Part shown: positions 1 to 64,000 of the stretch, piece by piece
Numbering within the stretch: position 1 is the stretch's first letter
Layout: each line of letters starts with the position of its first letter
DNA from: Leucoraja ocellata
Lineage: Eukaryota
DNA length: 64,000 nucleotides
Assembly (NCBI GenBank): GCA_036785375.1
Contig: JAWMAR010000005.1
Coordinates: forward strand, 434,001-498,000
Direction of reading: 5' to 3'
Made by a program: the position numbers and the translations under genes
Notes under the pieces: model-generated
What the model was told of the DNA's origin: nothing
Database searches by the model: none
What the model saw: only the letters and a program-made list of their open reading frames with translations

Positions 1-1913
1 TGCTCCTATCACTTATGATCACATGATCTTATGATATGATATTCATTTAGTTTGAGGTTTTTGCTAGATCTCCATGTGCGGGCAGTAGAGGGTCAGGTAG
101 AGGTAATGGTGATTGGCATTTCAGTGGGAGAACATTTTTGGAACAGTGTTCACAACTCCATCAGAATTTTAAGATAGTTCTGATTAAGGATACATCTGGA
201 CTGGGGGGGAACAAATTACAACACTTTTGGTCACAAGTTAGAGGGATTAATTTGGGAGCAGGTAGTTCTTGGGTCAGTCCACATCTAACGTGGGAGTCAT
301 TTAAAGACCAAAGTTCAAGACTGGTATGAGTAGGAAGGAATTTCAGATGCTGGTTTAAACCGCATTTAGACACAAAAAGCTGGAGTAACTCGGCAGGACA
401 GGCCACATCTCTGGAGAGAAGTAATGGGTGACTTTTCGGGTCAAGACCCTTCCTCAGACTAGATAGGGATAAGGGAAACTAGAGATATAGATGATGATGT
501 AGAGAGATAAAGAACAATGAATGAAAGATATGCAAAAAATAATGATGATAAAGGAAACAGGCCATTGTTAGCTGTTGTCGGGTGAAAACGAGAAGCTGGT
601 GCGACTTGGGTGGGGGAGGGATAGAGAGAGAGGGAATGCTGGGGTAACTTGAGGAGTAGGGAAAGAATGGGAAGCAGGCAGCAAAACTTTGTAAATTTGG
701 CCAAAAAGGGAACGGAAGCATTTGTAATATGTAGGAAGATGAAATCAGACAGGAACTTTAAGGAATATAAAGAACGCAGGAAGGAACTAAAGCAGGGAAG
801 TAGGATGAACAAAGGTGCCATGAAATGCCCTTGACAAACAGAATTAACAACAATCCCAAGGCATTTAGACACACATTTAAACAAGTGGGTAACTAGCGAG
901 AAGATGGGATCACACAGTGCAAAAGGAGGGATTTAAAGCTTGGAGTCAGAGGATGCAGGTGAGGTACTAAAGGAGTACTTTGCATCAATATTCAACAAGG
1001 TGAAGGACATGTAGCAGAGGAGATCAGTGGGGTTCAGCTCCTATGCCAGTACGTTTACAAATAACACAAAAATGTATGGATTGTGGACAGTGAAGAAGGC
1101 TGGCAGAAGATCCAGAAGATTATACATACATTCACAATCCAACACACATTAGGGACAATTTTACATTGATATCAAGCCAATTAACCTACTAACCTATATG
1201 TCTTTGGAGTGTGGGAGGAAACAAAAGATCTCGGAGAAAACCGACCTGGTCACGGGGAGAACGTACAAATTTGGTACAGACAGCACCTGTAGTCAGGATC
1301 AAACCCGGGTCTTAGGCACTGTAAGCTCTGTAAGGCAGCAACTCTACCACTGCACCACTGTGCCACTCTTAGACATTGGGTTTAAGGTGAGAAGAGAAAA
1401 ATTTAAAGAAGATACAAAGCCGTTTTTTTGGCTATATTTAGGCACCTGGAATGTACTGTCAGTGGTAATTGTGGATACGATTGTAGCATTTAAGAACATT
1501 TTAGATAGGCAAGTAAATATGCAGGAAATGGAGGGATGTGCAGGCAGAAGAGATTAGTTTATGTAGGCGGCATGTTCAGCGCAGACATCATGGGTCGTAG
1601 ATGGTGAAAGTTCTTGCTGCTACACTCTGTTTCTCTTACAACTGCATCCTCCCTACAAATCTTCCCAAATGGGAGCAGAATTGTACTGCAGATCAATCTT
1701 TAAGCCAATGGTCCACATCCAATACAAGAGGAGTAGGGTTTTAATGGTGGGGATTTATACTTCTCCAATATTGACTGAGAGTGCATTAGTGCAAAGGGTT
1801 TAAATGGGGAAGAATTAGTAAAGTGAACCCGGGAGAGTTCAGCCAATGTGTAGATATTCCTATTAGCTGCACTGGACCTAATCTTGGGAAATAAGGCTGG
1901 GCTAATGGTAGCA

Positions 1914-2920
1914 GTTCAAGTTCAAGTTCAAGTTCAAGTTTATTGTCATGTGTCCCTGATAGGACAATGAAATTCTTGCTTTGCTACAGCACACAGAACA
2001 TAGTAGGCATTTACTACAAAACACATGAATTAATAAACTGATAAAGTGCAAATAACAAATAATGGGTTATTAATGTTCAGTTTTGGCTGAGCCAGGTTTA
2101 ATAGCATGATGGCTGTGGGGTTCCTGAACCTGGTTGTTGCAGTCTTCAGGCTCCTGTACCTTCTGCCTGAAGGTAGCAGGGAGATGAGTGTGTGGCCAGG
2201 ATGGTTTGGGTCTTTGATGATACTGCCAGCCTTTTTGAGGCAGCGACTTCGATAAATTCCCTCGATGGAAGGAAGGTCAGAGCCGATGATGGACTGGGCA
2301 GTGTTTACTACTTTTTGTAGTCTCTTCCTCTCCAGGACGCTCAAGTTGCCGAACCAAGCCACGATGCAACCGGTCAGCATGCTCTCTATTGTGCACCTGG
2401 AGAAGTTAGAGAGAGTCCTCCTTGACAAACCGACTGTCCGTAATCTTCTCAGGAAGTAGAGGCGCTGATGTGCATTCCTGATAATTGCATCAGTGTTCTC
2501 GGACCAGGAAAGATCTTCAAAGATGTGCACGCCCAGGAATTTGAAGCTCTTGACCCTTTCAACCATTGACCCGTTGATATAAACAGGACTGTGGGTCCCC
2601 ATCCTACTCCTTCCAAAGTCCACAATCAGTTCCTTGGTTTTGCTGGTGTTGAGGGCCAGGTTATTGTGCTGGCACCATATGGACAGTTGCTCAATCTCTC
2701 TTCTATACTCGGACTCATCCCCATCAGTGATACGTCCCACAATAGTGGTGTCGTCAGCGAACTTGATGATGGAGTTCCCACTATGACCGGCTACGCAGTC
2801 ATGAGTATAGAGTGAGTACAGCAGGGGGGTTGAGCACGCAGCCTTGAGGTGCTCCCGTGCTGATTGTTATCGAGTCTGACACATTTCCACCAATATGAAC
2901 AGACTGCGGTCTGTGGATCC
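1914..2920 (-). mobile_element. Rex1/Babar-type LINE 3' fragment
   Basis: ORF 2030-2740 contains KTKELIVDF, FKFLGVHI, QRLYFLRRL and LLPSGRRYRS. The tail is (CTTGAA)n at 1914-1938. Confidence 0.85.
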
Positions 2921-4477
2921 CTGGAGCATGGAGACACAAGATATGGCAGATATTGGAATGTGGAGCAATAAACAAAATGCAAGAGGAACTCGGCAAATCA
3001 GGCAACCACTGGTAAGGGAAATGGACAGTTGAAATTTGGCGTCCAGACTGGTCCACATATGCTGCCTGACAGGCTGAGTTCTTCCAGGAAATGTTCTTTT
3101 TAGCAATGGATCATTTTATTGGTGTTATTTTATTGGTGTTAATTTATTGATGTCATTTTATTGATGTTAATTTGCTTTAAGTTTCAAGACAGTAATGGAA
3201 AGGGAGAAAATTGGTGCTGAGGACAAGGTCCTAAATTGGGGAAGCCTGATTTCAATAAGGCAGCACCTGGTGGAAGCAGATTGGAAGCATTTGGTTGTAG
3301 GAGTCTTCTAATAGTAAGATTTGTGCAGTTTCAGAGCTAACAATCCTGGAGAAGTGAAAGGTTAAGATAGTAGGATCAGGGAACACAAAGCGACGAGCAC
3401 CGAGCCCATGCCGACCATTGATTACCTGTTCACACTAGTTCTATGTTATCCCACTTCTCATCCACTCCCTACACAATAGAGGCAATTTATAGAGGCCAAC
3501 TAACCTACAAACGCGCACGTCTTTGGAATGTGGGAGGAAACCGGTGCACCCGGTGGAAACCCATGTGGTCACACAGGGAGAACATGCAAACGCCACACAG
3601 ACAGCACCTGAGATCAGGATTGAAGCCGGGTCTCTGGCTCTGTGAGGCAGCAGTCTTCATGCACTAACGTAGCACCCACATTTGATGAAGTAAAGGGAAG
3701 CATTTGGCAGGCATAGGCAAATGAAAACAGGAGAGACACTTGGGTTTAAACAGAGCAAAAGGCTACTTTAAAAAAAAAATTAGGAGAGGAAAGGGGCAAG
3801 AAAAAATTAAAAATTAAGAAGAATCCCAAGGATTGAACAATTGTATAAGAGTAAGAGGGTAACCAGGGAAAGAGTAGGAGCCAAGGAAAGTGAGGGCTGT
3901 TGCAAAGAACAATGGGGGCCCGGCATGGGGGTACTGCATTGAGGGACGGTGGGAGAACAAAATGGGAACTGGTGTCTGGGGCACTTTAGTTTTAGAATCC
4001 TCTTCCTAGGGCATAAGCATGTGTTTGTTTGTTTTGTTTGTTCGTTCGTTCTGGTTAAGGCGCTGTACACACAGCAGCCAGCCAACAGTTGCTTGTCTTT
4101 TTCTTTTTTTTCATTTTTAATTTCAAGTATTTGAGTACCTTGAGTTTTGTTACTGTTGGCAGACCAATTTCCCTCCGGGGATGAATAAAATGTTATCGTA
4201 TTGTATCGTAGAACTGCTGCCAGATGCTGTGAAGTTTTGTGTCCAGTGCCCGACAGGAGAGGGGACAAGTAGGAATGACAGGGGAGTGAATGGTCTTTCA
4301 CGATGTTGGTTGCTTTCCCGAGGCAGCGTGGAGTGTAGGGTAGAGTAATTGCCAAACTAGGCTGTGATGTAATCAACAGGATGCTTTATGCGGTCCATAT
4401 GTAGACATTTGTAAGTGCTGTTGGAAGCATGTTGAATTTCCTTAGTCTTTATCCGACTGCAACAAAATCTTACATAT

Positions 4478-5055
4478 ACATAGAAACATAGAAATATAGA
4501 AAATAGGTGCAGGAGTAGGCCATTCGGCACTTCGAGCCTGCACCACCATTCAATATGATCATGGCTGATCATCCTACTCAGTATCCTGTACCAGCTTTCT
4601 CTTCATACCCCCTGATCCCTTTAGCCACAAGGGCCACATCTAACTCTAGAGAATTCCAGAGATTCACTCTCTGTGTGAAAAATGTTTTTCTCAACTCAGT
4701 CCTAAAAGATTTCCCCTTTATCCTTAAACTATGACCTCTTGTTCTGGACTTCCCCAACATCGGGAACAATCTTCCTGCATCTAGCATGTCCAACCGCTTA
4801 AGAATTTTGTAAGTTTCTATAAGATCCCCCCTCAAATTTCTAAATTCTAGCGAGTACAAGCCAAGTCCATCCAGTCTTTTTTCATATGAAAGTCCTGACA
4901 TCCCAGGAATCAGTCTGGTGAACCTTCTCTGTACTCCCTCTATGGCAAGAATGTCCTTCCACAGATTAGGAGAACAAAGCTGTACGCTATACTCCAGGTG
5001 TGGTCTCACCAAGACCCTGTACAATTGCAGTAGAACCTCCCTGCTCCTATACTAA
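4478..5055 (-). mobile_element. CR1 3' fragment about 80 nt upstream of the receptor ATG
   Basis: ORF 4578-5024 contains RPHLEYSVQ...TRGHSLR, with an (ACATAGAA) tail. Confidence 0.88.
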
Positions 5056-5136
5056 ATTAATGTTACTAGAACTGCCAGCTTTGTTCCTGATTTACTGCTC
5101 AGTTTAACACACTGTGTACAGTCAACAAGCACTTAC

Positions 5137-5200
5137 ATGGAGCAGGATTTAACCTTTGATATTCAGTGTTTGTACTTTTTAGCTGTTGCTTTTACCAAAG
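5137..5200 (+). CDS. Exon 1, signal-peptide (leader) exon [21 protein letters not shown](G)
   Basis: ATG at 5137, hydrophobic core CLYFLAVAF, phase-1 donor AAG|GTATTG at 5200/5201. It joins in frame to [12 protein letters not shown] across a 183-nt intron, as in Ig/TCR split leaders. Confidence 0.8.
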
Positions 5201-8200
5201 GTATTGTTTGTCATTTCAGTGCAGAGTGAAAGAGCAAAGCTCAGGAGAAAACAAAAGAGTTTACAAATTGAGGATACATGTGCAGAACATTCATGAATAT
5301 CCAAGAGCTTTCATGCTGCCTTTTGTTTCAAATTATTTTTGTGGTCATCATCTGTTCTGATCTTTGGTTGTTATTACCCACAGGTCTAAAGGCAAACATA
5401 GTCCTGATCCAATCCCCAGGAGCTCTGGTGGTGCGTGAAGGTGAAACAGTGGAGATACGGTGTGTCCTGAACAGCACCAATGTGAATGACATTGTGAACA
5501 AATTCACCGTTCACTGGTACAACTCACGTAATGGAAAAATCAAACTTAGTCTTTCTGACGATGGCCACATTTACAGGTCACTGGGCTTCTCCGATCGATT
5601 TCAGCTTTCCAGGAACGTCACCAGTAACAGCTACTCACTGAACATTACAAAGGTGGTGATTGCCGACTCTGCTGATTACATCTGTGGCATTTGGGGGTTA
5701 ATATTTGGAAAAGGAACCAAGCTGAATGTAACCAGTGAGTATTTAAATTGGTTCTAATTCCAATCCTAACATCACGAGGAATCATGATGTCAAGTTGTCA
5801 GTTTTACAAAGACAAACATCATTAAAAGTTCACTCTGCAAAATGGAGAATGAAAATAGGTCAAAATTATTTTTTAACTGAATAATGCAGATCACTCGTTA
5901 CTGGGTTCTGAGGTCAGGATGGAGAATGTACTTCGGCATTGCCAGAGAGGTACACATAGTGTGAACAGATGAATGTAAAGAAATTACAGTATAGGTAGGC
6001 TAGTTTCTTCATTTATAATCACTTTGCTTGAGTTTACTTTATTGTCACGTATCCGAGGTACAGTGAAAAGCTTTTGTTGCCTGCTAACCAGTCAGCGGAA
6101 AGACAATACATGATTACAATCGAGCCATTCACAGTTTATGCATGGGCACTATTAGTTGGGGCACCGTCCTGTATGGTATGGCTGCCCAGCCTGCAGCTGT
6201 CCGTTTTTTAATGTTTTTTTTTATTTTTAGTTAGTTAAAGTGTTTTTGTTCTGGAGTTCTAGTCTTTTTTATATGAGGGGTGGGGGGGAATGGGGAAACT
6301 ACCTTTCAGGGTCCCTACCTGGTCGGAGAGGAAGCTTTTCTCCAGGCTGCACTGTCGACCCGTCCTCGCGGCCTACCAGCGGGCCTGGAGCGGCGTTTCC
6401 TGAGGGGACCGCCCAGAATCTCAGCTTCGGCAGCGGCACAGCGCTGGAGCACTATCGCAGAGTGGGTGATGCCTTGCCCGGGTCGCCGCACTGGAAATCC
6501 GGTAAGCTGAGGTCCGCCGATGGAGCGGCCGGAAGCGCTGAACTTTTCATCGGGAGCCTGGGATCTCTCACCGAGATCGCCAGTTGTGGAACTCCATCCG
6601 GCGCGTCCTTGTTGGTTTTGGAAGACGCGGTCTCGAGTAAGGAGGCGGCCGCTCCAGGTGTCCCATGCCGCTGAGAAGATTCTCCCGATGCCAGAGCACC
6701 ATTACCCAGCGAGAACAGCCTGGAACATTGGGCCTCCGTAGCGGCGACTGCGGAGGCCTCAATAGGCCCAACTATGGGCGGACATGGGGATGGGACTGGA
6801 CTTAGTATCTTCCCTCATAATGGAAACCATTGTGGAGGGATGTTTTTTATGTTAAATTTCTTTATTATTGTCATGTTTGTATTCTTTTTTTATGTGCTGC
6901 ATTGGCAACAAGCATTTCACTACACCTCGGTGTATGTGACTAATAAAGAAACATTTGAACCTAGTTGCACCGTCTGCCACACTGAGATCAATTACTCGAT
7001 GGTCAGCATGGGCTCAGTGAGTGAAGGACCTGTTTCCATGCTGCATCTCTACACTAAAGTAAACTAAGCATTACCACCTCAATGATCTATCTGTACTATT
7101 TCCATACCCTCTTATTCCTCCAATATACAGAGATCTGCTTATCTCTGTAGCAGCAAAGGACTAAATACACGACTAAACAAAGCTAAATGAAAAATGAAAT
7201 CCCCATTGTGAGGCAACACCTCCCAACACTGGAGGGAGAGAGAGAGAAAGAGAATGAGAGAGTGAAAGATAATCGTGAACAGGGAGAAAGTTGCAATCAG
7301 CTGCAATCATGATTTTAATATCAGTTGCTAACCAAGTTAGCATTACTTTTACATGAGGTTATCTAATGACAAAGGATGAATGTATTTTAAGTTGAAACAC
7401 ATGAAGTATTTAGCAACTCCAACATTATTGTTCATCTGTTGATATTTTCCCTTTCAAGTTGCAAATCCTCCGATCCTGATCCAATTCCCGAGGCTGGAGC
7501 GTGTCACTGAGGGTCACACGGCACGGTTACATTGCTCCATGGAGAACGCTGAAGTGGGAAACACTGACGTCCACTGGTACCGAGAACTACCCGGGCAGGA
7601 CATGGAGTGGGTTTTAACACACGAGGCAGGAGGCAGCGTACGAAGGAGACCAGGCTTCACTGAGCGGTTCCAGCCGTCCAAAGACGCCTCCAACAGCAGC
7701 TTCATCCTGAATGTCACAAACGTGGCGCTCAATGACTCTGCCGTCTATTACTGCACAGTGTGGGGAGATATCAGAGGGAATGGAACCCAGCTCAACGTAA
7801 CCAGTGAGTACGAATTATATTTGGTTTTATTAACCTATGTGTAACTATATTGGGTGTAATTCACTTCCCTTGAATTGGCACATGTACCGGGAGTACTGAA
7901 AGATTAAGGAGATCGTATTGGAGCCCTGATTCTGGAAACCAATATATTGTGGCCCCTCACTAATGGAGTGAGCACTGATATGGTAACTGATGTCAGATCT
8001 GGGTTGTGTGAAATAAATTTCAATGTGCAGTGTGTTCTTCATTGTAGAGAAAACTAGAAATAGTGTTCAGTGCTCAGTGTAATAGCAGGGCACCGCTCAC
8101 AGCTGTTTGAGTTAAGGTACAGGAGAGCAGAACAACAACTTGTCATGGCTTTAGATTAACCAATGCTGCCTCCTTATTCCAATGGTTCAATAGTTTTTTT

Positions 8201-11200
8201 ATTTGTCACATATGCAACTGGGCAGTGAAATTATTTTTGCATATATTACACATGCTGGTGGTGCCATGTTTTGGCGTCATGATCATTCGAAGTGCAACGT
8301 CCGGTCAGCCCACAGCTCGATGTACTGGAGTAGTTCCCACGAACCAAAGTCCCTCTCCTCTCCTCGCCCGGCCATCTTTGTGTCTCGGGGTGCCTCCAGC
8401 AGGCTACCTGGAGGCACTGGAGACATTTCCCTGGTTCAAACTCGCACCGGCCTTTGCTCCTTGTGTCTGACGTCTCCAGCTCACTCCCGGTCATGCCGAC
8501 CAATGATCCTTTTGACGGGTTCCCAGTCCCGCCGTCCGGCAAAACTTCGGGCTTGTTTTCAACCAGGAATCACTGATACTTGAACCACTCACATAGAAGA
8601 GGCAACAACAACAACAACAACGCTGTCACTGGATCTAAGGCCAGGCCTCTGGAACTCACTGAGAAGAAACACGTTACACGTTGATCACCTGTGTTCATGC
8701 CCTCCCTCAGGCTAACAGTTCATTGTTGTCTGGATCTGAGTCATTGCTCATCAATATTATGTTGATGCAGGCCCCTAATCCATGTTAAATAGTGTGAAGC
8801 ACGGTTGAAATTCCCCCTCAATATAATTTCCATGTTCCAGCGAAGTAGATAACTCGTTGCACCGTCGGCGGTAAAGGAAAGATAAGAATCCGACACAAAG
8901 GCAGAAGAATAGGGTCGGTGTAAGAACAGAGTCAACGTGGATGTATAAAATGGACATCATGGTTGAGAAATCTCTGAAAGTTGGTAGATGTTTGTAACTA
9001 GCAAAGTAGGGTAGAATCTATGGAGGAACTGGAATGAACAGCAGGTATCCACGCTGAGGGGCTGTGACTAGTGAGAGGTACGGTTTGGTGCTGGGACCCT
9101 CACTGTTCACAATCGAGGATGAGAAGACCAAGTATAACATATCCAGGTTAGTTGGTAGGCAAAGCAACAAGGGAGGAGGCTTCAAGGGGCACAGACAAGT
9201 ATAAAGAGCAGGACAAGTCAGATGGACTATATCTTCATTCACTTCTGCAGGTAAAATGGACGTAAAGCATTTTTTTGTATGTTGTGAGACAGTAATGTCA
9301 GAAGAATCTGGGTGTTCTCATACACAAAATAACTTAAAGTCAACATGTGGATAGAATAAGCAGTTTGGAAGGCAAACATTAAAAACAAAAGACAAAAGCT
9401 GTTGGAGTAACTTAAAAGGTCAGCCAGCAAGTCCGGAGAACATGGATAAATCTGACATCCTCGATAATCTTTCTCTACAATTATCCTGAGCCTCACTGGG
9501 AAGTATGTGATGGTATTCCAATTTTATAAACTGTTACACACCAAATGCTGGAGAAATATGATGCCTTCCATTGAACTCCATGTATATTCACACAGATCCC
9601 CTGGATGATCCGGTCCTTATCCAGTCTCCGCCAGTCAGCAAGGTGGCAGAGGGTGTAACCGTGCAGTTGCAATGTGTCTTGCACAAAGCTGGTGTGAATG
9701 ACACTGACGTCCACTGGAACCAGCAGCGACCGGGGAAAAACAGCGAGTGGATAATGAGCCACTTTGTGGATGGCAACGTCACCAGGTCTGGCTGTATCTC
9801 TGACCGCTTTAAGTCTTTCAGGAATGCCATGAGCAACAGTTACATTCTGACCATCACCAATGTCTCCATCAATGACACTGCTGTCTACAACTGCAGTGTG
9901 TGGAGTTACATCTATGGAGCAGGATCCCAGCTCAATGTAACTGGTAAGTCATTGTTTGCCTACACTGACGATAACAGCAGCTCACACTTCAACCTTCACG
10001 CAATGACTCACTGACACATGGGAATTCTGTGACCACTCCCAGTAAAACAGAGAGTGGGGAAGTTATCCTTGGCGTGTAAAGTGCAACAGCTAGGAAATAG
10101 ATAAGTGTGTGAAAGGACGAGTACAAGAGAACAAAAATCAAAAGTGTGAATAGTCTCCGCAAATGGTTTGTGGATGAAAAAGGATTTGCCTTTGGGTTTG
10201 AGCTGTCAGAGATGGAAGGTATTACCAACTAATAGCATAACATCAAATAGTCATACAGCGTGGAAACATGCCCTTCTGCCCAACTTGCCCACACCGGCCA
10301 ACATGTCCAGGTACACTAGTCCGACCTGCCTGCATTTGGCCCATATCCATCCTGAAATAAATCAGAGTAAGGAGAGAAAGAGGATCACTTCATATGTTGT
10401 TAAAAGGAATAGATTAGCTCATAAAATCCAATGGGAGAAGAAATATTATCAATTTCTTAAGAAAAAGCCAAGCTTGAGGTTATGAGTTTGAGTTTAATTT
10501 ATTGTCACGTGTACTAACATACAGTAAAAAGATTTTGTGGGCTAACTAGTCAGTGGAAAGACAATACATAATTACAATTGAGCCATCCACAGATACACGA
10601 TAAAGGGAATAACGTAAATAAAGTTTGGTGCTAGATAAAGCCAGTGATTCCAATCAAAGATAGTCCAAGGATCTCCAATGTCGATAGAAATCCCAGAGGA
10701 ACTCAGCAGAGGGACCAGGGGTTAAATGAGATGGAGGAACTGAGTGAAATCCAGGTTAGCCGGGAAGTGGTGTTAGGTAAATTGAATAGATTAAAGACCG
10801 ATAAATCCCCAGGGCCAGATAAGTTGCATCCCAGAATACTTAAGGAAGTAGCCGCAGAAATAGTGGATGCAATAGTGATAATTTTTCAAAACTCTTTAGA
10901 TTCTGGAGTAGTTCCTGAGGACTGGAGGGTAGCTAATGTAACCCCCCTTTTTAAAAAGGGAGGGAGAGAGAAAACAGGGAATTACAGACCAGTAAGTCCA
11001 ACATCGGTGGTGGGGAAATTTCTGGAGTCAGTTATTAAAGACGGGATAGCAGCACATTTGGAAAGTGGTGAATTCATTGGACAAAGTCAGCATGGATTTA
11101 TGAAAGGTAAATCATGTCTGACGAATCTTATAAAAAAAGATGGCGGATGTGCAGGAGTCGGCGCCGTCTGTGTATGGCAGCCTGTCCGCAGTCCGTCTCT

Positions 11201-14200
11201 TCACCTTTTTTTTATTTTAAGTCCTGTTAAAAAATGTAAGTTTGTTAGTTGGAGGTATTTTATGTGGTGGGCGGGGGTGGGGAAGGGGGAAAATTTAATT
11301 TTTAGTCACCTACCTGGTCAGAGAGGCAGCATCCCTCCAAGCTGCTTCTTCGCCCAGTCCTCGCGGCCTACCATCGAGAATGGAGCGGCGTTTTCCTGTC
11401 GGGACTGGCCGGGACTACAGCTTCGACAGAGGCACAGCGCTGGGATACCAACAGGGAGCGAGCGATGCCTTACCGGGTCGCCGTGCGGTAAGCTCCGGAG
11501 CGCTGTGGCCGCCGACTCCCAACATTGCAGAGCTGTGGCTGTGGGCAGCCGGCCGCTGGCGGCGCTGGATTTGGAGCACCGTGGAGCCAGGGATTGAGTT
11601 CGCCGGGGTCGGAGCTCCAACCGGCGCGGCCTGAGGGCTACAAGTGCCCCGGTCTCCGGTCTCTGGGCAGGAGGCAGCAGTTCTAGAATTTCCAGCCACT
11701 GAGGAATGTTTCACCCAACGACGGAGTTCCATCTTCACGTCAAGAGGGCCCTGAAAATCATCGGACTGGCTGCAAAGCCACAAATGGGCCCCGACCTCGG
11801 GTGTTTCAGAGGAAGAGGACTTAACTTTCTGGTGCCTTTCCTCACAGTGGAAATTTTTGATTCTGCTCTGGGGGGACTTTTGTGTTGAACTCTAAAATGT
11901 GTTGTGTCCATTCTCTTTATTTTTTTAACCTTTTTCTCTGGTTTGTATGGAAACTTATTATCTAATTAATGTAAAGCACTGGTGTCAATGCGAGTTGACT
12001 TAAAACGTGCTATATAAATAAAACTTACTTACTTACTTATAGAATTTTTCGAGGATGTAACTAGTAGTGTGGATAAGGGAGAACCAGTGGATGTGCTATA
12101 TCTGGACTTTCAGAAGGTTTTTGACAAGGTCCTACATAAGAGATTAGTAAACAAACTTAAAGCACACGGTATTGGGGGTTCAGTATTGATGTGGATAGAG
12201 AACTGGCTGATACACAGGAAGCAAAGTGTAGGAGTAAACGGGTCCTTTTCAGAATGGCAGGCAGTGACTAGTGGGGTACGCAAGGCTCAGTGCTGGGATC
12301 CCAGCTATTTACAATATATATTAATGATCCGGATGAGGGAATTGAATACAACATCTCCAAGTTTGCGGATAACACAAAGCTGAGGGGCAGTGTTAGCTGT
12401 GAGGAGGATGCTAGGAGGCTGCAAGGTGACTTGAATAGGTTGGGTGAGTGGGCAAATGCATGGCAGATGCAGTATAATGTGGATAAATGTGAGGTTATCC
12501 ACTTTGGTCGCAAAAACAGGAAAGTAGACTATCATCTGAATGGTGGCCGATTAGGAAAAGGGGAGATACACCAGTCATTGAAAGTAGGAATGCAGGTGCA
12601 GCAGGCAGTGAAGAAAGCAAATGGTATGTTAGCATTCATAGCAAAAGGATTTGAGTATAAGAGCAGGGAGATTCTACTGCAGTTGTACAGGGTCTTGGTG
12701 AGACCACACCTGGAGTATTGCGTACAGTTTTGGTCTCCTAATCTGAGGAAAGACATTCTTGACATAGAGGGAGTACAGAGAAGGTTCACCAGACTGATTC
12801 CTGGGATGGCAGGACTTTCATATGAAGAAAGACTGGATAGACTCGGCATGTACACGCTAGAATTCAGAATATTGAGGGTGGATCTTATAGTAACTTACTA
12901 AACTCCTAAGTGGTTGGACAGGCTAGATGCAGGAAGATTATTCCCGATGTTGGGGTAGTCCAGAATTAGGGGTCACAATTTAAGGATAAGAGGGAAGTCT
13001 TTTAGGACCGAGATGAGAAAATAATTTTTTACACAGAGAGTGGTGAATCTGTGGAATTCTCTGCCACGGAAGGTAGTTCAGGCCAGTTCATTGGCTATAT
13101 TGAAGAGGGAGTTAGATGTGGCCCTTGTGGCTAAAGGGATCAGGGGGTATGGAGAGAAGGCAGGGATGGGATACTGAGTTGGATAATCAGCCATGATCAT
13201 ATCGAATGGCGGTGCAGGCTCGAAGGGCCGAATGGCCTACTCCTGCACCTATTTTTATGTTTCTATATGGAAGGTACACAAAAATGCTGGAGAAACACAG
13301 AAGGTGCAGCTCCATAGATGCTGCTGCACCCGCTGAGTTTCTCCAGCATTTTTGTGTACCTTCGATTTTCCAACATCTGCAGTTCCCTCTTAAACATCGT
13401 ATATGGAAGGGTTGATTATCATGTGCAGGAGGGATAGGGGAAGATATTAACAAAGACTGGAGTTGATAAGCGGAAAAGACAATAGATTACAAATAATGAA
13501 ATCTGATAAGAAAAGGTTGGAATAAAATGTGGAACCCGAGGGCGGATGGTGAGGTAGATCGGAACCGGAAGGTGGAGGTGATGTGGCAGATAAATGTACC
13601 CAGAGGGGCTAGGGCTGTATAATGAATAGCGAGTGGAAAGACAGGTATATGTGAGAGTTTTTATTTTTATCTGCACCTTTGTTGCTTGTCAAATGCCTTC
13701 TGAAAGTCCAAATTCACATCAGCTAGTTTTCCCTTATCTGTGCTGGTAACTACAATCTCAAAAAATCAGCTGATTTGTTGAATATGATTTCCTTTACAAA
13801 AACATTTTGACTCCACCCTGTCCTGATATATTCCAAATGCCTCACTTACTTATTAATAAATTAATAATAGATTACAGCTCTTCCCTCATCCATGCTTCCC
13901 CTCATAATCTTGAGTGGTAATCTACACTCTCAACTCATCCGTCTCACCTCCTGTGCTTCTTGCTTTAAAGTGAATGCAGTTAAACCTACCAGTCCTCTCA
14001 TGCTCCCCCTCTCATCTCTGCCAATGCTTCCACTGGACTTGCCTGTTCTATTGTCTACATATGAGTCCGCTATCATTCTGGGTCCCAACCCCTTGTCTCA
14101 CTAGTTTAAACTCTTTTGAGTAGCAGGAGCAAACCTCTCCACAAACCCATTCAGAACTTTGTTTGGCCCCATGCACAAGTTATATAATATTGCAGGATCA

Positions 14201-17200
14201 CTGAACTCAGTAACATTGTTCTGGTTTAAGTATCACAAGGGCCCATTCCTGTGCTGTGCACACCTATGGCCCTAATCAAAAGGACTCCATATTGCATGCG
14301 ATAGAATGACTACTTCTTGTGTACAGCGTGCACAGCCTCACGAAACACTACATCTAGTGGTTTGTGCACGTCGGGTTGATTGCATTAGTCAAAACAGGGT
14401 GGACCACGTGAAGGTTGCATTCTCCCATCCTATAGAATGACTAAAACAATTCTTCATATTTAGTGTTAGATTCTGTGCACTCTTTAAGCATGGTTGTGCT
14501 GAGTGTTTTTTTTTTTAAGAAGACGTATTTTCCCATTAAAGTTGCAAATCCTCCGATCCTGATCCAATTCCCGAGGCTGGAGCGTGTCACTGAGGGTCAC
14601 ACAGCATGGTTATGGTGCTCCATGGAGAACGCTGAAGTGGGAAACACTGATGTCCACTGGTACCGAGAACTACCCGGGCAGGACATGGAGTGGGTTTTAA
14701 CACACGAGGCAGGAGGCAGCGTACGAAGGAGACCAGGCTTCACTGAGCGGTTCCAGCCGTTCAAAGACGTCTCCAACAGCAGCTTCATCCTGAATGTCAC
14801 AAACGTGACGCTGAATGACTCTGCCGTCTATTACTGCACAGTGTGGGGAGATATCAGAGGGAATGGAACCCAGCTCAAAGTAACCAGTGAGTACAAATTA
14901 TATTTGGTTTTATTAACCTATGTGTAACTATATTGGGTATAATTCACTTCCCTTGAGTTGGCACATGTACCGGGAGTACTGAAAGAGTAAGGAGATCGTA
15001 CTGGAGCCCTGATTCTGGAGACCAATATATTGTGGCCCCTCACTAATGGTGTGAGCACTGATATGGTAACTGATGTCAGATCTGGGTTGTGGGAAATAAA
15101 TTTAAATGTGCAGTGTGTTCTTCATTGTAGAGAAAACTAGCAACATTGTTTAGTGCTCAGTGTAATAGCAGGGTACTGCTCACAGCTGTTTGAGTTAAGG
15201 TACAGGAGAGCAGAACAACAACTTGTCATGGCTTTAGATTAACCAATGCTGCCTCCATATTCCAATGGTTCAATAGTTCTTTATTTGTCACATATGCAAC
15301 TGTGCAGTGAAATTATTTTTGCATATATTACACATGCTGGTGGTGCCATGTTTTGGCGCCTTCATTCAAAGTGCAACGTCCGGTCAGCCCACAACTCGAT
15401 GTACTGGAGTAGTTCCCACGAACCAACGTCCCTCTCCTCTCCTCGCCCGGCCATCGTTGTGTCTCGGGGTGCCTCCAGCAGACTATCTGGAGGCACTGGA
15501 GACATGTCCCTGGTTCAACCTCGCACCGGCCTTTGCTCCTTGTGTCTGACGTCTCCAGCTCACTCCCGGTCATGCCGACCGATGAGCCTTTTGACGGGTT
15601 CCCAGTCCCGCCGACCGTCAAAACTTCGGGCTTGTTTTCAACCAGGAATCACTGAGACTTGAACCACTCACAGAGCAGAGGCAACAACAACAACAACAAC
15701 GCTGTCACTGGATCCAAGGCCAGGCCTCTGGAACTGGCTGAGAAGAAACAGGTTACACGTTGATCACCTGTGTTCATGCCCTCCCTCAGGCTGACAGTTC
15801 ATTGTTGTCTGGATCTGAGTCATTGCTCATCAGCATTGCATTGATGCGGGCCCCTAATCCATGTTAAATAGTGTGAAGCACAGTTGAAATTCCCCCTCAA
15901 TATAATTTCCATGTTCCAATGAAGTAGATAACTCATTGCACCATCGGCGGTAAAGGAAAGATAAGAATCCGACACAAAGGCAGAAGAATAGGGTCGTGTA
16001 TAGAACAGAGTCAACGTGGATGTATGAAATCGACATCATGGTTGAGAAATCTTTTAAAGCTCACGTTATTAGATGTTTGTAACTAGCAAAGTAGGGTAGA
16101 AACTCTTGGAGGAACTGGAATGAACAGCAGGTATCCAAGCTGAGAGGCTGTGACTAGTGAGAGGTGGAGTAGGGTTTGGTGCTGGGACCCTCACTGTTCA
16201 CAATCGAGGATGAGGAGACCAAGTATAACATCTCGCCACGGCCCCGCCGACTATCCACCCACTGGGACCTCCCACACATCGCCGCGACCCCGACTGAACT
16301 GCCACTGGACTACGACCATCGGGTCCGCTCCACCCCCCTCCAGCAACCCACAGCCGTCGCCTTACCTGGAGCCTGGACTCTGCACTGGGCCGCAAGCCTC
16401 CACGATGCTCACTCCCTCTCTCCTGGGCTCAACTCCACTGGGTCCTAGTGCCCCTCTGCCCAGCCTTGCTAACCTCAGTGGCTGTTCCACTGACTCTCCC
16501 CCATCCCCCTCCAACTATGTTACCCCTGCGCTTCCCACCCACATTACAGCCCTCTCACCCCCCCCCCCCCAACCCCCTGACCACCCACCACCCCCCCCCA
16601 ACACCACAGCCGCCCCCCCCCCCCCCCCCCCCGACACATCGCCCCATCACCAGTCTACCCACCTGCCTTCCTCTGGTCCCAACTCCCATCCCTGCCGGGT
16701 GTTCACCATCCCCCCCGACCTCCCCCTCTCCCACACCGAACGGTCTGTCCTCAGCAGAGGTCTTACCTTTGTCCCTCTCCGTCCCCATCTCAATGAGTTC
16801 CGCGCCCACCATGACTTGGAGCACTTCTACCGTCGCCTCCGCCTCACAGCGCACTTCCATGGGAAGGAGTCCTCGTCCCCCAATCATGACCCTTTTTCCT
16901 GTCTCCAACGCACCCCCTCCTCGTGGAACCCCCCTCGTAAAGTCCCGGCTCTGGAACTCTTTATCCAGAACTGCCGCCGCGACGTCAACCACCTCAACTT
17001 CTCCACTCCCCTGTCTCACTCCAATCTCTCCCCTCTGAACGCACTGCCATTGAATCACTCCGCAAAAACCCAGATTGGGTCATCAAACCAGCCGACAAGG
17101 GAGGTGCCATGGTAGTTTGGCGCGTCGATCTCTACCAAGCTGAGGCCACGCGCCAACTCTCGGACACCTCCTCCTACTTACCCTTGGACGATGACCCCAC

Positions 17201-20200
17201 TGATGAGCACCAGGCCACCATTTCTAGCACCATCACCGACTTCATCAATTCCCACGCCCTGCCCGACCAAGCTTCCAACCTCATCGTTCCCCAGCCCCGC
17301 ACGGCCCGTTTTTACCTTCTGCTGCAGAAGGGTTTCGGCCCGAAACGTCGCCTATTTCCTTCGCTCCATAGATGCCGCTGCACCCGCTGAGTTTCTCCAG
17401 CAATTTTGTGTACCTCCAAGTATAACATATCCAGGTTACTAGGTAGGCGATGCAACATGTGAGGAGGCTGCAAGGGGCACAGACAAGTATAAAGAGCAGG
17501 ACAAGTCAGATGGACTATATCTTCATTCACTACTGGAGGAAAACTTGACATGCAAAGCATTTTTTTTTAATGTTGTGAGACTGTAATGTCAGAGGAAACT
17601 GGGTGTTCTCATACACAAAATAACTTAAAGTCAACATGTAGAAAGAATGAGCAGTTTGGAAGGACAAACATTAAAAACAAAAGGCAAAGGCTGTTGTAGT
17701 AACTTAAAAGGTCAGCCAGCAAGTCCGGAGAACATGGATAAATCTGACATCCTCGATAATCTTTCTCTTCAATTATCCTGAGTCTCACTGGGAAGTATGT
17801 GATGGTATTCCAATTTTATAAACTGTTACACACTAAATGCAGGAGAAATATGATGCCTTCCATTGAGCTCCATGTATATTCACACAGATCCCCTGTATGA
17901 TCCGGTCCTTTATCCAGTCTCCGTCAGTCAGCAAGGTGGCAGAGGGTGTAACCGTGCAGTTGCAATGTGTCTTGCACAATGCTGGTGTGAATGACACTGA
18001 CGTCCACTGGAACCAGCAGCGACCTGGGAAAAACAGCGAGTGGATAATGAGCCACTTTGTGGATGGCAACGTCACCAGGTCCGCCCGTATCTCTGACCGC
18101 TTTCAGTCTTTTAGGAATGCCATGAGCAACAGTTACATTCTGACCATCACCAATGTCTCCATCAATAACACTGCTGCCTACAACTGCAGTGTGTGGAGTT
18201 ACATCTATGGAGCAGGATCCCAGCTCAATGTAACTGGTAAGTCATTGTTTGCCTACACTGACGATAACAGCAGCTCACACTTCAACTTCACACAATGACT
18301 CACTGACACATGGAATTCTGTGACCACTCCCAGAGAGTGGGGAAGTTATCCTTGGCGTGTAAAGTGCAACAGCTAGGAAATAGATAAGTGTGTGAAAGGA
18401 CGAGTACAAGAGAACAAAAATCAAAAGTGTGAATAGTCTCCGCAAAATGGTTTGTGGATGAAAAAGGATTTGCCTTTGGGTTTGAGCTGTCAGAGATGGA
18501 AGGTATTACCAACTAATAGCATAACGTCAAATAGTCATACAGCATGGAAACATGCCCTTCTGCCCAACTTGCCCACACCGGCTAACATGTCCTGCTACAC
18601 TAGTCTTACCTGTCTGCATTTGGCCCATATCCCTCCTGAAACAAATCAGAGTAAGTAGAGAAAGAGGATCACTTCATATGTTGTTAAAAGGAATAGATTA
18701 GCTCATAAATCCAATGGGAGAAGAAATATTATCAAATTTCTTAAGAAAAAGCCAAGCTTGAGGTTATGTGTTTGAGTTTAATTTATTATCACGTGTACTA
18801 ACATACAGTAAAAAGATTTTGCAGGCTAACTAGTCAGTGGAAAGACAATACATAATTACAATTGAGCCATCCACAGATACACGATAAAGGGAATAACGTA
18901 AATAACGTTTAGTGCTAGATAAAGCCAGTGATTCCAATCAAAGATAGTCCCAAGGATCTCCAATGTAGGATAGTAGTCCCAGAGGAACTCAGCAGAGGGA
19001 CCAGGGGTTAAATGAGATGGAGGAACTGAGTGAAATCAGGTTAGCCGGGAAGTGTTGTTAGGTAAATTGAATAGATTAAAGACCGATAAATCCCAGGGCC
19101 AGATAAGTTGCATCCCAGAGTACTTAAGGAAGTAGCCGCAGAAATAGTGGATGCAATAGTGATAATTTTTCAAAACTCTTTAGATTCTGGAGTAGTTCCT
19201 GAGGACTGGAGGGTAGCTAATGTAACCCCTCTTTTTAAAAAGGGAGGAGAGAAAAACGGGAATTACAGACCAGTTAGTCTAACATCGGTGGTGGGGAAAT
19301 TTCTGGAGTCAGTTATTAAAGACGGGATAGCAGCACATTTGGAAAGTGGTGAATTCATTGGACAAAGTCAGCATGGATTTATGAAAGGTAAATCATGTCT
19401 GACGAATCTTATAAAAAAAGATGGCGGATGTGCAGGAGTGGGCGCCGTCTGTGTATGGCAACCTGTCCGCAGTCCGTCTCTTCACCTTTTATTTATTTTA
19501 AGTCCTGTTAAAAAATGTAAGTTTGTTAGTTGGAGGTATTTTATGTGGTGGGCGGGGGTGGGGAAGGGGGAAAATTTAATTTTTAGTCACCTACCTGGTC
19601 AGAGAGGCAGCATCCCTCCAAGCTGCTTCTTCGCCCAGTCCTCGCGGCCTACCATCGAGAATGGAGCGGCGTTTTCCTGTCGGGACTGGCCGGGCTACAG
19701 CTTCGACAGCGGCACAGCGCTGGGATACCAACAGATAGCGAGCGATGCCTTACCGGGTCGCCGTGCGGTAAGCTCCGGAGCGCTGTGGCCGCCGACTCCC
19801 AACATTGCAGAGCTGTGGCTGCGGGCAGCCGGCCGCTGGCGGTGCTGGATTTGGAGCACCGTGGAGCACTGAGTTCGCCGGGGTCGGAGCTCCAACCGGC
19901 GCGGCCTGAGGGCTACAAGTGCCCCGGCCTCCGGTCTCTGGGCAGGAGGCAGCAGTTCCAGAATTTCCAAGCCGCTGAGGAATGTTTCACCCGACGACAG
20001 AGTTCCATCTTCACGTCAAGAGGGCCCTGAAAATCATCGGACTGGCTGCAAGGCTACAAATGGGCCCCGACCTCGGGTGTTTCAGAGGAAGAGGACTTAA
20101 CTTTCTGGTGCCTTTCCCCACAGTGGAAATGTTTGATTGTGCTGTGGGGGGACGTTTGTGTTGAACTCTAAAATGTGTTGTGTCCATTTTCTTTATTTTT

Positions 20201-23200
20201 TTAACCTTTTTCTCTGGTTTGTATGGAAACTTATTATCTAATTTATGTAAAGCACTGGTGTCAATGCGAGTTGACTTAAAACGTGCTATATAAATAAAAC
20301 TTACTTACTTACTTATAGAATTTTTTGAGGATGTAACTAGTAGAGTGGATAAAGGAGAACCAGTGGATGTGCTATATCTGGACTTTCAGAAGGTTTTTGA
20401 CAAGGTCCTACATAAGAGATTAGTAAACAAACCTAAAGCACACGGTATTGGGGGTTCAGTATTGATGTGGATAGAGAACTGGCTGATAAACAGGAAGCAA
20501 AGTGTAGGAGTAAACGGGTCCTTTTCAGAATGGCAGGCAGTGACTAGTGGGGTACCGCAAGGCTCAGTGCTGGGAACCCAGCTATTTACAATATATATTA
20601 ATGATCTGGATGAGGGAATTGAATGCAACATCTCCAAGTTTGCGGATGACACAAAGCTGGGGGCAGTGTTAGCTGTGAGGAGGATGCTAGGAGGCTGCAA
20701 GGTGACTTGGATAGGTTGGGTGAGTGGGCAAATGCATGGCAGATGCAGTATAATGTGGATAAATGTGAGGTTATCCACTTTGGTGGCAAAAACAGGAAAG
20801 TAGACTATTATCTGAATGGTGGTCGATTAGGAAAAGGGGAGATACACCAGTCATTGAAAGTAGGAATGCAGGTGCAGCAGGCAGTGAAGAAAGCAAATGG
20901 TATGTTAGCATTCATATAAAAAGGATTTGAGTATAAGAGCAGGGAGATTCTACTGCAGTTGTACAGGGTCTTGGTGAGACCACACCTGGAGTATTGCGTA
21001 CAGTTTTGGTCTCCTAATCTGAGGAAAGACATTCTTGACATAGAGGGAGTACAGAGAAGGTTCACCAGACTGATTCCTAGGATGGCAGGACTTTCATATG
21101 AAGAAAGACTGGATAGACTCGGCTTGTACACGCTAGAATTCAGAATATTGAAGGTGGATCTTATAGTAACTTACTAAACTCCTAAGTGGTTGGACAGGCT
21201 AGATGCAGGAAGATTATTCCAGATGTTGGGGAAGTCCAGAACTAGGGGTCACAGTTTAAGGATAAGAGGGAAGTCTTTTAGGACCGAGATGAGAAAATCA
21301 TTTTTTATACAGAGAGTGGTGAATCAGTGGAATTCTCTGTCACAGAAGGTAGTTGAGGCCAGTTCATTGGCTATATTGAAGAGGGAGTTAGATGTGGCCC
21401 TTGTGGCTAAAGGGATCAGGGGTATGGAGAGAAGGCAGGGATGGGATACTGAGTTGGATAATCAGCCATGATCATATCGAATGGCGGTGGTGGCTCGAAG
21501 GGCCGAACGGCCTACTCCTGCACCTATTTTTATGTTTCTATGTTTCTATATGGAAGGTACACAAAAATGCTGGAGAAACACAGAAGGTGCAGCAGCATCT
21601 ATGGAGTGAAGAAAGGCAATGTTTCGAAACGTTGCCTATTTCCTTCGCTCCATAGATGCAGCTGCACCCGCTGAGTTCCTCCAGTATTTTTGTGTACCTT
21701 CGAGTGGAAAGACAGGTATATGTGAGAGTTTTTATTTTATGCCTTTGTTGCTTGTCAAATGCCTTCTGAAAGTCCAAATTCACATCAGCTAGTTTTCCCT
21801 TATCTGTGCTGGTAACTACAATCTCAAAAAATTAGCTGATTTGTTGAATATGATTTCCTTTACAAAAACATTTTGACTCCACCCTGCCCTGATATATTCC
21901 AAATGCCTCACTTACTTATTAATAAACTAATAATAGATTACAGCTCTTCCCTCATCCATGTTTCCCCTCATAATCTTGTGTGGCAATCTACACTCTCAAC
22001 TCATCCGTCTCACCTCCTGTGCTTCTTGCTTTAAAGTGAATGCAGCTAAACCTACCAGTCCTCTCATGCTCCCCCTCTCATCTCTGCCAATGCTTCCACT
22101 GGACTTGCCTGTTCTATTGTCTACATATGAGTCCGTTGGCATTCTGGTCCCAACCCCTTGTCTCACTAGTTTAAACTCTCTTGAGTAGCAGGAGCAAACC
22201 TCTCCACAAACCCATTCATAACTTTGTTTGGCCCCATGCACAAGTTATATAATATTGCAGGATCACTGAACTCAGTAGCATTGTTCTGGTTTAAGTATCA
22301 CAAGGGCCCATTCCTGTGCTGTGCACACCTATGGCCCGAATAAAAGGACTCCATATTGCATGCGATAGAATGACTACTTCTTGTGTACAGCGTGCACAAC
22401 CTCACGAAACACTACATCTATTTGTTTGTGCACATCGGGTTGATTGCATTAGTCGAAACAGGGTGGACCACGTGAAGGTTGCAATCTCCCATCCTATAGA
22501 ATGACTAAAACAATTCTACATATTTAGTGTTAGATTCTGTGCACTCTTTAAGCAGGGTTGTGCTGAGTGTTTTTTTTTAAGAAGACGTATTTTCCCATTA
22601 AAGATGCGAATCCTCCGATCCTGATCCAATCCCCGAGGCTGGAGCGTGTCACTGAGGGTCACACGGCACGGTTATGGTGCTCCATGGAGAACGCTGAAGT
22701 GGGAAACACTGACGTCCACTGGTACCGAGAACTACCCGGGCAGGACATGGAGTGGGTTTTAACACACGAGGCAGGAGGCAACGTACGAAGGAAACCAGGC
22801 TTCACTGAGCGGTTCCAGCCGTTCAAAGACGCCTCCAGCAGCAGCTTCATCCTGAATGTCACAAACGTGATGCTCAATGACTCTGCCGTCTATTACTGCA
22901 CAGTGTGGGGAGATATCAGAGGGAACGGAACCAAGATGATTGTCACTAGTAAGTTCAGTTTACACAATACTAAACAATCTCCGTTAGTGAAAATATAGAG
23001 CAGTTTTGCGCGTTGTGGGATAGCAGTTTTGCACGTTCATTTTTATTTCAGTTTACAATATTTACAATGTTAAAAACATTAAAAGTATTGAATCTTTTAG
23101 TTGTCATAGTCATACAGCGTGAAAACAGGCCCTTCGGCCCAACTTGCCCATACCGATTCATTTTCATGTATATATTTATGCAGGGTCGGATTTAGATGAA

Positions 23201-26200
23201 GAGAGGCCCTAAGCTATTTCACTTGTGGGACCCCCCCCCCCCCCATTCCCTGGTCCAGATGTAAGTAGGAGAAGGTGTCCGAGAGTTGGCGCATGGCCTC
23301 AGCTTTGTAGAGATCAACGCGCCAGACTACCATGGCACCTCCATTGTTGGCGGGTTTGATAACCCAGTCTGGGTTGTTGCGGAGTGAGTCGATGGCAGTA
23401 CGTTTGGGGGGGAGAGATTGGAGTGAGACAGGGGAGTGGAGAAGTTGAGGTGGTTGATGCCCCGCCTACAGTTTTGGATAACAAGGTCTAAAGCCGGAAG
23501 ATGGCCATGAGGGGGGGTCCACGAGGAGGGGGTTGGTTGGAGACGGGAAAAGGGATCATCAATAGGGGGCGAGGACTCCTTCCCATGGAAGAATGCTGTG
23601 GGGTGGAGGCGACGGTATAAGAGCTCCAAGTCGTGGTGGGCGCGGAACTCATTGAGGTGGGGACGGAGGGGGACAAAGTTAATGCCTCTGCTGAGGACTG
23701 ACCATTCGGTGTCAGAGAGCGGGAGGTCAGGGGGGATGGTGAACACACGGCAGGGATGGAGGTTGGGGCCGGAGGAAGGCAGGTGAGTGAACTGAGGCCG
23801 AGGCGATATTTGATGGGGGGGGGGGGGTCGCAGAGTATCCTCTAGTATCTTTGCCAGCCACTGAGGTTACCAGTGTTGGGGAGACTGGCACTAGGACCCA
23901 GTGCAGTCAAACCCAGGGGAGTGGGACTAGTGCAGCTGGGATATTGTTGGCCAATGTGGGCTAGTTGGGCTGAAGGGCCTGTTTCCACACTAATCACTCT
24001 ATGACTCAATGACAATTACCTGTTTTTTCATCTCTGGCCTTTATCCAACCATCTTCCTGTCAAAACCCCTCACCTGTTTTACCTATTACCTGCCATGCTT
24101 TGTCCTGCCCTTCCTCTCTTCTAGCTTTCTATCCTCCCCTCCCCCCACACACACAATCAGTCTGAAGAAAGATTCCGGCCCAAAATGTCACCTATCCATA
24201 TTCTCCAGAGATTAAGCCTGTTCCCATGCTACACTGTTCTATGTTTTATTACAGACATTCACTTTGTTCCACCCCCTGCCCTCCCCCAGGTTCCTGGCTA
24301 CTTAGACCAACCTTGTCTCTCAGACCAACTCGCCTGCTCAGTTCTGATGAAGGATTTTCAACTTGCAGAGTAGATTGTATCTCTCCCCACAGGTGCAGCC
24401 TGATCTGCTGAGTGTGTTCACAATTTTCTATTTTTATCCCAATCTGGGTAGCTTTGGAGAATGCTATGATGGGGCATCTATGATGGGGCATCAAGCAAGC
24501 CTGTGTGTTTGCTTAAAATGAGAGAAATAAACACATGTTGCAACTAAACTATAAACCTTTGATATTTTTCAGATCAAACATATGAAAAGTTGTCTTCGAA
24601 AGTCTTGGGCGGTATTGTAGCCTGTGTCCTGGTATTCGTCCTCTTATTCATCATCTTAGCAATAGCAGTGTGCTATATGAAGAAATGGGTGTGCTTCCAA
24701 CACATGTTTAAATCCGAAGGGTGAGTAAAATGTATTTCCACATCTTGCTTTAATATGATATTGAATTAAGCATGGTGGGCACGGGCGTTGAATCCAGCAA
24801 AGACCGGAGGAAAGAGTCGTAGAACATGGAAGTTTCATGGATGGAACAGTTCAGGCACAGGTGCAAAGGTGGGTTTGCTGCCTTACAGCGCCAGAGAACC
24901 GGGTTTGATTCTGACTATGGGTGCTATATGTTCAGAGTTTGTCTGTTCTCCCCCGTGACCTGCATGGGTTTGCTCGTTTCCTCATACATTCCAAAGAAGT
25001 ACAGGTTTTCAGGCCAATTGTAGGTAAAATGGTAAATTGTCCTAGTGTGTAGGATAGTGTTATTGTGCGGGAATCGCTGGTCGGCGCAGACTCGGTGGGC
25101 CGCAGGGCCTGTTTCCACACTGTATCTTAAACTAAATTAAACTAAAACTTCAGTTATGTGGAGGGACTGGAGAGGCTGGGTCCCAATGCCAGCACATCCT
25201 TCCTCAGATATAGACTGATCATAATATGCCAAACTGCTCATAATACGCCAAACACGGTCTGAGCAGTGCCTTATAAAGCCTCAGCATTACAACCTATTTT
25301 GTATTATAGCCCTCAAAGTAAATGTGAGCTTTGCATTCACCTTCCTTACTACCGATTCGACTTGCAAATTAATCTTTTGAGAATCCTGCACCAGCACTCC
25401 CAAGTCCCTTTGCACCTCTGATTTCTGAATGATCTCCCCATTTAGAAAATAAGACAATTTTATGTGATTATTGAACATCCCACCACATTGCAGACCTTTC
25501 TTTAGACTTTAGAGGTATAGTGTGGAAATAGGCCCTTCAGCCCACTAAGCCCAGTGATCACAAACACTATCCTACTCACTGGGGCCAATTTACAATTTTT
25601 ACCGAAGCCAATTAATCTGCAAACCTGTACATCTTTGGCGTGTGGGAGGAAATTGGAGCACTGGAGAAAACCCACGCAGGTCACGGGGAGAATGTACAAA
25701 CTTCGTAGAGACAGCAGCCGTAGTTAGGATTGAATTTGTGTCTCTTGCACTGTAATGCTGCAACTCTACCGCTGCGCCATTGTGTTTATTTATTTATTTA
25801 TGTATTTATTTATTTGTTTTATTTTTTTATTCATATTTTTATTAGAAGCAGTATACAAAAGTATAAACCGCGGCATATGACATAATACATTTATTGTACA
25901 GCTTCCATTTTAATTTTAACAAAGATGAAATAGAAAAAGAGAGAAAGAGCAAGAAAGAAAGAAAGTGAAAGAGAAAGTGAATATGTAAGAATAGAACCCC
26001 TGCCAAATGAGTGTAATCAAAGAGTAAGTAAAAACATTTTTTTAAAAGGAAAAAAAAACACAAAAGTGTTGATCATACCACACTCATCACCCAGTCCGTA
26101 AATCGGTTTAATTCTGAAGTTATGTTGCAACATACTATCCTTGTATTGAATCCATGAAAGGAATCCATATATTTGAAAATTGCTCTGGTTTTCCTGCTAA

Positions 26201-29200
26201 GACAAGTCTCATATCATCAAGATGTAGCATCCGCTGTGCCATTGTGGCACCACTTTTTTTTTGTCTGTGGCCGTAAAGCTAAAATGCTATAACACCACAT
26301 TTGTTTATCTTCTATTTTTATCTTTGCACCACCTGTTGTACTTGTATCTGCTTTGATTGTAATATGATTGACTGGGTAGCATGCAAATAAAACTTTTCAC
26401 TGTACCTCATTACACATAAGAACAATAAACCAATACCAATGCAGTCCCGTTGTTGTTCTTCAGAGACATTCAACAAATATAAATAGTTCACTGACAGTGT
26501 GTTCTATATCATTTCACTAGGAACTCTACTGAAGACCTGAACCCAGTTTATTCGACAGTTACAGGTAAAAACGTTAATTTCAGTACTCAAATGTTGTCTA
26601 TGTTCAGTAATGATTCCAAATGTAAGAACATAAGAAACAATCAAGGGAGTAGCCCAGTGTTGCACCATTCTCAACTTAAACTATTCAACATCTTTGGCTT
26701 TTCAATTCCTTTAAACATACTCAACAAATTAACTTCACAGTTCTCTGTCAGAGAAATATAAAGATTTAAAGCAATCTTCAAAGAAAATTCTGCACAACTT
26801 AGTCATCTTGCACTAACACCATATCTGAGTGTGGAATCCGTTGCCATGGATGGCAGTGGAGGCCATGTCATTGGGTGTTTTTAAATCAGGGATTGATAGG
26901 TTGTTGGTTAGTGAGGGTGCCAAAGGCTACAGGGAGAGGATGGGGATGAAAGCGAAATATCGATCAGCCATGATTGAATGGTGGAACAAACTTGATGGGC
27001 CAAATGCCTAAATCTGCTCCTATACCTTAGATCAATAGGAACAGTTGGAATACATATCTCCTCTCTATTAGATCTTGTATCTAAACAATCTATTCAAGCA
27101 CTCAAAGTCTCCATCTAGGCAACTAAAATAGAGTTTTGGTTGATATTTTGGGTCATGATCATAGTGAGCAGATAGCCAACTGAAAGAGGTGAAGGGGAGG
27201 TGTGAGGCAGGACAGGCAGTAATAGATAGAAACAGATGAAGCGAGGAAAGAGGGGCAGATGAGCCAAGTGGGGGAGCAGATGGTTGGAATAGAGGCTGAA
27301 AGCTAATGTGGAAAGAAGAGATGCTGGAATCCTACAGAAGGTGACATGCGGAAACAATGGTTCAAAAGTGCTTTTATTGTCACATTTGCGAAGTGCTAAC
27401 AATGAAATTATTTTTCATACAAACAGTCCAGTAGAATATTGCTATACTCCGATCCCTAATTATAGCAATTGTACAGAAATAGTCTACTGGGCCCGCATGC
27501 AAGAGGCACCATCTAATAGTGCTATTTTAAAAGTCCTCGCTCTAGTTCTTATGAGAAGTGCCTGTTCCAGTCAAATCCCAGGCTGTTGCAGATCTCCAGC
27601 CATTTCCTTCCTTCAACACCACGCTACCTTATCAGATTCCAGCATCTGCAGTCTCTTGTGTCCCTAAAATAGAGAGCAGCCTGCCACCAAGTACTGCTGC
27701 CTCTGCCCTCCTCCACTAAATGGACACACCATCAGTCTTAAACAAATTATTGGATATATATCAATTCCTGCGGCCAATCAAAAGATGCCTGCTGTAAGTG
27801 ACAAATTAATGGCAGAATTTAGAAAAACCAACATTAACACAGACTCTCAAATTTCAATCCATTTGATAGTGGCTGAATTTAAACCTATGATAGTGAACTA
27901 AAGGGTATATGTCCATGAATTAATTAAATTATAATCCTTTACATTCAATTGAGAAGTTTCCGGATCCACCAACTAAAAGGCAACTTCTGCAATACTGCAC
28001 TGAAGCATAGGCCTACACAGTTTGGCTTAACTCCCTAAAGAGGGCCTGATCCACAGCCTGCGGACTCCAGAAGTAAACCGGACGTCTAGCCTTTAAGACA
28101 TATGTGAGTCTTGTCATGCCTCTGTCAAGAGTGAGAAACTCTTCATACATATGACAGCACGATGGCGCTGTTGTGTTGTTGTCTTACAGCACCAGCGATC
28201 TGGGTTCAATCCTGACTACGGGTGCTGTCTGTACGGAGATTGTGCATTCTCCCTGTGACCGTGTGGGTTTTTCCCAAATGTTCTGGTTTCCTCCCACACT
28301 TCAAAGATGTACAGGTTTGTCCCTAGAATGTGGAACAGCATCCCTCTTCTCATCAGAACTGCCCCTCCATCTTCTCATCAGAACTGCCCCTCCTTTCTTG
28401 ACGTCCTCTGAGTGAGGGCTATATGTATTTATGTATGTACGTACCAATATTGTATAACGTTAGTACCTCCACCAATGTAAAGCACTTTGGCCAACGAGAG
28501 TTGTTTTTTAATTGTGCTATAGAAATAAAGTGACTTGACTTGACTTGACTAGTGTACGGGGATTGCTGGCCGGCGTATACTTACATAGAAACATAGAAAA
28601 TAGGTGCAGGTGTAGGCCATTCGGCTCTTCGAGCCTACACCACCATTCAATATGATCATGACTGATCATCCAACTCAGTATCCTGTACCTGCCTTCTCTC
28701 TTGGTGGCTGAAGGGCCTGTTTACACGCTGTATGTCTAAACTAAACATATGTGTTCTGCAGAATGTTGCAGCTATCTGAATGCAGTGGATAAGGGATGAC
28801 AATAAGTTTGTATACCGCACTATGATTTCATTTTGATTCTCACCCGTATGTGACAACTCAACAGATTCTTATTTTATTTCAGTTGAAACCAAGACCAATA
28901 CAGAACCGGCCCCCAATGTCACTATGGTAAGTACCAGACATAAATACAAACTACTGGAGCAACTCGGTGGGTCAGGCAGCATCTGCGGAAAGAAATGGAC
29001 AGGCGACATTTTGGCCCATGCTTTAATTGAATGCCATCACTTCCTTTTTAGACCTATACAAGCCATCTCAGGTTTACAAATGTCCACCTTACACTCTTAC
29101 ATATGAACAAGCTTCCATAAATATCATTATATTCAAAGTCTTACGTACATACAACACGTTCATTCCTGTGACTAGTGATGTGTCACAGGGTTCTGTGCTG

Positions 29201-30483
29201 GGCCCGTTACTGCTTGTCATGTACAGCAATGATTTGGATGAGAACATACAGGGCAAGATTAGCAAGTTTGCTGATGATACAAAAGTTAGTGGTTTTGCAG
29301 ATAGTGAAGATGGTTGTGAAAGATTGCAGCAGGATCTGGATCGATTGGCCATGTGGGCGGAAGAATGGTTGATGGAATTTAATACAGAGAAGTGTGAGGT
29401 GTTGCATTTTGGGACGTCGAACTAGGGTAGGACCTACACAGAAAATGGTAGGCCTCTGGGTAGTGTTGTAGAGCAAAGGGATCTAGGAGTACAAGTGAAT
29501 GGTGCCATAAATGTTGAGTTGCAGGTAGATAAGGTGATCAAAACAACTATTGTCACTTTGGCCTTCATCAGAGAGATTATTGAGCATAGAACTTGGGAGG
29601 TCATGTTGCAGTCAAGACGTTGGTGAGACCGCATTTGGAATATTGTGTTCAGTTCTGGGCACCATGTTATAGGAAAGATGTTGTCAAGGTTGAAAGTGTT
29701 CAGAAAAGATTAACAAGGATGTTGCCAGGACTAGAGGGTGCGAGCTATAGGGAGAGGTTGAGTAGCCTGGGTCCCTATTCCATGGAGCATAGGAGGATGA
29801 GCGGAGATCTTGTAGAGGTATATAAAATCATGAGTGGAATAGATCGGGTAGATCCACCATCTTTTACCCAAAGTAGGGGAATTGCGGACCAGAGGACATA
29901 GGTTCAGGTTGAAGGGGAAACGATTTAATAGGAATCCAAGGGGTAACTTTTTCATACAGAGGGTGGTGAGTGTATGGAACAAGCTGCCAGAGGAGGTAGT
30001 TGAGGCTGGGACTATCCCATTGTTTAAGAAACAGTTGGACAGGTACATGGATAGGACAGGTTTGGATGGTTATGGACCAAGGGCAGGCAAGTGGGACTCG
30101 GGTAGATGGGACATTGTTGGCTGGTGTGGGTGAGTTGGGCAAAAGGGCCTGTTTCCACACTGTATTACTCTATGCTTATAACTAGTTTGCTCTTTTTTCC
30201 CCTTTTGGTAAATGTTCTTTCTTGTTCATCTTATATGTTTTTGATGCCATTCATTATAAACTGTGATGGAATGGCGTGATTTTGCATATTTTCTGACTGA
30301 TGGACAAAATCGGCTTATAGATTCAGCATTCTCTTGTGTCATTTACATTTTGCTTTTCTATTGCAGTCGGCGGAACCGGAGATACTCTATGCTGATATTC
30401 AGTTTGTACGACAGAATGCCAAAGCTCCAACCTTAGAAGTCAGCGAGGAGACAACTGAATATGCTGCCATCAAACGTACATAA
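5137..30483 (+). CDS. Multi-exon gene for a non-rearranging tandem VJ-type Ig-domain inhibitory receptor (L-V1-V2-V3-V4-[V5]-V6-TM-cytoplasmic tail with ITIM+ITSM)
   Basis: Manual splice assembly: exons 5137-5200, 5384-5734, 7459-7803, 9596-9943, 14542-14886, [17888-18236], 22604-22948, 24573-24720, 26521-26564, 28883-28926, 30367-30483. All introns are GT-AG, with phases 1,1,1,1,1,1,1,2,1,0. Excluding V5 the CDS is 2151 nt (716 aa + stop). Confidence 0.9.
5384..5734 (+). CDS. V1 exon: V-set Ig domain with germline-joined J motif ([17 protein letters not shown])
   Basis: Acceptor acccacag|, donor A|GTGAGT. Shows B-strand Cys (EIRC), VHWY, DSADYIC and canonical FGxGTKL. Confidence 0.93.
6150..6960 (+). 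mobile_element. Non-autonomous retroelement, GC-rich head homologous to 11133-12035, with a Rex/Babar-like tail
   Basis: Shares CCTACCTGGTC.GAGAGG...GTCCTCGCGGCCTACCA...GGCACAGCGCTGG with ~11310-11445. It ends TTTCACTACACCTCGGTGTATGTGACTAATAAA. Confidence 0.65.
7459..7803 (+). CDS. V2 exon (type B): VJ-type Ig domain ([17 protein letters not shown])
   Basis: Acceptor ccctttcaag|, donor A|GTGAGT, 345 nt, phase 1-1. Motifs [26 protein letters not shown], GxGT. Confidence 0.92.
9596..9943 (+). CDS. V3 exon (type C): VJ-type Ig domain ([17 protein letters not shown])
   Basis: Acceptor ttcacacag|, donor G|GTAAGT, 348 nt, phase 1-1. Motifs [26 protein letters not shown]. Confidence 0.92.
10690..13265 (+). 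mobile_element. 5'-truncated CR1 LINE in the V3-V4 intron, interrupted by an insertion at 11133-12035
   Basis: RT motifs [32 protein letters not shown], and a CR1 3' UTR. Confidence 0.9.
11133..12035 (+). mobile_element. Non-autonomous retroelement with GC-rich head and L2-like tail (duplicate at ~19413-20312)
   Basis: Interrupts the CR1 ORF and is flanked by a CTTATA duplication (11127-11132, 12036-12041). It ends GTAAAGCAC...GCTATATAAATAAA(ACTT)n. Confidence 0.75.
14542..14886 (+). CDS. V4 exon (type B, duplicate or hybrid of V2 and V6)
   Basis: Acceptor cccattaaag|, donor A|GTGAGT, 345 nt, 11 substitutions versus V2 by manual alignment, open frame. Confidence 0.88.
16232..17415 (+). mobile_element. 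Internally deleted Penelope-like element inserted only in duplicate unit 2
   Basis: 13-bp TSD CCAAGTATAACAT (16219-16231, 17416-17428); the empty site is at ~9128-9140 in unit 1. PLE ORF motifs [17 protein letters not shown] and PRTARFYLL are fused to the terminal repeat. Confidence 0.88.
17888..18236 (+). pseudogene. V5 exon (type C, copy of V3) with a +1 frameshift as assembled; pseudo-exon or consensus error
   Basis: 349 nt versus 348 for V3. GTCCTTTATC replaces GTCCTTATC near 17909-17911, so the spliced frame reaches TGA at 17992-17994. Splice sites are intact. The DxAxYxC motif is changed to NTAAYNC. Confidence 0.8.
18975..21548 (+). mobile_element. Duplicated copy of the same CR1 LINE and its insert, in the V5-V6 intron
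   Basis: Collinear with 10690-13265. Confidence 0.9.
22604..22948 (+). CDS. V6 exon (type B, membrane-proximal; [17 protein letters not shown])
   Basis: Acceptor cccattaaag|, donor A|GTAAGT, 345 nt, phase 1-1, open frame. Confidence 0.9.
23255..23930 (-). mobile_element. Penelope-like element ORF fragment
   Basis: ORF 23327-23746 is homologous to ~16700-17170. Confidence 0.8.
24573..24720 (+). CDS. Transmembrane exon [49 protein letters not shown](G)
   Basis: Acceptor atttttcag|, donor GG|GTGAGT (phase 2). A 26-residue uncharged hydrophobic run is followed by a KK stop-transfer. Absent from the ORF track. Confidence 0.9.
26521..26564 (+). CDS. Cytoplasmic exon 1 (G)[14 protein letters not shown] with a YxxV motif
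   Basis: Acceptor atttcactag|, donor CAG|GTAAAA, 44 nt, phase 2 to 1, which fits both neighbouring exons. Confidence 0.8.
28883..28926 (+). CDS. Cytoplasmic exon 2 (V)[14 protein letters not shown]
   Basis: Acceptor attttatttcag|, donor ATG|GTAAGT, 44 nt, phase 1 to 0. Confidence 0.8.
29160..30175 (+). mobile_element. Decayed CR1 3' fragment in the last intron
   Basis: [29 protein letters not shown]. Confidence 0.88.
30367..30483 (+). CDS. Terminal coding exon [38 protein letters not shown] (ITIM + ITSM)
   Basis: Long polypyrimidine tract then ttgcag|, phase 0. ILYADI matches (I/V/L/S)xYxx(I/L/V) and TEYAAI matches TxYxx(I/V). Stop is TAA followed by TGA. Confidence 0.9.
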   Translation, partial: SAEPEILYADIQFVRQNAKAPTLEVSEETTEYAAIKRT

Positions 30484-30714
30484 TGACTGATTAAAGGTCA
30501 CCCCTCAGGGTTCTTCTGGCTGGTATCTGCAAAGCACAGAACTCCCAAATGTCACAGTTCTTCGTTCTGGTTCTTAGGCATATGCCTCAATATTTTCTTA
30601 CCCTTAATCTCACATAAAGTAGATAGCCTACAGATTGGTCTTCACATGCCACATTTATTCTTTTAATATAGTTTCCCAGTCTACCCAACAACTCACAACT
30701 CATACAGTCACCCC

Positions 30715-31250
30715 CCCTCGACTCTGTTCAAGGACCCAAGCAGTCATTCCAGTTGCGACAGAGGTTCACCTGGATCTCCTCCAACCTCATCTATTGCATC
30801 CACTGCGCTAGATGTCAGCTGATCTAAATCGGTGACACCAAGCATGGACTTGGCGATCGTTTCGCTGAACACCTCCGCTCGGTCCGCATTAACCAACCTG
30901 ATCTCCCTGTGGCTCAGGACTTCAACTCCCCCTCCCATTCCGAATCCGGCCTTTCTGTCCTGGGCCTCCACCATGGCCAGAGTGAGCACCACCGGAAATT
31001 GGAGGAGTAGCACCTCATATTCCACTTGGGCAGGTAACATCCTAGCAGCATAAACATTGACTTCTCCAATTTCTGGTAGCCCTTGCTGTCTCCTCCCCTT
31101 CTCAGTTCTCCCTCAGCTCCCCCCCCCCCACTCATCAGTCTGAAGAAGGGTGTTGGCCCGAAATGTTGCCTATTTCCTTCGTTCCATAGATGCTGCTGCA
31201 CCCGCTGAGTTTCTCCAGCACATTTGTCTACCTACGATTTTTCAGCATCT
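30715..31250 (+). mobile_element. Penelope-like element 3' end: GIY-YIG endonuclease remnant plus terminal repeat with a hammerhead core
   Basis: Translates to NLIYCIHCARCQLI*IGDTK...RFAEHLRS (GIY-YIG). CTGAAGA-AGGG..CCC-GAAA at 31140-31163. Confidence 0.82.
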
Positions 31251-31450
31251 TTGTTGATTCTTCAGCATGCCGATATAGAATATCATCTTATACACATGCT
31301 GCAAATTCATCTACACAATTAGAGCTAATTTTATTTCCCAGACCCGATGTGAATTAAAGTCCCAAGATATTACTATGATGCGTTGCTACATTACCTTCTC
31401 AACATGATTTCCCACTGATATCTGTGGTTAGATAAACTGACTACAAATTA

Positions 31451-34400
31451 ATAGTAAGATTAAACGAGAACTTACCAGTTTGAAGTTTGATCTGCATTTT
31501 ATGAGGAGTTACAATGAGGGATTACGTGAAGAACCCGCTCAGCGCGCATGCACGGCATACTCCCAAGCAGTGGTGTGGAATCACAGATAGACACAGTTAT
31601 TGAAGTAAACATAGTAAAGAAAAGGAGACATCAGTTATCAGTTTGACCTATATTATGAGGGTGGGAGTGGAGGGCACGTAATCCCTCATCGTAACTCCTC
31701 ATAAAATACAGATCAAACTTCAAATTGGTAAGTTCTCGTTTAATCTTACTATTTTACTTCGGAGTCACATGAGTGACTATGTGAAGACTTCAAAGCTCTG
31801 TGATTTCAAACCATGTAACAGTTTTATTTCACTCACTGCCAAAGTTCTTGAGGGAGGAAGTGTGTTATCGTACCCAACCAATGAATCTGTTTTTCGAGAA
31901 ACAAAAATGGTATTTAGTAACAATAACAAATTAATTGCTTCCCCGGGCTTAAATTAAATATTTGCAGTTTGTAAATTTTTCTGCAAACAAGTCAGGTTTC
32001 GTCAACGGCTTATTGTAAAATTTTTCTGAATGTCGTTTCCCTCGACCATTCTGCTGTCGTCAGAATATGGTCAACTGGTACGTCCATTCATTTGGCCGTT
32101 AATGTAGACGCTGCCCTGGTGGAATGAGATTTGAAAAAAGTTAGTGTCTATTCCGGCAGCCTTTAGTACCTGCTTGAGCCATCTTGCAATGGTTTGGCTC
32201 GTTACCCGGCCATGAGGTTTTTTGTGGCTGACCCATAAGGCTTTTTCACTCCCTCTGATGTTATAGGTTGTGTTTTTATAATATAGTAGATAGGTCATGA
32301 CACACAACCGCGGCTCTGGCGGGTAAGCCCGGAACACCACAACTGGATTGGCTATACGTGGCCTGCTCTGTTCTACCAGACCCTGGATGATGAACGAGAT
32401 TTGGTCTGGGGTGGTCACCATGTTGTCCAGTCGCAATCGATGTAGTGACTGGACCCTCTGAGTGGATACAAGTGCCATCCACATGAGCGTTTTCAGGGTA
32501 GTTTGTTCGAGGCTGAGGGATCTGGCTGGTGGCCATCCCCTGAGGTACGTCAGGACCACACTGACATCCCATAAATTGGTATACCTTGGTCTAGGGGTTT
32601 GATGTTTTAGATGCCCTTCATTAATTTGACTACCAGTGAATGGGATCCCATCGGCTGTTGTCCTGGTGCTGGTTTCAAATAAGCAGACAGGGCACTCCTT
32701 GCTGTGTTGACGGCACTGTAGCTGATTCCTCTTTGTGGTATAGGTAGGCCAGGAACTCCAGTGCGTTGGTGACTGTTGCTGTTGTGTACGTGGTCCCTGT
32801 TTCCTGGCAGTACTTCTCCCATTTCTTGATGCTGGTTAAGTACTGCTTCTTAGTGGATGTTCAAAAGGGATGCTGACATGGTTTGTTCTGACTTCAACAA
32901 ACATGTCATGCAGTATTGGGAACCATGGCTGTGTAGGCCAGTCCGGTACTATCAAACCCTGATGCAGAGTCCATCTGTAGTTTTCGTAGTACCTGACTGA
33001 TGAGGCAGAAGGGCGGGGAAACATAGAAGAAGGAATTTCCCCAATCCAGCGTGAAGGCATCTACCACCGCTGCTGCCTCTGGGTCTGGTTCCCAAGTGAC
33101 ATGCATAGGTATCTGGTGATTTAGCCTTGATGCAAATAAATTGATATCTGGCGTGCCATATAGCTTGATAATTTTTGCTAATACTTTGGGTTTTATATCC
33201 ATTCGATGTTGTCATTGAATTTGCATGACCTGGTGTCTGCCACTGTATTTAGCTTACCTGATAGGTAAGTTGCTGACAGCCAAATATGTCTTTTTGACAC
33301 ACCATTGCCATATTGTGTTGACCAATTTGTCGCATGATACCGATTTTATGCCTCCCATATGGTTAATGTAGGCCACCACCGTAGTATTATCCATTTGTAA
33401 CCATACATGCAGTGATGCATATTTGATGTATATGCTTTTAATCCATAAAAGGCACCCAACATCGCTAAATAATTAATGCCCCGTATAAGTAGTAATGATG
33501 ACTTTAGGTTAGTCCATCTACCACCTGTTAGATAATGATAGGGCTGAAACTATGCCAACTGTTTTGATATAGTTTCAGTGGGTAATTTCATGACCCGATC
33601 ATAATGACCTGCATGCTATTATAATGCCTGTAACTTTGCGCTTTGGAGATTTTATAATGCAATTGTCCGAATTGTGTAGCCAGGAATGCTGCTACTATTT
33701 TCCCAATTACTCTTGCTACTTGTCCAATAGTTGGTTGCTCGTTGACCATTAAATTTTGGCATAATTGTGCCAATTCAACCGTTTAGACTTTTGGCAAGTT
33801 ACAGTCATATGGACTGAATTAATTGTGAAGTCTAAGTAGTCCATGATAGTGGATGGCTTCAACTTTGATTTATCTGGATGTAAAACAAACCCCAGGGTTT
33901 CGAAAACTGTTTTGTAGCTGAAAAACAGCTGACATAGCCAATTCCATGGTCTTCTTATTAGTTTTGCCAGGGCTGGTTTTAGTATCTTAATGAATAACCT
34001 TGAGCTGATGTTACCCCATGGGGTAATGCTTTAACTGTCATAGTTGCCCCATCCAGGTAAATTTTAGGTATCTGCGTAGATCCCTTTGAATGGGTACTGA
34101 ATAGTAGGCATATTTGAGGCCAATGCTTGCCATAAAGTATCCTTTGAAATTAGATTCCTTATTTTACATATTTTTGTAGGCACCAGACCCACCTACCTCC
34201 ATGGATATGGGCATTTCTTCTGTCTCTTCCCAGACCAGCGAGTCTGGCGTGTTGTCTGACGTGGCGGTGATGTTAGGAGGTGGCGCATTTTCCATGAGGT
34301 CCTGCTCTGGGCCGTGGTCTAAAAGACTCCCGGGCATAAAAAAATGCGGTCCCCGAGCTTTCACCAGTCCCATATGGTAGACGTCGACTGGTGGACGCGA

Positions 34401-35951
34401 TGGGGTGCTGCCGCTTGGATATTGTATTTTCGGGGTTTGCTCGTCCTGGGGCCTGCCCTCATGAGGCCGGAAGTTTTTATTCCCATGAGGTTTTTTGCCA
34501 AAGAGCAGTGAGTCTGACTCAGTGGCTGGGGTTTAGCACAACCCAAATTCGGGATTTAGGGCGGGTCTTATGATTTATATACGGAGGTAATTTATCTCGC
34601 TCTGTGTGTTGCACAACAGTGCAAGAGTGATTTGTTAGTTAGTGGTCATCTCCGTATTGTCCACAGAAAACGAGCAAATGGTGTGATGGCTGACGTCAGG
34701 AGCCTGAGGATCCGCTGCAGTATCAGCTCCTGGTCCGAGTATTTGTCCCGACGTGCCCCTAGAATTGGCTGTTGACTGCCGGCACTTTGAAGGACTATAA
34801 TTTATTGGAGCTGTACATTAAAGCCTCATTAACCACTTGCTCCTGTAGGTGCCTGTCGGAGAGGTGGTCAAGAGCTGGCCGTTAATTTTTAGGCTTTAAT
34901 GGCCTTCCTGCATGTGGGGTAGCCACGTAGCGGTCCACACACACCCAGCAGCTCTTCCTGTTCCTGCACCTCTGGCATACTCCCGAATTCTTCAGCCAGC
35001 GACCAGCTCTTCATGACCAGCCCAGCCCTGGTCACCCCAAAGCTAACCACACTAAGGAGGAAGCGATGGGTAGTGCCTAGGCACTGTTGAGGGTATGCCT
35101 GAACCCTCCAGTGAGACTGCCCCTCACGTAGCGCGTCTCGCAGGAGCTCCTGCTCCAGGAGCCGCTCCAGCAGCTCAGGCGGCTGTCTCTCTCCCATGCG
35201 GGTGGAGAGACGTCCCCTCCCACAAGTCGGAAGCCACCAGCCGGATGCTTCTTCGGATGGCTAAACATCCAGCCCGCAGCTCAGGCACTAGCGGGACTGC
35301 GCTCGGCGCGGTGATGGGGATAGCGGAGCGCCCGGTAATTGTTCCTACCGCCTTTTGCTGCCCCCCCTGCAATGGAACGCTCCTCCGCTGGAGTCGAGCG
35401 GGGGACAGGTTCTTCTAGAGCTTTTGTGCCTTGTAGAAGCGAGAGCGCCCCTCAAGCAGCGCGTCTCGCAGGCACCTGCTCCGAGAGCCGCTCCAGCGCC
35501 TCAGGCAGCTCTCTCTCCCCCCGTGCGGGTGGAGAGACGTCCCGTCCGAAATCGGGAAAACACCTGCCGGATACCTCTTCGGGTGGCTATGCATCCAGCC
35601 CGCTGCTCAGGTACTAGCGGGCTGGGCTCGGCACGGTGTCGGGGAATAGCGGAACACCGGGTAAACGCTCCTACCACCTGTTGCTGCCCCCCTCCCTGAC
35701 GGAAAACGTTCCTCCTCGAACGGGGGACAGTTTTGTTCCAGAGCCTTTTTCTCTGCCTGTAAAACACAAGCAGAAAAAGGCTCCCCTGTAATAGAAAACC
35801 CGACCTCAGGGTACTCACCTGACGGTCCGTTTCATTCTGTAGAGGGAGCGCCTAACTCCCGTTGCAGCCACTGTTGCACTGCTGGCGTTAATGCCGCGCA
35901 TGTGCGCTGAGCGGGTTCTTCACGTAGTCACTCATGTGACTCCGAAGTAAA
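31451..35951 (-). mobile_element. DIRS1-like tyrosine-recombinase retrotransposon, structurally complete with decayed ORFs
   Basis: Minus-strand fragments of YR (32071-32559, SQTIARWLKQVL), MT-like domain (DINLFASRLN...PPF...VPDWPTQPWF) and RT/RNase H. Inverted terminal repeats 31523-31558 / 35891-35926. Internal complementary region 31675-31787 matches both termini. Confidence 0.9.
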
Positions 35952-37255
35952 TTTGTAATTTTCCTCTTAGTATGCTTAATTTCACCCATTACCTGCTCGT
36001 TAGCTTATCCTCTATTTATGGTCATAAATTACCTACAATACCGTGACCTTTAGGACAAAAGGGATAGGAAAATAATTAGGCCATTCGGTCCATCAATTCT
36101 ACTCTGCCATTCAATCATGGCTGATCTCTCTCCCTCCTAACCCCATAACCTCTGACACCTGTACTAATCAAGAATCGATCTTTACTTTTCCATAAAAATC
36201 TCCACTGACTTGCCCATCACAGCCTTCTGTGGCAAAGAATTCCACAGATTCACCACCCTCTGTCTAAAGAAATTTCTCCTCATCTCCTTCCTAAAAGAAT
36301 GTCCTTTAATACTGAGGCTATGAGCTCTTGTCCTAGACTCTCCCACTAGTGGAAACATCCTCTCCACATCCACTCTATCCAAGCCTTTCATTATACTGTA
36401 TTTCATTCAGGTCCCCTCATTCTTCTAAACTCGGTGTAGTAAATTTACAGAAGCCACGCTCATCGAATGGCTTCTGAAAATCAAAATATATGTTCATCTT
36501 TCCACATGGTGCTTCATACATCTTAAAGAATGTAAATATTTATTGTCAAGTACAGTTTCTATTCCATAAATCCATGTTTAAAAGTGTGCTTTAAAGTTTT
36601 ATAATATTCTAAATTGTGCCGTTGCAATGTAAGAAAATGTATATTATTTTCCAAACTTTATGAAATATTACTGATTGAATGAAGGTGGTCCCCATGTTAT
36701 GGGAGTTGTGTTTCCTGGATAACAGTCCATATCACGAATTTCCATACAGTCATCCACGCATGCATTAAGAAACCCGAGTTGAAAATAAAGGTGAATTTTG
36801 TGTTGATTAGTTACTACGACAATAAATCAGGACAAATTTTAATCACTATTTCAAACTTTTGGTTGTAATTTGTGACGGTGAATTTCCATTAACAGGACAT
36901 TAACAGTAACGCAAGAGTCACCTGCACCAGGTTAAATTTGATAGCTTATACAGGGAGGTTTGAAAACATGGAACATATGCCCAGGTGGCCAGATGTTATA
37001 AGTGGTGTTCTCTCTTTAATTATTCAATATTCCATCTACATATAGAAATGTTTAGACGTGATGGCATTATTGTTTGTGGGTCTTGGACTATCTTCAAATT
37101 GGTACAGATTCCCTTGAATACCATTTCAAGCAGGGTGCAAGGCCACCAAATTCGTGTAGTTTCATGCCATTTCAAGCAGGGTTCAAGGCCACCAAATTCT
37201 GGTGCAGTTTCATATCATTTCAAGCAGGGTGCAAGGCGGGCTCTGTACCCAAGAG

Positions 37256-37878
37256 CTGCTCTCTCTCTCTCTGTCCTCTCTCTCCCCTCTCTCCCCCTCC
37301 CACTCTCCCCCTCCCTCTATCCCCCCTCCCTCCCCCTCACTCTCCCCACTCCTCCCTCTCTCCTCCCCTCCCTCTCTCCACCCCCCCCCACTCTCCCCTC
37401 CTCCCTCTCTCTTCCCTCTCTCCCCCCCGCCCTCCCCTCTCTCCCCTCTCCTTCCCTCCCCACTGTATCCCCCTCTCTCTCCACCCCTCTCCCCCTCTCT
37501 CTCTCAGCTCCCTCCCACCCTTTCTCCCCCTTCTCTCTCCCCCTCCCTCTCCCCCCTCTCTCCTCCCCTCTCTTCCCCCTCTCTCTCCCCCTATCTACCC
37601 CACTCTTTCCCCCTCTCTCTCCCCCCTCTCTCTCCCCCTCTTTCTCCCTCTCTCCCCCCCTCTCTCCCCCTCTTGCTCTCCCCCCTCCCCGCCCTGTCTC
37701 TCTGTCTCTACCCTCTCTCTCTGCCGCTCTCTCTCTCTCTGCCTCTCAGTCTCTGCCCCTCTCTCTCAATCTCTGCCCCTCTCTCTCTCTCTAACCCCCC
37801 CCCCCCCCCTCCTCCCTCTCTGTGCCTCTGCCTTTTCTCTGCCTCTGCCCTCTCTGTGCCCCTGTCCACTCTGTCTCT
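37256..37878. repeat. ~620-bp C/T-rich low-complexity polypyrimidine tract
   Basis: Almost purely C and T. The Pro/Ser/Leu ORFs here are compositional artefacts. Confidence 0.95.
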
Positions 37879-38078
37879 GAGGGGAGATTAATGGGAGCAT
37901 TATTAATGTGAGAAATAATATCAGCAAGTTGAATCCTGTTCACCATCGTGGAGTTTGCAGCTCTGGGGGGGGGGGGGGGGGGGATTGTTGGTTGGAGGCT
38001 CTGGAAGGCCAATAGGCCGCAGGACCTTTCGGTCATGCTAGGCCTCACTGGTCGGGTCCTCACAGCTCCAAGAGGCAT

Positions 38079-38183
38079 GAATCATCAGTCTGAAGAAGGG
38101 TTTAGGCCCGAAACGTTGCCTATTTCCTTCGCTCCATAGATGCTGCTGCACCCGCTGAGTTTCTCCAGCGTTTTTGTGTACCA
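38079..38183 (+). mobile_element. Solo 105-bp Penelope terminal fragment with a hammerhead core (38090-38114)
   Basis: Flanked by a near-perfect 12-bp direct repeat TCCAAGAG(G/T)CAT (38067-38078, 38184-38195). Confidence 0.7.
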
Positions 38184-39689
38184 TCCAAGAGTCATTCCGG
38201 GAGGTCCTTTGGTCCCAGGAGTCAGAGAGGAGATTAAGAAGAGCATAGTTAGAGTAAGAAATGTTGCTGTAGATATAAAGATTTAGATGAGTGGAGCAAT
38301 TGTAATGTATGATCATAAATCCACTTCTGGGACCTGCACGCAGAGTCGCCTGACTACAGCACCATAGACCAGTTAGAATATTCAGTCTTTTTTTCCAGGG
38401 TAGAAATATCAAACATTAGATATCAAGGCTTTAAGATGAGAGTAGGAAAGTTTAAAGAATATATATGAGGCAACTTCTTGTTTTCACAGAGTGTTAGGTT
38501 CCTGGAACACATTGCCGGGGGAAGTGGTGGAGGCAGATCTGAGTGATAGTTTATAGACATTTCGACATAGACATTAACAAGTAGAGAATGGTGAGACCAT
38601 GTGCAGGCAGATGGGAATAGTTTAAAGTGGCATCATGTTCGACACAGATATGGTGGGCCAAAGAACCTTTCCCTCTGCTGTACTATTCTATGCTTGTGTG
38701 AAACACTTGATCAGAGTACTACATTTTAAGAAAGGAGGAGATAGGAAGAGAGCTTGAACAGGGGGTGGGAGGGGGGAGTGGTGGAAGAGGGGGTAATGAG
38801 GGGTGCATATTAAAGGCATGACCATCAATAGCTGACTGAAAGCAATGAGGAATGTACGAGAGGCCAGCATGTAAGTATCTTCATAAATTATAGGAGCAGA
38901 ATTAGGCCATTCGGCCCATCAGGTATACTTGGCCATTCATTCATGGCTGATCTATCTGTCCCTCTCAACCCCATTCTTCTTCCTTCTCCCCATAATCTCT
39001 GACACCCGTAGCAATCAAGAATCTGTCAATCTCCGCCTTAAATACTGTATATCCATTGACTTGGCCTCCACAGACTACTGGGGCAATGAATTCCACAGAT
39101 TCACCACACTCTGACTTATATGAGACGACCTAAAGTTGAGCAGAGAGATGTGTGATGAGTGACCACATTTTTCAATGGACAATGGATCATCCATTGAATT
39201 GATTCACATTGTTAAATGTATTTCTAACAAGCAGTGGAGATGAATTCAACTCTAAAGAAAACCACATCTGCTTATTTTGGAGGGATTATTTTTAAATGCT
39301 AACTCTGAGTATTTCTTGATGCACGTGAGTTAAGTACTATTGACAAAAAGGCAGGCAAACTACATTTACGTTGAGCCTGCAGAAGTTTAAGGGTGCCTCT
39401 GAACAAGAAATTGCGCAATCTGTCAAGTAACATATTTCAGAAGAGGGAAATTACATTGCAAATTACTTTGCAAGGATTTCTATTTTATCCTGCATGCTTT
39501 TGCATTTTCTCTGAAAAGGAAGTAATGAGGTTACCCGCATACTCAGTTTTCCACTTTTGCCAGAAAGTTTCTCCCTCCCTTGTCCAAAACCCGTTACGAG
39601 TTTGACCATGGTCCACAGGGTTTTAGTTTAGTTTAAAGATACAGCGGCCCACCAAATCCGCGCCGACTAGCAATCACCCATACACTGTG

Positions 39690-39955
39690 TGCACGGTGGC
39701 GCAGCGGTAGAGTGCTGCCTTACAGTGCAAAAAAAAACACGGGTTCACCCTAACTACAGTTGCTGTCTGTTTTTCCAGGTGCTCCGGTTTCCTCCAACAC
39801 TCCAAAGATATACAGGATTGTAGGTTAATTGGCTTTGGTAGAAATTGTAAAATTGTCCCTAGTATGTAGGATAATGCTGGTGTGCGGGATGATCACTGGT
39901 CGGCATGGATTCGGTGGGCTGAAGGGCCCGTTTTCACACTATATCGCTAAAGATT
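39690..39955 (+). mobile_element. tRNA-headed V-SINE (HE1-like); other copies at ~1140-1365(-), 3395-3680(-), 24870-25145(+), 25505-25780(-), 39980-40200(-)
   Basis: A-box-like GGTGGCGCAGCGGT head, core CTCCGGTTTCCTCC.ACACTCCAAAGA, CR1-like tail GGGCTGAAGGGCC.GTTT. Confidence 0.75.
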
Positions 39956-42900
39956 AAAGAAAAAGAAAAAGAAAAGGCTAGTTCTATCCTATATATTTGT
40001 GATAATTTACAGAAGCCAATTGACCCACAAACCTGCATGTTTTAAGAATGTGGAAGACAATTGGAGGACCCGGAGATAACCTACGCAGTCACAGGGAGAA
40101 CATAAAATATCTCTGTACAGGCAGTACCCGTGGTCAGGAACTAACCCGGGTCTCTGGCACTGTAAGGAAGCAACTCTATCGCTGCACTACTGTGCTGCCC
40201 CGCTGCTCAAGTTAATGAAGGACTGGTTTCTCCATTTATATCATGTTTAATACAAATGAGGCTTGACAAACTTCTGTTAATGTGTCAGTTGTTATAATTT
40301 AAAAATAGTCCCTCTAAAATAACTGATGTGGTTTTATTTAGAGCTAACTTCCTCTTTCATTGCTTTTTAAAAAGGCTTATCCAATGTAAATGAATTCAGA
40401 TTTCATGATAGAGTTTTCCTGCAAAATTTGGTCAGGTCATTCAGGTATCACAGTAAAAAACAATTCAGTGCATTTCCTTTAAGTGCCAAAACTATATAAT
40501 CTGCAAACTCATAATATGCAGAAATTTAGGAAATGTAACCATAAGAGAAAAAGGGCAAACAGCATGAAAATAGCCTCTGGGACTGACAGACGTGAAGCAT
40601 TGTTCATATTCCACAGTAGCTTTGTGAGGCTGGTCATGACACACAATAACTCCAGTCCTTGTCAATAGACAATAGGTGCAGGAGTAGGCCATTCGGCCCT
40701 TCGAGCCAGCACCACCATTCAATGTGATCATGGCTGATCAACCCCAATCAGTACCCCGTTCCTGCTTTCTCCCCATATCCCCTGACTGCTATCTTTAAGA
40801 GCCCTATCTAGTCTTGATCCATTGCAATTCACCTACCACCAAAACCGGTCCACAGCAGACGTCATTTCCCTGGCTGTGCAACACCTGGTTAACAAGGACA
40901 CCTCAATAGTGCTTTATTTGTCACATATGCAACTGCACAGAGAAATTCCTCTTGTACATATTACACATGCGGGCGCTGACATTATTGGCACTATTATGTC
41001 CAGTCGGCCCCCACGCTCGATACACTGGAGCATCATTCCTCTCTCCTTTCCTTCTCTGGCCATCTTTGTGTCCTGAGGGTACCTCCTGCAGCCAACCTTG
41101 AAGACGCTGGAGGCATTACCCTAGTTCACCCTCCGACATCGGTCCTTGCCCCTTGCATCCGACTTCTCCAGCTCCTTCCTGGTTACGTTGTTCGCCAAGC
41201 CTTTGCCGAACCTACACCAGACTCCTATTATTATTGACCATAGCTTCACCTTTGTAAACAAGAGCCAGAGACAGTGTGTGATTTAAACACATCTTTAATG
41301 AGCACTTGAAACTTAGCAGCGTTGAGGACGACAGGTTGTCAGTGCATCCTAGCTGCTCGAACTGCAGTGCTGGAAACGAGTGTTAATATAAGTGTTATAG
41401 TGGGGTGGAGTTAGTGATGCTGGCTTATGTGTGATTGGTTCACATGCATCATCAATCTACAACCTTGAACACCATAAGTCCAGCCAAATGAGAGAGTGTG
41501 GGTCTTTGATGATGCTGGCTCCCTTTTTGAGGCAGTGACTCCTGTAGGTCCTTTGATGGTAGAGAAGTCAATACCCGTGATGGACTGTGCAGTGTTCACC
41601 ACTTTTTACATTCTTCTTTATTCCTGGATGTTTGAGTTGCACTACCAGGCCGTGATGCAACCAGTCAATATGCTCTCCAAACTCCTGAACTGATGAGTCA
41701 GTACCCACCTCTACAATTGGATCCTTGACTTCCTGACCACAATCAGTCAGGATAGACAACAAATACATATTGATTTTGTTGGCTTCTTTCTCAAGGCAAT
41801 GTGAAGTGTAGATGGAGTCATTGGTGGGGATATTGGTCCATGTGATGGACTGGGACACATCCACAACTTCCAGAAATTCCTTTCAGCACTTTGTGCCTTG
41901 TCCCAAAATGACACCTATCCGTGTTCTCCAGAAATGCTGCCTGACCAGTTGAGTTACTCCAGCACTTTGTGTCTTTTTTGGTAAACCAGTATCTATATCT
42001 GAGGTTATGAACACCAAACCTTACAACACTTATGTCTTACTTTTTCCTTAAATTTGACCTCCCAAAGTACAACACCATTCACTTGCTCAGATTAAACTGC
42101 AACTGTCATTTCTCCACCTATTTCTGTATTTCATTGTATATTTTGACAACCTTCCTTACTGTCCACAACTCCACCAATTTTGGTGTTGTCTGCAAACTTA
42201 CTTACCTAGCCATCTACATTTACGTCCAGGTTATGCTTACATATGTTTGCTCTTTCTTTTGGACCAAATTTTTGACCTCCTTCGTCATCCAAAGTTCCTT
42301 TCCTCAACAACTTGTCCCAAGGTCCAGACTTATTCTCATTCATAGCTTCGTATCCTCATAAGCTATAAGATAGTTATGAATAAAGACAGGTCTGGACCTT
42401 GGGGGTAGGTATTAAATTGTAGTACAGCAAATGACAACAATATTAGGTAGCAACTAGCAAAAGTAAGTTGGGAGTTTAAGAAACAATTAGAAACATAGAA
42501 ACATAGAAATTAGGTGCAGGAGTAGGCCATTCGGCCCTTCGAGCCTGCACCACCATTCAATATGATCATGGCTGATCATCCAACTCAGTATCCCGTACCT
42601 GCCTTCTCTCCATACCCTCTGATCCCCTTGGCCACAAGGGCCACATCTAACTCCCTCTTAAATATAGCCAATGAACTGGCCTCGACTACCCTCTGTGGCA
42701 GAGAGTTCCAGAGATTCACCACTCTCTGTGTGAAAAAAGTTCTCCTAATCTCGGTTTTAAAGGATTTCCCCCTTATCCTTAAGCTGTGACCCCTTGTCCT
42801 GGACTTCCCCAACATTAGACATGTACATGTATGACAGAAGGTCCCATATGATTCCATGACTATGGATAGGGCAGGTTTAGAGGGATATGGACTAAATGCA

Positions 42901-44154
42901 GGCAGATGGAACTAGTGTAGATTGGGCATGTTGTTTTGTGTGGGCAAGTTGGGCCGAAGGGCCTGTTTCCACACTGTATGATACGATACGATAGAACTTT
43001 ATTCATACCCAGAGGGGAATTGGTCTGCCAACAGTCACAACACACAACAGGAACACGAAAACGTGAAATTAAATTTAAATTAAAATAAAAGTGAAAAAAA
43101 AAGACAAGTGACTTGGCTGGCTGTCATGTGTACAGTTGCTTAACTGGAATGAACAAACAAACAAACACAGGGTTATCTCCTGGGCAGAGGATTCTAACAC
43201 TAGAGTCCCCACCCTCTCACCCACACTGGTTCCTTTGTTCTCCCACCTTCCCTCATGGCGGTCGTCCTACGCTGGGTCCTCCATTGTTCTTCTTGGTGGT
43301 CCCCCGCGCCAGGTCCTCCATTGTCTTCCCCTCTCACTCGCACGCTCATCGATCGCTGATCGCATGACAATCACGAGGCCCCATCACCGCCGAGGCCCCA
43401 CCGCCGCCAAGGTTCCCGTTGCTGCCGAGGCTCACACCGCCCCGGACTCCTTTGGCACAGACAGGCCTTGCTGCCCGGGTTCTCTGCAGTCCCCTGGGAG
43501 GCATGTGCAAGTCAGGCCCCTGGGTGAGTAGGGCCTACCGGGGTGTGTTCTGGTTGGCGGCGTGGTTCTTCGGTGGGTGGATCAGGTCTGTATGGCTCCC
43601 TGGGACTCTATTGACTCTATGACTCTATTGTTATTGGGTAAGTTCACATCTGACATGCGGGGGCCTATTAAAGTCCAAATGATCAAAAGTTCAAAACCGG
43701 CATGTTCCAGTCAGGAGGAGGGACATGGTTGTCAAGGTTGGGTACATTAGACGGCAATAAATGTCAGTCGCATGGCTAGAACCAAATACCAGTACATTCC
43801 AGTAAGGTCACTTTTCGAATTTAACTACCCACACACTTTTCAAGAACGCTTTCCGGATTGAATCTAACAAACCCTGCCCTAACTATGCCTCTAGCACAAA
43901 GGAAGTCTGAGTTAATATTGGGGAAGTTAAAAAATCGCTCTTTCTGACAACCCTGATAGTTTTAAAGTTTCCTGTAATCAGTTTATATATTTGTTCTATT
44001 TCCTGCTGGTTTTTGGAGGGCCCATTATATCATCCCGTCAGCATGATCGTGCCTTTGTTTAATGTGAACTTTACCCGCTGTGAATAAACTACCCACAGTG
44101 GATTAATCCTCTAGTATGTCCTCTCCAAGTGCCACTGTGAACTTCTCCCTAATA

Positions 44155-47100
44155 TAACATAACATATAACCATATAACAATTACAGCACGGAAACAGGCC
44201 ATCTCGGCCCTACTAGTCGGTGCCGAACAACTTTTTTGCCTTAGTCCCACCTGCCTACACTCATACCATAACCCTCCATTCCCTTCTCATCCATATGCCT
44301 ATCCAATTTATTTCTAAATGATACCAACGAACCTGCCTCCACCACTTCCACTGGAAGCTCATTCCACACCGCTACCACTCTCTGAGTAAAGAAGGAACTC
44401 ATGTTACCCCTAAACTTCTGTCCCTTAATTCTGAAGTCATGTCCTCTTGTTTGAATCTTCCCTATTCTCAAAGGGAAAAGCTGATCCACATCTACTCTGT
44501 CTATCCCTCTCATCATTTTAATGACCTCTATCAAGTCCCCCCTTAACCTTCTGCACTCCAGAGAATAAAGACCTAACTTATTCAACCTTTCTCTGCGACT
44601 TAGTTGTTTAACTCCAGGCAACATTCTAGTAAATCTCCTCTATACTCTCTCTATTTTGTTGACATCCTTCCTATAATTGGGTGACCAAAATTGTACACCA
44701 TACTCCAGATTTGGTCTCACCAATGCCTTGTACAATTTTAACATTACATCCCAGCTTCTATACTCAATGCTCTGATTTATAAAGGCTAGCATACCAAAAG
44801 CTTTCTTTACCACCCTATCTATATGAGATTCCACCTTCAAGGAACTATGCACGGTTATTCCCAGATCCCTCTGTTCAACTGTATTCTTCAATTCCTTACC
44901 ATTTACCATGTACGTCCTATTTTGATTTGTCCTGCCAAGGTGTAGCACCTCACATTTATCAGCACTAAACTCCATCTACCATCTTTCAGCCCATTCTTCC
45001 AAATGGCCTAAATCACTCTGTAGGCTTTGAAAATCCTCTTCATAATCCACAACACCCCCTATCTTGGTATCATCTGCATGCTTACTAATCCAATTTACCA
45101 CACCTTCATCCAGATCATTGATGTACACGACAAACAACAAAGGACCCAACACCGATCCCTGAGGCACCCCACTAGTCACCTGCTTCCAACCCGACAAACA
45201 ACCATCCACCATTACCCTCTGGCTTCTCCCATTCAGCCACTGTTGAATCCATCTTGCTACTCCTGCATTTATACCCAACAGTTGAACCTTCTTAACCAAT
45301 CTTCCATGAGGAACCTTGTCAAAGGCCTAACTAAAGTCCATATAGACAACATCCACTGCTTTACCGTCATCAATTTCCCTAGTAACCTCTTCAAAAAATT
45401 CAAGAAGAATAGTCAAACATGACCTTCCAGGCACAAATCCATGCTGACTGTTCCTAATCAGACCCTGTTTATCCAGATGCTTATATATATTATCTCTAAG
45501 TATCTTTTCCATTAATTTCCCCACCACTGAACTCCAACTAACAGGCCTATAATTGCTAGGTTTACTCTTAGAACCCTTTTTAAACAATGGAACAACATGC
45601 GCAGTACGCCAATCCTCGGGGACTTTTCCCGTTTCTAATGACATTTGAAATATTTCTGTCATAGCCCCGGCTATTTCTACACTAACTTCCCTCAATGTCC
45701 TAGGGAATATCCTGTCAGGACCTGGAGACTTATCCACTTTTATATTTTTCAAAAGTATCAGTACTTCTTTTACTTTGAAACCCATAGTATCCATAGCTAC
45801 TCTACTAGTTTCCCTTACCTCACATAATTCAATATCCTTCTCCTTGGTGAATACCGAACAAAATAAATTGTTCAATATCTCCCCCATCTCTTTTGGCTCT
45901 GCAGATAGCTGTCCACTCTGTCTCTCCAATGGACCAATTTGATCCCTCGTTATCCTTTTGCTATTAATATAGCTGTAGAAACCCTTTGGATTTACTTTCA
46001 CCTTACTTGCCAAAGCAACCTCATGTGTTCTTTTAGCTTTTCTAATTTCTTTCTTAAGATTCTTTTTACATTCCTTATACTCCTCAAGCACCTCATTTAC
46101 TTCATGCTGCCTATAATTATTGTAGACCTCCCTCTTTTTCCGAACAAGATGTCCAATTTCCCTTGAAACCCAGGGCTCTTTCCAATTTTTACTGGTTCCT
46201 TTCAACCGAACAGGAACATAAAGATTCTGTACTCTTAAAATTTCCTCTTTAAACATCCTCCATTTCTCTTCTACATCCTTCCCATAAAACAAAATGTCCC
46301 AGTTCACTCCTTTTAAATCATTTCGCATCTCATCAAAGTTAGCCTTTCTCCAATCAAAAATCTCAACCCTAGGTCCAGTTCTGACCCTCTCCATAATTAT
46401 ATTGAAACTAATGGTATTGTGATCACTGGACCCGAAGTGTTCCCCAACGCATACCTCCGCCACCTGTCCCGTCTCATTTCCTAACAGGAGGTCCAGCACT
46501 GCCCCTCCTCTAGTAGGTACCTCTATGTATTGCTGCAAAAAACTATCCTGCACACAATTTACAAACTCCAACCCATCCAGCCCATTTACCGAATGTGTTT
46601 CCCAGTCTATGTGTGGAAAGTTGAAATCTCCCACAATCACTACTTTGTGCTTACTACTAATATCTGCTATCTCCTTACATATTTGCTCTTCCAATTCTTG
46701 ATCCCCATTTGGCGGTCTATAATACACCCCTATAAGTGTTGCCACCCCTTTCCCACTTCTCAGTTCCACCCAAATAGCCTCCCTAGATGAGCCCTCCAAT
46801 CTATCCTGCCAAATCACTGCTGTAATATCTTCCCTGACTAGTAATGCAACACCTCCACCTCTTGCCCCTCCAATTCTATCACACCTGAAGCACCGAAATC
46901 CTGGAATATTTAGTTTCCAATCACAGCCCTCCTGCAACCATGTTTCGCAACATCATACTTCCAGGTGTCTATCCAGACTCTAAGCTCATCCACCTTTCTT
47001 ACAATGCTCCTAGCATTAAAATATGCACATTTAAGAAACCCCCCGCCTCTTATTCTCTGTTTATTTCCTTTTTTTTCTTTCTCCTCTTGTGCCCGAGTGC

Positions 47101-48350
47101 TTCCCTTTTCTGCTTCCTGCCTCCCATTCTGTCTACTAGCTTTCTCTATTTGAGTCCCTCGCCCCAACCATTCTAGTTTAAAGTCCCTCCAGTAGCCTTT
47201 GCAAATTTCCCTGCCAGGATATTGGTCCCCCTCGGGTTCAAGTGCAACCCATCCTTTCTGTACAGGTCCCACCTTCCCCAAAAGAAGTTCCAATGATCCA
47301 GAAACTTGAATCCCTGCCCTCTGCACCAGTCTTTCAGCCACGCATTTATCCTCCACCTCGCTCCATTCCTACTCTCACTGTCGTGTGGCACAGGCAGTAA
47401 TCCTGAGATTGTTACGTTTTTGGTCCTTTTCCTTAACTCTCCTCCCAACTCCCTAAATCCTCCCTTCAGGACCTCTTCCCTTTTTTTACCTATGTCATTG
47501 GTACCTATATGTACCACAACCTCAGGCTCCTCTCCCTCTGATTTCAGGATATCTTGGACGCGTTGAGACACGTCCGAGACCTTGGCACCAGGGAGGCAGA
47601 CCACCATCCTGATCTCCCGACTGCGTCCACAGAATCGCCTATCCGACCCCCTAACAATAGAGTCCCCAATTACTATTGCCCTCTTCTTTTTGTCCCTACC
47701 TTCAGGAGCAACAGGGCCGGTCTCTGTGCTGGAGGCCCGTCCGCTCTCGCTACCCCCGGGCAGGCTGTCACCCCCATCTGTACTCAAACAGGAGTACTTA
47801 TTTGCAAGGTGTACCGACATTGGAGTACTCACTCGTCCCTGCCTCTGCCCCTTGTCCTTCCTTAGCATGACCCACATGTCTCTCTCCCGTGGTTTTGGAG
47901 TGACCACCTCCCTATAACTCCCCTCAATGACCTCCTCACTCTCCCTGACCAGACAGAGGTCATCGAGCTGCTGCTCCAGGATCCTAATACGGTCCCTTAG
48001 GAGCTCCATCTCACTGCACCTGGTGCAGATGTGCACGTCTGGAGGGCCATCCCACACCATGACCTCCCATATCTGACATCCCGAACAGTACACTGCTCTG
48101 GCTGTCATTCTCCCACCTTACCCTGAATCCGATACAAGTATAATACAATAGAAACTGCAGGGAGAAATCAGCAGGTATCTGACTCACAACAGCTGCTCCC
48201 TCGTGACCATTAAACTGCACCTTTATTATATAAACACAAAGCACTGTACCCTTAGCTCACTGTACCTTTACTAAAGCACTGTACCTTTAGTCCACTGTAC
48301 CCTTAGCTCACTGTTCCTTTACTAAAGCACTGTACCTTTAACCAGATAAC
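44155..48350 (-). mobile_element. Near full-length CR1-clade LINE: ORF1 with Cys-finger and SGNH esterase, ORF2 APE endonuclease + RT with a few disablements
   Basis: ORF 47173-48108 contains GDSIVR, HIGTND and DGLHLN. ORF2 pieces contain [30 protein letters not shown] and ADD. The 3' tail is a (CCATATAA)-like microsatellite at ~44150-44180. Confidence 0.92.
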
Positions 48351-49382
48351 AGAAATGCTAACCTGAGGTTGCACCCAATCAGCTGCTTCCTCTAGTCTGC
48401 TTTTACCAATCAGCGGCTTCCACCAGAACCCTCCCTATGGAGTATGTATTTCGGTAAGCCCTGACCCTCCTCCACTCGCTCCAATGATCCCAGGCCTCTG
48501 TAAAAGCAAGCCCGCGCTCGATTTATATACTCACCGCCCTGACCCTCCTCCACTCGCTCCAACGATCCCAGGCCTCTGTGATCAGTAATGCATTTCCTCC
48601 ACCTCACAGCCAAACTTCCTGCTTGATCAGGAACCATCAGCACAGGAGCACCTCAAGGCTGGGTGCTCAGCCCCGTACTCTGTACCCATTAATGTGTGAC
48701 CGGACACAGTTCCAATTCCATCTTCAAATCTGCCGACGACACCACCATAGTTGAACCAATTATGGATGATGATGAGTCAGAGTATTGGGGGGAGATCGAT
48801 CAACTGACCAAATGGTGCCAAGAAACAGATCCGCATCATCGTGGCCATACTCTCATCTCCCTGTGCCATCAGGAAGAAGGTACAGGAGCCTGAAGGCTGT
48901 TACCTCCAAGTTGAAGAACAGCTTCTTCCCATCAACAATCAAGTTCTTGAACCACAACCCTACTTCAGCACCTCACTATGGACTATTATGATTGCTCCAT
49001 GTAATTTGGTGGGTTTTTGCACAGCCATCGCCCCATTTATTTAGGATAACATAATTGAAAGTGCATTTATTTCTTGTTGTAGCTGTGTGTCGGAAACTGC
49101 AGCAAGTAAGAATTTCGCTGTTGCAGTTCATTTCTGGTTTCTTGACTCCTGGTAAAGAAGGTCTACCATATACTTGGTGTCATTGACCAGGACATTGAGT
49201 GTAAAAGCTGGCAAGTCATGTTGCAGCTGCATGAAACTTTGGTTGGGCAGAGTTGTTTGTGCAGTTCTGGTCACCACATTACAGGAATGATGTGGCGGCT
49301 TTGAAGACGTTGTAGAAGATGTTTACCAGAATGCTGCCTGGGCATTAGTTATCTGGCGAGGTTGCATAAATCAGAGGGAATA

Positions 49383-49690
49383 GAGCCTTTTCTGTTGCTG
49401 CCCCGGCACTCTGGAACACCTTGCCGCTGCAGATCAGACAGGCCCCTTCACTGTCCATCTTTAAATCCTCCCTAAAAACTCACTTTTATTCACTGGCTTT
49501 CGACACTGGCTGAGACATTGTTCCTGTTTTTAGTGCTTTTAATGTCTTTTAATTTTTACTGTTTTTATAGTCCTGTCGTCTTAATGGTTTTAGTAGTTTG
49601 TAATAACTTTTTGTTGACTTCCCATGTACAGCACTTTGTGGTAACTGATGTTGTCTAAAAGCGCTTTATAAATAAAGTTATTATTATTAT
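49383..49690 (+). mobile_element. L2-clade LINE 3' end
   Basis: Encodes AFSVAAPALWNTLP...FKSSLKTHFY and ends AATAAAG(TTA)n. Confidence 0.75.
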
Positions 49691-50664
49691 AAATGTGGAC
49701 TATTTTCTCTAGAGCATCCAAGGCTGAGGGGTAATCTAATGGAACATTTATAAAATTCTGAGACAGAGTACCTTTATGTCTGAGGAAACCTAGTCTCTCA
49801 CTAGTTACCCTCTTTCCTTTAATGTACTTTTGGACGAGTCATAGTGTTACACAGCATGGAAACAGGTCCTTCAGTCCAAAATTCCCAAGTTGACCACAAG
49901 ATGTCCCATCTGCACTACTTCCACTGGCCCAGACTTACCCCATATCTCTCTAAAACTTTCCTATCCATGTACCTGTCCACATGTATTTTAAATGCAGTTA
50001 TCGTACCTGCCTTGACTACCTTTTCTGTCAGATCATTCCTTATATCCACCATCCTCTGTTTGAAAACGTTGCCCCTCAGTTTTCTATTGAATCTTTCCTC
50101 TCTCGTCTATGTCCTCTGGTTCTTGATTCCCCAACTCTGGGTAAAAGACACTGTGCATTCACACTACCTATCCCCTTCATGATCCTATAAATTTCTATAA
50201 GGTAATCCCTCGGCCTCCTGGGCTCCAAGGAATAAAACCCTGGCCAGCCCAACCTCTTGTTATAGTTAGGGCCTTCAAGTTGTGACAACATGCTTATACA
50301 TCTCCTTTGCACACATTCTCACTTAACAATATTCTTACTGTAACAAATGAATTATCTTCACTATCTATGAAATCAGCCATTTTAGTGTCACTGCAAACTC
50401 ACTAATCATGCCTTCTACATTCTCAGCCAAATCGCTGATATAAACTGCACAGCAATGGGCACAGCACCGATCCCTGGAACACACCACATAGACTTCCAGT
50501 CCGATAAACAACCCATCACCATCACCCTCTGCTGCCTTCCATGAAGCCAATTTTTTATCCAGTTGATTAACTTTATAGATGGGAACCAGTTGATTAACTG
50601 GATCCCACTATATTACTAAAAGTCTGATCTTGACCGCTTTTGGCCCACTTTATAACCATATAAC

Positions 50665-51702
50665 TAGGTATGTTACAAAACCTACCCGAATCGTGGCTGA
50701 GCATCTGCCCTACCCCGTGTGCGCGATTTTGGCGCTGTTTAGAGGGGGCGGGTTTAAAACGCGATTTTTACTAGGCTGTTGCAATCGAAAATGTTCAGCC
50801 TAGTAAATCATTAACGGAAAATCGCTGGAAGACCCCGTCGCAAAAGGTATTATTAGTTTTTATGGCCTTGTATAATAGTTATAGTAGTCTAAAAATCACT
50901 CTCTAAACTCGCAACCTCTCGCAGCCCCAGGGTTTTATAAAGCAAACAGTTAAAGGTATGTACCTTATTTTTACATTAAATGGGGCTTCTTAAGAACCCT
51001 GTATATAAAGTTTTCTATAGCGAGTAGTTCATTTTGGGCTCTTTATATCCCGCAGTATTTTTCTGGGCACTTGAGGGCACAAATCCAGCGCAATGTGAAC
51101 GTTCTAAACCAGCGCGTTCACAGGAACCCACTAGAAAGCCGATTTAAAATGGACTTTAATTTACAGCAATTGAACACTAAATTCCTTCCATTTGGCCTAT
51201 AAATTGATGTAAATGAGATTTAAAAATCATGTTTTATCGTGAATTATTTGTGAATATTATTTGGACACGGGCTATTTAAAAATGTTAATCATTTATTAAG
51301 AAATTGATAGATGTTTAGATCTAGTAATTGAAGTTTGAAATTAGCTACAATTGGGTAACTAACTAATTATATGTTTTAATTTCAGGTCATCCAAGTAAGA
51401 TTATTTTATATTTGTTTCAGAATGCTTCAATCTGTGATAACTGAAAATTTCATTCAGTTCTCTTAATTTTTAAGAAGGTTATGGGCTTTTGACTGTCCAC
51501 GGTCACAGCTTTTTTGTTATGTCCATAGAAAATCAATAGGGAACAAGATGCTAATTTCCGAGTATGAAAATGGCCATAACCTTTTTATTACTTGAGATAT
51601 GAAAGTGAATTACGTGTCAAATTAAACTTATTGTTATGCTTTATCTGATGGGATAAATTGCAGACTTGATTTTTTAAATCTCAAAATTTTGTAACATTGC
51701 TA
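50665..51702. mobile_element. MITE / non-autonomous TIR element
   Basis: TIRs TAGGTATGTTACAAAA / TTTTGTAACATTGCTA (14/16 match), flanked by ATATAAC, inserted in a CR1 microsatellite tail. Confidence 0.75.
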
Positions 51703-52469
51703 ATATAACCATATAACCATATAACAATCACAGCACGGAAACAGGCCATCTCGACCCTTCTAGTCCGTGCCAAACACATAATCTCCCCTAGTCCCATATA
51801 CCTGCGCTCAGACCATAACCCTCCATTCCCTTCCCATCCATATAACTATCCAATTTATTTTTAAATGATAAAAACGAACCTGCCTCCACCACCTTCACTG
51901 GAAGCTCATTCCACACAGCTACCACTCTCTGAGTAAAGAAGTTCCCCCTCATGTTACCCCTAAACTTCAGGCCCTTAATTCTCAAGTCATGTTCCCTTGT
52001 TTGAATCTTCCCTACTCTCAGTGGGAAAAGCTTTTCCACGTCAACTCTGTCTATCCCTCTCATCATTTTAAAAACCTCTATCAAGTCCCCCCTTTGCTGC
52101 GATTTCTGAGGGAATGCCGCCATCTATGGCAGTCATTTTTGGCCACCTCGCTCAGAGCCCCCCTCCGCCTTCCTGGACCGGAGGATTTTTTCCATCGATG
52201 ACAAATCAGAGAGATATTAATGTTAAAATTATATCACCATTTTCTCTGCTGCCCCTGCTGGAGGGAGGGGGAGGGACTATAAAACCAGGAAGTGGTGTGC
52301 CTCACTCAGTCTCTGCAAGATGGATGAAGCCAAAGATACACGTCTCTCTGAGCTCTGAATAACACTGAACAAATGTCTACTCAAATGTGAGTCCCCTTAA
52401 TGTGGTTTGAAAATGAAAATATGGTTTGTTTGAGTTAAAAATGCACTGCCTGCAAATGGTTGTTTAGGT

Positions 52470-52928
52470 GCTTTGTTTTGAATGTAAAAAGGCACTACTT
52501 ACTGCAAATGGTGGCTTGGGTGCTTTGGTTTGAAGTTGAAAGGCACTACTTACTGCAAATGGTGGCTTGGGTGTTTTGGCTTGAAGTTGAAAGGCACTAT
52601 TTGCTGCAAATGGTGGCTTGGGTGCTTTGGTTTGAAGTTGAAGGGCACTACTTACTGCAAATTGTGGTTTGGGTGCTTTGGCTTGATGTTAAAAGACACT
52701 ACTTGCTGCAAATGGCGGCTTGGGTGTTTTGGCTTGAAGTTGAAAGGCACTACTTGTTGCAAATGGTGGCGGGTGATTTGGCTTGAAGTTGAAAGGCACT
52801 ACTTGCTGCAAATGGTGATTTGGGTGCTTTGGCTTGAAGTTGAAAGGCATTACTTACTGCAAATGGTGGCTTGGGTGCTTTGGCTTGAAGTTGAAAGGCA
52901 TTACTTGCTGCAAATGGTGGCTTGGGTG
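52470..52928. repeat. 51-bp minisatellite, resuming at 55809-55850
   Basis: Unit TTGAAGTTGAAAGGCACTACTTACTGCAAATGGTGGCTTGGGTGCTTTGGC, about 9 copies. Confidence 0.92.
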
Positions 52929-54039
52929 CTCGAAATTAGCAGTTGCCCGGGTGCCATTGACTACCCAAAGTGCCACCGGGCAACCTAAACACCGAGTCAT
53001 TTCGCCCAGCTTGGCAACCAAATACTGGTTTATTCCAATAGACACAAAAAACTGAGTAACTCCGCAGGTCAGGCAGCATCTCTGGAGAATAGGAACGTGA
53101 CGTTTCGTGTCGGCGGCGGTGGCTGTGCAGGTCAAGGATACTAGGTGCATGGTGACGAAGGGTCGGAGCGAATGACGGGCCCTGAACAGTGGCAACAGCG
53201 GCCGTGACAGCGGCTCCACCGCCTCCTCCTCCCGCACCCCACCCGGTGGAAGGAGGCCTCCCTCTCCCTCTCCCTCCTTCCCTCCTCCCGGCCTCGGCGT
53301 GCGAGAGGGGTTGTTTGGCGGATTTGCAAGCAGCGGCCGCTATCACCCTGGTAACGGCCGCTATTGCCCTGATAGCAGCCGCTACATGCAAATCCGCCAA
53401 CGGTCCTTTCAAAACAACCCTTCTCGCACGAGGAGGGAAGGAGGGAGGGCAGGGCCTCCTTCCGCCATCTGAAGCAGCTGCACCAAAGATCCTATAGCTA
53501 TAGGATCTTTGAGCTGCACCGCTCGGCCCTGAACCATGCTGTCGGCTGGCGGAGGAGGGGAGGCGGTGGCGAGGTGGCGCCGGCACTTTGACGTTGGACA
53601 GGGACGGCCAAGGCAGAGGGGCGATGTTGTCCGAGGAGCGCTGATCTTCCTTCCACCCCACCTCCTCTGCCCCTTCCCCCCCCCTCTCCCTCGCTCTCTT
53701 GTATGCCCCCCTCCACCCCTCTTATCCTGGGACCCCTCCTCTCCATCCCGCACTGATCCCCATTCCCTCCTTTATTCAGTCCTCACTGACATCCCCTGTG
53801 CTCCCCTCCCCATCTACCCCTCCCCCACAATCTATTCATCACCCTACCCACCTTGCATTGATTCTCCTGCCACCCCCCATCCATCCTACACTGGTCCCCC
53901 AATTCATTCTGTACTGACCCCCCCTTCCCATCCATCCTGCACTTCTCCCCCCATTCATACTGTACTGATCCTCACATTCATCCCGTACTGACCCACCCTC
54001 CATTTACCCTGCACCAATCCCCCATCCATCCAGTAGCGA

Positions 54040-54400
54040 TCTCCCCATTCATCTTTTACTGATCCCCCATTCATCCTGTACTGATCCCCTCATGCATCCT
54101 GTACTGATCCCCTCATGCATCCTGTACTGATCCCCTCATGCATCCTGTACTGATCCCCTCATTCATCCCATACTGATCCCCCATTCATCCTGTACTGATC
54201 CCCTCATGCATCCTGTACTGATCCCCTCATTCATCCCATACTGATCCCCCATTCATCCCATACTGATCCCCCATTCATCCTATACTGATCCCCCATTCAT
54301 CCCATACTGATCCCCTCATTCATCCCATACTGATCCCCCATTCATCCTATACTGATCCCCTCATTCATCCTGTAGTGAACCCCCATTCATCCTGCACAGA
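54040..54400. repeat. 22-23-bp minisatellite
   Basis: (CATTCATCCCATACTGATCCCC[T/C])n. Confidence 0.92.
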
Positions 54401-54489
54401 CCCTCCGATCCACACTGTCCTGACCCCCCCCCCCATTCATCATGTACTGACCCACCCCCCCCCCGTTCAAGAAGAATGGGGGGAACAGT

Positions 54490-54517
54490 CTGAAGAAGGG
54501 TCTCGACCCGAAACGTT
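54490..54517 (+). ncRNA. Minimal hammerhead ribozyme core in a Penelope terminal repeat (best-preserved copy)
   Basis: CTGAAGA-A-GGGT-CTCG-ACCC-GAAACGTT: conserved CUGANGA and GAAA boxes, stem II, palindromic ACGU. Stem I is weak. Confidence 0.55.
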
Positions 54518-55407
54518 GCCTATTTCCTTCGCTCCATAGATGCTGCCTAAACCGCTAAGTTTCACCAGCATTTTTGTCTACCCCCATTCATCCTGTACTG
54601 AACCCCCCATTCAACACCACTGACTTCCCCCGTACTCTCCCCTCACAATTTTACATACTCCAACCAACACGTACTAATTCACCTGCCTCAATCCATCCAT
54701 TCCAATTGCCTTCTCAACCGCCCCCCCCCCCCCCCACCCCCCCCGCCATCTATCCACCCCGCACTGTCACACACCCCATGACCCTATTGTGCTTCATGGT
54801 CTTCAGAGCGAACATTGACCATGTTTGATAACGGAATGCAATCAAATGTGTTTTAATTCCCAATGTTATTATTTGTTTTTACACCTTTAAACATATTACC
54901 AAAAGAACATTTGCTGCAGTTATGTACTTTGGCCATCTCTTGTCAGATCGTGTAATGTTTAACCTGTCAGATGGGTATAGGCGGTTTTAACAGCTATAAT
55001 CACAAAATGCCTTTAGAAATTTCCTTGCAACCTGTATATTTTATTATGGATAAGATATGTGGGAAGCGAGAGTGTTTCTGTACCAATAGCAATAACGACC
55101 CATGCTAAGGCCATGTCATGATAATTTTCGGTCTTTCACAGAGAAACATGCTTGCATCAATCGGTAGTGTTCATGGTTAAGCATGGTCCAGGATTTATTG
55201 ACACAGGTTGATCATGTGCTGAATAATCCAACCACATTTTTGTTTGGAAGTGGAAAGAACTAATAGAAATTGCATTAATTGCAATGTGTAAAAAGAGTTG
55301 AAATATTGTATTATAATTTTGCTGCATGTCATCATGGTATGTATCATGTCTTGATTGGTGAATATGTTTAGTTTGTGAGTTATTTGAAGCAAAAATAACA
55401 TGTGAAT

Positions 55408-55625
55408 GTAGACAAGAGTGCTGGAGAAACTCAGTGGATGCGGCAGCATCTATGGAGCGAAGGAAATAGGCAAAGTTTTGGGCCAAAACCCTTCTTCAGA
55501 CTGATGGGTTTCGGCCCGAAACGTTGCCTATTTCCTTCACTCCATAGATGCTGCTGCACCCGCTGAGTTCCTCCAGCACTTTTGTCTACCTTTGAAATTC
55601 CAGCATCTGCAGTTCCTTCTTGAAC
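55408..55625. repeat. Inverted (head-to-head) pair of Penelope terminal repeats; similar pairs at ~13270-13395, 21552-21700 and 62565-62765
   Basis: ~55408-55490 is the reverse complement of ~55506-55590. Confidence 0.75.
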
Positions 55626-56214
55626 ATAATATGTGAATGCTTCATTGAGCATAATTCCGACCGGTAACTACGCACTTCGTTCGAGCACATTATCGAACGC
55701 GTCATGCAAACCGTCTTAAATGACCACCTAAACTGTCATTTGGCAACCTAAAAAGCTGTCAAGGTTGCCTGGCTGGCAACAGAGAAAAAAAGTTAAGTGA
55801 GAGCCCTGCTTGGGTGCTTTGGCTTGAAGTTGAAAAGCACTACTGCAAATGCACTGTTTGCACTGTATATTGATTTTAGATAAAACGCTACCACTTACGG
55901 CTGTGATTTTTGGCCATCTTACTCAGTCCCCCTCTGCTGTGCAGGTGCAGAGAATTCTTCCCATCAATGAAAAATAAAAGTGTTATTAGTTTTTTTTTAA
56001 ATGCTGAGAATCTCTCTCCTGTCAATCATGCCATGAAGGCCACACCTTTTCTGGTTGGAAGGGGAGGGGTCATAAAACCCGGAATAGTGAGTGTGGCTCA
56101 GTCTCTGCATGATGGGGGAGGGAGAGGTCACGACTCTGCCTGAGCTGTGAATCAATTGAACACACTGAATGTCTACTGAACTGTGAGTTTGGTGTTTTGT
56201 GTGGTTTTATGGTG

Positions 56215-56670
56215 GTTTCACCCTGCATGAAATGGTATGAAGCTGCATTTGAATTTGGTGCCTTGCACCCTGCTTGAAGTGGAATGAAACTGCTCTTGGA
56301 TTTGGCGGCCTTGCATCCTGCTTGAAGTGGTATGAAACTGCACTGAATTTGGTGGCCTTGCACCCTGCTGAAAGTGGTATGAAACTGCACTTGAATTTGG
56401 TGGCCTTGACCCTGCTTGAAGTGGTATGAAACTGCACTTGAATTTGGTGGCCTTGCACCATGCTTGAAGTGGTTGGAAACTGCACTTGAATTTAGTGGCC
56501 TTGCACCCTGCTTGAAGTGGTAGGAAACTGCACTTGAATTTGGTGGCCTTGCACCCTGCTCAAAGTGGTGAGAAACTGCACTTGAATTTGGTGGCCTTGA
56601 ACCCTGCTTGAAATGGTAGGAAAATGGATTTGAATTTGATGGTCTTGCACCCTGCTTGAAATGGAATTTG
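56215..56670. repeat. 48-bp minisatellite; inverted copies also at ~37118-37236
   Basis: Unit GAAACTGCACTTGAATTTGGTGGCCTTGCACCCTGCTTGAAGTGGTAT, about 9 copies. Confidence 0.92.
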
Positions 56671-57769
56671 AAGGAATAGCCATGAGTCAACTGCCATCCC
56701 ACCAGCTGTGAGTGAGCTGCCAGCAGACCAGGCTTGAGGGACTGAGCTGCCACCCCAAGAACCTATACCACCGCTCCAGGCAGCCCCCCCCCAATGGCCA
56801 CCAATATTGGAATTGGAGGAGAGGTGGAATATTGCGTCGGGGGACCAGCACTCCCGTGTGAACATGGGACCCAACGGGTCCCACTTAGTCTAGTATAATC
56901 TAAATTTCCAGAGCAGTTTACCATGAAGAAACTAACAACGTCGATGTAGAAACCGGGAACTGCAGATGCTGGTTTAGGAAGGAAATACACAAAATGCTGA
57001 AGTAACAATTATGGCTTGCCCTCAAAAACCTTTTATGTTACTTCTTCAAAAATTTTAATTCAACTTAATTTTTAAATCTTTAACCAGCAACTGCAATGCC
57101 TTGTTATTTCAAATCATTAAACTCAATTTTCTTTAATATTATCTGCCAGATGTATCTCCTGTCCCCTTATTTCCCTCATGATTTCCTTCTCGATCCTGCT
57201 CCTCAGTTCTCAAAACCGCTCGAGGGATGCACAATCTTTGCTGCCTATACCTGGCCCTTGCCTCCCCCTTCTTCCTGACAGCCTCAATTTCTCTCCTCAT
57301 CCAAGCTTCCTTACTCCCACCTGCCTTGCCTTTCACTACAACAGGAATAGGCTAACCCTGAACTCTTTTCATCACACTTGTAAAAGCCTATACTAAGCAA
57401 CTTTAGCAAGTTCCTATCAGATATACAAAGTTCGCCTTGCCCCAATTCAGAATTGTAACTAGTGGGCCAACCCTGTGGTTATCCATAACTATTTTAAAGC
57501 TAATACACCTGTGGTCGCTGGTCCCAAAAGGCTCGCCAACTTACACTTCAGTCACTTGCTCCTCCCAATTTTCCTAATAAAAGGCGAAAATTAATCAGAG
57601 CATTTGGTTTTGTTCCAACATTTGAATCTGAAAAATGTGTATGAACATCAGGAGTGACCATAAGGATTGACCCTCAGAACATCTGAAACTTGCATCTGTG
57701 ACCATATTCGATGCATCCAGAGAGAATGGTGAAAACTACTCTGGTGATCTGCCTACAGTTTGAGAGTAA

Positions 57770-57860
57770 ATTTTCAGTGGTTTCCACTGCACACTTTCCC
57801 CATGACTTCCTCTTTACATTGCACAAATTTGTGATGAAACAATCTTGTGGGGAAGTAGAA
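57770..57860 (+). promoter_or_regulatory. Candidate haematopoietic promoter with PU.1/ETS and C/EBP-like sites
   Basis: ACTTCCTCTTT (reverse complement AAAGAGGAAGT) at 57805-57815, TTGCACAA at 57819-57826, GGGGAAGT near 57849-57856, about 90-140 nt upstream of ATG 57947. Motif matches only. Confidence 0.4.
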
Positions 57861-57946
57861 GAGGACACAGTCACTTCTAAAACAACAAAGGGAACATTGG
57901 GTCTGAATGAACAGAAGTCTAATCCTTGCAAACCAAGTTTAACAAC

Positions 57947-57995
57947 ATGTTTTCACTGATATTCTCCACCTTGAGTCTGTTCCTCTGTGCAGTGG
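57947..57995 (+). CDS. Probable leader exon of a second membrane or secreted protein gene, MFSLIFSTLSLFLCAV
   Basis: ATG with A at -3, 16 hydrophobic codons + 1 nt, donor G|GTAAGT (phase 1), in non-repeat DNA just downstream of ETS/C-EBP-like motifs. The rest of the gene was not identified in the window. Confidence 0.55.
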
Positions 57996-58849
57996 GTAAG
58001 TAAAGTCCCAAGATGGGTCGCCCAGTCTGGGTTAGTTTCATCTGCTTTCAAGTTCAATTTACATATTGCAGTGATGTGTATCTAAGGTTTTACAGTTGAA
58101 TATTTCAGTTTAAAATTGAGATGTTTTGTGTTCTTAGTTGCCTGTGAGAAGGACACTGAAGTGTACTGCTCTGGGATTCCTAGCAAGAATGGATATCAAT
58201 TTGTTTCACTGCTTTACTAATCAAGGTTTAGAAGTCATCTGAGGCTGATTCATATCTGAGCAAATTATTTGGCTAAAATATCAGAAGATAGGAAAACATG
58301 TACATTCGCAACCCATATGTAAAATAAATGCATTAAACAAATGCAAGAAAGAGTGGAGATTAAACAGGCAGATGTAATGGAGGGAACAAAAGTAATGAGA
58401 TATGTGAAGGGGATATAATAACAGGAAGAGTGTTTATTTTTCATATGTGGTGGAAGTGGACTGGAGCAATTAAATTCTTACTTACTGGCTTTAGGCACAT
58501 TAATCTGTGCGGAGTTTATACATTCGCTGTGTGACCATGTGGGAGTGTTTTGGTTTCTTCCTACATCCCCAAAAAAACACGTTTGTACATTAATTGGCTT
58601 TGGTAAAATTGTAAATTGTCTCTAGTGTGTATGGGGTGATTACTGGTTGGCGTGTACTCAGTGGGCCAAAGGGGTTGGTTCCACGCTGTATCTCTATAGT
58701 AAATATTAGTCCGAACAGCAACAACAAGTGTGCCATAACTTATTTAACTAAACTAGATGATGATAAAGCATTATCAAAGTATGTGGAGTAACCACAGTCG
58801 TGCAAGGTCTGTTCAGTGGTGAGAAGGGTTGTGGTTAGAGTGTACAAAT

Positions 58850-60185
58850 TAATTCAAAAACATGTTGGTTGATTGGATAAAGCTGTTCTTGAACATGGTG
58901 GTAACAGTTCTCGGGCTCCAGCACCTGCTTCCCGATGATAGCAGTGAGAAGAGAGCGTGGGCTGGATGGTGTGGGTCTTGACAATATTAGCTGTCTTCTT
59001 GAGGCAGCGCTTCCTGTAGTTCCCTTTGATGGTGTGGAGGTCAGTGTCGATGATGGACTGGGCAATATCCACTGCTTATTGTTGCCTCCTTCAATCCTGA
59101 CCATTCAAATTTTTGAACAAGGCCATGATGCAACTAGCTAGTAACCTGTCCACTGTACACTTGTGGAGGTTTGATAGAGTATTGGGCAACGTGCCAAATC
59201 TCCTCAAACCTCTGAGGAAGTAGAAGCATTGGCGAGCTTTCTTTGAGATTGCACCAGTGCGCTGGGCTCAGGACAGACCATCAGAGATGTGACCCAGGAA
59301 CATGAAGCCTTTAACTCTTTCTCCATTGCCATTCCACCAACATGGACAGGTGCATAGTCCCTCTGCTTTCTCTTCCTGAAGTCAATAACCTGCTCCTTTT
59401 TCTTGCGGATGCTGAGAGCAAAATTCTTGTTCTGATACCATTCCACTAAATTATCGATCTCCCTCCAGTACCCTGATTCAGCGTTGGCCATTAATCATCC
59501 AAGGATGGTGGTATCATTGGAGAATTTAAAGATGGCTTTGGAGCTGCGTCTGGCTACACAGTCATGGGTATACAGAGGGTAGAGCAGGGGTTTGAACACA
59601 CAGCCTTGAGGTGCCCCTGTGCTGATGGTCAAGGAGGTGGAGATATTGTTGTCAATACATACTGACTGAGGTCCGCCAAAGGGGAAGTCAAGCAACCAGT
59701 TGAATAGAGTGGAGCAGAGACCCTGATCCCTGAGTTTGGACAGGATTTGAAATTCTTGCTTTGCTTCAGCACACAGAACATAATAGGCATTGACTACAAA
59801 ACATATGAATAAATAAACTGATAAAGTGCAAATAACAAACAATGGGTTATTAATGTTCAGAGTTTTGGCCGAGCCAGGTTTAATAGCCTGATGGCTCTGG
59901 GGAAGTAGCTATTCCTGAACCTGGTTGTTGCAGTCTTCAGGCTCCTGTAACTTCTACCTGAAGGTAGCAGGGAGATGAGTGTGTGGCCAGGATGGTGTGG
60001 GTCTTTGATGATACTGCCACCCTTTTTGAAGCAGCGACTTTGATAAATCCCCTCGATGGAAGGAAGGTCAGAGCCGATGATGGACTGGGCAGTGTTTACT
60101 ACTTTTTAAGTCCCTTCCTCTCCAGGGCGCTCAAGTTGCCAAACCAAGCCATGATGCAACCGGTCAGCATGCTTTCTACTTTGCA
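58850..60185 (-). mobile_element. Two adjacent Rex/Babar-type LINE fragments
   Basis: TGAPQGCV and KFSNDTT remnants. 59745-60185 is nearly identical to ~1968-2395. Confidence 0.8.
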
Positions 60186-60928
60186 GCTGTCGAAGTGCAG
60201 GATGGAACTGCAGATGCTGATTTAAACCGAAGATAGACACAAAAAGCTGGAGTAACTCAATGGGTCAGGCAGCATCTCTGAAGAAAAGGAATAGGTGACG
60301 TTTTGGGTCGAGACCCTTCTTCAGATTGAGAGTGTGGGGAATGGGAAACGAGGAATATAGATGGTGATATGGAATGATGTAGAACTAGGATCAGTCTAAC
60401 CTATCTGTGCCGACCAAGATGCCCTATCAAAGCTAGTCACATTTGCCCATGTTTGTTCACATCCCTCAAACCGTTTCCTATATGTGTTTGTCCAAATGCC
60501 TTATAAATGTTGAATTGCACATGACTCAAACACTTCCTCTGTCAGCATGTTCCATGTACAAAACACCACCTACAGGCCCTTCTACTTCCTATTAAATTAT
60601 TCCCCTCTCACTTTAAACCTATGCTCTCTTGTTTTTGATTACCCTCCCCTGGGAAAAAAGACTGTGTGCTTTCATCCTATCTATGTCCCTCACAGTCATG
60701 GGGTAAGTCATTGTGGTCAGACTGTGAAAGATGGGATTTATTGAGGGGAAAATCTGTCAACATATAATTTAGATCCATCAACATCAATGCATTTTATCAA
60801 AAGGCTATTTTGTGACATTGTTAGCTGGTATATACGTATTAATTATTTAGGTATCCCTATATCATGCCACTGTTGCCTTTACTCACGACCAACCTCAAAC
60901 AACTGACTTACTTTACTGGATCTTCCAG

Positions 60929-60970
60929 TGTTTATTCCACAACTCCTTAGCTTCCTCGACTTCCTCCACA
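60929..60970 (+). other. Candidate 42-nt mini-exon
   Basis: Branch-like CTGAC, acceptor tcttccag|, donor A|GTAAGT. Length is a multiple of 3 and it is open in phase 1 (VFIPQLLSFLDFLH). Confidence 0.3.
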
Positions 60971-63085
60971 GTAAGTACCAATGAGAAATATTAATTTAGG
61001 ACCTCATATGCCGCTTAAGAATCCAAGCATAGATGACTACATTGCTCCTTAAATGGACATATTCTCTCACTTTTTACTCTTTTGCTCTCCATTTACTGTA
61101 CTTACAGAATCTCTTAGGATTCTAATTGACTTACCTGCCAAAGCTATCCCATGTCCTCTTCTTGAACTCTAAATTCCCTTCTTGTGTACTGAGTCCTTAA
61201 ACTCATCAAGAGTTTTGCTTAATCCCAAACTAACCACAATTCCTGCACATTGTAGGTGTCCCTCTATTCACTGCCTGTTGATGTCTTTCTGAATTCCTCT
61301 GAAACATTCTCTCATATCTACTTTCACCATTTACTTTAGCAGAACCACTGTGCAAAAATAATGACCTTGTAACTCTCCTTTGAACTTTCGCCCTCTCACC
61401 CTTAAAGCATTGTCCTCTAATATTTGATGTTTCTTTCTCAAATAGGACAGTTCATCTACTCTATCTATGCCTCTCATCATTTTATAAACTATCAGGTCAA
61501 CCCTCAGCCCCCAATGCCCCAGAGAAAACAAAACCTGATGTCCAACCTCTCCTTATAGCTGATACACAGACAGATCCAGGTGAACCTTTCCTGCTCCATC
61601 ACCAAAGCCTCCTCATCTGTTCTGTAATGGAGCAACCTGAAGTGCACACAATACTAAATGAGGCCTCACTGGCTTTATAAAGCTGCAACATGACTTGTCA
61701 ACTTTCATACTCAACACTATGACCAATAAAGGCAAGTCGGTGTGGGTTTAGTATTGTCATGTGTAATGAAAAGCTTTGTTTCCAGACAAATCACACTTTC
61801 CATGAGTACACTCTAGTCACACACAAGTACAACAGGTAGTGTAAAGAGAAAATTACCAGAGCACAGCATGATAGCATTACGGTTATAGTCATACTGACCA
61901 ACTGGCCCATGCCAACCAACATGCCCCATCTAAATTAGTGCCACCTGCCTCTGTTTGGCCCATATCCCTCCATACATCCTATCCAAGTACCTGTCCAAAT
62001 GTTTTTGAAACATTGTGATAATGCCACAGCTACCTCCTCTGGCAGCTCCTACCATACACCTACCACCCTTTGTGTAAAAACATTGTCCCTCAGGTTCCTG
62101 TTAAATCTTTCCCACCTCACCTTAAATCTATGTCCTCTGGTTCTTGAAGTTACAGAGAAAAAAATCTTAAGATCGGCAATGAGATAATTTGGAAGATTGG
62201 GCCGACACCCCAGCTTAAGGGAGTTCTGTTCAGTAGTCTGATAACAGTGGGGAAGAGATTGTTCCTGAATCTGGTGGTATGTAGTTTCAAGCTTTTATAT
62301 CTTCTGCCTGAAGAGAGAAGGAAGAAGAGGGAATAACTGGGGTAAAAAAGATCCTTGACTATGTTAGCTGCCTTCCCAAGGCAGCATGAAGTGTAGTTGT
62401 AGTCGATGGGAGAGGGTGGCTGAATTGTAATAAACTGTAATCCACAACTCCACATTCTTGCAATCTTGTGTAGACGATGCCAAACCAAGCTGTGATGCAT
62501 CTAGCTAGGATGCTTTCCACAATTCCAGCTAATCTTTAATGCAGTGCCAAACATTTGTGTCTCAATAGACACAAAAAGCTGGAATAACTCCATGGGTCAA
62601 ACAGCATCTCTGGAGAAAAGGAATAGGTGATGTTTCGGATCGAGACCCTTCTTTGGTCTGAAGATGTGTCTCACCCAAAATGTCACCTAATTTTCCATAA
62701 ATGCTCCCTGTTACTACAGCTTTTTGTATCTATCTTTGGTGTAAATCAGCATCTGCAGTTTCTTCCAACACCCTTGTGTCTTTATGAGCCTTTTGTCACT
62801 TTTGGTGTCTCTAAATGCTTTTTACAGACACCAATTGCTCCCTATGGACTGCTCTAACTCATTAACTAATATCTGCAAATGAATAATACAAAAAAAGACA
62901 AAACCAATGCCCCCAAGTCTAAGTAGTTCTGAGCCTATTTGGAGGATGTAATGTTTAATAGTCTGTGGGTGCAGGGAAGAAGCTGTTCCTGAACCTGGAC
63001 ATTTACAATTTTCAGGATCTTATATCTTCTTCCTGATGGCAGGAGTGAAATGCGCGTGTGGCCAGGGTAGTGATGCTGGCTTTAT

Positions 63086-64000
63086 TTAGATGAAGGGATT
63101 AAAAGTAACATTAGCAAATTTGCAGATGACACAAAGCTGGGTGGCAGTGTGAACTGTGAGGAGGATGCTATGAGAATGCATGGTGACTTGGACAGGTTGG
63201 GTGAGTGGGCAGGTGCAGTTTAATGTGAATAAATGTGAGGTTATCCACTTTGGTAGCAAAAACAGGAAGGCAATTACTATCTTAAATGGTGTCAACTTGG
63301 GAAAAGGGGAAGTACAATGGTATCCGGGCGTCCTTGTTCATCAGTCAATTAAAGTAAGCATGCATGTACAGCAGGCAGTGAAGAAAGCGAATGGCATGTT
63401 GGCCTTCATAACAAGAGTTGAATATAGGAGCAAAGAGGTCCTTCTGCCGTTGTATAGGCCCCTAGTACGACCACACCTGGAGTATTGTGTGCAGTTTTGG
63501 TCCCCTAATTTGAGGAAGGATATTCTTGCTATTGAGGGAGTACAGCGTCGGTTTACAAGGTTAATTCCTGGGATGGTGAGGCTGTCATATGCTGAGAGAA
63601 TGGAGCGGCTGGGCTTGCATACTCTGGAGTTTAGAAGGATGAGAGTGGATCTTCTTGAACCATATAACATTATTACGGGTTTGGACACGCTAGAGGCAGG
63701 AAACATGTTCCTTATGTTGGGGGAGTCCAGAACCAGGGGCCACAGTTTAAGAATAAGGTGTAAGCCATTTAGAACAGAGATGAGGAAACACTTTTTCTCA
63801 CAGAGAGTTGTGAGTCTGTGCAATCTCTGCCTCAGAGGGTGGTGGAGGCCAGTTCTCTGGATACTTTCAATAGAGAGCTAGATAGGGTACTAAAGGATAG
63901 CAGAGTCAGGCGATATGGGGAGAAGGCAGGAACGGGGTACTGATTGCGGATGAACAGCCATGATCACATTGTATGGGGGTGCTGGCTCGAAGGATCGAAT
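63086..64000 (+). mobile_element. CR1 3' fragment; further CR1 fragments at ~36055-36430, 42490-42815, 49840-50607 and 51705-52095 on the minus strand
   Basis: RT C-terminal motifs in ORF 63180-63881. Confidence 0.88.

Follow-up and report, generated by a model that had tools for sequence, protein, structure and literature searches.

A likely immune ‘off switch’ of the skate from a little-studied chondrichthyan receptor family with outer domains most like an antibody light chain

Cytoplasmic tails that combine an ITIM with an ITSM occur in 14 listed human receptors, eight of which carry the pair 23–26 residues apart and three of which (SIRP-alpha, Siglec-5 and Siglec-11) have a spacing of exactly 24, represented in SIRP-alpha by its first pair, Y429/Y453 (PMC8631942, supplement 4). 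The accessible text of the same study accounts for the conserved ITIM-ITSM spacing by bivalent binding of tandem SH2 domains and links Ala at pY+1 to SHP1 recruitment (PMC8631942). SIRP is described as built of three Ig domains and its activating form SIRPB as using a lysine in the transmembrane segment (TM) (PMC12678352). The PD-1 motifs are given as (I/V)(D/E)YG(E/V)LxF and (T/V)EYATIx(F/Y) in a source that describes skate PD-1 separately (PMC12151841). Paired receptors of the CEACAM1/CEACAM3 type comprise inhibitory and activating members with similar ectodomains (PMC5112662). Among relatives of the antigen receptors, UrIg and UrIg2 are presented as pre-RAG candidates (PMC12227049), and the accessible part of an earlier study reports that the skate type I light chain is entirely germline-joined and that a rejoined Ig gene could become a novel receptor, for which it knew no direct example yet (PMC2193156).

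The window analysed here comprises 64,000 nucleotides of repeat-rich, skate-like DNA and corresponds to C5:434001-498000 of its contig (C5). It contains most of one receptor gene and the first exon of its next paralogue (window positions unless marked C5):

C5:413135-413185, leader exon, ca. 21 kb upstream of the window start
5384..5734, + strand, V1 exon, single-exon VJ-type, membrane-distal, hypervariable
7459..7803, + strand, V2 exon, V2 type
9596..9943, + strand, V3 exon, V3 type
14542..14886, + strand, V4 exon, V2 type, 95% identical to V2
17888..18236, + strand, V5 exon, V3 type, 349 nt
22604..22948, + strand, V6 exon, V2 type, membrane-proximal
24573..24720, + strand, exon for a short stalk, an uncharged TM and the juxtamembrane segment
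26521..26564, + strand, cytoplasmic exon 1 with PVYSTV
28883..28926, + strand, cytoplasmic exon 2, spacer
30367..30483, + strand, last coding exon with ITIM ILYADI, ITSM TEYAAI and stop
57947..57997, + strand, leader exon of the next paralogue

All six V exons in the window are recognised as V-set by Pfam. Judged by its identity to V2, V4 is an apparent product of recent internal duplication, and the V2/V3 units together with their introns were tandemly duplicated recently (window ca. 7400-22950, 94–96% DNA identity). The number of V domains varies among paralogues and species. The intergenic space is filled by long LINE-like (endonuclease/RT) and tyrosine-recombinase-retrotransposon-like open reading frames, labels that reflect our own reading (examples at window 45327-48117 and 32071-35400, both on the minus strand).

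The TM exon, the two 44-nt exons and the last exon have AG/GT ends and matching phases throughout, and they yield a single open tail that reads PVYSTV, ILYADI and TEYAAI, the tyrosines of the latter two lying 24 residues apart and the final one 6–7 residues before the stop. A first-pass annotation, made from the sequence alone, had reported this spacing, an upstream PVYSTV and a TM devoid of charged residues; all three are borne out by the canonical, phase-consistent exons, PVYSTV being encoded by cytoplasmic exon 1 and the uncharged TM by exon 24573-24720. Both motifs agree with the consensus forms (S/I/V/L)xYxx(I/V/L) for the ITIM and TxYxx(V/I) for the ITSM, are conserved and follow the TM. 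When the 82-residue tail was shuffled 100,000 times, an ITIM followed by an ITSM at a distance of 18–35 residues appeared in 0.043% of the cases and at 23–26 residues in 0.009%. The little skate RefSeq protein P0036 has a splice pattern and tail identical in kind to those of the window gene, and V6 is 91% identical to a little skate protein. In addition, an 894-nt contig from a run of a related organism (X1) connects TM exon and last exon without loss of the frame; it spans 78 nt between them versus 90 expected, and the run is labelled ‘RNA? probably DNA’.

A search with V6 returned 94 family proteins from 282 candidates, 93 with elasmobranch names and one without a species name. Pooling three protein searches gave 101 family proteins, of which 33 possess the TM/tail type of this gene (type A). 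Conservation across elasmobranch homologues had been set beforehand as the check on the motifs, and it turned out clearly positive: both tyrosines are retained in 31 of the 33 type-A homologues from 17 species, the remaining two terminating before the motifs. The tyrosine spacing is 24 in 23 and 23 in eight of these proteins, and a second tail type has 24 in 8/8 matches. Over the 17 species the YAD and YA columns are invariant, and the spacer between them varies. Deviations comprise Thr at ITIM +3 in three sawshark proteins, Met at ITIM -2 in several homologues and a missing ITSM Thr in two. The upstream PVYSTV tyrosine, kept in 13/17 species, is probably secondary because it is lost in 4/17. 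The pooled pN/pS values, which are built on non-independent pairs, amount to 2.3 for V1, 0.73 for V2 and 0.37 for the tail exon, whose copies on C5 and on the parallel contig C76 (94–98% identity; assumed to be the second haplotype of C5) are identical; by these measures the tail is under apparent purifying selection. Outside the family the tail exon produced only a weak Pfam match to DUF4578 (E 0.07) and no match in the PDB at E up to 10, and a word-based tail search, a method too insensitive to exclude SIRP, found 16 proteins, all from elasmobranchs. In the sharks, P0003, P0021, P0074, P0085 and P0064 pair a TM belonging to one tail type with an ITAM-like end belonging to a different one, which suggests exon shuffling or alternative splicing between inhibitory and activating tails; these proteins could also be annotation chimeras. 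Two bamboo shark proteins (P0182, P0278) have one V domain, no evident TM and two YANY/YANF motifs.

The integrity of this particular copy deserves separate consideration. On C5, a short T run in V5 is one T too long, which shifts the frame, and this reflects either an assembly error or a null or skipped exon allele. Exon bins had near-zero depth in three repeat-swamped raw-read runs of another species, and the four contig runs of a second transcript search (4/4) gave no match; neither result is informative on expression. Together with the frameshift they could be taken to indicate a decaying pseudogene which keeps its motifs merely through recent duplication. However, V5 is intact on C76, its skipping preserves the frame, the splice sites are intact in every copy read and the tail has the purifying signature described above. 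We consider decay very unlikely.

The match of the tyrosine spacing to the first pair of SIRP-alpha raises the question of an elasmobranch SIRP-alpha orthologue or close relative, i.e. a CD47-type ‘self’ sensor minus the C1 domains. Such a relationship could also draw on four homologues named ‘tyrosine-protein phosphatase non-receptor type substrate 1-like’ by NCBI (P0004, P0020, P0023, P0142), on the J-like end of the SIRP V domain, and on the GULO/CHRNA2 region, which we take to be paralogous to the PDYN-SIRP region. The automatic names are, however, arbitrary, as IgSF3-, pIgR-, perlecan- and ROBO1-like are also given. Two of the three Ig domains of SIRP are of C1 type, whereas the window gene has six V-set exons and its cluster no C1 exon, Pfam detecting C1 only with a weak score inside a V domain; the V+C1+C1 layout of SIRP is thus not found. 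The tail contains one ITIM+ITSM pair plus a variable upstream tyrosine, compared with four tyrosines (429, 453, 470, 496) in SIRP-alpha, and activating members of the family bear intrinsic ITAM-like tails in place of a SIRPB-type TM lysine and DAP12, an internal TM charge being present in 0/78 family TMs found. SIRP is presumably linked to NSFL1C; in this contig-level assembly the SEP-domain genes reside on C667, C904 and C14, not on C5 or C76, and no Ig exon was found within 200 kb around the NSFL1C-like gene on C667. The V domains, moreover, are nearest to type I light chains (see below). SIRP is absent among the top-listed matches of the sequence and fold searches, which as top matches only do not exclude it, and the V-domain trees contained no SIRP sequences. 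Taken together, SIRP orthology appears highly improbable and, as far as the sequence allows, the skate gene is not a SIRP.

The first-pass annotation was right about the spacing of 24 in SIRP-alpha, as the Y429/Y453 pair documents, and went too far in reading a specific SIRP-alpha resemblance from it. Because eight of the 14 human receptors have a spacing of 23–26, three of them exactly 24, this distance marks a shared phosphatase-docking geometry and not a family, and the likeness to SIRP-alpha is generic. A pair 23–26 residues apart near the C-terminus is common to the skate tail and SIRP-alpha, Siglec-5/-9/-11, PD-1, BTLA, PECAM1 and G6b-B, and Ala at pY+1 is found in BTLA, SIRP-alpha and Siglec-9 as well. 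The skate family differs from these receptors in its ectodomain of one to eight VJ-only domains and in a tail homology detected in elasmobranchs only. PD-1 itself, with a spacing of 25, was rejected as an identity, the six V domains and the sequences LYADIQF and TEYAAIKR contrasting with its single V domain and Ser/Thr stalk. Likewise, a single-V member of the CD28 family was ruled out by comparison with the description available in PMC11599192.

Contig C5 carries six family genes within the stretches read, C5:548-860 kb being outside these. Two are ITIM+ITSM genes, the second being the next paralogue at C5:515-537 kb with four V domains and the same tail; three combine an uncharged TM and a YEN exon with a YxxL-x7-YxxL/I motif to which two exons contribute; and one is a long-stalk gene without tail tyrosine. 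The last (C5:871899-897415, orthologue P0052) consists of two V domains, a single-exon N-rich stalk of ca. 1,900 residues and a TM. The ITIM+ITSM and the YxxL-x7-YxxL/I genes possess near-identical ectodomains, and the ITAM-like tail is carried by 20 database proteins. Linked genes, similar ectodomains and opposing tail motifs correspond to a paired family as in the CEACAM1/CEACAM3 type, and the two kinds of paralogues would presumably act in opposite directions. An intrinsic ITAM tail is also known from fish NILT. The V domains of NILT and MDIR are described as TREM/CD300-like (PMC3031540), and these published descriptions suggest a difference from the skate family with its two-Cys V domains, J-like strand end and Ig-light-chain-like character; no match named MDIR was among the results of the three family protein searches. 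To the left, the cluster is flanked by an alpha2/4-type nAChR gene, GULO-type exons, NDK, a coiled-coil gene and a B7-like gene. The GULO-type exons (FAD_binding_4, ALO), the NDK exon and the nAChR gene map to C5 163-253 kb, and the B7/butyrophilin-like V+C gene (L060:2039-4530; best PDB matches CD276 and B7-H4) to C5 ca. 122-124 kb, i.e. ca. 140 kb from the first cluster gene; it is a candidate ligand. A flank scan of 400 kb, in which 150 of 258 candidate exons were compared with Pfam, identified no gene on the right flank.

The copies of V1 are closely similar except for variable sites that cluster at CDR-like positions. In two C5/C76 pairs, with C76 taken as the other haplotype, V1 shows 50 nonsynonymous and five synonymous changes (Fisher p=0.002; p=0.078 and 0.007 for the pairs singly). 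The annotation had proposed ‘self-recognition’, for which we find no support; the ITAM-like paralogues and the diversifying V1 fit better with a paired-receptor arms race. Another conceivable function is that of an adhesion-checkpoint receptor which, like PECAM-1 or MPZL1, binds homophilically or to a host ligand and acts via SHP-2, with V1 variation serving kin recognition or allorecognition. The atlas look-alikes, the TIGIT-like, MPZL1, BTLA and G6b clusters, are compatible with such a role, and the B7-like gene could supply its ligand. Near-identical ectodomains on ITAM-like paralogues and the excess of amino acid changes in V1 are, however, typical of pathogen-driven pairs, so that we regard the adhesion function as unlikely compared with the arms race.

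With a probability of roughly 0.8, the locus encodes a poly-V receptor of a chondrichthyan paired family whose conserved ITIM+ITSM tail is likely inhibitory and likely recruits SHP-1/SHP-2. The phosphatase-recruiting receptor of the first-pass annotation gains from the conserved pair and from an Ala at pY+1 that fits SHP1, and the recruitment itself we infer as likely by analogy with the human receptors (PMC8631942). Mechanistically, a ligand would bind to the membrane-distal V1, projected from the cell by a variable number of glycosylated V spacers, and a Src-family kinase would phosphorylate the ITIM and ITSM tyrosines. The tandem SH2 domains of SHP-1 and/or SHP-2 might then dock bivalently, N-SH2 on the Ala+1 ITIM and C-SH2 on the ITSM, and the docked phosphatase would damp activating signals. 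In the ITSM of the skate tail the aromatic residue that PD-1 conserves at +5 is missing, which counts against this proposal. The ITAM-like paralogues would signal via Syk/ZAP-70 and might serve as counter-receptors to pathogens taking advantage of the inhibitory form.

Outside the family, the nearest V domain of the genome belongs to a germline-joined VJ on C94 that has a CL exon; this VJ is 83% identical to the little skate ‘type I immunoglobulin light chain’ and, used reciprocally as query, returns the receptor family at 46–51%. Mean identity between 41 family V domains and 12 type I (sigma-cart) V domains is 43%, versus 24–31% for other Ig/TCR V groups and 36% between type I and type II light chains, and 47 consensus columns are common to the family and type I, versus 17–31 for the other groups. 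With type I (sigma-cart/sigma-2/NS5) light chains the family shares the G-L-x-A exon start, the CxVW start of CDR3 and a phase-1 end after a J-like strand. It differs in lacking a CL exon and RSS, in its tandem V domains, TM and signalling tail, in a 7-residue Cys-to-GxG loop in 40/41 family domains versus mostly 9–12 residues in the light chains, and in location, as type I genes are on other contigs and CL exons at C94 and C230, none being in the receptor cluster. A CACAGTG after Cys2 in the V2-type exons was discarded as an RSS, as it is coding (T-V) and has no nonamer; an octamer was found upstream of neither family nor type I leaders and is uninformative as a test. The predicted V2 model (pLDDT 94.7) matches antibody, nanobody and TCR V domains in fold, the best with Z 19.2 and rmsd 1.4 over 111 aligned residues. 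A profile search of 1.84 billion representatives, ranked by best domain, returned the family followed by type I light chains and a coelacanth light chain; family-type matches among the 30 looked up were from elasmobranchs, Callorhinchus or without name, and no bony-vertebrate family member was among the best 150 matches. A close kinship between the family and sigma-cart is well supported by sequence comparison.

The direction of descent is less clear. Trees were calculated for five taxon sets, each with an alignment of 95 columns; the root moves when the sampling changes, the outgroups are imperfect (two are TCR-alpha-like V-C1 genes), and genomic V rows other than type I light chain are labelled by our reading of motifs. 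A split uniting the family with type I received 550, 942, 358 and 0 of 1000 bootstraps in four trees, the value of 942 after removal of long branches, and in one tree the two form an open fork. When the TCR-gamma rows are omitted, the family comes to include the outgroup and all rearranging V domains form a group of their own in 968/1000. In no case did an AU test reject a position of the family outside the rearranging V (p = 0.27, 0.26, 0.31 and 0.11). Family and type I stay adjacent in the trees, and the family may be either a co-opted rejoined VJ or a relic of the unsplit VJ. We lean towards co-option for two reasons: type I is nearer to the family than to the other light chains, and the family is seemingly restricted to chondrichthyans, where germline joining is common. 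The corresponding scenario, in which TM and ITIM/ITAM exons acquired a RAG-joined germline sigma-cart VJ exon before holocephalans and elasmobranchs diverged, is tentative and has somewhat less than an even chance; the opposite one, in which the family is a remnant of the undivided VJ gene into which the RAG transposon inserted, we consider rather improbable. Co-option, if true, would provide a direct example of the proposal of Lee et al. 2000 that a rejoined Ig gene gives rise to a new non-rearranging receptor. UrIg/UrIg2 are likewise non-rearranging single-exon VJ genes of elasmobranchs related to antigen receptors, and by its description UrIg is secreted, of VJ-C1-C1-C1 layout and linked to the MHC or the AgR complex (PMC12227049), which sets it apart from the transmembrane, V-only, paired skate family located beside GULO; ‘ITIM’ and ‘SIRP’ do not occur in the main text of that paper. 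Non-rearranging single-exon VJ + C1 + TM genes with an EIPPP CDR3 at C175:1140515-1142392 and 1200277-1202269 have their best PDB matches in TCR-alpha and constitute a separate VJ-C1 family.

Members of the receptor family are present in RefSeq under inconsistent automatic names, and a literature search yielded no description of it, most subscription immunogenetics papers, which could mention it, being outside its reach. The ITIM+ITSM pair is itself ordinary; what is unusual is the gene family, a polymorphic cluster of inhibitory and activating receptors that spans sharks, rays and chimaera and whose ectodomain comes closer to an Ig light chain than any other non-rearranging sequence of this analysis. 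It bears on the old question of whether single-exon VJ genes are relics of pre-RAG receptors or products of germline joining, and its members are candidate NK or myeloid checkpoint receptors in cartilaginous fish.
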